Source: a virus | Direction: 5' to 3' (one strand) | Virus record (IMG/VR): IMGVR_UViG_3300037419_001463 | Location: 1-54,463 of that record | DNA length: 54,463 nucleotides | Shown: in pieces, positions 1 to 54,463 of the stretch | How the letters are laid out: every line of letters begins with the position of its first letter | Numbering within the stretch: the stretch's first letter is position 1 | Made by a program: the position numbers and the translations under genes | Notes under the pieces: model-generated | Told to the model about the DNA's origin: nothing | Database searches by the model: none | The model's input: the letters and a program-made list of their open reading frames with translations, nothing else

Positions 1-127
1 CCCTGGTCACCGGCAAGGAGAACAACGGCTCCGACGTCGTCGAGACCTTCGAGGTCGCCGGCACCGGGCCGGGCCGCACCGCCCAGGTGAAGATCACGCT
101 GCCGTCCTACCAGGTCGGGATCTACAG
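1..127. repeat. 127-bp exact duplication of the window end (1..127 = 54337..54463); circular-assembly overlap
   Basis: Base-by-base comparison of both ends. The offset of 54336 is divisible by 3 and the repeat lies inside one continuous reading frame. Confidence 0.95.
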
Positions 128-341
128 AGACCCCCGCTTCCCGTTCAAGGTCATCACCTACAACGGCAACGAGGGCTTCGACCGCGAGGACGTGCAGAAC
201 TACTACGGCGGGCCCGAGCTGGTGCCGGCCGAGGTGAAGCGCAAGTACGTCGAGAACGTCCTCTGCTACGACATCCGCACCGTGGTGCGGGCCATCAACG
301 ACGAGTACCGCCGGCTGCAGCTGACGGGGAAGGTGAAGTGA
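1..341 (+). CDS. 3-prime part of a ~285-aa hypothetical protein gene split by the linearisation point (5-prime part at 53820..54463)
   Basis: Same frame as 53820..54463 across the overlap. Stop TGA at 339..341. The ORF-track entry 87..341 is only its tail. No motif recognised. Confidence 0.7.
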   Translation, partial: LVTGKENNGSDVVETFEVAGTGPGRTAQVKITLPSYQVGIYRDPRFPFKVITYNGNEGFDREDVQNYYGGPELVPAEVKRKYVENVLCYDIRTVVRAINDEYRRLQLTGKVK

Positions 342-964
342 CCATGAGCACGGAGGAGTACACCGAGACGATCGAGCTCTCGGACCAGGACCAGGAGGAC
401 ATCGCCAAGCTCTACGCGCTGCCCACCGCCGAGGAGGAGGTGCCCGTCCAGCACACCATCCTCGAGGTGTGGCGCGAGGTGCTCGCCCCGGCCCAGAAGC
501 TGGCCGGCGAGAAGGTCACCCCGCAGTACGCCAGCAAGATGGTGGCCACCTACCCCGGGCTCACGCTGGCCGACTGCCGCGAGGTGCAGGCCCGCTACTA
601 CGCCAAGATCGGGCAGCTGGCCGAGATCCTCGACCTCGAGATCTCGTCCGACCCGGACTGCCTGTCCTACCTCGACGCGCCCGAGGAGGACGCGGCCGAG
701 AACGCCTACCACTACAAGGGCCTGCTGATCACCTGGCAGCAGCTGTTCCTGCAGTGGGAGCTCGAGTGGACCTGCACCGACCCCGACGCCGCGGCCGAGC
801 TGGCCGCGATCTCCGAGGTCCACAAGCTGTTCTTCGGGCCCACCGGCCTGACCCAGCACCTCGACAACATCCGCCTCGAGTACACCGAGGACGACGCGGC
901 CACGCTTGCCGAGGTGCTGCAGGAGCAGCGCGAGGCGTACACCGAGGCGGTGAGCGGTGAGTGA
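338..964 (+). CDS. hypothetical acidic protein (208 aa)
   Basis: ORF track. GTG 338 overlaps the upstream stop (GTGA); ATG 344 is an alternative start. GC3-rich and very acidic. No motif recognised. Confidence 0.7.
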   Translation: MTMSTEEYTETIELSDQDQEDIAKLYALPTAEEEVPVQHTILEVWREVLAPAQKLAGEKVTPQYASKMVATYPGLTLADCREVQARYYAKIGQLAEILDLEISSDPDCLSYLDAPEEDAAENAYHYKGLLITWQQLFLQWELEWTCTDPDAAAELAAISEVHKLFFGPTGLTQHLDNIRLEYTEDDAATLAEVLQEQREAYTEAVSGE

Positions 965-2060
965 GCAGCAGCCGGAGGCCATCGAGATTCCTCGTCATGG
1001 CGACGCTGCGTTCGCGGCGCTGGTGGACTTCCTGGCGCCAGAGCCGGCTGGAGAAGCGAATCCAGCGGGAGCGGCGCCGGCTGCTCCTGCTGCACCAGCT
1101 GGAGCGGGAGACGATGGCTCGGCTGGAGCAGCTGGAGGAGCAGCGGCACCCGCAGCTGTTCCTGGAGACGGAGCCGCAGCCGGAGCCGGAGTATCTGGTG
1201 ACGCCGCAGCCGGGGCAGCTGCCGACGGTGGAGCTGGTGGAGCCACTCCCCCAGCCGGCACCGCACCCGCTGTCGATGGCGGGCAGGGAGCCGACGCCGG
1301 TGCCGGAGCCGGAGGAGACGCAGCCGCCGGCGCTGCTGGAGATCGCCCAGCGACTTGGACTGCCAGCGCAGCCGAGCTGACCCCGAAGTTCGGGGAGCTG
1401 GCGACCTCGCTCGAGGAGCGGACGCTGCAGGCCTACCAGGCCCAGGCGCTCGAGGAGGTGCAGACCGAGCACGCCAAGTACTTCGAGGCGCTCAACAAGC
1501 ACCCTCGTCTCCTGGTCGGCGCCAAGGTCCCCTCGGCCCGTGGTGAGGGCGAGGAGACGCTGCGCGACGCCGAGGACGCCCGCGACTGGCAGGAGGCGAT
1601 CAAGTCCATCCTGGTCGACGAGGTCCGCTCCCGGGCCTCCAAGGCGATGGACGAGAACGCCGACTTCCTGCGCACCGTCCACGCCAGCATCGAGCTGTTC
1701 CAGAACAACGTCGACCTGGTGCCCGGCACCAAGGAGTTCGACGTCGAGCTCGCCAACCGGTTCGTCAACCTGGCCACGCCCTACGAGATCCGTCACGAGG
1801 GCAAGCTCCAGGGCTACTCGATCCCGGTGCAGCCGATCGTCGAGCAGCTCCGTGCGCAGATCGCAGCGGAGCGCCAGGCGAAGGCCACTCCCCCGGCCGC
1901 GGCGGCCGCCCCCTCCACCACGGCTGCCGCGGCCGCGCCCCCGGCTGACCCGCCGCAGGCAGGGATCCAGTCCAAGGCCGGCGCCGGCGGCGACGGGGCC
2001 GAGGACTTCTCCACCCTGTTCGGCACCATCAGCTCGGAGCTCGCCCACCTGCAGATCTGA
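957..2060 (+). CDS. Ala/Gly/Pro-rich helical protein (367 aa); scaffolding-like or internal protein by composition only
   Basis: ORF track. The N-terminal ~140 aa are A/G/P low complexity, followed by an E/A/R-rich helical body and a second A/P tract. Several overlapping shadow ORFs in 957..1400 come from the low-complexity GC-rich DNA. Confidence 0.6.
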   Translation: MSEQQPEAIEIPRHGDAAFAALVDFLAPEPAGEANPAGAAPAAPAAPAGAGDDGSAGAAGGAAAPAAVPGDGAAAGAGVSGDAAAGAAADGGAGGATPPAGTAPAVDGGQGADAGAGAGGDAAAGAAGDRPATWTASAAELTPKFGELATSLEERTLQAYQAQALEEVQTEHAKYFEALNKHPRLLVGAKVPSARGEGEETLRDAEDARDWQEAIKSILVDEVRSRASKAMDENADFLRTVHASIELFQNNVDLVPGTKEFDVELANRFVNLATPYEIRHEGKLQGYSIPVQPIVEQLRAQIAAERQAKATPPAAAAAPSTTAAAAAPPADPPQAGIQSKAGAGGDGAEDFSTLFGTISSELAHLQI

Positions 2061-2105
2061 TACAGCCCGGGGTCTTTCGCCCCACCCCCGCAAGGGATCT
2101 GCACC

Positions 2106-2291
2106 ATGACCAACCCCCTCTACGAGGTCATCCCGGCTGCCGCCCGCAAGTACGTGTACGCCGTGCTGACCCTGGCCGCCATCGTCTTCTCCGTCTACCA
2201 GGCGGCCGACGGCGACTGGGTCAAGATGGCCAACGGCCTGATCGTCGCGCTGATCGGTGCGACCGCGGCCTCGAACACGAACGTGGTTTGA
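2106..2291 (+). CDS. small membrane protein with two hydrophobic helices; holin candidate
   Basis: 61 aa. Hydrophobic segments YAVLTLAAIVFSVY and LIVALIGATAAS. Lies two genes upstream of the amidase. Confidence 0.55.
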   Translation: MTNPLYEVIPAAARKYVYAVLTLAAIVFSVYQAADGDWVKMANGLIVALIGATAASNTNVV

Positions 2292-2485
2292 GCATGTTCG
2301 CCGAGTTCGAGGCCAGGAAGGCCAACTGCACGGGCCAGGTGTTCATCAACCCGGCCGAGGTCGTCTCCGTCGCCGTGACCAGCGACGACCTCGACACGGT
2401 CTACGTCGAGCTCACCTCCGGCAACACCTTCCCCGTCGCCGGTCCGATCGAGGACGTGCTGCACGCCCTCACCGCAGGACAATGA
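2288..2485 (+). CDS. hypothetical protein (65 aa)
   Basis: ORF track. Start is TTG 2288 or ATG 2294. Its stop overlaps the next ATG (ATGA). Confidence 0.5.
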   Translation: MSMFAEFEARKANCTGQVFINPAEVVSVAVTSDDLDTVYVELTSGNTFPVAGPIEDVLHALTAGQ

Positions 2486-3249
2486 CCAGGACCTCGCCGC
2501 AGCGCAGCTTCGGCGGGGCGAACATCAAGGGCACGCCACCCATGTCGCGCGCCGCCGTTCGCTCCGACATGCGCAAGCTGAAGCGGTACCTCGACATCAT
2601 CGCGCTGCAGGAGTACCGGCACCGCTGGTACTGGGCGGTGCTCGCCTCGCTGTTCGCCTTCACCTGGCGCAGCTTCCCGTCGGCCAAGGTCGGGCTCAAG
2701 CAGCCCGTCTACGGCGGCCAAGCCATCCTCTGGAAGACCCGGCTGGTGCGGAAGACCTGCTCCAGGGTGATCCCGGCGTTCGACTTCGACGACGACAACT
2801 CCGGGATCATGGAGAACCGCTGGATGCGGGCGGTGCTGCTCGAGTGCCGCTGGTCCAAGCTGGCCTGCTGGTACATCTCCACCCACTTCGTGGTGCACGG
2901 CGACGACTACGAGGAGGGCCCGCGGCGCCAGGCCTTCATGGAGCAGAACCTGATCCGGCTGGCCCAGCTGCTCGACTGGTGCTCGCGCACCGGTGAGCCG
3001 ATGGTGCTCGAGCTGGACGCCAACATCCACCCCGACACGTGGGCCTACTTCCGCTTCATGCAGCTCGTGAAGCAGCACGGCGGCCGCGTGATCGGCGAGA
3101 AGGGCGTCGAGTTCCTCGTCGTCTTCAACGGCGACCACACCCGCGTGGTCGTCGACCAGGCCTTCGTGCTGCGACCCCGCGACTACGGGCTCAAGACCGA
3201 CCACGAGGTCCGCTGCATCGCCCACCACCTCGAGAGCAGGACACCATGA
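2482..3249 (+). CDS. endonuclease/exonuclease/phosphatase (EEP) family hydrolase (255 aa)
   Basis: ATG 2482 forms an ATGA overlap with the upstream stop. EEP landmarks seen by eye: ANIKG near the N-terminus, DIIALQE, LELDANI (GDxN-like) and C-terminal TDHEV (SDH-like). The longer 2257 track ORF has an Arg-rich, non-coding-looking extension. Confidence 0.6.
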   Translation: MTRTSPQRSFGGANIKGTPPMSRAAVRSDMRKLKRYLDIIALQEYRHRWYWAVLASLFAFTWRSFPSAKVGLKQPVYGGQAILWKTRLVRKTCSRVIPAFDFDDDNSGIMENRWMRAVLLECRWSKLACWYISTHFVVHGDDYEEGPRRQAFMEQNLIRLAQLLDWCSRTGEPMVLELDANIHPDTWAYFRFMQLVKQHGGRVIGEKGVEFLVVFNGDHTRVVVDQAFVLRPRDYGLKTDHEVRCIAHHLESRTP

Positions 3250-3881
3250 CCATCACCCAGCGTGTCGTACGCCGTGCCCGGCAGCGCGGCGTCACCGTGC
3301 TGACCCACCGACAGTGGGGCAGCACCGAGATGCGGACCTACGCCGAGCGCCGCAAGCTCACCCGTGAGGGCCACTGGCCGGGGTTCCGCCAGCTGGTCGA
3401 CACGGTCGCCCAGCACATCACGGTCACCGCGGCGACCGACGACTTCGCCCACGACTGTCGCGTGGTCGAGCAGATCGGCATGCAGAGGTTCGGCTCCGGT
3501 GTCAGCTACAACTTCCTGGTCCACATCCGCAGCGGTGAGGCGGCCGTCGGCCAGCCCCTGGACTCCAAGGGCACCCACACCGTGAACGACAAGGGCGTCG
3601 AGGGCTACAGCTACGACCAGAACCTGGCCGCCCGGGCGATCGCCGTGGTCGGGATGCCCGGCGACAAGCTGAGCCGCAAGGCCAAGCGCACCATCGTGCA
3701 CCTGCTCGCCGCCATGGTCGAGGAGGGCGCGGTCACACGCGGCTTCGACTACGTGCCGCACTCGCTCTTCGCGTGGAAGGACTGCCCGTGCGACTCCACG
3801 CGCAGCCAGATGCCGAAGATCAGGGCGGCCGTCGACCGCAAGCTGGCCAAGCCGGTCCGGTTCCTAGGCGGTCCGCGATGA
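3246..3881 (+). CDS. N-acetylmuramoyl-L-alanine amidase (amidase_2/PGRP, T7-lysozyme type) endolysin
   Basis: ATG 3246 overlaps the EEP stop (ATGA). Landmarks: AQHITVTAA, GTHTVN and VPHSLFAWKDCPC, consistent with His/His/Cys zinc ligands. Confidence 0.7.
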   Translation: MTITQRVVRRARQRGVTVLTHRQWGSTEMRTYAERRKLTREGHWPGFRQLVDTVAQHITVTAATDDFAHDCRVVEQIGMQRFGSGVSYNFLVHIRSGEAAVGQPLDSKGTHTVNDKGVEGYSYDQNLAARAIAVVGMPGDKLSRKAKRTIVHLLAAMVEEGAVTRGFDYVPHSLFAWKDCPCDSTRSQMPKIRAAVDRKLAKPVRFLGGPR

Positions 3882-4051
3882 GCTGGCACGCACGGCGCAG
3901 CGTGCTGAAGCTGCACAAGCAGATCGCCAAGCGCGAGCGCGAGGAGCTGGTCGCTGCCCGCCGCAAGGGCGAGTACCACCCGCGGCTCTCGCTGAGCGAG
4001 AAGCTCGGCAAGGCCGTTGCCGCCTCCTACATCCGCGCCACCAAGGGCTGA
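3878..4051 (+). CDS. small basic protein (57 aa) directly upstream of terL; small-terminase candidate by position only
   Basis: ATG 3878 overlaps the amidase stop (ATGA). Lys/Arg/Glu-rich and helical. No motif recognised. Confidence 0.4.
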   Translation: MSWHARRSVLKLHKQIAKREREELVAARRKGEYHPRLSLSEKLGKAVAASYIRATKG

Positions 4052-5534
4052 GCTCGTGGCCACGTTCCCTGTCCACTACGAGCCCCGGCCGTACCAGATG
4101 GAGCTGCACCGCATGTGGCAGTCCAAGCGGTACGGCATCGGGGTGCTCCCCCGCCAGTCGGGCAAGGACGTGGCCGCGAGCATGGAGCAGCTCGAGTCCC
4201 GGCTCAAGACGCCGAAGACCACCGGGGTCTACATCAGCCTGAACAACCCGATGATCCGGGACATCCTCTACGACAAGACCTACCTGTGCACGCACTGCGG
4301 CGAGTACATCCAGGCGATGCAGGACAACGTGCCCAAGGACGCGGTCGACTGGCGCGACACCTATATGGAGGGCCGGTTCAAGAACAAGAGCCGGCTCAAG
4401 CTGCAGGGCTACTTCCAGTCCGGCCAGGACAAGTCCGGTGTCGGCACCAGCTTCCAGGACTACACGTTCACCGAGCTGGCGCTGTTCTTCCGTGAGGACC
4501 CGATCCCCCGGATCTGGCCCATCCTCCAGAACAAGGCCGAGCGCAAGCGGCTGATGGTCGTGACCACTCCTCGAGGCCGGCGGAAGAACCCGCTGTGGCA
4601 GCTGATGGAGTCGGTCAAGGGTCTGCCCGACGCCCAGGTCATCATCCGCACGATCGACGACCTGAACGAGATGATGCAGCGCGAGGGCCTGCCGCCCGTG
4701 TTGACGCAGGCCGAGCTCGAGGAGATCCGCGAGACCTACCTCAAGCGGTTCGGCAACGACCGGATGTTCGAGCAGGAGTACTACTGCAGCTTCGACGAGA
4801 TCGACGCGGCCGCCGTCTACGGCGAGGCGTACATGAAGCTGATCGCCGAGAAGCGCGCGCACATCTTCAACCTGCGCGACGGCCACCCGGTCTACGTCCA
4901 GTTCGACATCGGCTCCTCCGGCATGCACTCCGACGCCACCGCCTGGATCGCCTTCCAGTGGATCAACGGACAGAAGTTCATCTACGACTGCGGTGAGGGC
5001 CACGGCAAGGCGCTGCCCGAGTACGTCGACGTGCTGCGCGAGAAGCACTGGTTCAACCGCATCGCGTGGATGATCCTCCCCTGGGACGGTGACCACCACG
5101 AGAAGGCCGTGAACACCACGCCGGCCGACATGATGCGGCAGAAGTTCCCCAACGTCGCGGTGCTCGCCAAGTCGAACAAGGTCTACAAGATCCCCGGCTC
5201 ACGGCAGGGCGACTACGACCTGATCACCGACATCCAGCAGACCCGGATGGAGCTCTACAACACCATCATCCACGCCGATCCCGAGACCGGCGAGGGCAAC
5301 TGCCAGTGGCTGCTGGAGTGCCTCGAGAACTACAAGTACGAGTTCAACACCAAGCTCCAGCTGTGGACCGAGAAGCCGCTCCACGACAAGCACAGCCACA
5401 TGATGGACGCCCTCCGCTACTGCGACCAGGCGACCAAGGAGCTGGGCTTCTTCGGCGGCACGTTCTTCGACGTGCCCGGCCAACAGAAGAGCGTCGACTA
5501 CGAAGAGGACTGGAGCTCGGTATGGGCCAGGTGA
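4017..5534 (+). CDS. terL: terminase large subunit
   Basis: 505-aa ORF; GTG 4056, just after the upstream stop, is a likely alternative start. Walker-A-like VLPRQSGKDV, the FEQEYYCSF motif common in large terminases, and a typical size. Confidence 0.75.
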   Translation: MPPPTSAPPRAELVATFPVHYEPRPYQMELHRMWQSKRYGIGVLPRQSGKDVAASMEQLESRLKTPKTTGVYISLNNPMIRDILYDKTYLCTHCGEYIQAMQDNVPKDAVDWRDTYMEGRFKNKSRLKLQGYFQSGQDKSGVGTSFQDYTFTELALFFREDPIPRIWPILQNKAERKRLMVVTTPRGRRKNPLWQLMESVKGLPDAQVIIRTIDDLNEMMQREGLPPVLTQAELEEIRETYLKRFGNDRMFEQEYYCSFDEIDAAAVYGEAYMKLIAEKRAHIFNLRDGHPVYVQFDIGSSGMHSDATAWIAFQWINGQKFIYDCGEGHGKALPEYVDVLREKHWFNRIAWMILPWDGDHHEKAVNTTPADMMRQKFPNVAVLAKSNKVYKIPGSRQGDYDLITDIQQTRMELYNTIIHADPETGEGNCQWLLECLENYKYEFNTKLQLWTEKPLHDKHSHMMDALRYCDQATKELGFFGGTFFDVPGQQKSVDYEEDWSSVWAR

Positions 5535-5731
5535 AGACCACGCACGTGAAGTTCCCGGTGCCCGACGACGTGGAGATCATGACCGCCGGGATCTTCATCG
5601 GCACCTACATCCGCGAGGACGGCAGCAACGGCTACTGGGTGCACACCCGCGGCCAGGCTCCGATGACCACCTTCCTCGGCATGACGCTGCTCGCGCAGGA
5701 AGCGATCAAGCAGTGGGGCCACGAGGAATGA
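5522..5731 (+). CDS. hypothetical protein (69 aa)
   Basis: Internal ATG of track ORF 5306..5731. Overlaps the terL end by 13 nt. Its stop overlaps the next ATG. Confidence 0.5.
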   Translation: MGQVKTTHVKFPVPDDVEIMTAGIFIGTYIREDGSNGYWVHTRGQAPMTTFLGMTLLAQEAIKQWGHEE

Positions 5732-5844
5732 ACGACTTCCCGCGCTGCACCAAGTGCGGCCACAGCTGGCACGGCCTCCCCTGCCCGGTGCTCGCCGGCA
5801 CCCAGTGCCTCTGCCCGAGCGCGTACACCGAGGAGGACGAGTGA
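5728..5844 (+). CDS. Cys-rich mini-protein (38 aa), zinc-ribbon-like
   Basis: ATGA overlap upstream and GTGA overlap downstream. Sequence MNDFPRCTKCGHSWHGLPCP...CLCP. Below the ORF-track size cutoff. Confidence 0.4.
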   Translation: MNDFPRCTKCGHSWHGLPCPVLAGTQCLCPSAYTEEDE

Positions 5845-6158
5845 AGAACGTGAGCATCCGGCAGGCGCTGCAGTACGTGGCCGACTACCCCGAGCCGATC
5901 TCCGACGAGCTGATCCAGATGCCGGTCTACGAGCTCGTCGCCCGGTCGCTGTTCGACATCGCCAACCGGCCGGACGCCTCGGTGCGCGGCTCGATGGCAC
6001 GGGCCAACAAGGCGCGCAAGATGATCCTCGACCGGCTGGCCGGCAAGCGCCGAGCCGGCACGAAGCCCACCATCAAGGGCACGGTGGAGATACAGTTCCG
6101 GGACCTGACAGGAGGAGAGCTCGATGCCCCCAGCACCCCACCCGAAGCAGAAGCCTGA
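5841..6158 (+). CDS. hypothetical protein (105 aa)
   Basis: GTG 5841 overlaps the upstream stop. It is the C-terminal part of track ORF 5754..6158. GC3-rich. Confidence 0.5.
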   Translation: MKNVSIRQALQYVADYPEPISDELIQMPVYELVARSLFDIANRPDASVRGSMARANKARKMILDRLAGKRRAGTKPTIKGTVEIQFRDLTGGELDAPSTPPEAEA

Positions 6159-6288
6159 CGTCGGTCTCTGGCTAGTCGGCATCCTGTTCGGCACACCGGC
6201 AGTCCTGGTCCTGGCCTGGTTGGTCTGGCTGTTCGTGTCCACCGTCTTCCTCGGAGAGGGGTCAGCATGTCCGCAGAACTCGTGCTAG
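6124..6288 (+). CDS. small membrane protein (54 aa)
   Basis: ATG 6124. One long hydrophobic stretch, LWLVGILFGTPAVLVLAWLVWLFVSTVF. Overlaps both neighbours. Below the track cutoff. Confidence 0.35.
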   Translation: MPPAPHPKQKPDVGLWLVGILFGTPAVLVLAWLVWLFVSTVFLGEGSACPQNSC

Positions 6289-6566
6289 TCCGGAAGTTCC
6301 GGCACCAGGTCCCCGACAGCCACCGCGGCAGCCTGGACACCCGGATCCAGTGGCTGTGGAACCAGCGATTCGGCACCGTGCAGACGATCTGGAAGGCCTC
6401 GCAGGGCCCGGGCGGTGACGTCCTGGACCACACCGCCGCCACGCTGATCCTGCAGGCGATCATGGGCAAGGACATCGAGTCGATCTCCCAGCTCTTCCAG
6501 CGCCTCGAGGGCGGCGCCGTGAACGACGACCAGCTGCCCGAGGACGAGGCTACGATCCGCGTCTAG
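6267..6566 (+). CDS. hypothetical protein (99 aa); last gene of the plus-strand arm
   Basis: ORF track. Converges on the minus-strand gene 6550..6852 with a 17-nt overlap. Confidence 0.55.
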   Translation: MSAELVLVRKFRHQVPDSHRGSLDTRIQWLWNQRFGTVQTIWKASQGPGGDVLDHTAATLILQAIMGKDIESISQLFQRLEGGAVNDDQLPEDEATIRV

Positions 6567-6852
6567 CCCGGCGCCACAGCTCGGCGGCCGCCGGCCGGGT
6601 GCACACCTCACACCGGCACCAAGCGCGGTGCTCGAGGGTCTCCTCGTCGGGCCTGGTGGCCGGCATGTCCCTGGCCTCGTCCGGGGCCAGCTCCAGGGGC
6701 AGGAACCAGTTGCCGTGGAATCGGACGGCGTCAGGGTGATCGGGCTTCAGGACCCGGTTCTTGCGCTGCTCAGGCGCCACCGGGCGGTACCGCTTGCCCT
6801 CTGCGTAGACCCGGGTCCCGTCGGCCTCGACCCGGATGGGCCGGTGCGTCAC
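6550..6852 (-). CDS. hypothetical protein (100 aa)
   Basis: GTG 6852 overlaps the upstream stop (GTGA). The rest of the 205-aa track ORF looks like shadow sequence. Confidence 0.45.
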   Translation of the reverse strand: MTHRPIRVEADGTRVYAEGKRYRPVAPEQRKNRVLKPDHPDAVRFHGNWFLPLELAPDEARDMPATRPDEETLEHRAWCRCEVCTRPAAAELWRRARRGS

Positions 6853-7385
6853 GGGTACAGCGTCCCGGCCTGGTACTCCGCCCACAGCGTCAGCGTGAGC
6901 GGCCGGTGCCGGCGCACGTACCAGCCCGGCGGGACCCGGAAGGCGTTGGGCACCTTGCGGCCAGCGATGTAGGTCATGTACGGCTTGCCGAAGTGGTGGC
7001 GCAGCACCTGGTTGATCTTGCGCAGATCGGCCTGGGCCGAGCCGCCGGCGGCCATGAGCTCGGCCACCTTGATCCCGGTGGCCCACTCGTAGATCATCAC
7101 CGCCGCCACCCGGTGACCGTGGTTCGGGGAGAGGTTGCGCAGGAACTTCCGCACCTCCCGCTCCCACTGCACGAGATGCGGGTTCTCCTTCACCAGGTAC
7201 TTGTCCTTGGTGAGTGGCATCCTTGCTCTCTCGTTGTCAGGCAGTACCAGCTGGTCAAGCCGGTCAGACCCGGCAGCAGCGCGGGCCGTACTAGGCACGC
7301 GCTGCTTGGCGGAGTCCTTGTCAAACCTCTGCTTCAGTAGCTCTTCTACTTCTGTCAGGAGTGACGGCTCCAGCTGGTTGCTCAT
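6849..7385 (-). CDS. hypothetical protein (178 aa)
   Basis: ORF track. ATG 7385 follows an intrinsic terminator and an A/T-rich tract. Confidence 0.65.
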   Translation of the reverse strand: MSNQLEPSLLTEVEELLKQRFDKDSAKQRVPSTARAAAGSDRLDQLVLPDNERARMPLTKDKYLVKENPHLVQWEREVRKFLRNLSPNHGHRVAAVMIYEWATGIKVAELMAAGGSAQADLRKINQVLRHHFGKPYMTYIAGRKVPNAFRVPPGWYVRRHRPLTLTLWAEYQAGTLYP

Positions 7386-7403
7386 GCAGAAAATTTTTCC
7401 ACT

Positions 7404-7441
7404 AAAAAAGAGAGAGTCACGTCCGAGTGGACGTGACTCTC
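7404..7441 (-). terminator. rho-independent terminator (13-bp perfect stem, 4-nt loop, T6 tract on the minus strand)
   Basis: Stem arms GAGAGTCACGTCC (7412..7424) and GGACGTGACTCTC (7429..7441). A6 at 7404..7409 on the plus strand gives a U-tract downstream in minus sense. Confidence 0.75.
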
Positions 7442-7467
7442 CCCTACTTCTATGAGTGCCTGGCAGG

Positions 7468-7608
7468 CTACACCTTCGCGTGCGCGTCCCGCTTCTTGCT
7501 CGCCACCTCGTGTGTCGTCGGCTTGATCGACCACGGGCAGCCGCGGCACAGCACCGCCCACTTCCCGGTCACCGAGTCCCACACCAAGAACGGGTGGTGC
7601 TCGGTCAC
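7468..7608 (-). CDS. hypothetical mini-protein (46 aa, CxxC)
   Basis: GTG 7608 overlaps the upstream stop (GTGA). GC3-rich. Ends just before the terminator. Not in the ORF track. Confidence 0.4.
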   Translation of the reverse strand: MTEHHPFLVWDSVTGKWAVLCRGCPWSIKPTTHEVASKKRDAHAKV

Positions 7609-7808
7609 CTTCGCCACGGGCGGTTGGGCATCTCAGCCCGGATCGCTGCAGCGAGGGCCCAGGCCTGGTTGGCCAGCCCAGGGTCTCCGATGCTGTCACC
7701 GATCGACTCCGCCCGATCCGCCAGCACCACCCACGGGTGGCAGTTCGGGTGCTTCGGGCAGTGACGGCGGTGGGAGCCGAGACCCTGGCACCCACCGCAG
7801 TCGATCAC
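7605..7808 (-). CDS. Cys/His-rich small protein (67 aa)
   Basis: ORF track. GTG 7808 overlaps the primase stop. N-terminus CGGCQGLGSHRRHCPKHPNC. Confidence 0.5.
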   Translation of the reverse strand: MIDCGGCQGLGSHRRHCPKHPNCHPWVVLADRAESIGDSIGDPGLANQAWALAAAIRAEMPNRPWRR

Positions 7809-8713
7809 GGCGCGCCGACCAGCTGCTGCTGGCTGATCGCGTAGGTCTTGATGTTGCTGACCAGCTTCTCGAGCTCGTCACCGGGCAGCCCGATCTGCAG
7901 CCCGCGCTCGACGAGCAGGTCGTCCCAGCCCGGGACCTGGGCCTGCACCATCTCCGAGCCGATGGCGAACAAGGTGTTGTTGCGCTTGCCGGCCGGGATC
8001 GGCCGCTTCAGCTTGCTGATGATCTCGTCGTGAAGCATGAGCACCTCCGTGGTGTCTTGAGTGGCCAGCACCGAGGTGATCCTGGCCGCGGTTGCCGCGA
8101 GCTTCTGCTCACGGTGCTGCATCAATTCGATGAGGTGGTCCGGCAGGAGCGCCGGCCCGCGGTTGTTCCACCGCTGCTGCGGGTGGTGGTAGATGCAGCC
8201 GGTCGCCCGGAAGTCCACGCCCTGCTCGATGCCGATGCGGTCACCTAGCAGGCCGTAGCCCCTCACGTCGTCCCACTCCTCGTCCACCAGGTAGAACAGG
8301 TGGTAGCCGTTGCCCGACTTCGAGGTCTCGGCCATCGTCGGCGGCAACATGCCGAGCCGCTTGGCGTGGTCGAGCCCACCGTTCTTCCCGTCGATGTCGA
8401 TGGCCACCAGGCGCAGCGACCTCATGATGAACGCGAAGCTCCACTTGCCCTTGTTGTAGCCGTAGAGCACCCGCTTGTCGTTGAACTCGCCACGCATGTA
8501 GCGCGGCATGAATCCGTCGGTCTCCCCCGATGGTGGGTTGAGCCCCCAGCCCTTGTCGGTGCGGCCGTCAGGCCACGCCCGAACCAGGGCCACGCCTCGA
8601 GGTCCGGCCCAGTGGTGGTCGAACTGCAGCGGGTAGGGGCCCTGCCCCTCGTAGCTGTCAGTCCTCCACCAAGGCATCGAGGATTGCTGCGTCGCTGCTG
8701 CCGATTCCGGCAC
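7805..8713 (-). CDS. AEP-family primase-polymerase (Prim-Pol) with PriCT-like C-terminus
   Basis: Motifs VAIDIDGKNGG and SKSGNGYHLFY, plus C-terminal PAGKRNNTLF. Start is ATG 8713 or 8677; both overlap the upstream helicase gene. Confidence 0.75.
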   Translation of the reverse strand: MPESAAATQQSSMPWWRTDSYEGQGPYPLQFDHHWAGPRGVALVRAWPDGRTDKGWGLNPPSGETDGFMPRYMRGEFNDKRVLYGYNKGKWSFAFIMRSLRLVAIDIDGKNGGLDHAKRLGMLPPTMAETSKSGNGYHLFYLVDEEWDDVRGYGLLGDRIGIEQGVDFRATGCIYHHPQQRWNNRGPALLPDHLIELMQHREQKLAATAARITSVLATQDTTEVLMLHDEIISKLKRPIPAGKRNNTLFAIGSEMVQAQVPGWDDLLVERGLQIGLPGDELEKLVSNIKTYAISQQQLVGAP

Positions 8714-10067
8714 TGTCGTCTCCCTTCAGCGAGTCGAGGAAGGCCTGCGCCTCCTGCTTGAATGCGGTGATCTTGCGGACCTTCCGAGGACCAGCCGGCG
8801 TAGAGACCGACTTCCTCTCGGTGTGGAGCAGCGGCTGGAACAAGGCCTGGACGTCGGGCTCGGCCCACGTGCCCAGGTCGTTCTCCTTCAGCCGCCATGA
8901 GTGGAACTTCTGGATCAGCGTGGTCATCGGCTCGCCGATCAACCCCACTGCACCCATCGCGTCGGTCTCCTCCATCCACTTGAGGAACTGCAGACCGAGG
9001 CTGTTGCTGTACATCTGCTCGAGCTGGAGCTCGATCGCCTTGGTGGTCGGCGCCAGCCTGGTAGCCAGCTCGTCCTCCGGTACGTAGCGGTCGATGAGCA
9101 GAGCCATGAACGCACCGAGTGCTTCCTCGGTCAGCATCGACTTCTCGAACTTGTGGTCGAGTGAGTAGACGTTCGGGAACTGGAAGCGGACCAGCCGCTT
9201 CTGCAGTGCCGTCGACTTGTCGTGCGTCTTCGGCTCCCGGTTCAGGCCCTCGATGAACAGGGCGTTGGTCTGCACAGGTGTGGCCGTCGACTCATAGAGC
9301 CGGCGGATCGGCACCTGCTCGCCCGCGACCAGTGACTTCTCGTAGCCGGAGTCCTTGAGGTACTCGGCCCGACCGTCGTAGACGATGTTGAGCAGCTTGC
9401 CGTTGAGCTCGGTGACCACCGGGTTCCCCTCGGCCATCGCCTGCCTGGTGACGTTAGAGACGTTGTCCGCACCGAACAGTGCGTGCAGCATCTTCAGCAT
9501 CACCGACTTGCCGTTGCGCCCCTCCCCCAGCAGCAGCACGTACTTCACTGCAGACCAGCCAGGGGCCAGGCTGGTAGCCAGGTGGCTGAGCAGCGACTCG
9601 GCCTCCTCATCGGAGTTGAGCCAGCCGGAGATCACGTCGAAGACGCGGCCCTTCTCGACCGGGTCGTCGCTGAGCATCGGCACCAACGTGTTGGGCCTGA
9701 ACTCCCTCGACGCCTCGACCAGCGCGCCGGTCTCATCGAGCTCGCGCAGTCCATCACTGGTCCGCACGAGCAGCGTGGAGGCCGCCTTGTCGATCTGGAT
9801 GGCGGTCTGCGCCACCATGAAGTCGAAGGACGAGAGCTCGCCGTCGGTGCTGAACAGCGTGTCGAAGTGATATGCCGCGAGTCGCCTGATCTTGTCCCGG
9901 TTCAGGGGCAGCCAGATGGTACGGTCGATGTCGGGTGAGACCAGGGTCTCCCGAGTCTCGAAGTCGGCAGGGATGTAGGTGATGCTTCGGTACCGCACCA
10001 GATTGAAGCTCTTGGCCAGCGTGAACGCTTCCTTTGCCAGGGTCTGCTTGGTCTTGAGCTCGAGCAC
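8658..10067 (-). CDS. D5/P4-type SF3 DNA helicase (NTPase)
   Basis: GTG 10067 preceded by GAGAGGAGG. Walker A LLLGEGRNGKSVM. 469 aa. Adjacent to the AEP primase. Confidence 0.75.
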   Translation of the reverse strand: MLELKTKQTLAKEAFTLAKSFNLVRYRSITYIPADFETRETLVSPDIDRTIWLPLNRDKIRRLAAYHFDTLFSTDGELSSFDFMVAQTAIQIDKAASTLLVRTSDGLRELDETGALVEASREFRPNTLVPMLSDDPVEKGRVFDVISGWLNSDEEAESLLSHLATSLAPGWSAVKYVLLLGEGRNGKSVMLKMLHALFGADNVSNVTRQAMAEGNPVVTELNGKLLNIVYDGRAEYLKDSGYEKSLVAGEQVPIRRLYESTATPVQTNALFIEGLNREPKTHDKSTALQKRLVRFQFPNVYSLDHKFEKSMLTEEALGAFMALLIDRYVPEDELATRLAPTTKAIELQLEQMYSNSLGLQFLKWMEETDAMGAVGLIGEPMTTLIQKFHSWRLKENDLGTWAEPDVQALFQPLLHTERKSVSTPAGPRKVRKITAFKQEAQAFLDSLKGDDSAGIGSSDAAILDALVED

Positions 10068-10089
10068 AGGTACCTCCTCTCTGTCCTTG

Positions 10090-10130
10090 GAACGGGCGGA
10101 GCCGAGATGGGAACTCGGCCCCGCCCGTTC
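10090..10130 (-). terminator. strong intergenic hairpin (17-bp stem with 1 mismatch, 7-nt loop), no U-tract
   Basis: Arms GAACGGGCGGAGCCGAG and CTCGGCCCCGCCCGTTC, lying between the stop at 10138 and the start at 10067. Confidence 0.4.
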
Positions 10131-10137
10131 TGGTGTC

Positions 10138-10272
10138 TCACGCCTGCTGCAGCTCTTGCTGCTGAAGGAGCTCGACCTGTCGCATGATCCGTTCCCGCTT
10201 CCGATCGGAGAGATCGGGTCCGTCCAGCTGGTCCAGCAGTCGTGAGATCCGGGCGTCGACGTCCTCCGTCAT
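10138..10272 (-). CDS. hypothetical coiled-coil mini-protein (44 aa)
   Basis: Internal ATG 10272 preceded by GGAAGGAGGG. The longer 111-aa track ORF has an Arg-rich, non-coding-looking N-terminus. Confidence 0.5.
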   Translation of the reverse strand: MTEDVDARISRLLDQLDGPDLSDRKRERIMRQVELLQQQELQQA

Positions 10273-10340
10273 CAGCCCTCCTTCCTTTCCCGAGGCAACG
10301 GCAGGGTGCCGAAGCCCTCCCCCGGGTCTCGGGTCGGAAG

Positions 10341-11546
10341 TCACGTGAGCACCAATCGGTGCACCTGCTTGCAGCTGGCGTCTCCGCCCTCGCCTCTCGG
10401 CATGATTCGTCCGACGAGCTGACGACGAAGGCTGTCGTCGTCGGTGTCGTCGAGGATGATGAGCTGGTCGCACACCTTGTCCAGCCCGTCGGTGCCTGTG
10501 GCCAGGCTCGCCGTGCCAACCAGGACATGCACCTTGCCGGCGCGGAACGCATCGAGTGCTTCCGCCTTCTTCTTCGCCGACGTGTCGCCGGTGACCACTG
10601 CATGATTCACCCGGTTCTTGTGAAGCGACGCGCTCAGTGCCAACGCCACGGTTGAGTGGGCGGCGAAAACGAGGGAAGGCGTCGTCGCAGCACCGACCAG
10701 ATCGGACAGGATCTCGTAGATGTGCTCCCTGATCATGCCGTAGTCATCGACCAGAGCAAGGCTGACACGCGCGTGCCGCTCCTCGATCTGGCTGGCGAAG
10801 AGCCGGTCGGCCCTCCGGTTCAGGCCGTACTTCTCGGCCTCGGTCGGCCACATCGACAGGACAGGGATGTCCATGATCTGGTAGGCCAGGTCGTCCGGCA
10901 GGTAGTACACGCCGGGCAACGTGGCCAGATACTGAGCGGCCGCGTCGTCCCCGCTGAAGTTGCGGAACCCGAGCACCTTCGGCTCCTGCGCGAACGGGTT
11001 GGCCTCGGTCAGGCAGTGCTGGTAGAGGAACTCCAGGTAGCCGCCCCTGCAGCTGAACGGGTCGAGTACGTGCTGGATGCAGTACACCCGCTCCGCGTCG
11101 TTGTAGTTCGGCGTTGCGCTGGCGATGATCAACGGCGCCTGCAGGTGCCGGGCCAGGGTGTCCATCTTCTTCCAGCCCTGGCCCTTGTGCCCGCCGAGCA
11201 GGTGGAACTCGTCGGCGATGATCGCCTCGGTCCTGCTCAGCTTGGTGTTCTTCATCCGGAACTTGGCGTGCGACATCGGGTCGACGGTCACCCCGAACTT
11301 CGCCGCCGCCTGACGCCACTGGCTGTGGGTCGACGGCGGTGCGATCACCACGGCCTGCGTGTGGCCGGCCTGGCGGACCGCACCGAGGGCGGTGAAGCTC
11401 TTGCCCGCCCCGGTCTTGAAGTGCAGCAGAGCACGCAGCGGTGCAGGCTGAGAGGCCATCCCGACCAGGGCATCCCACTGGTAGTCGAACCACCGGATCC
11501 CGGCCGTGGCCGAGAAGTCGTTCAACTCCTCGAGCACGGCCGTCAC
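10341..11546 (-). CDS. SF2 (DEAD/DExH-type) helicase (401 aa)
   Basis: GTG 11546 overlaps the upstream stop (GTGA). Motif I FKTGAGKS, motif II ADEFH, motif III ASATP, motif VI QLVGRIMPRG. Confidence 0.75.
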   Translation of the reverse strand: MTAVLEELNDFSATAGIRWFDYQWDALVGMASQPAPLRALLHFKTGAGKSFTALGAVRQAGHTQAVVIAPPSTHSQWRQAAAKFGVTVDPMSHAKFRMKNTKLSRTEAIIADEFHLLGGHKGQGWKKMDTLARHLQAPLIIASATPNYNDAERVYCIQHVLDPFSCRGGYLEFLYQHCLTEANPFAQEPKVLGFRNFSGDDAAAQYLATLPGVYYLPDDLAYQIMDIPVLSMWPTEAEKYGLNRRADRLFASQIEERHARVSLALVDDYGMIREHIYEILSDLVGAATTPSLVFAAHSTVALALSASLHKNRVNHAVVTGDTSAKKKAEALDAFRAGKVHVLVGTASLATGTDGLDKVCDQLIILDDTDDDSLRRQLVGRIMPRGEGGDASCKQVHRLVLT

Positions 11547-11821
11547 GCTGCCACCGCCGCGACGAAGGCTACCGCCTTGGCCCGCTGGACCAGGTAGTCG
11601 ATGACTCCCCGGTTGTTGAGCGGGATCTCGGGCTGCATCTTCAGCCAGGCCACGAGCTCGTCGTGCGGCATGGTGGCCGCCGCCTCCTCGGTCATGATGT
11701 AGCCGGCTGTGTTCTTCACCAGGCCCCGAATACGGTCGAGGTAGTGCACCTCGCCGAAGGCCCAGCGCTTCTCCCAGCGACCGTCGATGGTGGGGTTCCA
11801 CTCGAAGTACTTGCGCTCCAT
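11543..11821 (-). CDS. hypothetical protein (92 aa)
   Basis: ORF track; tightly packed between the HD gene and the helicase. Confidence 0.6.
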   Translation of the reverse strand: MERKYFEWNPTIDGRWEKRWAFGEVHYLDRIRGLVKNTAGYIMTEEAAATMPHDELVAWLKMQPEIPLNNRGVIDYLVQRAKAVAFVAAVAA

Positions 11822-12375
11822 CAGAGCACCGCCGTCCTGAGCAGCGCCTCGAGCCGCGAGAGGTACGCCTGCTCTGCCGACTGTGGCTTCCAGCAGGCGA
11901 TCGGAACACCCAGCGGCAGAAGGCCGTCGACGGCCCAGGCCGCCGGCGTACCGTCGAACAGCGCCTCGCGCTCGTCGAGGAGGATCCGGTTGTCCGCGGC
12001 CTTGACCTCGTCCACCATGATCTCGCCTTCGACGCCGAACCGCTCGGCGATCAGCGGCATCAGCTTGTCCTCGACCACGACGAAGTCAGGCATGTGCCGC
12101 TTCAGCGGCCGCACCATGTCTCCGATGTAGGCCTCGGTGGCGTCGTGCAGTAGCGCGCGCAGTGCGTTCTCCTGCGAGACGAACATGCTCATCAGCACGC
12201 AGTGCTCAGCCACCGAGTAGAACTTGTTGCAGTGGCCGTTGTACCTGCACTGCAGGGACAGCGCATGCGCGATGTCGAGCGGGTCGATGTCTTCGACCAG
12301 CGGGGCGAGCGGGTAGAACTGCCGACCCGTGAAGGTCTGCATCCAGCTGCCGCGTTCCCACGTCTCCGTCATCAC
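11821..12375 (-). CDS. HD-domain phosphohydrolase (YfbR-like 5-prime-deoxynucleotidase pattern)
   Basis: SVAEHC ... LLHDATEAYIGD matches the H..HD..D metal ligands. 184 aa. Confidence 0.7.
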   Translation of the reverse strand: MMTETWERGSWMQTFTGRQFYPLAPLVEDIDPLDIAHALSLQCRYNGHCNKFYSVAEHCVLMSMFVSQENALRALLHDATEAYIGDMVRPLKRHMPDFVVVEDKLMPLIAERFGVEGEIMVDEVKAADNRILLDEREALFDGTPAAWAVDGLLPLGVPIACWKPQSAEQAYLSRLEALLRTAVL

Positions 12376-12797
12376 GCACCTGCCTCATCGAGCGGCCGGA
12401 CGAACCGGTCGTCGTAGTCGGGCAGCCGCTCCATGAACTCGAGCAGCGCCATCGCGTGGAAGATCACCGAGGTCAGGTGCGGTAGCCCCGTCTCGGTGTC
12501 GTTGTCCTCGCCGGCCCAGAACTGGGTGGCGTGCCGCATCATGGCGGCGTAGGACTTGGACCACTCGTAGCCGCGGCGCCAGTTGTGGTCCGCGTACTTC
12601 TCGGCTCCCCGGCCGTAGAGCTCGGCGACCTTGGTCAGCGGGCCGACCGGGATCAGGTCGAACCGTGCGGGCTTGACACCCTTCTCTCCGCCCGTAGCGG
12701 AGACGGTGCGCACCTCGTCGGTGTGGACCGAGGTGAGCCCGGGCATGGCGTACGGCGCAGCGCCGTCGATGGTCTCTGGCTTGAGCATGGTTGTCAC
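12372..12797 (-). CDS. all-alpha dATP/dGTP pyrophosphohydrolase-like protein (MazG-related)
   Basis: KPARFDLIP...AELYGRGAEKYADHNWRRGYEWS...MRHATQFWAGEDND.ETGLPHL resembles the phage dNTP diphosphohydrolase N-domain pattern, recalled from memory. Confidence 0.55.
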   Translation of the reverse strand: MTTMLKPETIDGAAPYAMPGLTSVHTDEVRTVSATGGEKGVKPARFDLIPVGPLTKVAELYGRGAEKYADHNWRRGYEWSKSYAAMMRHATQFWAGEDNDTETGLPHLTSVIFHAMALLEFMERLPDYDDRFVRPLDEAGA

Positions 12798-12823
12798 TTT
12801 CTGTTGGTGTGGTGGTGGAGAGA

Positions 12824-13090
12824 TCAGGCCGTGGCCCGGGCTGCTGCCTTGGCTTCACGACGTAGCAGCTGTGCCCGCTCGGAGGCGGTCATGCCACCGA
12901 GCACGCACGGCTGCACGCTGCCGGTGCGACGCTCGAACCGCAGCGTCGAGGCCAGGCAGTCGTCACGCTCGGGGCACAGGCCGCAGAGCTTCTTGGCCAG
13001 CTGCTCCGGCGTGCTGTTCTTCTTCCCGAACCAGGTGTCCGGGTTGTTGTTGTGCGGCTTGCAGGGCACGTCACCGTCAGTGATGTACAC
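12824..13090 (-). CDS. whiB: WhiB-family iron-sulfur transcription factor
   Basis: Four Cys including CGLCPERDDC, a VLGGMT turn and a basic C-terminus. 88 aa. GTG start overlapping the RuvC gene. Confidence 0.75.
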   Translation of the reverse strand: MYITDGDVPCKPHNNNPDTWFGKKNSTPEQLAKKLCGLCPERDDCLASTLRFERRTGSVQPCVLGGMTASERAQLLRREAKAAARATA

Positions 13091-13580
13091 GCCAGCCCCG
13101 TCCCTCGAGGTTGTCCTTGACCACCTCGGTCAGCAGCCGGTTCAGCTCCTGGTGCTTGAGCATCCCGAGCAGCGCGATCCGCGCGGCCGAGCGCAGGTCC
13201 TGGTGGTGCGTGGTGGTGGAGAACTTCCACACACCGAGCAGCTCCATGAGCGGCTGGCGCACCACCTTCTTGACCCCGGTGTTGTTGAGCACCGTGCCGC
13301 GGGTCTCGCGCCTCATGTCGGCTACGGCGGCCAGCATCTTCGGGTCGGTACCGAAGTGGGACCGAGGCTTGTAGTCCTCGATCCAGATGAACGGTTGGGG
13401 CAGAACGCCCAGCCCGAGGATGGCGCTGCTCTTGATCCATTGGCCAACTGCGTAAGCGTTGGGCCCGGTGATCGCCTCGTGCTGGAGCAGCACCTCTCGG
13501 TGCCGAGGCACGAAGACGAACCGAACCACGCCGGTGTGGACCAGGCCTGGGTCCACCCCGATGACGTGGGTAGTCTGCAT
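13077..13580 (-). CDS. RuvC-like Holliday junction resolvase
   Basis: Motifs IGVDPG, WIEDY and HHQDLRSAARIAL, in the order expected for the RuvC fold. Confidence 0.7.
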   Translation of the reverse strand: MQTTHVIGVDPGLVHTGVVRFVFVPRHREVLLQHEAITGPNAYAVGQWIKSSAILGLGVLPQPFIWIEDYKPRSHFGTDPKMLAAVADMRRETRGTVLNNTGVKKVVRQPLMELLGVWKFSTTTHHQDLRSAARIALLGMLKHQELNRLLTEVVKDNLEGRGWRVHH

Positions 13581-13660
13581 TCTGTGTTCCCTTCTCGAAC
13601 ACGTGGATCCAGCCGGCGACCTTGTGTAGTGGTCGCCGGCTGGATCTGTGAGAGGTATGA

Positions 13661-15802
13661 CTACTTGGTGTAGCGGTAGTCGTCCTTGATCTCGGCCGCG
13701 AGCGGGAAGCTCTGGAACGGACCGGGATCGGACATCATCTTGCCGAGCTGCAGCTTGGCCTCAGGCAGGCTGAGCGCAGCAACGGTTGGTTGCCAGTCTG
13801 CCACGATCTCATCGTGGAACTGACCGACGAGCTCGATGTTGCTGTGCCACTTGGCCCACTCGTGGACCTGGCGCAGCACCATGAAGAACAGCTCGCGGCA
13901 GAGAGACTGGGTCAGGATCCCTGCCAGCTTCCCGCCGTAGATCTGGTAGAACCTGATCTGCTTTGTCTTCTGATCCCGGTAGTTGTTCTTCCACAGGTCA
14001 CCCGTCTTGCGGTCGCTCGGCTTGTAGTAGCAGATGTTGCGACCTCGGACGTACACCCCGTGGAAGTACCGACGTAGCACAGCAGTGCCAGTCGAGTCGA
14101 CCACCCAGATCGCCAGTGTCTGAGCGTTCGGGTGCTGGCGTTGCAACGACTTGGGCGATGGGACCAGGTGCATCTTCAGCACAAAGCCGTCCGGCCAGGC
14201 GAGCCGGTCGACCGTGAGCTTGCCCTCGACTACGTCATGGAGCATGCGATCGAGGTCAGCCCAGTAGTCAACGATCTTCGGGTTGGAATCCCGCCAGTCG
14301 TAGACGACCTTCGCCGCCTCGGCTTCGGTCAGCTTCACACCCATGCCGGCTGCGAAGTTGCCGACCGCGTCGGCGCCCGCCTGATACCCACAGGACAGCT
14401 CACCCACCTTGCCGAACAGACGCTGGTCCTTGGTGACCACGTCGTACGGCGTGCTGAACTGGCGGCTGGCTGCGACCTTGTACAGGTCCTTGCCCTGGCG
14501 GAAGGCCTCGAGCTTCCAGTCCTCCCCTGCCTGCCAGGCCAGGCCTCGGGCCTCGACCGAGCTGAAGTCACCAACGATCAGTGACCCCTGCGGGTGGCTG
14601 GCGGTGAAGCACTGGCGCAGGTTGCGCGCCAGCTGCTCGTTGTCCCAGTCGACGTCGACCTCGTGGAGTTCCTCCACATCGTCGATCTCCGCACCCAACC
14701 GCTTGAGGTTCTGCATCTGAACCGACCGCCCTGTGGTGCGCAGCGTCTGCGCCGCACCGCAGTGCAGGTACTGGTCCTTCAACCGGTGGGTGCCGTCGCC
14801 CATGTCGAGCGCCGTGTCGAGGATGACCTTCAGCTTCTTCAGACTGGAGCCACCGAGAATCTGCTTGGTGCGCAGGAGATCGGCCACCGCGATGTAGTTG
14901 CTGATCTGATCGGTGGTCAGATTGGCTGAGTTCTCCAGCTTCTTCTTGATGGCTGCGAGGTAGCGAGTCACGTGCGCTTCGTCGAAGCTCGTGGCCTTGA
15001 CTCCACGCGCAGCACACCACTCCTTCATCTGCTTCAGGCTGTTGAGGTTGAAGTCGTACTCCAGGGTCTTGGGGTTGAGCTTCACCCCGTACCTGGCACG
15101 GAACTCGGCCAGCGCCTGGTCCTGGTTCTCCAGGTAGCGGCGCTGCATCTCCTCTACCAGCGGGATGTCCACGCACCAGCCGGTGCGGTTCATGTCCATG
15201 GTGATCGCGGCGTAGCCGAGCTCGCTGGTGGTGAGCCCAATCTCGTTCTGCTCGACGATGGTCAAGCTGAGCTCAGCGTCGAGCTCGCAGTACTCACAGA
15301 ACTTCGCCCACTCTTGCGGGTGGTCATCGATCACCTGCGGGTCGAAGGCCGGAGACCCGCTGTCCTCCTGGTACTTGCCCGGGATGGAGAACAGCTTGAT
15401 CAGGTCCTTGCCCTCCTCCATCTTGTTGATGTTCAGCAGCTGTGGTGCTGCAGCCTCCAGCCTCGACGCAGCGCCGGCGGCACGTGCCACCACTGCCGAG
15501 TCGATGAACCGACTGGACGGGTACTCCAGCCCCAGGTGGTCGAGCACCGCCTGCTCGAACGGCGCGTTGTGCGCCACGATGTAGCGCATTGCGAGCACCC
15601 CCTCGAGGTCACGCCTCGAGGCACGCCGGTCGGAGACGAAGTCGAACGTCCGCTTCACCAGACTGCCCTGACCTTGTGGCCGCCAGGCCACACTGCCGAT
15701 CAACGGCTGGAACGTCTTGTGCTGGGTGTACCTGGCCAACCCATGAGTGGGCAGGTCCTCGGCACCGTAGGTCTCGAAGTCGAGACCGATGTACTCGGGC
15801 AT
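13661..15802 (-). CDS. family A DNA polymerase with 3-5 exonuclease domain
   Basis: Exo I IGLDFETYG, motif A DFSSVEARGLAW, motif B RLFGKVGELSCGYQAG, motif C GQFHDEIV. 713 aa. Confidence 0.9.
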   Translation of the reverse strand: MPEYIGLDFETYGAEDLPTHGLARYTQHKTFQPLIGSVAWRPQGQGSLVKRTFDFVSDRRASRRDLEGVLAMRYIVAHNAPFEQAVLDHLGLEYPSSRFIDSAVVARAAGAASRLEAAAPQLLNINKMEEGKDLIKLFSIPGKYQEDSGSPAFDPQVIDDHPQEWAKFCEYCELDAELSLTIVEQNEIGLTTSELGYAAITMDMNRTGWCVDIPLVEEMQRRYLENQDQALAEFRARYGVKLNPKTLEYDFNLNSLKQMKEWCAARGVKATSFDEAHVTRYLAAIKKKLENSANLTTDQISNYIAVADLLRTKQILGGSSLKKLKVILDTALDMGDGTHRLKDQYLHCGAAQTLRTTGRSVQMQNLKRLGAEIDDVEELHEVDVDWDNEQLARNLRQCFTASHPQGSLIVGDFSSVEARGLAWQAGEDWKLEAFRQGKDLYKVAASRQFSTPYDVVTKDQRLFGKVGELSCGYQAGADAVGNFAAGMGVKLTEAEAAKVVYDWRDSNPKIVDYWADLDRMLHDVVEGKLTVDRLAWPDGFVLKMHLVPSPKSLQRQHPNAQTLAIWVVDSTGTAVLRRYFHGVYVRGRNICYYKPSDRKTGDLWKNNYRDQKTKQIRFYQIYGGKLAGILTQSLCRELFFMVLRQVHEWAKWHSNIELVGQFHDEIVADWQPTVAALSLPEAKLQLGKMMSDPGPFQSFPLAAEIKDDYRYTK

Positions 15803-15813
15803 CTGCCCTCCCT

Positions 15814-16530
15814 TCAGAGCGTGAGGATTGCGTCCTCGTCGGTGTGGTCCGGGTAGAACATCGACATCAGGACCGGGCAGAACGGCCGGCCCTTCAGCCC
15901 ACGTCCATGTGGGTTGGCAGCACAGAACGTGCAGTGGTCACCCGGCCCGAAGGTCGTGTCACCTGCTGCGATCGCCGCCTCGGTGGCGAGCGCGTCGGCC
16001 TTGAACTTGGCCAGCACGTTGGTGTCTGCGAACCACGAGTCGAAGTTGTCGATGGCCGGCTGCATCACGTGGAGCGTGACGCCCTTGGCCTTCGGTGCCA
16101 GGTCGGCGAAGGTCACCGCGTAGTACAGGAGCTGGGTGTTGTTCACCGCCGAGACTGGGATCTTTCCCCACTTCCCGTCGAGGATGTGCAGCTCGTCCTG
16201 GGTGGCGAGCGCGTAGTCGACGGTGGTCTTCGGCTTCGACTGAAGCCACTCGACCTCTCGTGTCTCCTCGACCAACACCGTGGTGAACCTGCGCAGCGCA
16301 CGCACGTCGGCCACGTACTCGAGGTACTTGATCAGCTGACGCTGCCGAGCAAGCGGCAGGTGCATGATCGGCTCGACAATCTCGTGCATCTTGGTGCCGT
16401 CGTTTGCGGCGTTGACCGCGGATGGGTCTTCGACTGGTGCAACCCAGTGCGGGATGGCTGCGCCCAGATCAGCCGATGCGTGGCAGGCCATGTGTCGGCC
16501 TGCCACGCTGGCGCTGAACCGCTCAGCCAT
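15814..16530 (-). CDS. PD-(D/E)xK nuclease, Cas4/DUF2800-like
   Basis: HILDGKWGK (D-x-K), QLLYY (QxxxY), C-terminal CTFCAANP...FCP plus an N-terminal Cys. ATG 16530 is preferred; TTG 16548 is an alternative. Confidence 0.55.
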   Translation of the reverse strand: MAERFSASVAGRHMACHASADLGAAIPHWVAPVEDPSAVNAANDGTKMHEIVEPIMHLPLARQRQLIKYLEYVADVRALRRFTTVLVEETREVEWLQSKPKTTVDYALATQDELHILDGKWGKIPVSAVNNTQLLYYAVTFADLAPKAKGVTLHVMQPAIDNFDSWFADTNVLAKFKADALATEAAIAAGDTTFGPGDHCTFCAANPHGRGLKGRPFCPVLMSMFYPDHTDEDAILTL

Positions 16531-16903
16531 TGCTCTTCTCACGAGCAACCAACTCGAACGGGAACTCGTCGGTCGGGTTGTCCTTGTTCACCGCCAGCAG
16601 CTGCATCAGCGGGAACGTGCGGCTGCGGATCTCGACGGACCAGGAGCCGAACCCGTCGGTCACGACGAGGACGTTCATGATGGGCTGCGCCTTGCGCAGC
16701 GTGTTGATCAGGCAGCCCTCGAAGTAGACGCCGGGCTTGACTGAAAGTGTGAAGGCCGTGTCGTCGGTGAACAGCAGGTTCACGTCCGGCACCGGGCCGT
16801 TGTCGTGCGTCGGTCGCACACCTCGGATGGTCTTGCCCTCGAGAGCAGCCAGCCATTCGGTGTCACTGATCGCGGAGGTGGGGTCCTGGATCTGCGTCGT
16901 CAT
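16523..16903 (-). CDS. hypothetical protein (126 aa)
   Basis: ORF track; preceded by the conserved CTCCACCA-GAGAAAG leader. Confidence 0.65.
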   Translation of the reverse strand: MTTQIQDPTSAISDTEWLAALEGKTIRGVRPTHDNGPVPDVNLLFTDDTAFTLSVKPGVYFEGCLINTLRKAQPIMNVLVVTDGFGSWSVEIRSRTFPLMQLLAVNKDNPTDEFPFELVAREKSNG

Positions 16904-16940
16904 GGAGCGTCTTCTTTCTCTGGTGGAGTTGCGTCCTGTC

Positions 16941-17016
16941 CTCCCCGCTTGGGGAGGCCCGGCCCACTCGGACGCATGAGTGGGCCGGGCCGGTCTTGCA
17001 CGGGCGTGCTAGGCCC
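16941..17016 (-). other. three consecutive intergenic hairpins, the last with a CTAGCAC loop
   Basis: 16941..16956 is CTCCCC/GGGGAG. 16956..16991 has a 14-bp stem. 17002..17016 is GGGC-CTAGCAC-GCCC in minus sense. Confidence 0.6.
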
Positions 17017-17019
17017 TGG

Positions 17020-17712
17020 TCAGTCGGCGAAGATCTCGTCCTCGTCGATGGACACGCCGCCGCCGAACCGCTCGTCGTCCGCCTTGAAGACGGCGACGCT
17101 GACGCCGGCGCTGAGGCCGACGCCCTTGCCCGGGTGGTAGACGTAGAAGTTCATCGTCACCGCCACCTGGGCACCGGGGTACATCGAGTGCACCGTCCGG
17201 TTGATGGGCCGGATCACCGGGAACGAGAGCAGGTCCGGCTCCGGCACGAGCAGCTCGTCCTCGTCGTTGACGATGGCCTTCTGCTCGATGTCGACACCTG
17301 CGTTGCCGAGCACCTTGACCGCGGCCACGCCGGCCGGCGCCATCTTGGCGGTCGACTCGGACAGCGGCTTGAACGGCAGGTTCAGCATGCCGGCGAAGTC
17401 CGGCGTCTCGATCTGGTTGATGAGCATGTCGGCCTCGGCCTGGGTGAGGATGTCCTTCTTCTCACCGGCGGCCTCGCGCGCCACGCACCAGCGGATGTAG
17501 TCGAGGGCCGCGGCCTTCACCTTGTCCAACTGGTGCTGCTCGACGACCAGCTCGAAGTAGGGCTTGGCCTCGGCCACGGACTTGGCCGGGTACTGCCCCT
17601 TCTGGCTGCGGTCGTAGGACTCCTGCGCCGTCCACACCGGCCAGCTCAGCCGGCCGTAGCAGGTGACGTTCTTGACCTTGGTGTTGCTCAGGTCGAGGGT
17701 TGCAGTGGTCAC
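17020..17712 (-). CDS. ssDNA-binding protein candidate (gp2.5/DUF2815-like) with acidic C-terminal tail
   Basis: GTG 17712 lies 9 nt after GAAAGGGG. C-terminus DEDEIFAD. Sits beside the PD-(D/E)xK nuclease and PolA, as in other phage replication modules. Confidence 0.45.
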   Translation of the reverse strand: MTTATLDLSNTKVKNVTCYGRLSWPVWTAQESYDRSQKGQYPAKSVAEAKPYFELVVEQHQLDKVKAAALDYIRWCVAREAAGEKKDILTQAEADMLINQIETPDFAGMLNLPFKPLSESTAKMAPAGVAAVKVLGNAGVDIEQKAIVNDEDELLVPEPDLLSFPVIRPINRTVHSMYPGAQVAVTMNFYVYHPGKGVGLSAGVSVAVFKADDERFGGGVSIDEDEIFAD

Positions 17713-17768
17713 AGGGGTGACCCCTTTCTGTTGGTGGAGAGTGCTGAAAATTTTTTCTGCTATCCCGG

Positions 17769-17805
17769 GTGTGGCCCCGCCTGCTTCCACCAGGCAGGGC
17801 CACAC
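17769..17805 (-). terminator. intergenic hairpin immediately after the vWA gene stop
   Basis: Arms GTGTGGCCC and GGGCCACAC plus an inner 5/6 stem, followed in minus sense by an A6T4 tract. Confidence 0.4.
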
Positions 17806-17807
17806 GA

Positions 17808-18794
17808 TCAGGACATGACGTAGTAGCTGCTGCCGATGAGCAGCGGCTGCACGTCAGCGGCCAACTGCCCGACGCACTGCGCCAGGAAGGTCGGCTTGTT
17901 GACCAGGCTGATGTCGAGCACCTGGTCGATGCGGCCGGTGCACTGCTTGAGCACACCCTTCGCCTCCGGGCTGGAGTCGTAGTCCGCGATCGTGATGACC
18001 ACGCCCCAGTCCTTCTCGAACAGCGGAGCCAGCTCCTCGTAGTGGGTGCCGCCGTACTCGCCGACCGACAGGATCGTGTCGACGTCGTAGGTCCCCGGCT
18101 CCCAGTACCGGCAGGTGTTGGACACCAGCGCGAAGTGGGCGTTGGCCTGGTAGCTGAGCGCCACCACGTCCTCGATGATGCGCTGGACGGTGCCGGCGTT
18201 GACCGACCCCGAGTCGTCCAGGATCACCAGGTTCTCCGCCTGCCTGGCGTGCGTGACCGAGGCACGGAAGTCCCCGAGCGTGGGCCGCTTGGCGTTCAGC
18301 TTCATCATGTGGCCGAACACCATCGAGCCCTGCTTGCCGGGCAGCCGGTTGAGCACGGCGTCGTTCAGCTTGGCGGCCACGTCCTTGATGGACTGGGCGA
18401 CCGTGACCTCGAGCTGCTCCCACACCTGCGGCAGGATCTCGCCGGCCGGGACCACGGCCTGCCCGGTGACGGCATCACCGAACGAGACCTCGTAGTCGTC
18501 GACGTCGACGATGTCGCAGATGTAGTCCTGCAGCTCGTTGCTGTGGTCCTGGCCCTCGGCGAACAGCGCCTCGGACAGGTCCGACTTCAGCACCTGACGG
18601 AGCAGGTCGGACAGCTGGTAGGCGTCCAGGTCGTAGACCTTGCCGAAGAACAGGATGGTCTCCGTGTCCGGCAGCAGAGCCTTGAGCGTGGCCAGGCTGA
18701 ACCTGAGCCCCGGCTTGATCTCGACCAGGTCGAGGCTGCGCTTCAGCTCAGCTGAAGACATCTTCGTTGAGGATGGCATCGAGGTTGTCGTCAT
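17808..18794 (-). CDS. von Willebrand factor A (vWA) domain protein
   Basis: MIDAS motif LVILDDSGSV (DxSxS). 328 aa. Start is ATG 18794, 18779 or 18761. Paired with the upstream AAA+ gene. Confidence 0.65.
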   Translation of the reverse strand: MTTTSMPSSTKMSSAELKRSLDLVEIKPGLRFSLATLKALLPDTETILFFGKVYDLDAYQLSDLLRQVLKSDLSEALFAEGQDHSNELQDYICDIVDVDDYEVSFGDAVTGQAVVPAGEILPQVWEQLEVTVAQSIKDVAAKLNDAVLNRLPGKQGSMVFGHMMKLNAKRPTLGDFRASVTHARQAENLVILDDSGSVNAGTVQRIIEDVVALSYQANAHFALVSNTCRYWEPGTYDVDTILSVGEYGGTHYEELAPLFEKDWGVVITIADYDSSPEAKGVLKQCTGRIDQVLDISLVNKPTFLAQCVGQLAADVQPLLIGSSYYVMS

Positions 18795-19716
18795 CCGTAG
18801 TGGTTCCCTTCTCGTTGCGGATCTCCTCCATCTCGACGAGCTGAAGGTTGAGATCCCGGTTCAGCCGCTGGACCGGGGTGAGCTTCTCGACCGGCAGCGA
18901 CTTGGCCCGGTCGAGATATGAGCCGGGCAAGGTGGCTGCCTTGCCGTCGAGCAGGAAGACGTACTGCGGCTTGCCGTCCTGCATGGCCCGGGCGTTGTTC
19001 ATCGCCAGCAGCTCCTTGAGTGCAGCCGAGTGCACGTCCCGGAGCTTGGCCTGCCCGATCAGGTTGCGGATGCTGCGGCCCTTGACCAGAGCCGGAGCAC
19101 TGGACTTGTTGGCCAGGCTGTCGAGCACGTCATACATGGGCAGCACCTCACTGGTGAGGAGCTGGTCCATCTCCATGCTGTCCCGCATCTTCGGCAGCAG
19201 GCCGAGCTCGTCGACGACGACCTGGGCCAGCTGCTTCTTGGCGCGCTTCGACTTCCGTGGATCTGGCACCGGGATGTGGTGCAGCCTGTCCTCGAGCGCC
19301 TTGTCGTAGGCGACGGTGGAGTTCGAGGCAGCCAGCATGAACACCGGTGGCAGGTCCAGACCAGCCACCGACCTGCCGGTGATGATGTCGAGCAGCCCGT
19401 TGTACACCTCCGGGAATCCCCGGAGGAACTCGTCGAAGAGGATGATGTCCTTGGGCTTGAGCTGCGTCCACGTAGTGGCGTGCAGCATCTTGAGGATCAT
19501 GTCCTCGCCCGAACCGTTAGGCATCTGAACGCCTTCGAGGTCGAGCGGGTTGAGCCTGCTCACGTTGATCACGTGCACGTTGACACCGACCAGCTTGGCC
19601 AGCTCCCGGACCACGGTGCTCTTGTTACTGCCCGGTGGACCGAACAGATGGGGCACCGGGCTCGTGACACCCGTGGCCATGGCGGTGACGTAGAGCTTGA
19701 GGATTGTCTCGAGCAT
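18748..19716 (-). CDS. MoxR/AAA_5-like AAA+ ATPase
   Basis: Walker A FGPPGSNKST and Walker B IILFDEF. 322 aa. Confidence 0.7.
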   Translation of the reverse strand: MLETILKLYVTAMATGVTSPVPHLFGPPGSNKSTVVRELAKLVGVNVHVINVSRLNPLDLEGVQMPNGSGEDMILKMLHATTWTQLKPKDIILFDEFLRGFPEVYNGLLDIITGRSVAGLDLPPVFMLAASNSTVAYDKALEDRLHHIPVPDPRKSKRAKKQLAQVVVDELGLLPKMRDSMEMDQLLTSEVLPMYDVLDSLANKSSAPALVKGRSIRNLIGQAKLRDVHSAALKELLAMNNARAMQDGKPQYVFLLDGKAATLPGSYLDRAKSLPVEKLTPVQRLNRDLNLQLVEMEEIRNEKGTTTDDDNLDAILNEDVFS

Positions 19717-19763
19717 GTGGTTCCCTTGTCTGAGTCACTTTTCTATGGTGGAGAGATGACTTG

Positions 19764-19796
19764 GAGGGCGGCACCTGTGCTAGAGGTGCCGCCCTC
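19764..19796 (-). other. 13-bp-stem hairpin with CTAGCAC loop
   Basis: GAGGGCGGCACCT-GTGCTAG-AGGTGCCGCCCTC on the plus strand. Lies between the stop at 19805 and the TCTCTCCACCA leader of the AAA+ gene. Confidence 0.6.
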
Positions 19797-19804
19797 TCTT
19801 GTTG

Positions 19805-20293
19805 TCAGGCGCCGACGGTGGGCACGCCGTCGGTGAGCACGCCGTCGAACGCCGGGTCTCCGGCCGGGCCGTCGAACGCCGGCAGCGGGGTGTCCGCCTC
19901 GAGGATCTCGAGCTGATCGTCGCCGACCCAGATCACCCGGCCGGTGCCCCGGTTCTGCTCGATGAGCCGGAGCACGATGCTGTCGTGCGTCAGCTTGACG
20001 AGCTGCTCGGGCTGGGGCGCCTGGCCCTCGACCGCCTCACGCAGCACGACGTAGCTGGCCGGGTCGGCCGGCCGCTCGAGGGTCTTGGCCAGGGTCTCCG
20101 ACGCCTGGACCAGCGGAGCGAAGAACTCCTCGACCGCGGCGTCGAACGCCTCGGCCGCCTGGTCGTAGGCCTTGTCGGCGTTGACCTCGTCCCACTGGGT
20201 GGAGTCGAGGATCGCCTGGCCCTTGTTGCCGAACACGTCGGAGCCGCCGACGAGCACGCGGTTGCCGACGAGACGGGTGGTGGTGAACGTCAT
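19805..20293 (-). CDS. hypothetical protein (162 aa)
   Basis: ORF track; preceded by the CTCCACCACAGAAAGG leader. Confidence 0.65.
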   Translation of the reverse strand: MTFTTTRLVGNRVLVGGSDVFGNKGQAILDSTQWDEVNADKAYDQAAEAFDAAVEEFFAPLVQASETLAKTLERPADPASYVVLREAVEGQAPQPEQLVKLTHDSIVLRLIEQNRGTGRVIWVGDDQLEILEADTPLPAFDGPAGDPAFDGVLTDGVPTVGA

Positions 20294-20362
20294 GGATGAC
20301 GCCTTTCTGTGGTGGAGTGGTTGATCAACCGATGAACGGTGGCGTGCGGACAGAGCGCCCTA

Positions 20363-20530
20363 CTAACGCGGGGCACCCTCTCCGTACACCGACACGGCGC
20401 CGATGACGCCGGCCTCCTTGGCCTTCCTGAACAGGCTGGCCAAGTTGGGGACAGATGCCTGTTGGATCAACGAATCCATCGTCTCATCCGGCACCGACAC
20501 TGCCCCTGCTTCTGCAGTGGTGTCGCTCAC
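20363..20530 (-). CDS. hypothetical mini-protein (55 aa)
   Basis: GTG 20530 overlaps the upstream stop (GTGA). GC3-rich. Not in the track. Confidence 0.4.
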   Translation of the reverse strand: MSDTTAEAGAVSVPDETMDSLIQQASVPNLASLFRKAKEAGVIGAVSVYGEGAPR

Positions 20531-20712
20531 GAGTGAACCCCCTGCAGTCCTGATCCCTGGTTCTCGAAGATCACCAGGTCCACGTCAACGGCGTAGCCGC
20601 TGGCCGTGGTGATGGTGATGCCTCGGCCGGTGGCCTGTGCGGCCGCCAGCTTCTGGATCACCTCGTCCCTGTCCGCCGAGGACGGGACGTCGATCACGAG
20701 CTGGAGCCTCAT
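20527..20712 (-). CDS. hypothetical protein (61 aa)
   Basis: Internal ATG 20712 preceded by GGAAGGGG, overlapping the upstream stop (ATGA). Confidence 0.5.
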   Translation of the reverse strand: MRLQLVIDVPSSADRDEVIQKLAAAQATGRGITITTASGYAVDVDLVIFENQGSGLQGVHS

Positions 20713-20831
20713 CGTCTCCGCCCCTTCCTGTCGTCCGGGTGCAACCCGTTCTTCATGAAGTCCCGCACGGCGTAGGCCAGGATCGGCCAGCCGAGCAGGA
20801 GCAGATGCCTGGCCCTGAGCGGCGGCATCAT
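20709..20831 (-). CDS. hypothetical mini-protein (40 aa, one hydrophobic helix)
   Basis: ATGA overlaps at both ends. Sequence MMPPLRARHLLLLGWPILAYAV... Confidence 0.35.
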   Translation of the reverse strand: MMPPLRARHLLLLGWPILAYAVRDFMKNGLHPDDRKGRRR

Positions 20832-20902
20832 CGTCGTGACTGCCATTCGAGCGTGGCGCAGACACCGATCAAGAAGCCGATGATGAAGACGACGCCGATC
20901 AC
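20828..20902 (-). CDS. hydrophobic micro-ORF (24 aa)
   Basis: GTG 20902 overlaps the upstream stop (GTGA). Sequence VIGVVFIIGFLIGVCATLEWQSRR. Confidence 0.3.
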   Translation of the reverse strand: MIGVVFIIGFLIGVCATLEWQSRR

Positions 20903-21702
20903 TCGAGTGCCTCCATGATCGTGTCGAGGCTGTCCTTGTAGTCGATCTTCTTGGCGACCTCGACGAGCTGGTCGATGTTGTCCAGCTCGATGTGGTCAGC
21001 GATCGCTGCGTAGAACTGGCCGAGCGTCTGCTTGTCCTGGTCGAAGTGTGTGGACAGGTAGAGCCACGCCGCCCGGTAGCCGGTGGCGAGATCGTCCTTG
21101 ACCAGGCTCATGTCGTAGCCGTACTGGTAGTACTTGGCGTACCGACCCATCTCGCGCAGCCCGTTGTACTGGCTGATGAATCCGTTGCGCCAGTTGCTCC
21201 GCTTGTTGGGCATCATCGGCAGAGCGATGGACTCCCAGCTCCCGTACTTGATGGCGTCGAGCTCTCGCTCCGGGAACAGGTACGGACGCATGTCTCGGAA
21301 CGTGTCGGTCTCGAGATCCCAGCCCACACCGAGCAGTCCGAAGTCGAACGACTCGAGCACTTCGGCCAGGCTGGTGGCAGCGTGACCTTCGGTCAGCTTG
21401 TACACCAGGTTCGTCTCGATCCCCCCCGGGCTCATGAGACGAAGGCTGTTGGTGTGCCAGTTCTTCATGCCGTACCGAAGCCAGCGCTCCCACACCCGTG
21501 AGAATCGGTCGTCCAGCTTGTAGCCCTGGTCGATCAGGTACTGACCGACCGAGATGAGGACCTGCTGCGTCGGGCAGAACAGGTCGACATCGTGGTAATC
21601 ACCGATGCCGTACGTGTCTGCTGCCACGAGGGAGCCGGCCAGGAAGACCGGCCTCCCCCGCAGCAGCGAGCGCACGTCGGCGATGACAGCCGACGTGGAC
21701 AT
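20899..21702 (-). CDS. nucleotidyltransferase-fold protein (267 aa)
   Basis: FLAGSLVAADTYGIGDYHDVDLF fits the minimal NTase signature G[GS]-x(9-13)-D-x-D. Confidence 0.5.
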   Translation of the reverse strand: MSTSAVIADVRSLLRGRPVFLAGSLVAADTYGIGDYHDVDLFCPTQQVLISVGQYLIDQGYKLDDRFSRVWERWLRYGMKNWHTNSLRLMSPGGIETNLVYKLTEGHAATSLAEVLESFDFGLLGVGWDLETDTFRDMRPYLFPERELDAIKYGSWESIALPMMPNKRSNWRNGFISQYNGLREMGRYAKYYQYGYDMSLVKDDLATGYRAAWLYLSTHFDQDKQTLGQFYAAIADHIELDNIDQLVEVAKKIDYKDSLDTIMEALE

Positions 21703-21703
21703 G

Positions 21704-21985
21704 TCAGACCGCCGCGGCCTCGTCGTCCTCGACGACGGTGAGCGAGGGCTTGGACACGGCCAGGTCCGGCGTCCGCTCGACGATGATCACGAGCTCGGCA
21801 TCGATGCCGTCGAGCTTGGTCTGGCGCTCCTCGATCTGCTCGACGAGCTTGGCCCGCTGCACGTGCAGCTCGTCGTACCGCTTGACGTCCGCCGCCCGGG
21901 CCTTGGCCTCGAGCGCGTCGAGCGTGGCCTTCGCCTTGGCGATGCGCTCCTCGGGCGTGAGCGTCCTGCGCTTGGTGTCACCCAT
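21704..21985 (-). CDS. coiled-coil protein (93 aa)
   Basis: Internal ATG 21985 preceded by the TCTCCACCATCGAAAGG leader. Heptad-like K/E/A-rich sequence. Confidence 0.55.
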   Translation of the reverse strand: MGDTKRRTLTPEERIAKAKATLDALEAKARAADVKRYDELHVQRAKLVEQIEERQTKLDGIDAELVIIVERTPDLAVSKPSLTVVEDDEAAAV

Positions 21986-22031
21986 GTCTGGGTCCTTTCG
22001 ATGGTGGAGAGGTGAAGGTATGAACTGGCAT

Positions 22032-22070
22032 CCGCCGGCCCGACTGAGTGCAAGACAGCCGGGCCGGCGG
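22032..22070 (-). other. 11-bp-stem hairpin whose 17-nt loop contains CTTGCAC
   Basis: Arms CCGCCGGCCCG and CGGGCCGGCGG. Lies between the stop at 22081 and the leader of the 21985 gene. Confidence 0.5.
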
Positions 22071-22080
22071 AGATCGTGGG

Positions 22081-22449
22081 TCAGCGGACCTCGGCCTTCG
22101 CCTTGGCGACGCTGTCGCCCCAGGTCTGGCCGCTGTCCTGCTTGCCCTGGGCTGCGCCCAGCAGCCGACGAGTCCTGCCGTCGGTCTTCAGCTGAGGGAG
22201 GTACTCGTCGAGAGACCACACCCCGATGCCCTCGAGCTCACGGATCAGCTCGAGGTCGACGCCCTTGTAGACCAGGACGTGGCCGACGATGCAACCCGGC
22301 TCGTTGCCGTGCAGGTAGAGGCACTCGTCGTGGCCGTCGGGGCCCCTGTCGTAGACGAAGTCAGCGCCCTTCTCGGCGACGGCTCGGTCGAGCAGCTCGA
22401 CCGCCTCGTCGTAGGTGAGCTCGAGGGTCTCGATGGTTGCAGTGGACAT
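22081..22449 (-). CDS. hypothetical protein (122 aa)
   Basis: ORF track; preceded by the CATCTCTCCACCATCGAAAGGG leader. Confidence 0.65.
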   Translation of the reverse strand: MSTATIETLELTYDEAVELLDRAVAEKGADFVYDRGPDGHDECLYLHGNEPGCIVGHVLVYKGVDLELIRELEGIGVWSLDEYLPQLKTDGRTRRLLGAAQGKQDSGQTWGDSVAKAKAEVR

Positions 22450-22495
22450 GCTGAATCCCTTTCGATGGTGGAGAGATGCGGGTTGCGGTCGAGTG

Positions 22496-22843
22496 CTAGT
22501 CGACCTTGAAGTTCAGGCGCCAGCTGTCGTGTGGTACCCGGGTGAACACGAACTCCCAGCTGAAGCCGAGGCAGTTGGTGTAGCTACGCACCTCCTGCTT
22601 GGTCTCGGGCATACGACCCGAGGCCGGGATCACCCGGTACTCGAGGCGAGTGCCGCGCGAACCGAGGATCTCGTTGACGTGGTAGCGGGAGAACCCCTTG
22701 TGCAGTCCCGTCAGGTGGGTCAGCGTCGGGCAGTGGCCGTCGGGCTCCGAGGCCTGGGCCTCCTTGGCCAGGCCGATGGTCGTGAGCACGACCAAGAGCA
22801 AGGCGACACCGAGGACTGCGCCTCGAGTGAGCGGGTGATTCAT
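22496..22843 (-). CDS. secreted or membrane-anchored protein (115 aa)
   Basis: N-terminal hydrophobic segment GAVLGVALLLVVLTTIGLA followed by KEAQA. Confidence 0.6.
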   Translation of the reverse strand: MNHPLTRGAVLGVALLLVVLTTIGLAKEAQASEPDGHCPTLTHLTGLHKGFSRYHVNEILGSRGTRLEYRVIPASGRMPETKQEVRSYTNCLGFSWEFVFTRVPHDSWRLNFKVD

Positions 22844-22864
22844 CAGAACTCCTTCGTTGAAGGC

Positions 22865-23095
22865 TCATGCGTCCTGGATCAGGAAGCACAGCCGTGGATG
22901 GGCCTTGCCCTTCTGCACGTAGTGCAGATCGCAGAGCGGGCAGATGCGCCAGCCCTTGGGCAGGTTGACCACCGGTGACGGTGGTGCTGGTGGATGAGAT
23001 CGACCACTCGAGATCGAGGGGTTGATCTTGGACCGGATGGCCTGCCGGTTCTTCGGAGTCGGCAGTGCGCACTCGCAGGTAGATGCGGTGATCAT
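22865..23095 (-). CDS. Cys-rich small protein (76 aa)
   Basis: ATG 23095 overlaps the upstream stop (ATGA). CEC ... CPLC pattern. Confidence 0.45.
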   Translation of the reverse strand: MITASTCECALPTPKNRQAIRSKINPSISSGRSHPPAPPSPVVNLPKGWRICPLCDLHYVQKGKAHPRLCFLIQDA

Positions 23096-23307
23096 CACTC
23101 GACTCCGAGCTCGGCGAGCTTGGCCTTGATCTTCTGTGCAGCAGGGTTGGCCATCCCCTTCCACAGGTAGACCTGCTGGTTGGTGGTGAGGTAGCGGCTG
23201 AGCGAGGACTCAGCTGCGACCCGCCGGCCGACCACGCCTGCGGCGTGACGGTGGTGGGTCTCCGAGCTGTGCCCCGCTTGACGCTCACTGGTCAGGTAGT
23301 CGTTCAT
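23095..23307 (-). CDS. hypothetical protein (70 aa)
   Basis: Internal ATG 23307 preceded by the CCTCTCCACCATCGAAGGG leader. Confidence 0.5.
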   Translation of the reverse strand: MNDYLTSERQAGHSSETHHRHAAGVVGRRVAAESSLSRYLTTNQQVYLWKGMANPAAQKIKAKLAELGVE

Positions 23308-23426
23308 CGTGCGTCCCTTCGATGGTGGAGAGGTGGCTGCGCGTCCGATGTCCCCGGTGCTAGCGGGGGCATGCAGCTGATGCCGGCCCACCCGAAGGTG
23401 GCCGGTGATGAGTCCGGTGCTACGGA

Positions 23427-23783
23427 CTAGATGTGGTTCGGACCCGCGCGCACAGGTGTGCACGGGTCGAAGACCCTGCCGTCATGAGACTCGGTCGCCA
23501 CGAGGTGGCGGACGGAGCGAGTCTCCAGAACGTGACGGACTGGTGAGGTCGGCTCGATGGCCGGTGAACTGTGGTCCAGGTGGTTGGCGACATCGTCGCC
23601 ACTCCCCCGGTCGGTGTGCTCGATGTTGGTCGACACGCACGGGACCGGCTGGTACGGTCTGACAAGCTCGGCCTTGCGCGCGAGGCGCATGTCGTCGCCG
23701 ATGCTGTAGCCGGTGGCACCCATGAAGCAGAGGGCGACAGCGATCGCTGCTAGTACAGCTAGCGCTCGCCTCCCCGCCTGCAT
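23427..23783 (-). CDS. membrane or secreted protein (118 aa)
   Basis: Internal ATG 23783. N-terminal RRALAVLAAIAVALCFMGA. The upstream part of the 193-aa track ORF looks non-coding. Confidence 0.5.
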   Translation of the reverse strand: MQAGRRALAVLAAIAVALCFMGATGYSIGDDMRLARKAELVRPYQPVPCVSTNIEHTDRGSGDDVANHLDHSSPAIEPTSPVRHVLETRSVRHLVATESHDGRVFDPCTPVRAGPNHI

Positions 23784-23901
23784 GCCGAGAGTTCTACACC
23801 CGGAGTTTGCCGTCCCCGAAAGTGGGTAGGCAGATCCATTCGAGAACCACTCGACCGGGCTACGGATCCGTAGCCCAGCCGGGTGATGTCGCTGTGTCCG
23901 A

Positions 23902-24024
23902 TCAGTGGATGATGAACCACCAGTCCAGGTCGGGCATGAGCACGGCGAGCATGAGCGCGCACACCGCCGTGCCCCAGGCCAGAATCCTGAGGGCACGGCA
24001 GTAGTCACGCTGCCACTCGTTCAC
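23902..24024 (-). CDS. hydrophobic mini-protein (40 aa)
   Basis: GTG 24024 overlaps the upstream stop (GTGA). Contains LRILAWGTAVCALMLAVLM. Confidence 0.35.
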   Translation of the reverse strand: MNEWQRDYCRALRILAWGTAVCALMLAVLMPDLDWWFIIH

Positions 24025-24371
24025 AGCTCGGGGCAGTCGGGCAGCATGGTGCCGCCGAGCACGCGCTGTGCGTGTGCCACGTTGGCGTTCTCGACCTGAC
24101 CGAGCAGGTTCTCGAGCTCGCCGGCCAGGCGCTGGTTGTATCCGACCAGGTCCTGGTTGTTGATGGTCAGCTGGCGGTTGCGGATCACCAGCCGCTGGCT
24201 GTTGTTGACCTCGAACTGCAGCATGCGCTGCAGGTTGTGCACGTCCGCGATGAGCTGGTGGTTGCGGCTCTTGGTCAGGACCAGCGAGGCCCTGGTCTTG
24301 CGCCGGTCCTCGCTCACCGTGAACAGCGAGGCGAGCAGGACAGCGATGACGAGCAGGCAGACGATGAGCAT
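24021..24371 (-). CDS. membrane-anchored coiled-coil protein (116 aa)
   Basis: Internal ATG 24371 preceded by the CATCTCTCCACCACCTGAAAGG leader. N-terminal MLIVCLLVIAVLLASLF, then a Q/N/L-rich helix. Confidence 0.6.
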   Translation of the reverse strand: MLIVCLLVIAVLLASLFTVSEDRRKTRASLVLTKSRNHQLIADVHNLQRMLQFEVNNSQRLVIRNRQLTINNQDLVGYNQRLAGELENLLGQVENANVAHAQRVLGGTMLPDCPEL

Positions 24372-24698
24372 GGCGTGCGTCCTTTCAGGTGGTGGAGAGA
24401 TGCAAAGAGCCGGCCACACTCACGAATGAATGTGACCGGCTCGGTCTGAACTCTGAAGCCCACACACCTTGGTGGCCCCTTACTCCTCCGGAGAGGAGCC
24501 ACCAGGCGTGGGCGTTATCTCTTGGATACTCCCTTAGAAGCTACTTCTTTTCACTCCCTTGGTTTCCCAATTCCCCAAAGAGTTTCTTCTCTTGGGATCT
24601 ATGCGTAGATCTGGCGCAAGCGTGCGCCGCACCGCAACGGCGGTGGTCGACAGCGTCGACTGAGTGAACCCGAACCAACCGAGTCCACTCCCCCACTG

Positions 24699-24971
24699 TT
24701 ACACGTGTGACTGACCAGGATCGGGAAGATCCTCCAGCCTGAAGGGCTTCGGCTGGAACTGACGCAGCAGCTCCTCACCTTCGGCGAGGCGACGCTGGTG
24801 CTCGTGCCGCTGCCGGCTGAGGCCGAGCTCGTGCTCGAGCATCAGGTCAACGGCGCGACCTACCAGCCAGGAACGGCTGCGGTCCTGCAGCTGCCGCAGG
24901 TCATCGAGACCGCGGAGCTGGAACTCGTCCAAGCGGACCGAGGTGGGTAAGGCGGGCTTGCGCTGGGTCAT
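24699..24971 (-). CDS. ribbon-helix-helix (CopG/Arc/MetJ-type) DNA-binding regulator
   Basis: TSVRLDEFQLRGLDDL...RSWLVGRAV reads as a beta strand plus two helices. ATG 24971, or 24992. First gene of the minus arm, next to the repeat array. Confidence 0.55.
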   Translation of the reverse strand: MTQRKPALPTSVRLDEFQLRGLDDLRQLQDRSRSWLVGRAVDLMLEHELGLSRQRHEHQRRLAEGEELLRQFQPKPFRLEDLPDPGQSHV

Positions 24972-24991
24972 GTCTGCGTCCTCCGGTGCCA

Positions 24992-25357
24992 ATAGTCACC
25001 TGACGTGAGGGTGACTACGTTCGACTACATCGTAGTCACCAGGTCCGACAGTGGCATCTGCCCAGGTCAGAGCGGGTGTAGCGGTAAAGACGACCGCCCG
25101 AATGGTTGTCGATCACAACCATGTAGTCACCCTGTAGTCACCCCCCAGGTGACTACATGTTTCCGCAGGTCAGAGGCGGTTTTCCGGTGATGTAGTCACC
25201 TAGTCACCCCCAAGAATTGGGACGAAGGGTCAAGAAGAGTTACGAAGTTCAGGGTGACTACGTGACTACAACGGGAAAAAAGGGCCTCTGACCTGGGCAA
25301 ACATGTAGTCACCCCGGGGGTGACTACGGGGGTGACTACCGGCCCGAGGGTGACTAC
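24992..25357. repeat. array of about 15 copies of GTAGTCACC / GGTGACTAC, including two inverted ~55-bp composite elements
   Basis: Forward copies start at 24992 (variant), 25032, 25123, 25134, 25192, 25201 and 25305. Reverse copies start at 25010, 25148, 25253, 25262, 25319, 25331 and 25349. Composite units lie at 25123..25177 (+) and 25284..25339 (-). Confidence 0.9.
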
Positions 25358-25547
25358 ACCCGCGTGGTCGGGAGGATGGACTCCTCCCGGCGACACCCAC
25401 TCCCCTGTCACTCGAGACCCCGTGACCAATGAGACGGTGTCTCTCGTGACCGCCACCGACAACTGGCAGTTGTCAGAAGATGAGCTCTCCCGGCCGCGCA
25501 GGCCTCGACCGGGTCGGAGGCCCAGGCGCTACCGGGAAAGCGACGAG

Positions 25548-25802
25548 ATGGCCGGCATGGTGCGCCGCGTGACCAGAGCCATGGTCAGGCGCGCAGCAGC
25601 CGGAGATCTCCATGCACTCACAGCTCTGAGGCAGATGCGTGAGTACGTGGACCAGGCGACGAGGGCTGCAGCTCAAGAGCTGCACGACCCCATCGAGTGG
25701 TCGGGTGGTTACAGCTGGACGGTGATAGCCCAGGAGCTGGGCATCAGCCGGCAAGCGGCACGCCAGCAGTTCGGACTCACCAAGTCTGACGAGTCAGACT
25801 GA
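25548..25802 (+). CDS. helix-turn-helix DNA-binding protein (84 aa; start may lie further upstream)
   Basis: HTH SWTVIAQELGISRQAARQQFG. ATG 25548 lies 8 nt after GGAAAG. The N-terminal part of track ORF 25320.. is a translation of the GTGACTAC repeats (VTT...) and is not credible as coding. Confidence 0.55.
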   Translation: MAGMVRRVTRAMVRRAAAGDLHALTALRQMREYVDQATRAAAQELHDPIEWSGGYSWTVIAQELGISRQAARQQFGLTKSDESD

Positions 25803-25988
25803 TCACCGCGCTACCGCTTGGACAGCCGAGTCATAGAATCCGGCAACTCCAAAAGAAACTGCATGCGTACGCACACCTTGTCGTATGACGATCGGCCGCT
25901 CAGTATCCTGAGCGCAAGCGTCACGCGACTAGGCGAACGTGTTCATGCCAGCTGTTGTGTCAGCGTCATCACTGCGTGCACATGCACT

Positions 25989-26024
25989 AAAAAAGAGTTG
26001 CCTCCCGGCTGTTAACCGAGAGGC
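25989..26024 (-). terminator. rho-independent terminator of the orphan minus-strand gene
   Basis: Stem GCCTCCCGG/CCGAGAGGC (1 mismatch) at 26000..26024. A6 at 25989..25994 on the plus strand gives a U-tract in minus sense. Confidence 0.65.
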
Positions 26025-26030
26025 ATCTCC

Positions 26031-26273
26031 TCACGCTGCGGCGTACTTGTTCAGCATCCGGCGGTAGGCCTCGACCACGACTCCGTCGTTGTCGTTGTCC
26101 TTCGCCTTGGCGATGAGCTGCTCGAGCAGCTGCATCGTCTTGATGCGTTCCTGGTCCAGGTCCAGGTCCGCTCGTGCCACCTGCTGGTTGGCGTACTGCT
26201 TCACGACGCCGTTCATCGGGTCAAGCCCTGCGATCATGCTCTGCGTGATTGCGTCAGCAAACGGAGATGCCAT
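26031..26273 (-). CDS. hypothetical helical protein (80 aa), orphan minus-strand gene inside the plus arm
   Basis: Internal ATG 26273 lies 7 nt after GGAAGGA. Has its own terminator. The upstream part of the 162-aa track ORF runs through AT-rich non-coding DNA. Confidence 0.6.
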   Translation of the reverse strand: MASPFADAITQSMIAGLDPMNGVVKQYANQQVARADLDLDQERIKTMQLLEQLIAKAKDNDNDGVVVEAYRRMLNKYAAA

Positions 26274-26280
26274 TGGTGCG

Positions 26281-26470
26281 TCCTTCCATAGATGGGAATT
26301 CCAAAAAGTCAATCGAAACAAACGAAACAGGTTTCTAATTTGCATAGATGGTAATTGGATACCTAATACCATATATACATATATAGGGGGTATAGATTGT
26401 TTTGTTTGTTTCTTTTGTATATGTTCCAACCTCACTGAAAAGTTTTCTACATTCGTGACATCCGAAGCAT
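26281..26470. promoter_or_regulatory. AT-rich island with direct and inverted repeats (divergent promoter region and/or replication origin candidate)
   Basis: Sharp compositional drop relative to the flanks. CATAGATGG[G/T]AATT at 26287 and 26343, with ATAGATTG at 26392. GAAACAAACGAAACA (26315) is inverted against TGTTTTGTTTGTTTC (26398). An (AT)n tract lies at 26371..26385. Confidence 0.6.
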
Positions 26471-26752
26471 TCGATGCACGAGGTGGCCGGGTTCGGCCCC
26501 GACTTCGCCCTCGTGACACCCGCTACGGGCTGACTCCCCCGCTCCCCCGGTCTCCGGCGGTCTCCCGCCGCCACAGCCTCCTCGCTGGGTCGTAGGTCGG
26601 CGCAGGGCTCGAAGGCCGTCAGGGCCCGATTCCCGACAATCGCCAGTTGTCAGCCGGGCTAGGTAGAGGCCCGATCTACACCTACCCTTGCTGTTCAGCA
26701 GCCCCGATCGGCGGCCGCGCCTCATACGGTCACTCGATCAGGAGGCGGCGGC

Positions 26753-29700
26753 GTGCCGGAGAAGGACCAGCTCGGTCAGTCGAACCTCGGGCAGCTCGCC
26801 CAGCAGCAGAACCAGCCGGCTGCGCCCGAAGGTCTGCACCAGGCGGCAGGGGCCGCCGAGGGCGTGGTCCGTGGCAACCCGGCCCTGGCACAGTCGAGGC
26901 TCGGGCAGCTCGCCGCCGACGAGGGATATCTCCCGGTCGCGCAGTCCTGGTACACCGGCGCCAACCAGGAGGGGATCCGCAACGGCTGGGACACCGACTT
27001 CTGGAACCGGGCCATGGAGCAGAACACCCGGCTCGGCGAAGAGGGTCTGCTGCACTACCAGTTCGAGCAGCCCGACGCCACCGGCGTGGTGACCTGGGAC
27101 CACGACTCGGCCGACGGCCGGCACACCTACCACTTCGGCGACGTGTACGACAACGGCGTCAAGCAGGGCAACGTCTTCGACCAGTTCGACGAGGACACGG
27201 CCAACCTGATGATGGCCGACATCCTGTTCCCGAAGGAGGACAAGGCCCGGCTGTTCGAGCAGGTCGAGGTCGACCCCCAGACCGGGAAGATCACCGACAC
27301 CTCCGCGCTGGCCGCGGCCGTCCAGGCCAAGCGGCAGCAGAACAACACCGACATCCCGAAGGCCGCGGAGGCCGCCGACTTCAACGCCGACGTCGCGGCC
27401 CGGGCCGAGGACTTCCGCGAGGGCCACGTCGACGAGGCGATCACCGCCGGGGGAGCGGCCGGTGGTGCCGCGCTCGGTGCGGGCATCGGTACCTTCGTCG
27501 CACCCGGTATCGGTACCGCGATCGGTGCCGGCGTCGGTGCCGCGATCGGTGGGCTCGGCGCCCACCTGAACGAGGACGCGCTGGTCGAGCAGGCCGCCCG
27601 TGCCTACGAGATCACCGCGATGAGCGACCGGGAGAACGGCACCGGTGCCGCGATCGCCACCGGGCTGCAGCAGTGGGCCGGGTTCGGCGGGAAGCTGATC
27701 TCCCCGCTGTCGAACACCGTGCAGGGCATCGACGACGCCGCCCAGGGCAAGATCGGCGACGGGGTCTCCGAGTTCTACCGGCTCGACGAGCAGGGCCACT
27801 CGGTGGTCCCGAAGTGGGTGAAGGTCGCCGACGTCGGGGCCAGCATCGGCGACGCCGCGCTGCAGTTCGCTACCCCGATCGGCCGTGGTCTCTACACCGC
27901 CCAGATGTCCGGGGTCATCACCGGCGAGGTGGGCGAGCTCGCGCTGACCGGCGGCAAGTCCTTCGACTACACCCGCGGCGGCTTCGACTCGATCTTCACC
28001 GACGATGAGGGCAACTTCTCCCCGACCCAGGCGCTGGCCGGGATCGGCAAGGTCACCATCGACGCGGTCCAGCTGGGCATGGCCCGGGGCCTGATGAGCA
28101 AGGGCCAGTACGCGCTGGCCGCGGTGGGGGAGAAGCAGGTCGGGGGAGCGGGCACGGGGCTGCTCTCCAGGTTCACCCGACGGATCTCCGGCGGCACCGC
28201 CAAGGAGAACACCGCCGAGCTGGCCGGCTTCCGGTTCACCCTGAACGAGGCAGGCGAGGCCACCGGCCGCCGGGCCACGCTGTCGCTGCTGGCCCCGTCC
28301 GAGTCGCTGCAGGCGCTGAGCGCCCGGGTGCTGGCGATGCGCACCTCGGCCAAGAAGGCCGGCGCCCTGTCGGCCGACGACTTCTACAAGGCGGCCAAGC
28401 AGCTCTCCGCCGGCGAGAAGCGGTGGACCACCGCGCTGGTCACCGGCATGGGGGAGGGCTACGAGGAAGCGGTCCAGGCCGTGCTCGACCCGTACTCCCA
28501 CGACGCCGCGATCTCGATGGGCGACATCGGCAACAGCGCGCTGTACGGCTTCGCCGGCGGTGTCGGCATGGGCGCCGGTGTCGGGATCCGGATGCCGAGC
28601 TCGGCCGACAAGCTCTACGCGATGGCCGCCACCGGCCACCGGCTGCTGACCGGGGGAGAGGAGCTCACCCGCTCGGAGTTCGACCGGCTCCCGGAGGTCG
28701 AGCAGCGGGCCCGGGCCTCCCTGTCCGGGATGGCTAAGGCCACCGCCGACGCGGCCTACACCAAGTTCGTGGAGGACCAGAGCGCCACCCGGACCAAGTC
28801 GGTGGCCGCCATCCACAAGCTGGCCGACGCGATCCAGACCCAGCTCACCTCGAGCCTGGCCACCGCGAACCCGCGGCTCAACGGCGCGTTCGTGATCTCC
28901 CAGCTCGAGGACGCCGGCCGGGTCGACGCCGACGGCAACCTGCTGCCCGGCTACATCCCGGCCGACGGTGTCGGGGCCTCCGCGTTCCAGACCGTGGCGA
29001 ACATGGTCAACCACATGCGCGGGGTCTCGGTCCAGCTCGAGCAGCTGCGGCGGGACCTGGAGCTGGCGACCGAGGCGGCTGCGGCCGACCCGAACAACGT
29101 CGAGCTCACCAACGAGGCGGTCCGGCTGCAGGGCCAGGTCGCGTTCACCGAGTCGGTGCTCGAGCTCGGCCGCAAGCTCAACGAGGACCTCGAGGCCCGG
29201 ATCCACCGGATGTACTTCGACCCGGTCACCGGCGTCCAGCCGAGCCCGGCCGACATCGAGGCCGAGGCCGAGTCGATCAACGCGGTGCTCCGCGACCTGT
29301 TCCACCAGCGCCTCGACCTCGCCCCGGACGGCCAGCCGCTGACCGACCAGGAGAAGCTGGCGCTGGCCCACGCGGTCGGGATGGTCTTCACCCGGGACCC
29401 GCAAGATCAGGCCGGCTCCTACCAGCTGCTGGTCCCGCAGATCAGCGCCAAGCTGACCGCGGCGAACTCCAACGACTTCCTCCAGATCAGCGCGAGCATC
29501 CGGCCGGCGCTGACCGCCGACCACGACGGCGACAAGATCCGCCCGCTCAACGAGCTGATCCTCGACGACCAGGCCTACACCGCCGCCCGGTCCGGTGCGT
29601 TCTTCCTGGGCGCCGGCACCAGCGTCAACGTCGGCACCCCGAAGTACGAGAAGTGGATCCTGGAGTACCTGGGCCAGGCGGCCGGCGGCGCCAACCAGGC

Positions 29701-32700
29701 GCTGGCCAACTTCGCCGAGGGCACCATCCTCTCGATCAGCGACGCGATCCGCCGCCGCTACGACGGGGTCATCGACACCGCCGTGCTCGACAAGGTGCTC
29801 GACCCGTTCGTCGACGCGGCCAAGGCCGGCTCGGACAACGCCCGCGAGATCCTGCTGGATGGTCTCGCGCGTGAGGCCGGCGGCCAGATCACCGAGTTCT
29901 CCCGTGGTCACCTGTCCAACGAGTGGCTCTGGCTGGACCAGCTGATCCGGGCCAGCCTGGACGCCTTCCAGGAGGGCTTCGCCGCGCACAGCCCGGACAT
30001 CGGCCCGGTCCCGAACACCGACGTCGTGCTGCCGAACAAGCAGTCGGTCGACGTGCAGGACCGCAAGGCCGACCGGGCCGCAGTCACCGGCGCCACGGTC
30101 GGGCTGCTGCTCACCGGCGACGCGCCGTTCCGGCAGTCCCAGAAGCTGCACTACTCCGCGCTGGTCGCCGCGGTGGTCTCGGCCGAGGAGGCCGGCTCCC
30201 GCGAGCAGCTGTTCGCGCTAGCCCAGCTCTACGAGGCGCTCGGCCAGGGGCTGGCCACCACCGAGCTCGACGCCGTGCGCGCCAAGGACGACATCACCGC
30301 CAGGGTCTACGCCAGGCTCGACCGAATCGCACGAGACGCAGTAGAGCTGGATCCGGGTCTGAACCGGCATGAGGCCCTGGCGGTGGTGGCGAACCTGCGG
30401 GTGGCTGACATCGACGTCGCCACCGACGGCACCATCACCCCGAACGGCCGGGAGATCTCCCTGGCCCAGCTGCTGCTGCGCCAGTCGCTGGCCCAGTGGC
30501 GCCGCGAGGTCGACGAGGTCTTCGACGCCAGCCCGGAGATGCAGTCGAAGTACCACCGGATCAAGTCGATGACCAACGCCGACGGCCAGGGCCGCAAGGG
30601 TAGCCGGGTCAACGCCAGCCGCGCGTTCATCGAGGTGATCGGCGCCCAGCAGCTGTTCACCCTGCTCGGCGACGACGCCCTGGTCTTCGGCCCGCACCTG
30701 ACCGTCGAGCAGTTCCTGCGCTCCTACGTGGCCATGGACGAGCACGGCCGGCGGGCCACCGACCGCAAGCTGAAGGGGGAGGCCGCCTACCTCGAGGGCG
30801 ACCGGACCCAGCACCACAACCCGCCGTACGACCTGGACGAGGTCACCAACGGGGAGATCTCCGGGTTCCGTGCCGTGGTCGACGCGATCCTGGCGGTCGG
30901 CCACAACCGCATCACTATCGACGAGTCGGCCACCTCCGACAAGGACGTGTCCAAGCCGCACCTGCACGGCGAGCTGGCCGAGCGCAGCTACACCACCGGC
31001 GACCAGCTGCGTGACGCGGTCGCCCGGATCCAGCAGGCGATGCGGGAGTTCACCGGGCTGACCGGCCGCAAGGACGGCGAGCTGACCACCGAGATGGTCG
31101 AGCGGCTGTTCAAGGACAACCCCGACTTCGAGCGGCTGGCGCTGAACCTGATCCCCACCGCCAGCGCCAACGCGGTGATCTTCCGCCGCGAGGACGGCAC
31201 CGTCGACCTGGCGAACTGGTTCTACAAGACCTTCACCCTGGACCCGGCCGAGGCCGAGGTGCACGTGTGGCGCAACGTGCTGTTCGCGCAGCTGCGGGCC
31301 GCCGGCGTGAACTTCAACGAGGAGGAGGTCAACGAGGGCGACGCCGGCCGGAAGATGGCCAAGCTCGACCGGCGTACGCACCGGCTGATCCAGCGCCTGG
31401 CGCTCACCCCGGACGGCGGGCTGCTGCTGCGGCAGCTCTTCGACCAGATCGAGTCCGCCAAGTCCATGGAAGGGCTGATGCGCTGGATCAACACCACGCC
31501 CGGCATCCGGGGCGAGCAGGCACCGCTGACCGCCTGGGTCGACGACGTCGCCGACTTCGACGCCGACAAGGCCGAGGGCGGCTGGACCAAGAAGCTGTCC
31601 GGCTCCGAGCTGCGCGAGGCGATCTCCGCCCTGCAGCGCGGCGCCCAGAACCTGGTCGACGACCTGGTCGAGGAGCGGGCCGCGTTCAAGCGCGACACCC
31701 GGGTGATCAACGCGATCGAGAAGGATCTGAAGAACGGCGGCGGCAAGACGCTGTCCCTGCTCGAGACCGCGATCGACGAGGCCGCCGAGCGCGTGGTCGG
31801 GCTGGGCCCGTCGGCGATGATCTACCAGACCGTGGCCGCGGCCCGGGGCTTCTACCCGCAGGCGCACACCAAGGGCAAGAACCCCGACTACCTGGACCCG
31901 GCGGCCGCCCTCGAGGCACACCGGGACGCCTTCGGCTACGTCACCAACTTCGAGCGGGTGATGGCCGCGCTGACCAGCGTCAACCTGGACGCGGTTTCCG
32001 GCAACATGTCCGAGCTGGCCAAGGACAACCTGCGCACCATGGACGACTTCGGCCGGCCGGTGGAGTGGCAGAAGCCCACCGCCGAGCAGTGGCTGGAGCT
32101 GTTCAAGAACCCCGACACCCGGCCGATGGCCCGGGCGATCCTGTTCCCGCAGGCGATGGAGCGCGACTTCGACGGCCAGACCCGGCCCAAGCTGCTGGTC
32201 GGCAAGGACCTGAAGGCGCTGCTCGAGGGCACCAGCCACAAGGACCTGTTCCCCAAGCACGGCCGACTGGACCGGGACCCGGCGCTGAAGTACGTGGCCG
32301 CGCTGGAGGCCGAGGCCCGCAAGCACGGCGGCCACTTCTCGGTGCAGCGGCTGGCCAACGACATCGTCATCGCCCGCACCTCAGCGGCCGACCACGTGCT
32401 GTCGACGGCCGAGCTGGAGAAGATGACGGTCGAGGCGTACCGCCAGATCGCCGAGCTCTTCCAGGCCACCGCCTCGATCGCCGCGGCCGCGCACACCCCG
32501 GGCACCGACCCGCTGGCCGAGATGCGCACCAAGGTCCGGCAGGCCCAGCGCACGGCCGCCGTCGCCCGCCGGGTCGGGATGGCCGGCACCGCGGCCGACG
32601 CCGAGCTCGGGAAGCAGACCTTCGAGATCCTGGTCCGTGACCGGGAGGCCGAGCTCGAGGCCGAGCGCCGGCTGCTGCTGGACGCCTCCGCGGCCGCCGA

Positions 32701-35700
32701 CGACCCGGTCGAGGCAGCCCGCCTGGCGCAGGCCGCCGAGGACGCGCTGGCCGACCTGGACCGGTTCAAGACCCGGCTCGAGCTGCTGCTCGACGAGGAC
32801 ATGACCGGCCGCGTGGTCGCCATGTTCAGCCTGCCCGCCGACCAGGCCGCGGCCGCCCCGGTCAAGGACGCGCTGGTCGACTACGTGCTGACCCACCTGT
32901 CGATCATGGAGCGGTCGTCCTCGAGCATGCTGCTGCTCGACAAGGTCACCCGGCAGCTGCAGGACTCCGGCCGGGCCGGTCAGCTCGACCTGAGCGCAGG
33001 GGAGTGGGACCAGCTCTCGCGCGTGGTGATCGCCGACTACATCTCGGCGCTGACCGCCACCACCGCTGCCGGTGTCTCGGTGGCGCCGTTCCCGGACGCC
33101 GACCACACCGAGGACCAGCGGTACTACGACACCACGTTCTCCTACCTGGTCGACCCGTTCTTCGACGAGAACCACCCGCTGATGAAGGCGGCCAAGCACC
33201 TGCACGGGCTGGCCGGCCGGCTCGGGATGCCGCCGGCGGACGAGACCGACGTGACCCGGTTGCTCGACCGGGGGATCCTCGGCGAGTACAACCTCGGCCA
33301 GTGGACCGCCGAGATCCCGCGGCTGAGCGTCGAGGCGAACCAGCGGCTGGACTCCTCGGCCGCCGAGGTCGCCATCGCCATGAACGGCAACGCGCCGAAG
33401 ACCCAGGCCGTGGTCTCGGCCGCCACCCGCCGCACGTTCAAGGTGCCGGGCCCCGAGCTGCTCTCGGCCGCGAGGCTGAACTGGGACCAGCTGAACCGCA
33501 CCGCCTTCGACGAGGTCGAGCTCACCATGCCCGGCGGCGCCACGGCGCTGCGGCCGCTGGCCCAGCTCAACAACCGGTTCGCCCGGTCGGTGGTGCTCAA
33601 CTACGTCGACGGCGCCGGTCAGGCGCAGCAGGTCGACCTGCTCGCCGGGGCTCCGAACCTGGGCCGGGTGTGGCCCGGTGACGAGGTTCCGGCCAACACC
33701 GGCTACCAGCTGATCCACCTGGACCGGGTCCGGCAGGCGGTCGAGGACTTCACCCGGAACCTCCAGGTCGACCCGCACGGCCCCGGTGTCTCGGTGGCCA
33801 TCGAGTTCTTCCACCCCGACAGCCAGCCAGCCGAGCCGGAGTGGATGAACAACCTGTTCTTCGAGGGCACCAGCTTCCGGCTGGACGCCGACCACCACGA
33901 GTCGCTCAACGCCACCCTGTGGTTCGCGTTCTCCTCGATCAGCCAGACCGGGCAGCGCAACGCCCTGGACGCCAGCAAGCTCGGCATGCCGGCCATGAAG
34001 GTGGTGCCCACCCCGACGGCCGCCGACCTGGCCACCATCGAGTCGACCTGGCCGGTGGACTTCTCCGCGATGCTGCGCGCCAAGACCCAGGTGATGCTCA
34101 CCTCCGACCTGGGCTTCGGCAAGCTCGAGGAGGAGCCGGGCAGCGAGTTCTACAACGCGGTCTACAAGAACCTCAAGCTGCGCCACTTCGTCCGCACCGC
34201 CGACGCGCTGCTCACCGCCGAGCAAGTGATTGCCATGCAGGCCCGTGGGGAAACCCTGCCGGAAGAGGCTTCACTCTGGGTCCCGTCCGACGACGTGCTC
34301 CGCTCGATGCTGGGGGAGCAGGGCACCCAGGGCGTGGCCCGGCTCTTCGACGACCAGCTCGAGGTCGACCTGGCCAAGGTGCCGACCTACCGCGGCGTCA
34401 CCGAGACGATGCGGCAGCGGTTCGCCGAGGGCATGACCGGGCAGAAGGCCGAGCTCGCCTCGACCTCGGTGGCGCACCGGGCCCGGCAGCAGCTGCTCGA
34501 GATCCGGCCCTACCTCGACGACGCCGCCCGCCACGCCTACGACGCCAAGATGCGGTTCTTCGCAGACGAGCGCCGCGACGCCTACGCCGAGCGGGCCGCC
34601 TGGTCCGGCCGCACCGGCCAGGGTGGCTTCGACCCGAAGGCCAACCTGGGCCGGGCGCTGCAGCGTGCCGACGGGATGCTCCGGGCCGAGAACATCGCCT
34701 TCGACTGGTCCGAGGCCGGGATCACCTTCATCGGCCCCCGGGTCTCCGCCGACTCCGACCTGGGCCGGATGCTGCTGCAGGAGCTGAACGCCGCGCTGCA
34801 GAACGACGGCTACCGCACCGGCTGGATCTACCGGGAGGGCAGCGAGGCCAACGAGCCGCAGGGCATCCTCTCCGAGGTCAGCCTGTCCGGCCAGAAGCGC
34901 GCGCTGCGCGTGGCGCCGGGCGACCTGGTCGTGGTCGAGCTCGACAGCTTCGGCGGTGACGACGTGCTGGCCCGGAAGCGGCTGGACTACCTGGTCGACC
35001 ACGGCGCCACCGTGGTGCTGGGCGAGGACGAAGGCGGCAACAACCTCCGGGTCGAGATGGCGAACTACCTGGAGTCCCGCGCCTACGAGCGGTACGCCGG
35101 CTCCGGCTTCGTCTACCGCCCGGTGGAGACCAACACCCGCTACCAGAACCAGCGGGCCCGGGTGTCCACGCTGCTGGAGACCCGCGGCGTGAGCTCCCGC
35201 TCGCACGTGGCCGCGCTGCTGCTGCCGGACCAGGCGATCGAGGAGAACGCCGCCTGGGTCAACGGCGACAACCCGCGGCTCGGTGGGATCGCCACCACCC
35301 TCAACCTGGTGCCCACCGACTTCCTGGCCGGGTTCAACGTCCCGGTCGAGGGCTTCGCCAACCGCAGCCAGATCGAGGACGTGCGCCAGCAGCTGCGCAG
35401 CCTGGACAACCCCGAGGGCCGCGACCTGCTCCGCAAGCTGGCGGGGGAGTCCGGCATCGAGCTGGACCAGGCGCTGACCCGGATGTTCGACCGGTTCGAC
35501 TCCACCGACGGTGCGGTGCTGCCGGCCGCCGGCCAGGAGTTCGGCACCGGCGACCTGATCCCGCTGGTCGACTCCTTCGGCCGGATCCTGCTCTACCGCC
35601 ACGGCTACAAGGCGCCGACCCGCGAGCAGCTCGAGCGGCAGTTCGAGCAGTCCGAGGGCAAGAACGTCGCGGTCTTCTCCGCCGAGCCGCAGCCCGCGGC

Positions 35701-38700
35701 CACCACCCACCGCGGCACGGTGATCGGGTTCAAGCCGCGCGCCGGCTACGGCATGGCCGTCGAGCTCGACATCCCGCTGCCGGTCTTCGGCGACAAGATG
35801 GTGCTCGAGTGGAACGGCATGAAGTACCTGCTGACCCCGAAGCCGGACAGCGTGGTGCTCCCCGACCACGGGTTCTTCCCGCAGTGGGGGATCGACCTGA
35901 TCACCAGCGCCCACGACGTCGCCAGCAAGGAGGCGTTCGACGGCCTGGTCAACAACCACCGCAACGCCTTCGCCTACTTCGGTGTCGACTTCCTGCCCGA
36001 CGTGGCCAAGTTCTTCGGCGTCGACCTGCACGTGGCCCGGCAGATCCTGCGGGCGATCTCGACCAGCGGGCCGCGGATCTCGGTGCAGGCCGCCGACGAG
36101 CTGCTCAACTCCGCCCACCTCGGCCCCGGCTTCATGGACCAGCTGACCCAGGTCGCCACCCTGCTGCCGGACTCGGTCGCCAACAACTGGACCCGCCGGC
36201 TCGAGGACGCCGCCACGGTCGAGGGGCAGATCACCCGGGCGCTGATCATCTACCTGTCGGTCAACGGCACCCGGGTCGAGGACGTGCTGCAGTCCGGCGG
36301 GTTCAACGACGACACCGCTGCGCCCGAGGCTCAGTCGAGGCTGATGCCGCGCCTGTTCACCCAGGTCTTCGACAACGCCGCGATCGACTCGCCGCTGCGC
36401 CGGGAGATGAACCGCCGGTTCAACGCCCAGCTGCACAACCCCAACGGTGACGGCACCGGCTACAGCCTGAGCCAGACCTGGCAGTTCAGCGTCCGCAACG
36501 CCGACCGGTCCAAGAACCTGGTCGGGATGCTGCAGTTCTCCGAGGCCCACTCCTCGGGCGACAGCCCGCTGAAGAACGGCATGGCCTTCGACGAGCGGGA
36601 GCGGCAGGCGGTCAGCCAGCACTCGGCCGCCATCGCCTACCAGGCGATCGGCGCCCGCACCGCGATGGACCGCGACGTCGAGAAGGCCCGGGCCTTCGCC
36701 GAGGGCCGCGGCATCGACCGGGACCTGGTCGACGGCGGTGTCTGGCGGCTGCTGACCAACGTCCACAAGGACGACGTGGCCGCGGCCGCGAACTGGCGCA
36801 CGCCCACCCTGGCTGAGGCCGAGGCCCGGCGCCGGGCGCGCGAGCACCTGACCAAGTTCCGGCAGCCGGTGACGGCCGCCCGCGAGCCCAGCGACGAGGA
36901 CGAGACCGGCTGGAACGAGCAGCAGCGCAAGGAGGCCGCCAAGATCGGCCGGCAGATCCTGCAGAAGCTGAACCTGCACGACAACCAGATCGAGCTCGTC
37001 GACTTCTGGGTGCGGCAGATGAACGGCGCCGACGACCGGATCACCGGCAAGGCCTACCTCGAGGAGGCCGCGGCGATCCGGGACAACGTCACCAACGGCT
37101 TCCTGCCGGTGGCCGGCGCCGAGATCCCGCTGCTGCACGTGCACGACCTGCAGCTGATCCACCGGGTCAACAAGGGCAAGGCGGACGGCTGGGCGCCGTA
37201 CGAGACCCTGGACCGGGACCGGACCGCCGGCTCGTGGGACGAGTGGGTGCAGGTCGCGCTCGGCTCGATATTCCTGTCCGAGGACTCCTTCGACCCGATC
37301 TACCGGCCGGCGCTCGACGGGCTGCTGCACACCTACCAGAACGCCACCAAGGCGCTGCTCGACATGCCGGTCTCGGTGGACCGGATGGTGCAGGAGCGGC
37401 TGCTCGACCCGCAGTTCAACGCCCTGGTCGCGGTCTCCCTGGACGCCAACGAGAACCGGCGGGCGATCGAGCCGATGCTGCTCGGAGTCGCCAACACCAC
37501 CGTCGACGACCTGCTCGGCGGTGTCCGGATCTCCGGCAAGTCCAAGTCCGCCCCGGCCAGCGAGCGCGCGAAGAAGCGGGCCCGGCTGCACAAGTGGCGC
37601 AAGGAGACCGGCACCCCGCTGCCTGTCGAGGCGCCGCTGAAGGACATGGCGGCCAACGGCTCGAGGTTCATCGAGAAGTCGACGGCGAGCTCGTCGCTGG
37701 CCCGCATGCTGATCAACGCCCGCGTCGGCACCGCGCTGATCAACCCGGCGCTGTACGTCTCGATGGGCCCGGAGCAGTGGATGCGCGGAGCCCTGGACCA
37801 GGGCGCCAACCTGATCACCGGCCAGGCGACCGACGGCGTGCTGGCCACCGCGGCCGCCAAGCTGCACCTCTCGCAGTACAGCACCGACCAGCTCGCCAAG
37901 CTGTCCCGGCTCTACCAGACCCTCGGTGACAACGCCGACTTCAAGACGATGATCAACCGGGAGCTCTGGTACCTGCGGCCGCACGAGCCGGGTATGAGCC
38001 GGCCCGAGCGGTGGCTGGAGAACTACGCCAAGATCGGCTCCCGGATGCAGGACCCGACCCGGGGGATGAGGGCCAAGACCCTGGCCCGCCGCTACGTCGA
38101 CGCCGCCTGGCAGCACATCCAGGCGACGCCGGCGATGAACGTGATCAGCCTGGACCGGCTGATCGCCGAGCTCTCGGTGAACCCGAAGTTCCTCGAGGAC
38201 TACTTCCCCGAGGCGCACCAGGCCGCCACCAACGCCATCGCCCAGCTGCGGTCGCTGAAGAACACCGTGCTGTCCCAGACGCTGCGCGGGATCTACGAGC
38301 CGCTTTCAGAGTCCACCCACAGCGGCCGGGCCTTCTTCGGCACCGTGCTGCTGCGGATGCCGCTGCTGTTCAGCGGCTACGCGATGAACGTGCTGACCAC
38401 GATCACCGGCATGCAGGGGCTCAACGACGCCACCGCGATGTGGCTGCACGGCCGCAACAAGGGCCCGAACTCCCTGTTCGGCCGGATCCAGGCCAAGCTC
38501 CGCGGCGAGCAGTTCGACCCGCAGCGCGACGCCGAGTTCGACATGAGCACCGTCATGGAGGGCATCGACCTCACCCGGTCCTTCATCCGAGGCGGGCTGA
38601 CCCACTCCGCGCTGTTCATGTTCGGCATGATGGCCAGCGGGCTGGGCCTGTCCGGTGAGGACGACGAGACCAAGAAGCGCCGTCGGCTGGCGCAGCTGCA

Positions 38701-40546
38701 GGGCGCCGGCTTCGTCTACGACCCGCGCCGGATCGAGAATGACTTCCGCAACGCCGACGCGCTGTTCGTCGACTGGCTGCCGTTCAACCTGGACTCCTAC
38801 TTCCGGGTGACCGGTGACGACGCGCCCGGCGGCGCCCGGTCGATGGCACAGGCGCACTGGATGCTCAAGCAGTTCATTAGCCCGATCATCGGCATGGAAC
38901 GGTTCTACGAGACCGGCGACTTCCACCAGGTGACCTGGGGCTTCCAGGACGCGCTCGGCTCCTTCCCGCTGATCAACACCCTGATGTGGGACGACGCGGT
39001 CTCCACCGCCAGCGAGATGGCCAAGATGGCTGACGACGAGCAGAAGCTCGGCGGCCCCTCGAACATGGTGGCCAGCGCCGGGTTCCTCACCAACGCCGTC
39101 GGGGTCTACGAGCGGATGCTGTTCGAGAACAGCTTCGTGAACATGATCTACACCGGCCACGACCGGTACGACCGTGACCCGTACGCGCTGCCGCTGCGGG
39201 ACAGCGACGGCACCATCCAGCGCGACATCGAGGGCCAGGCCCGCAAGCAGAACATCTCGCTGGAGAAGTTCGTCGACCCGGAGACCGGCCAGGTCCGCGA
39301 GGGCTACATGGGCCGCGACTACCAGTCGGGGATGTTGCACGCGCTGACCGAGAACCGGGCCACCCTGGCCGCGTTCATGTGGGCGCTGCCGGGCTACGGC
39401 GACGAGGACTACTGGCGCTACAACATGCCGATCAAGACCCGGGAGATCGAGAAGGACCCGGTCTCCAAGGACGAGGCCGAGGCCTTCGTCCGGGCCGCGG
39501 TCCAGGGCGCCGGCGGGCTGCAGAACCTGACCGCCGACGAGCTCTCCCAGATCTGGAAGAACCAGGCCAAGGCGGCCGGCGTGTACGTCGACTGGTCCAT
39601 GCTCGACGACCAGGCGGCCGCGGCCGAGCAGTTGGGCGCAGCAGGCACCGGTCAGCCGGCCGCGCTCTCGATGCTCGACAAGGACGGGCGCGAGGTGCTC
39701 ACCAAGGCCGGCGCCTGGGGCGTGGTCCGCGGCCTGGCCAAGGGCAGCGTGCAGCTCGGCGACGCCAGCCTGGCCGGCATCTACATCACCCCCGAGGTCC
39801 GCGAGGAGATCCAGAAGGAGTGGATGGCCGAGCTGATCCAGGAGGGCGTCAACATGGGCCTGGACCAGACCAAGGCCACCAGCCGGATGAAGCGGCTCTG
39901 GTTCGGTCCGCTCGACGACCCGAGCATCCAGGGGCTGGGCGACATCCTGTGGAGCAAGGACATCTCCTACTCCGACACCGCCACCTACAACCAGCTGAAC
40001 ACCACCTACGTGATGGGCCCCGACGGCCGCCCGTGGGCCACCGGCTGGACCCGTGACGGGATCGCCGGTGCGCTGGGCCTGAAGCCGCTGAAGCGGGCCT
40101 ACGTCTCCGAGCAGGGCGCCACCGGCACCGACAACCGGCTCAACACCACCGACCTGGTCAACGGGCTCAACACCGGCCTGCGCGCCCTCGAGCTGGTCGA
40201 CGAGACCCGCAACATCCCGACCGACGTCGAGATCGGCAAGAAGATCGAGGACGCGATCAAGGAGGCCTCGGCCCAGACCTACACGCCGTACGACACCAGC
40301 AAGACCGGTGGCGGTGGCTACGGCGGGTACGGCGGCTACGGCTACCGCAGCTACGGCGGCGGCTACGGCGGCGGCGGAAGCGGCTACTTCCCCGACTTCA
40401 CCCGGATGTACGCGCTGCCGAACAACATCTCGCCCTACGGCAACAACATCCCGTTCATCAACACGAGCAACCCGATCATCCGTCGCGCCGACGTCCGGCG
40501 GGAGCGGGTCTGGTCAGAGCGAGGAAGGCTGAAGCAGTGGCAGTAG
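26753..40546 (+). CDS. giant virion-module polyprotein (4,597 aa) with a beta-prime-like DPBB catalytic motif; candidate packaged RNA polymerase / ejection protein
   Basis: Uninterrupted 13,794-nt ORF. GTG start 7 nt after AGGAGG. GC3-rich throughout. The end overlaps the portal start by 10 nt. Motifs are detailed in the findings. Confidence 0.9.
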   Translation: MPEKDQLGQSNLGQLAQQQNQPAAPEGLHQAAGAAEGVVRGNPALAQSRLGQLAADEGYLPVAQSWYTGANQEGIRNGWDTDFWNRAMEQNTRLGEEGLLHYQFEQPDATGVVTWDHDSADGRHTYHFGDVYDNGVKQGNVFDQFDEDTANLMMADILFPKEDKARLFEQVEVDPQTGKITDTSALAAAVQAKRQQNNTDIPKAAEAADFNADVAARAEDFREGHVDEAITAGGAAGGAALGAGIGTFVAPGIGTAIGAGVGAAIGGLGAHLNEDALVEQAARAYEITAMSDRENGTGAAIATGLQQWAGFGGKLISPLSNTVQGIDDAAQGKIGDGVSEFYRLDEQGHSVVPKWVKVADVGASIGDAALQFATPIGRGLYTAQMSGVITGEVGELALTGGKSFDYTRGGFDSIFTDDEGNFSPTQALAGIGKVTIDAVQLGMARGLMSKGQYALAAVGEKQVGGAGTGLLSRFTRRISGGTAKENTAELAGFRFTLNEAGEATGRRATLSLLAPSESLQALSARVLAMRTSAKKAGALSADDFYKAAKQLSAGEKRWTTALVTGMGEGYEEAVQAVLDPYSHDAAISMGDIGNSALYGFAGGVGMGAGVGIRMPSSADKLYAMAATGHRLLTGGEELTRSEFDRLPEVEQRARASLSGMAKATADAAYTKFVEDQSATRTKSVAAIHKLADAIQTQLTSSLATANPRLNGAFVISQLEDAGRVDADGNLLPGYIPADGVGASAFQTVANMVNHMRGVSVQLEQLRRDLELATEAAAADPNNVELTNEAVRLQGQVAFTESVLELGRKLNEDLEARIHRMYFDPVTGVQPSPADIEAEAESINAVLRDLFHQRLDLAPDGQPLTDQEKLALAHAVGMVFTRDPQDQAGSYQLLVPQISAKLTAANSNDFLQISASIRPALTADHDGDKIRPLNELILDDQAYTAARSGAFFLGAGTSVNVGTPKYEKWILEYLGQAAGGANQALANFAEGTILSISDAIRRRYDGVIDTAVLDKVLDPFVDAAKAGSDNAREILLDGLAREAGGQITEFSRGHLSNEWLWLDQLIRASLDAFQEGFAAHSPDIGPVPNTDVVLPNKQSVDVQDRKADRAAVTGATVGLLLTGDAPFRQSQKLHYSALVAAVVSAEEAGSREQLFALAQLYEALGQGLATTELDAVRAKDDITARVYARLDRIARDAVELDPGLNRHEALAVVANLRVADIDVATDGTITPNGREISLAQLLLRQSLAQWRREVDEVFDASPEMQSKYHRIKSMTNADGQGRKGSRVNASRAFIEVIGAQQLFTLLGDDALVFGPHLTVEQFLRSYVAMDEHGRRATDRKLKGEAAYLEGDRTQHHNPPYDLDEVTNGEISGFRAVVDAILAVGHNRITIDESATSDKDVSKPHLHGELAERSYTTGDQLRDAVARIQQAMREFTGLTGRKDGELTTEMVERLFKDNPDFERLALNLIPTASANAVIFRREDGTVDLANWFYKTFTLDPAEAEVHVWRNVLFAQLRAAGVNFNEEEVNEGDAGRKMAKLDRRTHRLIQRLALTPDGGLLLRQLFDQIESAKSMEGLMRWINTTPGIRGEQAPLTAWVDDVADFDADKAEGGWTKKLSGSELREAISALQRGAQNLVDDLVEERAAFKRDTRVINAIEKDLKNGGGKTLSLLETAIDEAAERVVGLGPSAMIYQTVAAARGFYPQAHTKGKNPDYLDPAAALEAHRDAFGYVTNFERVMAALTSVNLDAVSGNMSELAKDNLRTMDDFGRPVEWQKPTAEQWLELFKNPDTRPMARAILFPQAMERDFDGQTRPKLLVGKDLKALLEGTSHKDLFPKHGRLDRDPALKYVAALEAEARKHGGHFSVQRLANDIVIARTSAADHVLSTAELEKMTVEAYRQIAELFQATASIAAAAHTPGTDPLAEMRTKVRQAQRTAAVARRVGMAGTAADAELGKQTFEILVRDREAELEAERRLLLDASAAADDPVEAARLAQAAEDALADLDRFKTRLELLLDEDMTGRVVAMFSLPADQAAAAPVKDALVDYVLTHLSIMERSSSSMLLLDKVTRQLQDSGRAGQLDLSAGEWDQLSRVVIADYISALTATTAAGVSVAPFPDADHTEDQRYYDTTFSYLVDPFFDENHPLMKAAKHLHGLAGRLGMPPADETDVTRLLDRGILGEYNLGQWTAEIPRLSVEANQRLDSSAAEVAIAMNGNAPKTQAVVSAATRRTFKVPGPELLSAARLNWDQLNRTAFDEVELTMPGGATALRPLAQLNNRFARSVVLNYVDGAGQAQQVDLLAGAPNLGRVWPGDEVPANTGYQLIHLDRVRQAVEDFTRNLQVDPHGPGVSVAIEFFHPDSQPAEPEWMNNLFFEGTSFRLDADHHESLNATLWFAFSSISQTGQRNALDASKLGMPAMKVVPTPTAADLATIESTWPVDFSAMLRAKTQVMLTSDLGFGKLEEEPGSEFYNAVYKNLKLRHFVRTADALLTAEQVIAMQARGETLPEEASLWVPSDDVLRSMLGEQGTQGVARLFDDQLEVDLAKVPTYRGVTETMRQRFAEGMTGQKAELASTSVAHRARQQLLEIRPYLDDAARHAYDAKMRFFADERRDAYAERAAWSGRTGQGGFDPKANLGRALQRADGMLRAENIAFDWSEAGITFIGPRVSADSDLGRMLLQELNAALQNDGYRTGWIYREGSEANEPQGILSEVSLSGQKRALRVAPGDLVVVELDSFGGDDVLARKRLDYLVDHGATVVLGEDEGGNNLRVEMANYLESRAYERYAGSGFVYRPVETNTRYQNQRARVSTLLETRGVSSRSHVAALLLPDQAIEENAAWVNGDNPRLGGIATTLNLVPTDFLAGFNVPVEGFANRSQIEDVRQQLRSLDNPEGRDLLRKLAGESGIELDQALTRMFDRFDSTDGAVLPAAGQEFGTGDLIPLVDSFGRILLYRHGYKAPTREQLERQFEQSEGKNVAVFSAEPQPAATTHRGTVIGFKPRAGYGMAVELDIPLPVFGDKMVLEWNGMKYLLTPKPDSVVLPDHGFFPQWGIDLITSAHDVASKEAFDGLVNNHRNAFAYFGVDFLPDVAKFFGVDLHVARQILRAISTSGPRISVQAADELLNSAHLGPGFMDQLTQVATLLPDSVANNWTRRLEDAATVEGQITRALIIYLSVNGTRVEDVLQSGGFNDDTAAPEAQSRLMPRLFTQVFDNAAIDSPLRREMNRRFNAQLHNPNGDGTGYSLSQTWQFSVRNADRSKNLVGMLQFSEAHSSGDSPLKNGMAFDERERQAVSQHSAAIAYQAIGARTAMDRDVEKARAFAEGRGIDRDLVDGGVWRLLTNVHKDDVAAAANWRTPTLAEAEARRRAREHLTKFRQPVTAAREPSDEDETGWNEQQRKEAAKIGRQILQKLNLHDNQIELVDFWVRQMNGADDRITGKAYLEEAAAIRDNVTNGFLPVAGAEIPLLHVHDLQLIHRVNKGKADGWAPYETLDRDRTAGSWDEWVQVALGSIFLSEDSFDPIYRPALDGLLHTYQNATKALLDMPVSVDRMVQERLLDPQFNALVAVSLDANENRRAIEPMLLGVANTTVDDLLGGVRISGKSKSAPASERAKKRARLHKWRKETGTPLPVEAPLKDMAANGSRFIEKSTASSSLARMLINARVGTALINPALYVSMGPEQWMRGALDQGANLITGQATDGVLATAAAKLHLSQYSTDQLAKLSRLYQTLGDNADFKTMINRELWYLRPHEPGMSRPERWLENYAKIGSRMQDPTRGMRAKTLARRYVDAAWQHIQATPAMNVISLDRLIAELSVNPKFLEDYFPEAHQAATNAIAQLRSLKNTVLSQTLRGIYEPLSESTHSGRAFFGTVLLRMPLLFSGYAMNVLTTITGMQGLNDATAMWLHGRNKGPNSLFGRIQAKLRGEQFDPQRDAEFDMSTVMEGIDLTRSFIRGGLTHSALFMFGMMASGLGLSGEDDETKKRRRLAQLQGAGFVYDPRRIENDFRNADALFVDWLPFNLDSYFRVTGDDAPGGARSMAQAHWMLKQFISPIIGMERFYETGDFHQVTWGFQDALGSFPLINTLMWDDAVSTASEMAKMADDEQKLGGPSNMVASAGFLTNAVGVYERMLFENSFVNMIYTGHDRYDRDPYALPLRDSDGTIQRDIEGQARKQNISLEKFVDPETGQVREGYMGRDYQSGMLHALTENRATLAAFMWALPGYGDEDYWRYNMPIKTREIEKDPVSKDEAEAFVRAAVQGAGGLQNLTADELSQIWKNQAKAAGVYVDWSMLDDQAAAAEQLGAAGTGQPAALSMLDKDGREVLTKAGAWGVVRGLAKGSVQLGDASLAGIYITPEVREEIQKEWMAELIQEGVNMGLDQTKATSRMKRLWFGPLDDPSIQGLGDILWSKDISYSDTATYNQLNTTYVMGPDGRPWATGWTRDGIAGALGLKPLKRAYVSEQGATGTDNRLNTTDLVNGLNTGLRALELVDETRNIPTDVEIGKKIEDAIKEASAQTYTPYDTSKTGGGGYGGYGGYGYRSYGGGYGGGGSGYFPDFTRMYALPNNISPYGNNIPFINTSNPIIRRADVRRERVWSERGRLKQWQ

Positions 40547-42501
40547 ACGGGGGCCACGAGCCCATCACCAGCTTCGAGCAGTGGTACGTCGGCTATGACG
40601 CCACGGGCTCACGCGAGCGTTGCCTGGACTGGCGCGGCATGGCGCCGTGCGCCCAGGAGATCCAGCGCGAGTGGACCTTCTTCAAGCGCGAGATGGACGC
40701 CCGGGTGGCCGGCTACGACGTGCTCGAGAAGATCGCCGACGGCGAGGTCATCAGCCCCAAGCCCGACCTGCCGAACATCTCCTCGGGCGAGACCTCGGGC
40801 CTGGTCATGCGCATGGCGCGCAACCTGGTGCAGAACACCCCGAACGTCGAGGTGATCAGCTGCTACGACGACGACGGGGTGAAGGGGATCTTCTCCCGGC
40901 ACATCCTGACCCAGAAGATCATCGGGTCGGACCTGTACTCCAACGACATGCAGCAGAACCTGTTCGCCTCGGTGAAGACCAGCTTCACGCTCGGCTTCGC
41001 GTGCGCGATCCCGGTGCTGCTGCGCGACGCGGCCAACGGCTGGTACATGAAGTACGACAGCATCCACTACCGCGACGTGTTCCCCGAGCCGGGCGCCAAG
41101 GACGTGCGCGACGCCACCATCGTCTACGTCCGTCGCTACCTGACCCCGGGGGAGGTGCGCGGTCTGATCCGCACCAACGCCCCGGGCTGGGACGTCAACG
41201 CGCTGAAGCGGATGCTGCTGACCCGGCCGCCGGCGCGTGAGCAGCAGTCGGCCGCGCACCAGGACAAGAAGCACCGGCAGGTGCCGGACGGCTACGAGGT
41301 CATCACCCGCTACACCAACGACGGCGACAACTTCCTGACCTTCGCTGGCGGCGGCGCGAACCACATGATGCTGCTGCGGATCGAGAAGAACAAGCACCCG
41401 CTCAAGCAGCACCCGGTGCACTTCCTGGTCCTGGAGAAGGACGACCAGCAGCCGCTGGGCAAGTCCCAGGTCGAGCGCCTGGTCGGCCGCCAGGACTTCC
41501 AGGACCTGATGCTCAACGGCGCGATGAAGCTGTGGTACCGCAACATCAACCCGTCGATCATCGGCTTCGGCACCAACGCCGTGCCCAACCTGAGCCCGGG
41601 GAAGTACACCCAGATCAGCAACCCGAACGCCAAGGTCGAGGCGTTCGAGGTGAACACCCAGACGCTGATGCAGTATCCCCAGATCAGCCGGGACAACCTG
41701 GGCGCGATGGTCAACATCGTCGGCGCCCCGGACCAGCAGATGCAGCAGGCGGCCGGCGGCGGGATGTCCGCCACGCCGCAGGGTGTCGACGCTCAGGCCG
41801 CCGTGGTCGACGTGACCACGAACAACTTCCAGAAGGCGATCGAGTCGTTCTTCAGCCACTACTGCTCGTACGCGCTGACGATCTACTTCCAGGAGCTGCG
41901 GTCGGTCAAGAGCGTGAAGCTGACCGCCGACGCGCGGATCAAGCTGGTCGAGGCCGGGCTGCCCACCGAGCTGATCAACGACGACGAGACCCTCGACGTC
42001 GACTTCGAGGAGATGGCCAAGGAGTACTGGGTGCGCTGCGTGCCCGGCTCGCTGACCGAGCTCGAGGACGAGAAGCAGCTGCGGCTGCTCAACCAGATGT
42101 TCGTCCCGCTCTCCCAGGCGATGCCGGCGCTGGCCGCGGCCCAGGACCCGCAGATGCTCGGCTACGCCGCCAAGGCCATGCAGTACATCATCGGCAAGCA
42201 GATCGAGCTGTCCGGCGCCAGCAGCGCCGACAGCATCAGGCGGATCTGGAAGACCGGTGACGTCGAGGAGGTCAACGAGCGCGACCAGCGCATCGCCGAG
42301 CTCGAGCAGCGACTCGACGGATTCGGCGCCGACCGCGAGCTCGAGGCCGCCGCGCAGACCACGCTGCTGCAGCAGCTGCAGGAGCAGGTGTCCCTGCTCA
42401 CCCAGAACAACCAGGTATTGCTCGAAAAGCTAGGTGTGATGAACGGGCCATCCGAGGGTAGTTCGCCTACTCCTGACGAATCTGTTCCTTCGGGCGTGTA
42501 A
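40537..42501 (+). CDS. portal protein (by position and size)
   Basis: 654 aa. GTG 8 nt after GAGGAAGG. Immediately upstream of the capsid gene. C-terminal coiled coil and acidic tail. Confidence 0.55.
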   Translation: MAVDGGHEPITSFEQWYVGYDATGSRERCLDWRGMAPCAQEIQREWTFFKREMDARVAGYDVLEKIADGEVISPKPDLPNISSGETSGLVMRMARNLVQNTPNVEVISCYDDDGVKGIFSRHILTQKIIGSDLYSNDMQQNLFASVKTSFTLGFACAIPVLLRDAANGWYMKYDSIHYRDVFPEPGAKDVRDATIVYVRRYLTPGEVRGLIRTNAPGWDVNALKRMLLTRPPAREQQSAAHQDKKHRQVPDGYEVITRYTNDGDNFLTFAGGGANHMMLLRIEKNKHPLKQHPVHFLVLEKDDQQPLGKSQVERLVGRQDFQDLMLNGAMKLWYRNINPSIIGFGTNAVPNLSPGKYTQISNPNAKVEAFEVNTQTLMQYPQISRDNLGAMVNIVGAPDQQMQQAAGGGMSATPQGVDAQAAVVDVTTNNFQKAIESFFSHYCSYALTIYFQELRSVKSVKLTADARIKLVEAGLPTELINDDETLDVDFEEMAKEYWVRCVPGSLTELEDEKQLRLLNQMFVPLSQAMPALAAAQDPQMLGYAAKAMQYIIGKQIELSGASSADSIRRIWKTGDVEEVNERDQRIAELEQRLDGFGADRELEAAAQTTLLQQLQEQVSLLTQNNQVLLEKLGVMNGPSEGSSPTPDESVPSGV

Positions 42502-42587
42502 TCCGCCCCTGCCGCCCATAACTTCATAGCAGATCTGCCGCTCATTCCTGTCCGGGTTTTAGGCCCACAACAGACGAGGAGAGCGAC

Positions 42588-43955
42588 ATGGTCGCCCCGG
42601 TTCAGAAGGACAGCCTGACCGACTACCAGGTCGCTCTGGCCACGTACCTTCGCATCACCTCTCCGGTCGCCGGCATGTTCACCGGCTCGGAGATCAAGCC
42701 CAACCCGAACGCCCGCAGCATCCGCGTGCCCGACATCCGGGTCGACGACTACATCGTGGACGCCGACATCAGCCGGATCGGCGCGGACCACTACTCGGGC
42801 TCGGAGTTCACCGGCGAGTGGAAGAACGGCGTGCCGCCGATCGAGTGGCGCACCTACTCCATGAGCCGTCACCGCTCCTTCGGCTTCACCGTCTTCGACG
42901 AGCAGCTCCGCTACTCGCCGATCAAGAACATCGTCCAGGAGTACACGGGTCGCAAGATGCAGACCACGGTGCTCCGTGACCACGACAAGTACTGCCTCCT
43001 GGCGGCCGTGTCGGGTCACATGACCGGCAAGCTCGTGCCCCGCACCGCCGCGGACACCGTGCCCCCGGTCACCACGGACGCCGCGAAGATCGCCTGCACG
43101 GGCAACGCCGCCGACTACAAGTGGGTGGCCGAGCCGGGCGAGGACTACGACAACCAGATCCAGCCGTCGTTCGCCACGATCACCGGTGTCTACCTCGACG
43201 ACGCCGACCCGCTGGCCACGCTCGACGCGCTGACGCTGCTGTTCAGCGACAACTGGTTCGACAGCAACTTCGGCAACAACGAGCGGTTCCTGCTCATCAC
43301 CTCGGCCCTCGAGCTGGTCTTCATCAACCAGCTCATCGACGCGGGTGCTGGCACGGAGTCGGCGTTCAAGCTGCTCAAGGACGGCGACATCTCCGGTGCG
43401 AACGCGGCCGGCTATCTCGGCACCCTCAAGGGTTCGTGGAAGCTCGTCAAGATCCACCCGGAGTTCCTGCCCAAGGTCTACACCGACGCGAACCTGGTCG
43501 TCGACCCGGTCGCCACGTCGGCCACCGCGGGTCGGACGCTGCGCCAGGTCGTGGCCCTGGCCGTGTACAAGAACGCGGTCCAGACCTACGAGCACTTCTC
43601 CGAGAGGCGGCAGCAGGATGGCGGCACCCGGTTCAAGGGCACGGAGTACGTGCAGGACTTCTCCTACGACTGCTGGGTCATCGACCAGCTGTCCGAGGGT
43701 GTCGTGCCGATCTTCCTGCCGGCCGTCGTGAGCAACCTGCAGGTCGTCTCCGACAGCTTCACCAACGTCGCGGCGATGGTGGCGGCTGCTCGGGCGCAGC
43801 AGGGCGTCTCGCCGGAGACCTACCCGCTCTCCGGTGCGACCACGCTCAAGTCCACTCCCGAGTGGTTCACGAGCCCGTACAACGCGACGGCCAACCTGGA
43901 CGCCGGCCTGGCTGTCCAGGAGACCGGAGACGTCGCCCACTACGAGGGCGTCTGA
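42588..43955 (+). CDS. major capsid protein (by position and size)
   Basis: 455 aa. ATG after GAGGAGAG. Followed by a strong hairpin, as is common after capsid genes. No motif check was possible. Confidence 0.55.
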   Translation: MVAPVQKDSLTDYQVALATYLRITSPVAGMFTGSEIKPNPNARSIRVPDIRVDDYIVDADISRIGADHYSGSEFTGEWKNGVPPIEWRTYSMSRHRSFGFTVFDEQLRYSPIKNIVQEYTGRKMQTTVLRDHDKYCLLAAVSGHMTGKLVPRTAADTVPPVTTDAAKIACTGNAADYKWVAEPGEDYDNQIQPSFATITGVYLDDADPLATLDALTLLFSDNWFDSNFGNNERFLLITSALELVFINQLIDAGAGTESAFKLLKDGDISGANAAGYLGTLKGSWKLVKIHPEFLPKVYTDANLVVDPVATSATAGRTLRQVVALAVYKNAVQTYEHFSERRQQDGGTRFKGTEYVQDFSYDCWVIDQLSEGVVPIFLPAVVSNLQVVSDSFTNVAAMVAAARAQQGVSPETYPLSGATTLKSTPEWFTSPYNATANLDAGLAVQETGDVAHYEGV

Positions 43956-43959
43956 GACA

Positions 43960-43998
43960 CCCGGGCAGCGGCCTACTCCTCCGGGGCCGCTGCCCGGG
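43960..43998 (+). terminator. 14-bp-stem hairpin directly after the capsid gene (terminator/attenuator candidate, no clear U-tract)
   Basis: Arm CCCGGGCAGCGGCC (43960..43973) pairs with GGCCGCTGCCCGGG (43985..43998). Confidence 0.45.
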
Positions 43999-44033
43999 TC
44001 TCCACCCTCTGACGACAGGAAGCGAGACCACCG

Positions 44034-44189
44034 ATGGACAAGCTCGTCGAGCTGCTCCAGCAGATCCAGGACCTGGCCGGCGTGGCCATCGACGCACTGC
44101 AGGGTGCGGCCGGTGGCGGCGAGGGCGGCGAGGCACCTGCCGAGAGCTCTACCCCGCCCGAGGGCGGCGGCGAGTCCGGCAAGTACTGA
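44034..44189 (+). CDS. hypothetical mini-protein (51 aa)
   Basis: ATG 44034. Helical N-terminus and a Gly/Glu/Pro-rich tail. Flanked by two hairpins. Not in the track. Confidence 0.35.
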   Translation: MDKLVELLQQIQDLAGVAIDALQGAAGGGEGGEAPAESSTPPEGGGESGKY

Positions 44190-44198
44190 CCACCATGG

Positions 44199-44240
44199 AC
44201 GCCGGGGCGCAGCTGAGGCAAAGGCAGCTCGCCCCGGCGT
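44199..44240 (+). terminator. long GC hairpin (about 16-bp stem with one bulge)
   Basis: ACGCCGGGGCGCAGCTG ... CAGCTCGCCCCGGCGT. Confidence 0.4.
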
Positions 44241-44260
44241 TCTGACGAACGGACGCCGCC

Positions 44261-44548
44261 ATGGAAGACCTTCTGAAGTCGGCCGCACAGTTCAACTCCG
44301 GATGGGGTGTCGCGGCCCTGCTGATCATCCTGTTGTTCCTGCTCGCCTGGCGCTTCGGCAACCAGCTGATCTCGCTGCTGCAGGAGAACGCGCGAGTGTC
44401 CGCGGCTGTACACGCCGAGGCCCAGAACATCTCTCAGTCGATCATCACCAACCACGGCAGCAAGAACATCGGCGACGCCGTGGACCGCCTGACCGAAGCC
44501 GTCCAGGACATACAGGAGCGAGTGACTCGCCTCGAGCAGAAGGGGTAG
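44261..44548 (+). CDS. membrane protein (95 aa) within the virion module
   Basis: ORF track. Transmembrane segment WGVAALLIILLFLLAW followed by a coiled-coil tail. Confidence 0.6.
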   Translation: MEDLLKSAAQFNSGWGVAALLIILLFLLAWRFGNQLISLLQENARVSAAVHAEAQNISQSIITNHGSKNIGDAVDRLTEAVQDIQERVTRLEQKG

Positions 44549-44557
44549 GGACCAGCG

Positions 44558-45877
44558 ATGCTGCCCACGGAGCGAACCCCCGCGTCGTCCAAGCCGGCGC
44601 CGGCCAAGCCGGCCGCCCAGCCTGCGGTCTCCAGCCCGCAGCCGCCGCTGACGACCGCTGCTGCCACCGAGCGGTACCCGGCCGAGGCCGTCACCTCTGC
44701 GGTGCAGCAGATCCTCGGCGCGCTCACCCAGAAGTCCGAGACGCTGCCCAAGCCCGAGGCCCAGCCCCCGCTGGTCGAGGCGTTCCAGTCCGCCTACGAC
44801 CAGGACGGCCAGACCCCGGCAGGCTCCGGTGTCGAGCAGATGCTCGCCGCGTACGGCGCCCCGGCTCCGGAGACCTCCACGGTCGGCAAGGGCGACACGC
44901 TCGAGGAGATGCTGCGCGACCGTCGGGCCCTGCGGTCCGAGGCGCTCGAGGGCGGCCGCGGTGACCGGCGCGAGTACCGGATCATCAACCAGCTGCGCAA
45001 GCTAAACGCGCCCGGCTCCACGGTCTACGAGCACTACACCCCGACCCAGCAGGCCGCGGTCGACTTCAACCGGATGCTGGTCGAGGCGGTGCACAAGGAC
45101 CGCAAGCTGCAGGACAAGTACGACAGCCAGTCCGACCTGCAGCGCACCGAGTACGACGACGCGATCTCCCGGATGTTCGGGGAGGACCGCGGCTCGGAGA
45201 CCTTCGCGCCCGAGACCGTGGCGCTGCTGACCCAGCTCGGCTACTCCGACCCGAACGCCGACCTCGACGACTTCCTCAGCCTCAAGGCCGGGATCGGCCG
45301 GAAGAACATCGAGGCGATGGCCGCTCACCAGGCGCCGGCCCCGGCCGCCCCCGGCGTGGAGACCGCGCCCGGGCTGAGCGTGCTGGACTCGATGAACCCG
45401 GAGAAGAAGGACCGGTTCGACCTGGCCAAGTCCCTGGCGCACACCACCGAGCAGATGGAAGCCACGATCGCCCGGAGCAACAAGGTGCTCAGCTCGTTCA
45501 GCGACACCGCCCGGGTCGACCGCAACGACCTGCTCGACAAGTTCGGCGGCCGCAAGAACAAGCCCGAGGGCGGGGTCGGCTACGAGGCGCCCGGCCAGCT
45601 GGACGCCAACGGCAACGCCACCGACCTGAACACCTACTTCCAGCAGGCCTTCGACATGCTCGCCAACAAGAAGGTCGACTCCGAGGCCGTCCTGGCCGAC
45701 GCCCGCTCCGTGCTGTCGCCTGGCTCGCTGAAGCAGTTCATGGCCTACCTCGACGACCGCAGCTCGTACGCCGAGCGGTACGGCATGCCGCTGGGCCAGG
45801 GCAACGGCGCCGAGTACCGCTCGCCCGGGGAGTTCCGCAAGCTGCTCGGCCTGGACAAGGGGGCCTCCGATGCGTAA
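44558..45877 (+). CDS. virion-module protein of unknown function (439 aa)
   Basis: ORF track. Pro/Ala-rich N-terminus. Assigned by position between the capsid and tail genes. Confidence 0.65.
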   Translation: MLPTERTPASSKPAPAKPAAQPAVSSPQPPLTTAAATERYPAEAVTSAVQQILGALTQKSETLPKPEAQPPLVEAFQSAYDQDGQTPAGSGVEQMLAAYGAPAPETSTVGKGDTLEEMLRDRRALRSEALEGGRGDRREYRIINQLRKLNAPGSTVYEHYTPTQQAAVDFNRMLVEAVHKDRKLQDKYDSQSDLQRTEYDDAISRMFGEDRGSETFAPETVALLTQLGYSDPNADLDDFLSLKAGIGRKNIEAMAAHQAPAPAAPGVETAPGLSVLDSMNPEKKDRFDLAKSLAHTTEQMEATIARSNKVLSSFSDTARVDRNDLLDKFGGRKNKPEGGVGYEAPGQLDANGNATDLNTYFQQAFDMLANKKVDSEAVLADARSVLSPGSLKQFMAYLDDRSSYAERYGMPLGQGNGAEYRSPGEFRKLLGLDKGASDA

Positions 45878-46835
45878 GCCCGGCCGCGACTACCACACCG
45901 GCGGGATCACCCGCACCCCCGACGAGGACAAGCCCAAGCCCAAGGACGACAAGGACAAGGGCAAGGGCGGCGACGGTGGTGGCGGCGGCTACAAGGCCAA
46001 GGCCGCCCGCCGCTACCTCGAGGAGGCCGAGACCCTGGCGCTGCAGGCCAAGGCGCTGCGCGTCGCGCTCGGGAAGCACGGGTTCCGGCGTGCGCTGAAC
46101 CGCGGCCTGGCCAACATCAACCAGGCGATGCACCAGTCCGACGACGAGCTGATGCGTGGCTACCGCGATCGGCTCTCCTCGCTGCAGCAGTCGGCCGAGG
46201 ACAACGACAAGGCGGCCGCCGGCCAGGGCTACGCGAACACCGCCAACGCCGCGCGTGAGCGGGCCAACGCCATCAGCGAGGTGGCGGCCAACGGAGCGGG
46301 GGAGTCGGACCTGCTGCGCGCGCAGCAGATGTCGCTGCGGAACTGGAACCAGAACCAGAGCGAGATCGCTCGCTCCTACTTCGACACCCGCACCTCGATC
46401 AACGCCAGCCTGCACGACCTCGACGCCGACACCCGCTCGGCCCGGGTGAACAACGTGCTGCAGGCCCAGGCCGACAAGAACCAGCTGTACACGAACTACT
46501 ACAACCAGCGGTCGGAGACGCTGACCCAGCTCGGCAATGTGCTCGGCCAGATGGCCGCGGACTACAGCGCGGCCAACGAGCAGAAGGGCAGCAAGAAGAC
46601 CCGGCGCCGGCGCAAGCGGGCCAGCGAGGCCAGCGGTGAGGCGTTCATGGACGCCTCGCACGAGATCGGCCGCAGCCACAAGTCGCGTCCCGGGCCGGTC
46701 GACCGGCTCGGCCGCTGGACCGGGGCCGAGGACTTCGAGAACACCATGACCGGTCCCGTCGGCGGGATCTCGATGGGCACCACCACCGAGCTCGCTCGGC
46801 CCGAGGGTGCGTCGCTGAGGAGGTGGGAGGCATGA
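45870..46835 (+). CDS. virion-module protein of unknown function (321 aa)
   Basis: ORF track. Lys/Asp/Gly-rich N-terminus, Q/N/A-rich helical core and an RRRRKR patch. Confidence 0.65.
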   Translation: MRKPGRDYHTGGITRTPDEDKPKPKDDKDKGKGGDGGGGGYKAKAARRYLEEAETLALQAKALRVALGKHGFRRALNRGLANINQAMHQSDDELMRGYRDRLSSLQQSAEDNDKAAAGQGYANTANAARERANAISEVAANGAGESDLLRAQQMSLRNWNQNQSEIARSYFDTRTSINASLHDLDADTRSARVNNVLQAQADKNQLYTNYYNQRSETLTQLGNVLGQMAADYSAANEQKGSKKTRRRRKRASEASGEAFMDASHEIGRSHKSRPGPVDRLGRWTGAEDFENTMTGPVGGISMGTTTELARPEGASLRRWEA

Positions 46836-47629
46836 GCAACCCCGAGGTGAAGCTCACCCTGGAGGTGGCGGTCGAGGAGGTCCTCGGCATGCTGACCGGG
46901 CTGGACCTGGCCTACGACCCGACCTTCGACCGGTTCCGGGTGATCGCCCGGATGCTGAACCGGGCGCTGCGCGCCAACGCCCTCGAGCACGAGTGGTCCT
47001 GGTACAACACCACCGAGTCGATGGGCGCGTGGGCGGACGGCCAGACCACGGTCACGCTGCCCGACACGATGCGGCCGCGGGTCACCGGTGACGACGCGGT
47101 CCGCATGGTCGAGCTCGGCACCGACGCCGGTGACGTCATCCGCACCTGGGCCTACTTCCTGCCCCGCGACGCGCTGCACAAGTACGGCCACCGGGCCGGG
47201 CTGTGGGTGGCCGTCCGGCGCCAGGAGCTGATGTTCTCCCGGCCGCCGTTCGACTCCGAGATCGGGCTGGACATCCAGGTCCCGGTGATGCGGGAGCCCA
47301 CCATGTTCGACCTGCCGCCGGCACCGCAGGACCCCGCCGACCCGATCGTCGCGGTCGACCCGCTGGTGCTCGCCCAGGAGATCGACTTCTGCTACCCCGA
47401 CATCATCACGGCACGGGCGGCCTACTACTACGCCCTGACCGACCCGGTGATGCAGCCGCGGGCCCAGACCCTCGAGGCGCTCTACAAGGACCTGATGTAC
47501 CAGGCCATCGAGCGTGACGACCGGAACACCGACATGCCCTACCTGAACGACTTCTTCGTCCCGGTGCAGAACGGCATCTACGCCGAGACGACCTACCGTC
47601 CTCACCCGCTGGCCGACGAGCGGAGGTAA
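46832..47629 (+). CDS. tail adaptor / tubular-protein-A-like candidate (265 aa), by position only
   Basis: ATG 46832 follows AGGAGGTGGGAGG and overlaps the upstream stop (ATGA). Precedes the large tail protein. Confidence 0.4.
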   Translation: MSNPEVKLTLEVAVEEVLGMLTGLDLAYDPTFDRFRVIARMLNRALRANALEHEWSWYNTTESMGAWADGQTTVTLPDTMRPRVTGDDAVRMVELGTDAGDVIRTWAYFLPRDALHKYGHRAGLWVAVRRQELMFSRPPFDSEIGLDIQVPVMREPTMFDLPPAPQDPADPIVAVDPLVLAQEIDFCYPDIITARAAYYYALTDPVMQPRAQTLEALYKDLMYQAIERDDRNTDMPYLNDFFVPVQNGIYAETTYRPHPLADERR

Positions 47630-47631
47630 TC

Positions 47632-50600
47632 GTGGCCAAGCAGCAGACGCCGGCGCCGATCGACCGGCCGCTGAGCAGGGCGTACCTGCGTGAATTCAGC
47701 GGCTGGTCGACGGCCTACCCCCCAGGGATCTCAGAGCCTACCTCCCTGCGGATCATGGAGAACGTCCAGATCAACCGGGACGGCTCGGCGCGTGTACGGC
47801 CGGGGCTGCGCTACCTGTCCTACATCGGCGGCGGCCTCCCCACCGACCTCGACATCGTCGGCTCCCACGAGGCGTTCTTCCTCAACGACGGCTCCAAGGC
47901 CTACCTGGTCGCGGTGCGCGAAACCGACGGCACCGTCGGCTTCCGGGTGCTGGCTGACCTCGGCGACGGCCTGGCCCTGCAGGGGCTCAGCGCGGTCGGG
48001 GTCGACTTCTCCGTGACGTCCTCGGCGACGCTGAACTTCACCTCGGCCACCACCTACGTGAAGTACCTGCAGATCGACAACAAGATCTTCGCGCTGAGCA
48101 ACGCCGGCGAGGCCATGCGGATCTTCTACGTCGGCACCAGCAAGAGCGCCAAGCGGCTCAACTCGATCGAGGTGCCCGCCTGGTCGGTGGCCGACAAGCT
48201 CTCCGTCGTGCATCCGGACGGTGCCTGGATCACCTCCGGCACCCCGACCAGCGTGCGCACCAACCTGATCCCCAACCCGAACTTCGAGATCGGTGTGGGG
48301 AACTGGTCCGGCAACACGTTCGCCGCGCTGGTCCGCTCCGACACCGTCGGGGCCCAGGACGGCTCCTACGCGATGCGGCTGGAGTCGCTGCCCCAGCTCA
48401 CCAACCTGTGCCCCTACCCGCTGCGCGGCCCGGTCACCAGCACGGCTGGCTGGGCGGCGGGATCCAACGCCGACATCTTCGAGGTGAACGGCGGCTACCT
48501 GCACATCTCGGTCGCCGCGATCGCGGGCCGCCGGGGCTACGCCAACAGCCCCTACTTCGGTGGCATCGTGGGCGGCAACACCTACTACATCGCCTTCGAC
48601 GTCGTCCGCAACAACCCCTACTGCGACGTCCGCTGCCTGGTCCGGTACTTCGCCTCCAACGGCGCGCTGCTCTCCGAGCAGGACCTGGACATCGCCAACG
48701 TTGATGGCCGGCCCATAGTGACGGCCACGGCCCCGGCCGGCGCCACGGCCATGCAGTTCTACCCCAGCGTGACGAACACCCAGGGGAACTACCCCACCGG
48801 CTTCAGATTCCGCAACGTGCTGGTCGGGAAGTACGGTGACGGCTCCGGCGGCACCTACTTCGACGGCGACTCCGGCGCGAACTACTTCTGGACCGGTACG
48901 CCCGGCGCCAGCGCCTCGGTCTACCACCCGCCGCAGGACATCCAGGCCTGGTCGGACCTGATGCCGGTGGTGGCCGGCTCCACCTACACCGGCTCCGCTT
49001 ACATCAAGGCGGGCGGCACGGTGCGCGGCGCGTACCTCTCCCTCGTCTGGTACAACTCGAGCTTCGGGGTGACTGGCATCAGTGCCGACGCCGCGGTCAA
49101 CGACAGCGCGGCCAGCTGGACCCGTAGATCCATCTCACCCGCCGCTCCGGCCGCGTCGGTCTGGGCCCAGCACGTGGTGACGTTCAACCAGGTGCCGCGC
49201 GGGGAGTACCACTACGTCGACGCCGCGATGTTCGAGAAGGCCGCGGCCGTCGGCACCTACTTCGACGGCTCGACCAGCTCCACCTCCACGCTACTGCACG
49301 CCTGGTCTGGAGCCGCGCACGGCAGCGCCAGCACCGAGTCGGTGCTCTCCACACCGGCCACCGTGCCCTCGGCCGAGACCAAGACCGCCAACACCCTGAT
49401 CGGCTCGGGCACGAACACCTACAACTTCGGCTTCTTCTACACCTTCGCCAACGAGGTGGGGGAGTCGGCCGCCTCCCAGGTGACCGTGGTGAGAACCCAG
49501 CGCGGCTGGGGTCAGTGGAAGTGGGAGACCCCCAACGCTGCCGGCGAGCCCTCGGGCAGCGGTACCACAGACCCGCTGGCGTGCGCCGACCAGCTAGTGG
49601 CGATCATCCCTCAGACCGTCTACAACCAGGCGCTGGCCCAGGGCGCAATCAGCTGGAAGCTGTACATGATGACCTGGTCCGACCAGGACCCGGCGCCGGT
49701 GACCGCGGTCAAGGTGGCCGAGCGCAAGCTGGCCTCGAACTCGCTGTACGGCTCGAACGGCTGGCTGCAGGCCACCCCGCAGCAGGCTGACGCCACTGCC
49801 GGCGTCTCGACGATCCCCAACCAGACCACCCGGTACAACTACTCCACCCCGTCCAGCGGCGGCCAGGGCCTGGTGGCCAGCGACCGGATGGTCCTGGTCA
49901 ACGACCCGAACGCGGCCGCGGTGATCCGGTGGAGCTCCAACCAGCAGGGCTCCTACACCGACTTCAGCGCCAACAAGGGCGGCGGGTACAAGACGCTCAC
50001 CTCCGGCAACCTGTTCGTGCCGGCGTGCGTGAAGCTGTGGCAGAACCCGCAGTCCGTCGACACCCTGACCATCTTGTGCACGGGCGTGGACGGCCACTCC
50101 ACCGGCTACTACATGGCGCCGGCCCAGGTGGCCCAGCAGTCCGAGGCCGTCAACATCATGGGCTTCGAGGAGACCACGGCCACCCCCGGCACCACCTCGC
50201 CGTACGGCTGCGAGGTGCTGAACAACGCGCTCTACCACCCGCTCGACGAACTGCTGATGAAGAGCACGGCCACGAACTACAACATCAACCACTCCTCGAT
50301 GACCGACGTCATCCAGGACCAGTGGCTCCAGCTGGTCTCCAAGCACCACATCGTCTCGAGCCAGCACGACAACCGGATCTACTACCTGGTGCACAACCCC
50401 GAGGGTGCCGAGCTCGAGGAGGGCTGCTGGGGCAACGAGGTGTGGGTGCTCGACGCCGCGCAGAAGCAGGGCACCTGGTCGCGCTGGCTGGTGCAGGGCC
50501 AGAGCCTGCGCAAGATCGAGCTCGGCGGCAAGGTCGTGATGAGCCTGACGCGGCCCGACGGGATCTACTACTTCGACCCGGACTACGCCAACGACGACTA

Positions 50601-51693
50601 CGTCGATACCGGCGAGGTGCTCAGCCGTGCCATCCCGTGGCGGCTGGAGACCAACACCCAGGGCGCGAACCGGGCCCACGACGCCTGGGCCCACCTGCAG
50701 CAGGCCAACATCGTAGTCGGCTTCTTCCAGGGCCAGATGCGCTACGGGATCCGCGGCTACGACCTGCACGGCAAGCCGGTCGACGTGAGCAAGGTCGTGC
50801 GCGACAACGCCGACCCCGGTGTCGAGGCGTACGACCTCGAGGACTACCTGCTGATCCGGCGGGTGATGAAGGAGTGGTTCTTCTACGCCGAGTCCATCGT
50901 CGAGGAGTTCACCGAGATGCAGGAGGTGTGGGCCGAGGCCCGCCGCAACCTGTTCCCCTCGCCGAACGCCGAGGTCGACATCGCCGGCTGGGAGTCCAAC
51001 GCCGCCTTCGACACCAAGGGCCTCTGCACCTTCGAGCGATCCTCCGAGCAGGCGCACACCGGCACCTACTCGATCAAGGCCACGATCACCTCGCTGGTGG
51101 GCGGCACCGCCTGGATCGACCGAGCCGTCACGCTGGAGGACACCAGCCAGCCGATCACCTTCTCCGCCTACGTCTACTCCGCCACCGGCGGTGTGTTCAA
51201 TGCCGAGATCCTGTTCAAGGCCGCCTCGACCGGCATCACCATCCCAGCCGGACAGTGGACCCGGATCTCGGTCACCCTCGCAGAGCCCGAAGCCACGCTG
51301 TTCTTCGGCATCGTCAAGCGGGAAGCCACGGTCGGCGACGTCTTCTACGTCGACGACGTGATGATCGAGTACGGCTCCGAGCTGCAGCCCTACTTCGACG
51401 GAGGCACTCTCGACACCGCGACCGAGCGGTACAGCTGGGTCGGCTCGGCCGGGCAGAGCGTCTCTGTTCAGGAGACGATGACCCTGGTGCCGGTCGTGAT
51501 CGACGCCGAGGTGCGCGACTCCGCCGGCCAGATCAGCCTGGTGCAGTACCGGTACGCACCGTCCACCGTGAACACCGGCTACGAGTACGGGTCGGTCGAG
51601 ACCTTCGAGTACGGCCGCTCCAGCAACGCTGCTGACGCCCGCACCACCGACAGCGGTGTGCCGATGCCCTACATCGACACCAGGAGGCCGTGA
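47632..51693 (+). CDS. large tail (nozzle/fibre) protein with three CBM4/9-like jelly-roll modules (1,353 aa)
   Basis: NLIPNPNFEIGVGNWSG at aa 211. Three module ends carry YFDG...W[TSV]G at aa 409, 543 and 1254. FYVDDVMIE-type strands precede the motif. Confidence 0.7.
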   Translation: MAKQQTPAPIDRPLSRAYLREFSGWSTAYPPGISEPTSLRIMENVQINRDGSARVRPGLRYLSYIGGGLPTDLDIVGSHEAFFLNDGSKAYLVAVRETDGTVGFRVLADLGDGLALQGLSAVGVDFSVTSSATLNFTSATTYVKYLQIDNKIFALSNAGEAMRIFYVGTSKSAKRLNSIEVPAWSVADKLSVVHPDGAWITSGTPTSVRTNLIPNPNFEIGVGNWSGNTFAALVRSDTVGAQDGSYAMRLESLPQLTNLCPYPLRGPVTSTAGWAAGSNADIFEVNGGYLHISVAAIAGRRGYANSPYFGGIVGGNTYYIAFDVVRNNPYCDVRCLVRYFASNGALLSEQDLDIANVDGRPIVTATAPAGATAMQFYPSVTNTQGNYPTGFRFRNVLVGKYGDGSGGTYFDGDSGANYFWTGTPGASASVYHPPQDIQAWSDLMPVVAGSTYTGSAYIKAGGTVRGAYLSLVWYNSSFGVTGISADAAVNDSAASWTRRSISPAAPAASVWAQHVVTFNQVPRGEYHYVDAAMFEKAAAVGTYFDGSTSSTSTLLHAWSGAAHGSASTESVLSTPATVPSAETKTANTLIGSGTNTYNFGFFYTFANEVGESAASQVTVVRTQRGWGQWKWETPNAAGEPSGSGTTDPLACADQLVAIIPQTVYNQALAQGAISWKLYMMTWSDQDPAPVTAVKVAERKLASNSLYGSNGWLQATPQQADATAGVSTIPNQTTRYNYSTPSSGGQGLVASDRMVLVNDPNAAAVIRWSSNQQGSYTDFSANKGGGYKTLTSGNLFVPACVKLWQNPQSVDTLTILCTGVDGHSTGYYMAPAQVAQQSEAVNIMGFEETTATPGTTSPYGCEVLNNALYHPLDELLMKSTATNYNINHSSMTDVIQDQWLQLVSKHHIVSSQHDNRIYYLVHNPEGAELEEGCWGNEVWVLDAAQKQGTWSRWLVQGQSLRKIELGGKVVMSLTRPDGIYYFDPDYANDDYVDTGEVLSRAIPWRLETNTQGANRAHDAWAHLQQANIVVGFFQGQMRYGIRGYDLHGKPVDVSKVVRDNADPGVEAYDLEDYLLIRRVMKEWFFYAESIVEEFTEMQEVWAEARRNLFPSPNAEVDIAGWESNAAFDTKGLCTFERSSEQAHTGTYSIKATITSLVGGTAWIDRAVTLEDTSQPITFSAYVYSATGGVFNAEILFKAASTGITIPAGQWTRISVTLAEPEATLFFGIVKREATVGDVFYVDDVMIEYGSELQPYFDGGTLDTATERYSWVGSAGQSVSVQETMTLVPVVIDAEVRDSAGQISLVQYRYAPSTVNTGYEYGSVETFEYGRSSNAADARTTDSGVPMPYIDTRRP

Positions 51694-52079
51694 TGGGCCA
51701 CACCCACCTGCGCTCGGACATCACCAACTTCACCCACGACCACACGGAGGACTCCGGCTGGATCGTGCCCACGCTGCTCAACGGCTGGGTCAACTGGTCG
51801 CCCACATCAGGCGGAGCGTGGAATCAGGCGGGCTACCGCAAGCTCAATGGTGTCGGCTATCTCAAGGGACTTATCCGAGCTGGGACCACTACTGCGGGAA
51901 CGGTGTTCTTCAACCTGGCGGTCGGCTACAGACCAGTCGGTGACATGCACGTGGCTGTGGCTTCCGCCGGCGCTTTCGCGATCATCAACATCATGTCGAA
52001 CGGTGACGTGAAGGCCAACACCAACATCAGCAATGTCTGGGTGTCGCTCGACGGCATCTCATTCCCGGCGGACAACTAG
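51690..52079 (+). CDS. tail fibre / receptor-binding accessory protein candidate (129 aa)
   Basis: GTG 51690 or ATG 51693, after CAGGAGG. Starts GHTHLRSDITNFTH. Beta-rich sequence. Follows the fibre gene. Confidence 0.4.
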   Translation: MMGHTHLRSDITNFTHDHTEDSGWIVPTLLNGWVNWSPTSGGAWNQAGYRKLNGVGYLKGLIRAGTTTAGTVFFNLAVGYRPVGDMHVAVASAGAFAIINIMSNGDVKANTNISNVWVSLDGISFPADN

Positions 52080-52090
52080 GAGGAGCTCGG

Positions 52091-52856
52091 ATGGTCACCA
52101 TCCTTCCCGCCGTCGCGCGGGCCACAAACATCCTGATCATCGACATCGAACGGCTGCCTGGCCTCGCCGAGGTCTGGGACCAGAAGACCGGCTTCGTCTC
52201 CCACCACAAGTTCCAGCGTCTGCCGAGCACCATCTGCTTCGCCGCCCGACGTTACGGCTTCCCGGGGGAGGAGTTCTGGGCCGACTGGGACCAGGGCCAC
52301 GAGGCGATGGTGCGGCGCAGCTGGGAGCTCTACGACCGCGCCGACATCGTGGTCACCTACAACGGGATCAGCTTCGACAACCGCCACCTGCGCACCGACT
52401 GGGAGCTGGCTGGCCTGCCCGAGCCCAGCCCATGGAAAGGATGTCGACCTGTTCCGGGTCAACAAGAACCTCGGCCTCGTCTCCTACTCGATGCAGCACG
52501 CCGCGCGTGTGCTGGGCATCGGGGCGAAGGACGGGCACTACGACCCCGAGGTGGCCAAGCGTGCTGTGGCCGGCTCGGTGAAGGACCAGCTGCAGCTGCG
52601 TCGCTACAACATCGGGGACATCAAGCTCACCGAGAAGATGTACGACAAGCGCCGCGGGCACATGCCCAACCACCCGCACATGGGGGTGGCCACCGAGCTC
52701 AGCTGCAACCAGTGCGGGTCGACCAAGCTCGAGCCGGCGGGGGAGTACACCGCCCAAGTCCTGGTCTACCCCGCCTACCGCTGCACACGCTGCGGCGCTC
52801 CCCTCAAGGACCGGAAGTCCTGCGGTCGGGTCGCATACACCGCCGGAATCCGTTGA
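52091..52856 (+). CDS. RNase H-fold (DnaQ-like) exonuclease with C-terminal zinc ribbon, interrupted by a +1 frameshift near 52439
   Basis: The first frame (52091..~52438) reads ILIIDIERLP...TYNGISFDNRHL...PEPSPWK. The second frame (~52440..52856) reads DVDLFRVNKNLGLVSYSMQHAARVLGIGAK...CNQCG...CTRCG. After 52439 the first frame turns Arg/Pro-rich. Confidence 0.6.
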
Positions 52857-52884
52857 TACCCACCCTCCAGAGAAAGGCAGCACC

Positions 52885-53202
52885 ATGAGCTACACCTTCA
52901 CCCGGCCGCGGTTCAAGACGTCCACCCGTCTGGCCAAGGGCCCCCGTCACGGCTCGGTCACCGTCGACCTGGCCTCGCTGGCCGCCGACGGTGACAACGC
53001 CACCACCACCGTCGCGGTGGCCGGCGCCGAGGTCGGCGACAACGTCACCGTCCACCCGGAGCTCCCGGTCAACGACCTGGTCTACAAGGCCTACGTCTCG
53101 GCCGCGGACACGGTCACGGTCATCGTCTCGAACCCGACCGCCGGTGCGATCGACGCGCCCTCGGTCGAGCTCCGAGTCGTGGTCTGGAAGGCCGACGCCT
53201 AG
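52885..53202 (+). CDS. hypothetical beta-rich protein (105 aa)
   Basis: ORF track. ATG after AGAGAAAGG. Confidence 0.6.
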   Translation: MSYTFTRPRFKTSTRLAKGPRHGSVTVDLASLAADGDNATTTVAVAGAEVGDNVTVHPELPVNDLVYKAYVSAADTVTVIVSNPTAGAIDAPSVELRVVVWKADA

Positions 53203-53204
53203 CC

Positions 53205-53381
53205 ATGGCCCGGCGCTTCTGGAACAGCCGTCGATTCATCCAGGCCACACCCCTGGGTGGATCGACGGCTGACCGGCCGGTCAACCCGCTGGTCGGGTTC
53301 ATGTACTTCGACCAGACCCTCAACAAGCCGGTCTGGTGGGACGGCACCAACTGGCGCACGGCGTCCAACGTCATTGCGTGA
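53205..53381 (+). CDS. 58-aa ORF carrying a tail-fibre-type motif (RP..P..GF.YFD.TL.KP.WW.G..W)
   Basis: ATG 53205. Sequence MARRFWNSRRFIQATPLGGSTADRPVNPLVGFMYFDQTLNKPVWWDGTNWRTA. Below the track cutoff. Confidence 0.45.
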   Translation: MARRFWNSRRFIQATPLGGSTADRPVNPLVGFMYFDQTLNKPVWWDGTNWRTASNVIA

Positions 53382-53392
53382 CCAGCTGGGCT

Positions 53393-53636
53393 GTAGTCAC
53401 GTAGTCACCCTATAGTCACCCCCGGGGTGACTATACGTTTCCGCAGGTCAGAGGCCCTTTTCGGCCGTTATAGTCACGTAGTCACCCAACTTTAGAAACG
53501 AATCTGTAGAGCCAGAACTACAGGGTTTCAAGTTCTCGGGTGACTACGTGACTATGACCCGCCTGATGGTCGCGTTTCCGCAGGTCAGAGGCGGTAGTCA
53601 CGTAGTCACCCACCCAGTGGTCGGCGGGGTGACTAC
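53393..53636. repeat. second array of about 11 copies of GTAGTCACC / GGTGACTAC, with one full and one partial composite element
   Basis: Forward copies start at 53393, 53401, 53412 (variant), 53470 (variant), 53478, 53594 and 53602. Reverse copies start at 53426 (variant), 53539, 53548 (variant) and 53628. The composite unit is 53401..53455, with an extra GTTTCCGCAGGTCAGAGGCGG box at 53574..53594. Confidence 0.9.
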
Positions 53637-53819
53637 AGCCCGTTGTAGGGTCCTCGAGCTAAGCTCTAGTAAGACCACTAAAACAGTCCCGATAACATAC
53701 CTTATGTCAAGTCGGGGCTGTCACTTCTCCCCTGGGCTGGACATCGCCGTTCCAGCAGCTACGGTCGGTACAACTCATTCACTCATGCGGATCGCGTTCC
53801 CTACCGACCTAGGAACACC

Positions 53820-54463
53820 ATGAGTCAGAGTGAGAAGTCGGGTTACTTCCAGGCGCTGAAGGCAGCCGGGGTCACCTTCGACAGGCACTACCGCGAGTAC
53901 ACGACCGCCGAGCTCAAGGCGGCCTACGACCGGCTCCCGTCGCAGCCGCAGCTGCCGACCCCGCCCTCCGACGTCGTCCGTACCGACGCCGACGGCCTGG
54001 TCCCGCCCGCTCCGGGCGTCGTGCCCGAGCCGGCCTTCGACCCGGCCGCCCTGGCCGAGGCATACGCCGGTCTCGTCCAGCCTGAAGGCCCGGCCGTCGC
54101 CCGACCCGAGCCGTACCCCGTGTTCGAGGAGCCCGCTCCCCCGCCGCTCCCGGTCCGTGCGGCCGACCCGAACGAGATGGCCGGCGCCCGGCTGAACACC
54201 AAGGACGCCGACGAGCCGATCCGCCGTGACGAGCACGGCCGCCTCTGGTACCAGGAGGAGGTCCGCAAGCCGGGCTACCCCAAGCCCCGCGGCCGCCGCG
54301 TGCTGACCTACACCGACACCGGCACCGAGACCCGGACCCTGGTCACCGGCAAGGAGAACAACGGCTCCGACGTCGTCGAGACCTTCGAGGTCGCCGGCAC
54401 CGGGCCGGGCCGCACCGCCCAGGTGAAGATCACGCTGCCGTCCTACCAGGTCGGGATCTACAG
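53820..54463 (+). CDS. 5-prime part of the ~285-aa hypothetical protein gene that continues at 128..341 after circularisation
   Basis: ATG 53820. Open to the window end. Pro-rich linker, then RKPGYPKPRGRRVLTY... The last 127 nt duplicate the window start. Confidence 0.7.
   Translation, partial: MSQSEKSGYFQALKAAGVTFDRHYREYTTAELKAAYDRLPSQPQLPTPPSDVVRTDADGLVPPAPGVVPEPAFDPAALAEAYAGLVQPEGPAVARPEPYPVFEEPAPPPLPVRAADPNEMAGARLNTKDADEPIRRDEHGRLWYQEEVRKPGYPKPRGRRVLTYTDTGTETRTLVTGKENNGSDVVETFEVAGTGPGRTAQVKITLPSYQVGIY
54337..54463. repeat. second copy of the 127-bp terminal overlap
   Basis: Identical to 1..127. Confidence 0.95.

Follow-up and report, generated by a model that had tools for sequence, protein, structure and literature searches.

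The octamer TGTTCACC of satellite phage P4 occurs in two clusters, ori and crr, which are bound by the alpha primase-helicase. Ribbon-helix-helix proteins have repeat arrays of their own, namely the omega heptads of pSM19035, ParR-parC of R1 and the 8-bp metboxes of MetJ, and IHF sites lie in lambda attP (H1, H2 and H'), in cosB (I1) and in plasmid origins. To our knowledge, Actinomycetota lack IHF, and the known functional analogue is mIHF. ChIP-seq of mIHF yielded no sequence motif (PMC6155035). The pRN1 origin lies about 54 bp 3' of a rep gene with prim-pol, SF3 and winged-helix parts and contains GTG/CAC motifs (PMC4234260, PMC2777425). In the Microbacterium phage clusters EC, EG and EI, single motifs lie 14-30 bp upstream of start codons and are scattered along operons, and for the podoviruses of cluster EK and Burro the same paper reports no repeat arrays and no regulatory or replication signals (PMC7302621). 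Here we describe two repeat arrays in the genome of a related podovirus, with emphasis on the second one.

Composition and surroundings of the two arrays

The ends of the window, i.e. of the whole stretch of DNA analysed (54,463 nt), overlap by 127 bp, so that the assembly is circular and corresponds to a genome of 54,336 bp; all numbering refers to window positions (Table 1). An exhaustive count found the 7-mer TAGTCAC 26 times per circular genome compared with about 3 copies expected from base composition. All but one of these 26 fall in two regions of at most 365 bp, 14 in array 1 (24993-25356) and 11 in array 2 (53394-53635), and the single remaining copy is at 24002-24008. The original prediction had estimated about 11 copies in array 2, had noticed only one copy outside the two loci and had proposed a genome-wide word count to confirm the clustering; at the 7-mer level, the first figure is right and the second exact. 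With up to one mismatch, GTAGTCACC matched 44 times in the window versus 10.3 +/- 2.9 times in shuffles, none of 100 shuffles reaching 44, and nine of these matches lie inside 53393-53636. The box CAGGTCAGAG has five copies genome-wide, all within the two arrays.

Array 2 lies in a 438-bp gap between the stop codon at 53381 and the ATG at 53820, in line with the roughly 440 bp given before. Its TAGTCAC cores are located on the plus strand at 53394, 53402, 53413, 53471, 53479, 53595 and 53603 and on the minus strand at 53427, 53540, 53548 and 53629. In the window, the lineage-specific 8-bp site reads GTAGWCAC and forms direct pairs at 8 and 11 bp spacing as well as an inverted pair, and two half-modules flank an AT-rich spacer of about 50 bp. 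By direct count, 21 of the 51 bases at 53488-53538 are G or C (~41%), versus 66.8% for the genome. The three forward 17-mer tandems (53393-53409, 53470-53486 and 53594-53610), the reverse tandem (53539-53555) and the further box at 53574-53594 are all present as described earlier; the CTGTAG-N8-CTACAG inverted repeat is likewise confirmed, with its coordinates shifted leftward by one base to 53504-53523. The unit 53401-53455, which reads as quoted before, is identical to 25123-25177 of array 1 at 50 of 55 positions (90.9%) and to the reverse-strand unit 25339-25285 at 85.7%; the earlier figure for the units at 25.1-25.3 kb was about 90%. From its sequence, we regard array 2 as a second copy of a ~240-bp module in which predicted 8-bp protein-binding sites flank a 15-bp box.

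Table 1. Positions of the array components, of nearby or related genes, and of comparable arrays in other elements
Feature	Position	Strand	Content or context
Array 1	24993-25357	both	14 sites; boxes 25060-25074 (+, degenerate), 25163-25177 (+), 25284-25298 (-)
Array 2	53393-53636	both	eleven TAGTCAC-core sites and two boxes
Left-unit upstream site cluster	53394-53434	+	direct sites 53394, 53402, 53413; inverted site 53427
Palindrome of left unit	53412-53434	+	ATAGTCACCCCCGGGGTGACTAT
Box 1	53437-53455	+	GTTTCCGCAGGTCAGAGGC; copy of Actinomycetota-wide motif
Box-proximal tandem	53470-53486	+	ATAGTCACGTAGTCACC; two sites, 8-bp spacing
AT-rich central spacer	53487-53538	none	CTGTAG-N8-CTACAG and AACTT/AAGTT dyad
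Reverse tandem	53539-53555	-	GGTGACTACGTGACTAT; two sites
Box 2	53574-53592	+	GTTTCCGCAGGTCAGAGGC; longer string GTTTCCGCAGGTCAGAGGCGG spans 53574-53594
Forward tandem	53594-53610	+	GTAGTCACGTAGTCACC; inverted partner site at 53628-53636
dif-like XerC/XerD site	53684-53711	+	AGTCCCGATAA-CATACC-TTATGTCAAGT
Gene A	53820-54463, over junction to 341	+	285 aa, downstream of array 2
Large terminase gene	4017-5534		within block headed by array 2, 4.9 kb downstream
Prim-Pol	7805-8713	-	replication-protein class found beside box-plus-iteron arrays in other elements
DUF5906 SF3-type helicase	8658-10067	-	same replication-protein class, beside box-plus-iteron arrays elsewhere
Ribbon-helix-helix gene	24699-24972	-	first leftward gene beside array 1; Pfam RHH_1 21.9 bits vs cutoff 20.5
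L138 array			3' of Prim-Pol and AAA_25
L090 array			3' of DUF5906
L225 array			3' of Prim-Pol, Toprim and AAA_25
L021 array			3' of NrS-1-like prim-pol and VapE; TAGTCAC sites as in window

Array 1 is located between divergent operons in the early region. It consists of two face-to-face units on either side of a spacer at 25209-25252, and its G+C content falls to 52.5% in 200-bp windows. Two of its flanking genes were considered as source of the site binder and rejected. The ribbon-helix-helix protein passes RHH_1 but has only three homologues among 5.8 billion proteins, and its gene is an accessory gene; the other candidate is an 84-aa ORF with a weak HTH. Both genes are missing next to the same arrays in the relatives L003, L013 and L014.

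Downstream of array 2, gene A crosses the junction of the circular assembly, as had been stated. The encoded protein has more than 900 metagenomic homologues, no sequence match in Pfam, PHROG or PDB and, with an AlphaFold2 model of mean pLDDT 80, no Foldseek match at E <= 0.001; we therefore dismissed it as a small terminase or regulator. Two conserved unknown proteins (20899-21702 and 17808-18794) gave no match in a PDB sequence search, and the window has no tRNA genes. The Prim-Pol and DUF5906 genes at 7.8-10.1 kb lie 8.6 kb and 15 kb away from the arrays.

A dif-like site is found 48 bp downstream of array 2, which occupies its XerC-arm side within about 290 bp upstream of the core. Compared with the predicted dif of Frankia alni (PMC3025954), its XerD arm is identical at 11/11 and its XerC arm at 7/11 positions. 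The site is kept in L048/L049 and L302, and its position beside array 2 suggests a circular replicon needing dimer resolution.

Conservation of the module and tests for hairpins and promoters

The order of elements, i.e. two to three sites, a site palindrome, the box, an 8-bp-spaced tandem, the AT-rich spacer and a mirrored half, is kept upstream of the gene A homologue in many related metagenomic podoviruses. This podovirus family is abundant in metagenomes; among isolates, it is related to the Microbacterium cluster EK phages, Burro and MissAmericana. As predicted, the unit is oriented toward the downstream plus-strand gene: the gene A-facing unit keeps position and orientation in L049, L052, L054, L024, L033, L301, L302 and L051. 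The broader claim that the same element marks all three points where a transcription unit should begin stands insofar as the composite unit occurs at both loci, with one unit facing each of the three gene blocks. Array 2 is missing, however, from L058 and MissAmericana, and a new transcription start at its position is hence not a family requirement. Box 2 is in plus orientation in the window, L048 and L302, and inverted in L052, L054 and L301. By visual inspection, the spacers of relatives are comparably AT-rich, and the AACTT/AAGTT dyad of the array 2 spacer recurs in them.

The site itself varies with lineage. It is GTAGTCAC in the window, L003, L013, L048, L052, L054, L301 and L302, a mixture of GTAGTCAC and GTAGACAC in L009, L016 and L024, purely GTAGACAC in L051 and L087, TTGTGACAC in L057 and GTGGCCAC or GTGTACAC in L056. 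Arthrobacter phage MissAmericana has CTCGTTAC, and 6 of its 8 genome copies cluster within 260 bp at a location corresponding to array 1. Since the site sequence changes with the lineage, the predicted TAGTCAC-site binder is probably encoded by the phage. Three unrelated phage types bear TAGTCAC sites, represented by window-like phages, L037/L044 and L021. With tblastn and BLASTP, we found no protein common to all three; only the DUF5906 SF3 ATPase core aligned (E = 0.013), and no initiator or DNA-binding domain common to the window, L037 and L021 was detected. Both L037, which is unrelated to the window, and the window phage encode DUF5906 helicases.

The original prediction had described the unit as a hairpin plus box at the start of transcription units; our analyses did not support its being a hairpin combined with a promoter. 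In phages with mixed TAGTCAC and TAGACAC sites, five of five T/A arm variants were uncompensated, and the only two paired variants occurred in L087, where all sites are TAGACAC. Moreover, the 8-mer that forms the palindrome arms is also used in direct tandems. Both observations led us to reject the hairpin as functional form; it rather consists of two independent half-sites on double-stranded DNA for a predicted protein. A scan for sigma-70-type promoters found no -35/-10 pair in 53200-53900 and 24800-26800, although most units carry an nAnnnT hexamer right after the box-proximal tandem (for example TAAACT, TAACTT, TATCTT or CAACTT) that resembles an actinobacterial -10 element. No intrinsic terminator was found in either array, the scan giving only a weak central inverted repeat on the minus strand, and Rfam searches returned nothing at gathering score and only chance-level matches at E <= 10. 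Resemblances to a DnaA box, a parS half-site, SRP RNA domain IV, a Tn3 inverted repeat, Hin/Gin recombination sites and T7/SP6 promoters were too weak to be retained. Overall, the repeat cluster has less the look of a simple hairpin promoter than that of a protein-DNA assembly with a role in replication origin or regulation.

The box across mobile DNA of Actinomycetota

The box, (W)WWMCCGCAGGTCAGAGGC, is widespread, and phages and mobile elements of Actinobacteria have it by the hundreds; written as RYRWWW-CCGCAGGTCAGAGGC (15-21 bp), it is common to mobile elements across Actinomycetota. We found it in 617 actinophage records, in both orientations and mostly at 40-110 bp from a cos end. Examples near cos ends are those of LeBron, Che9c and cluster F phages, and phage-specific repeats stand on both sides of the box near cos ends. 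In L5 and Adephagia it adjoins the attP core, between core and arm-type repeats. Among 124 genomic boxes, 25 lie 4-29 nt, mostly 4-11 nt, after the 3' end of a tRNA, and many are visibly followed by direct repeats in pairs. In these attP and tRNA contexts, the 5' arm of a terminator hairpin is often formed by the 3' half of the box. At some genomic loci the box is located just upstream of a promoter-like element, TGTCAGTG-N8-TTGAAT, which we take to be of the PafBC/RecA-NDp type.

Box loci are also enriched in iteron arrays, since at least five copies of a 7-mer within 130 bp were found in 10% of viral loci versus 2% of control windows. In L138, L090, L225 and L021 (Table 1), a box-plus-iteron array follows a primase-helicase gene at a distance of 36-117 bp on its 3' side, next to the gene of the putative initiator; three of these four arrays belong to the largest ones. 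In a group of box-bearing contigs of ~47% GC, for which blastn found no match in phage or plasmid collections, we noted two perfect DnaA boxes at a distance of ~150 nt. No gene family was found that consistently adjoins the box. With its presence in actinophage genomes, beside attP cores, after tRNA genes and between iterons near primase-helicase genes, the box is confined neither to this phage nor to transcription starts.

In unrelated elements, the box is thus a single asymmetric site that stands amid element-specific protein sites, be it in att, cos or ori regions. On direct reading, it has no resemblance to the IHF consensus WATCAANNNNTTR, and we know of no protein that binds it. A literature search for the box string retrieved only a phiJoe primer that happens to contain it, that for the 8-mer only irrelevant primer matches, and we found no published description of this element. 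The TRIT terminators of Mycobacterium were rejected as its identity, as they are a different, palindromic motif restricted to that genus. By analogy, the box may work like an IHF site, yet without being one of the IHF family. We may speculate, with considerable doubt, that RYRWWW-CCGCAGGTCAGAGGC is recognised by a sequence-specific DNA-architectural or replication factor conserved across Actinomycetota, a functional counterpart of IHF, and that phages, prophages and integrative elements combine this box with sites of their own. In attP the box would be partnered by Int arm sites, at cos by terminase sites and at origins by initiator iterons, and the arrays of the window, where each module has at least ten iterons and two boxes, would be an elaborate case.

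Possible functions of array 2 and comparison with known systems

Array 2 would be a modular platform on which proteins assemble on double-stranded DNA, and tentatively we favour it as an iteron-type origin or initiator-assembly site that is built around a host-factor site. Direct and inverted iterons around an AT-rich spacer are arranged as in an origin. Also in favour of an origin are the extreme clustering of sites and boxes, the constant architecture despite sites that vary with lineage, the behaviour of the sites as double-stranded half-sites, the enrichment of iteron arrays at box loci, the four arrays 3' of primase-helicase genes, the DUF5906 helicases of the window phage and L037, the DnaA boxes in the ~47% GC contigs and the dif-like site. 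An architectural role of the box is favoured by its att and cos positions and by the absence of a consistently adjoining gene family. A phage-encoded DNA-binding protein might occupy the sites cooperatively, a candidate class being the origin-binding domain of Prim-Pol/SF3-helicase replication proteins, while a host factor common to Actinomycetota would bind or bend the box as IHF does in lambda attP, cosB and plasmid origins. The wrapped complex could then melt or mark the AT-rich spacer. Its most likely output would be replication initiation, with the module as an ori-type iteron region. Array 1 might be the family-conserved copy and array 2 an extra one, in the way of ori and crr in P4 or oriL and oriR in SPP1. 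Both copies lie at operon boundaries, and for this reason the bound complex probably has a second role in gating or insulating transcription. Against an origin, the window arrays are remote from the Prim-Pol and helicase genes, no initiator or DNA-binding domain common to the window, L037 and L021 was detected, array 2 is missing from L058 and MissAmericana, and we know of no box-binding protein. DnaA boxes were not found near the window arrays, and GC and AT skew show no break at array 2; skew is uninformative as an origin test here, since it follows the gene strand.

Transcription control is the main alternative, possible if somewhat doubtful, with the sites as operators for a phage repressor or activator and each unit controlling a non-canonical promoter toward one of the three gene blocks. 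The promoters of array 1 would be face to face, as pR and pL in coliphage 186, and the box would be an upstream architectural or promoter element. As an observation against an origin, the arrays are located where promoters or operators are expected, with a unit facing each gene block, and transcription control fits equally well. The conserved orientation of the gene A-facing unit, the ribbon-helix-helix and weak HTH genes flanking array 1, the -10-like hexamers and the promoter-like element just downstream of the box at some genomic loci are consistent with operators. Yet no -35/-10 pair passed the scan, the ribbon-helix-helix and HTH genes do not accompany the arrays in relatives, which also differ in how the second box is oriented with respect to gene A, and L058 and MissAmericana do without array 2; ten to fourteen sites are many for an operator, and comparable arrays elsewhere lie 3' of primase genes. 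A packaging region, either pac or cosB-like, seems unlikely. The sites would then bind the small terminase subunit, the box would bend DNA as IHF does at I1 of lambda cosB, and headful packaging would start upstream of the terminase-ending block. This would agree with the boxes close to the cos ends of hundreds of actinophages and with the large terminase gene in the block headed by array 2; furthermore, the related cluster EK phages have circularly permuted genomes (PMC7302621). Array 1, however, is part of the early region and remote from the packaging genes, the same sites lie beside replication genes in L021 and L037, gene A shows no match to a terminase-like family or fold, and array 2 is again missing from L058 and MissAmericana.

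We consider it quite improbable that array 2 is a maintenance element, be it accessory sequences for XerCD at the dif-like site, as in cer or psi, or a centromere-like site of the R1 parC or omega heptad kind, bound by the ribbon-helix-helix protein. The Xer comparison is based on the geometry of the cer accessory sequences, about 200 bp of DNA on the XerC side, which the array on the XerC-arm side of the dif-like core resembles, and in the window, L048 and L302 the dif-like site and an asymmetric array form occur together. In contrast, most relatives, among them L052, L054, L024, L033 and L301, and also array 1 have the module without a dif-like site. The ribbon-helix-helix gene does abut array 1 but is unconserved, and the scanned proteins include neither a ParA nor a ParM ATPase. 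Very improbable is a structured nucleic-acid element, either an RNA terminator or attenuator hairpin or an N4-type promoter of extruded DNA hairpins with a conserved initiation box. As single strands the palindromes do fold stably (z-scores -2.6 to -5.0), the first one is located 31 nt past the stop codon that closes the last tail gene, and the terminator arms that overlap the box in attP and tRNA contexts would also fit. In addition, one protein of the window phage has 4597 aa, and its homologue in phage Burro is a virion-associated protein without assigned function, but published analysis found the giant protein without similarity to the N4 virion RNA polymerase (PMC7302621). Uncompensated arms, direct tandems of the same 8-mer and the lack of a T-tract terminator or Rfam match at the array all speak against such a structure, and the convergent units of array 1 between divergent operons have nothing to terminate.

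The module provides a concrete cis-element for this podovirus family and a natural series of specificity variants for finding the binding protein. The box appears to be a common cis-element of Actinomycetota mobile DNA, including hundreds of mycobacteriophage cos-end regions and the classic L5 attP. If a host factor reads it, this would be a missing component of actinophage integration, packaging and replication. The box could also be a handle for predicting att, cos and ori regions and for vectors in Mycobacterium, Streptomyces and Corynebacterium.

Among known systems, the arrays recall P4 ori/crr in their ~8-bp repeats that end in CAC, in direct and inverted orientation, and in having two separated clusters per genome; a replisome of primase and SF3 helicase is common to P4, pRN1 and the window phage. 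The box-plus-iteron arrays of the four other elements, just 3' of a primase-helicase gene, are also reminiscent of pRN1. In contrast to P4 and pRN1, the window arrays are far from the Prim-Pol and helicase genes, a winged-helix origin-binding domain was not found for the window phage, and the module embeds a conserved, non-repeated box among the iterons and is mirror-symmetric about its AT-rich core. As with IHF sites, one asymmetric, here putative, host-factor site stands amid element-specific protein sites, and this type of site recurs in many unrelated elements, in regions for integration, packaging and replication; the box differs from the IHF consensus, however, and with at least 14 near-invariant positions is far more constrained than IHF sites. 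Arrays of ribbon-helix-helix proteins likewise have many contiguous 7-11 bp repeats, direct and inverted, that flank a core element, the 8-bp tandem spacing of the window corresponds to that of MetJ metboxes, and a ribbon-helix-helix gene abuts array 1. Yet this gene is nearly unique to the window phage and absent from relatives with the same arrays, 11 and 14 bp spacings are used as well, and no partition ATPase was found in the scanned proteins. Finally, the motifs of clusters EC, EG and EI are also short conserved repeats in actinophage intergenic regions, whereas the module of the window is a clustered multi-component array.

Anatomy of the two arrays and their genome

The clustering of sites, i.e., 8-bp repeats with the core TAGTCAC, and of the boxes embedded between them is real and far from chance. 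About 3 copies of TAGTCAC are expected and 26 are found, of which 14 lie in 24993–25356 (array 1), 11 in 53394–53635 (array 2) and, as the original prediction stated, only one outside both loci. In a genome-wide word count that allowed up to one mismatch, the 9-mer gave 44 matches, compared with 10.3 ± 2.9 in shuffles. The box heart, CAGGTCAGAG, occurs five times in the genome, always within the two arrays. The structural description given earlier was accurate and all its features are present in the sequence, including an identity of about 90 percent between units 53401–53455 and 25123–25177 (90.9%); the sole correction concerns the CTGTAG-N8-CTACAG inverted repeat, which exists but starts at 53504 instead of 53505.

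A unit, built around the palindrome-plus-box stretch of about 55 bp, begins with one to three direct sites at 8–11 bp spacing, followed by an inverted site that pairs with the last direct site to form the palindrome. After 4–5 nt comes the box, GTTTCCGCAGGTCAGAGGC, and after a further 14–27 nt a tandem site pair with a spacing of exactly 8 bp. Two units stand face to face in array 1, as they do in array 2 of many relatives, with an AT-rich spacer of some 50 bp between them (about 41% G+C in array 2). Just inside the tandems, the spacer of many relatives holds a dyad, GGAAACTTT...AAAGTTTCC, to which another dimeric protein may bind; its form in the window is AACTTTAGAAAC ... GTTTCAAGTT. Array 2 has a rearranged right half in the window and in two metagenomic contigs, L048 and L302, where the order is reverse tandem, plus-oriented box, forward tandem and inverted site.

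The window assembles into a circle of 54,336 bp (66.8% G+C), since both its ends share an exact 127-bp repeat (1–127 = 54337–54463). Portal protein and gene order place the phage in a group of podoviruses that comprises Arthrobacter phage MissAmericana, the singleton Burro and Microbacterium cluster EK. A gene exceeding 13 kb is a hallmark of these phages, and the Burro homologue of the giant protein is virion-associated (PMC7302621); a domain search found no Pfam domain in the giant protein of the window. A conserved non-coding block right of array 1 shows about 93% identity over about 45 nt with phages otherwise nearly devoid of nucleotide similarity to the window, among them MissAmericana (PQ184795, 18189–18233), Araxxi and Arete, and had no Rfam match.

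Features of the window and their coordinates
Feature	Position	Strand	Description
Block 1	~24972 down to ~6850	minus	replication genes, including Prim-Pol, DUF5906 SF3-type helicase, DNA polymerase I, gp2.5-like SSB, exonuclease
Block 2	~25400 to 53381	plus	giant protein, portal, capsid, tail genes
Block 3	53820 over junction to ~5534	plus	gene A (crosses junction, ends at 341), lysis genes, large terminase
Giant gene	26753–40546		single ORF, 4597 aa, one quarter of genome; homologue of the giant gene of EK/Burro phages
Lone outside TAGTCAC copy	24001–24008		GTAGTCACG; ~1 kb left of array 1, within long minus-strand ORF 23427–24008
Ribbon-helix-helix gene	24699–24972		flanks array 1; Pfam RHH_1 above gathering score
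Degenerate third unit	24993–25078		left edge of array 1; palindrome ATAGTCACC-N9-GGTGACTAC, site at 25032
Weaker box	25060–25074		CCCAGGTCAGAGC; in degenerate third unit, no tandem after it
Central spacers with third recurrent motif	25209–25252; 53487–53538		general form of motif GGAAACTTT(T)AG ... CTAAAGTTTCC; also in contigs L003, L027, L054 and others
Conserved non-coding block	25880–25940		hairpin CGCTCAG-tatc-CTGAGCG, then CAAGCGTCACGCGACTAGG
Terminator-like hairpin	26025–25999	minus	strong
Small conserved gene	26031–26273	leftward
AT-rich element	26274–26450		38–43% G+C, includes TATATACATATATAGGGGGTAT; between small leftward gene and giant gene; conserved in MissAmericana and the EK phages; possible early promoter or origin of the whole family
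Inverted repeat	53504–53523		CTGTAG-N8-CTACAG
dif-like XerC/XerD site	53684–53711		AGTCCCGATAA-CATACC-TTATGTCAAGT

Relatives of the module and the reader of its sites

Relatives were found in IMG/VR and metagenome contigs by an exact-pattern scan for the tandem and by searches with gene A, the 285-aa gene downstream of array 2. Many carry the same module, either at the array-1 position (L003, L009, L013, L014) or upstream of gene A (L016/L019, L024, L027, L033/L043, L048/L049, L052, L054, L301, L302). Across them the architecture is constant and the 8-mer differs by lineage: GTAGTCAC and GTAGACAC are mixed in L009, L016 and L024, GTAGACAC stands alone in L051 and L087, L056 has GTGGCCAC / GTGTACAC, and L057 has TTGTGACAC with a diverged box. 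This co-variation of site and lineage suggests that the reader is encoded by the phage and that its specificity drifts. In MissAmericana the site is CTCGTTAC. TCGTTAC occurs eight times in this genome, six of them within 260 bp (17802–18062) at the array-1 position, in an imperfect inverted repeat of 72 nt; two of these copies form a tandem with 9-bp spacing. This cluster corresponds to array 1 but uses another site and lacks the box. Array 2 is an additional copy and an optional one, as neither MissAmericana nor contig L058 carries an array upstream of gene A.

Array 1 is flanked by the ribbon-helix-helix gene and a weak HTH ORF. We rejected both as site readers, since neither adjoins the matching arrays in L003, L013 and L014; the ribbon-helix-helix protein, moreover, has only three homologues in a collection of 5.8 billion proteins, and both genes are hence regarded as accessory. 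TAGTCAC arrays also occur in two unrelated contig types, L037/L044 (48% G+C) and L021 (57% G+C). Between these and the window we detected no common protein except the ATPase core of the DUF5906/VapE SF3 helicase.

Processes the arrays might serve

We regard the arrays as a new variant of the iteron/operator-array theme, with the box embedded in it, and tentatively read them as origin-type assemblies. An AT-rich core framed by direct and inverted iterons is a fitting layout. Furthermore, four box-plus-iteron arrays (L138, L090, L225, L021), including three of the largest, lie 36–117 bp 3' of primase-helicase genes, and the L021 array carries the same TAGTCAC sites as the window. Their position is that of the pRN1 origin, which contains GTG/CAC motifs and lies 3' of a prim-pol/SF3/winged-helix rep gene (PMC4234260, PMC2777425), and the window phage encodes the same replication-protein class. 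However, the window arrays are distant from the replication genes, no DnaA boxes lie near them, and GC/AT skew was uninformative. The dif-like site next to array 2 would suit a circular replicon. Its XerD arm is identical in 11/11 positions to the predicted Frankia alni dif (PMC3025954), and L048/L049 and L302 conserve the site at the corresponding position. Unexpected in a lytic-looking podovirus, it suggests either that dimers of a circular replicon are resolved or that Xer recombinases mediate integration.

The arrays lie exactly at operon boundaries, each gene block is faced by one unit, and an nAnnnT hexamer follows most tandems, as operator-promoter regions might have it. The earlier reading as promoter hairpin plus box stands only in part, as the structures are present with a unit facing each block, but promoter scans found no sigma-70-type promoter in either array and the stem is uncompensated; we rank an operator-promoter role second, as the main rival to an origin and somewhat less likely than it. 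Terminator scans found no T-tract terminator in either array, and the arrays matched no Rfam family. In phages using both TAGTCAC and TAGACAC, the palindrome arms differ in 5/5 cases, the opposite of what a selected stem predicts, so that a structured hairpin is hardly credible; the palindrome 8-mer also serves in direct tandems, and the stable single-strand folds of the palindromes are a trivial consequence of inverted protein sites. Packaging (pac) is improbable and a role as Xer accessory site or centromere quite improbable, each accounting for only part of the data.

The embedded box across Actinomycetota

The box is the most interesting lead. With array 2 as query, blastn matched the extreme right ends of mycobacteriophage genomes, and 40 nt around the box matched 617 actinophage records (hosts Mycobacterium, Streptomyces, Gordonia, Rhodococcus, Corynebacterium, Nocardia), mostly 40–110 bp from the cos end and in either orientation. 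Its neighbours there often include a further, degenerate copy and short repeats that are specific to the phage. An exact scan found it in at least 119 IMG/VR contigs, with 40–74% G+C among the matches listed; those listed from species-representative genomes are almost entirely Actinomycetota. The extended consensus is RYRWWW-CCGCAGGTCAGAGGC, followed by T-rich positions. No gene family consistently adjoins the box among the loci listed.

Among 124 genomic boxes listed, 25 lie within 4–29 nt (mostly 4–11 nt) of a tRNA 3' end; these involve 11 tRNA types, and 21 are oriented as the tRNA. Many of them, on visual inspection of the matches listed, precede a hairpin with CAGAGGCC as 5' arm, after which come two direct repeats resembling arm-type integrase sites. 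In the Adephagia attP, the box has the P-arm repeats on one side and the tmRNA-type core on the other, and the terminator directly after this core contains a second box-like copy. In the L5 attP, the core is directly followed by GCTGGTCAGAGGG...GCCCTCTGGCC-TTTTT, then by what we take to be the P4/P5 sites of the L5 literature, then by inverted CTGACCTGGG. The host factor of L5 integration, mIHF, has no sequence motif (PMC6155035). Elsewhere the box stands between contig-specific iterons (e.g., GTACGCA x12, CGCGTCA x10, GCCGCAC x9, ACATGGA x10), and arrays of at least five iterons flank 10% of the viral boxes listed versus 2% of control windows.

Several box loci carry further features. In one contig group (L092, L114, L137; about 47% G+C), which had no match in phage or plasmid collections, a TGTGAC-N5-TCACA palindrome and a TATATA element precede the box, and about 150 nt downstream follows a pair of perfect DnaA boxes, TGTGGATAA, with 10 bp between them; judged by these motifs, the locus looks like an origin. 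Four Actinomycetota genome loci (L195, L266, L270, L277) have a TGAATCA-A-TGATTCA palindrome before the box and, about 200 bp from it, a canonical dif-like site, CGCCGATAAT-N5-ATTATGTCAAG, and may be elements integrated at dif. In five other genome loci (L198, L199, L214, L227, L281), the box is immediately followed by TGTCAGTG-N8-TTGAAT, which resembles the PafBC/RecA-NDp DNA-damage promoter of Actinobacteria, and by a leaderless-looking ATG.

A literature search for the box string returned no description, the sole match being a phiJoe cloning primer. The embedded box appears to be a cis-element that mobile DNA carries throughout Actinomycetota and that has so far gone undescribed. In enterobacterial elements, IHF occupies a single asymmetric site between sites of element-specific proteins. 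The box likewise is a single asymmetric site between element-specific sites in att, cos and ori-like regions of elements unrelated to one another, and by analogy might work as an IHF-type site. However, its sequence is unrelated to the IHF consensus, and hence the likeness to IHF sites would be one of function and not of family membership.
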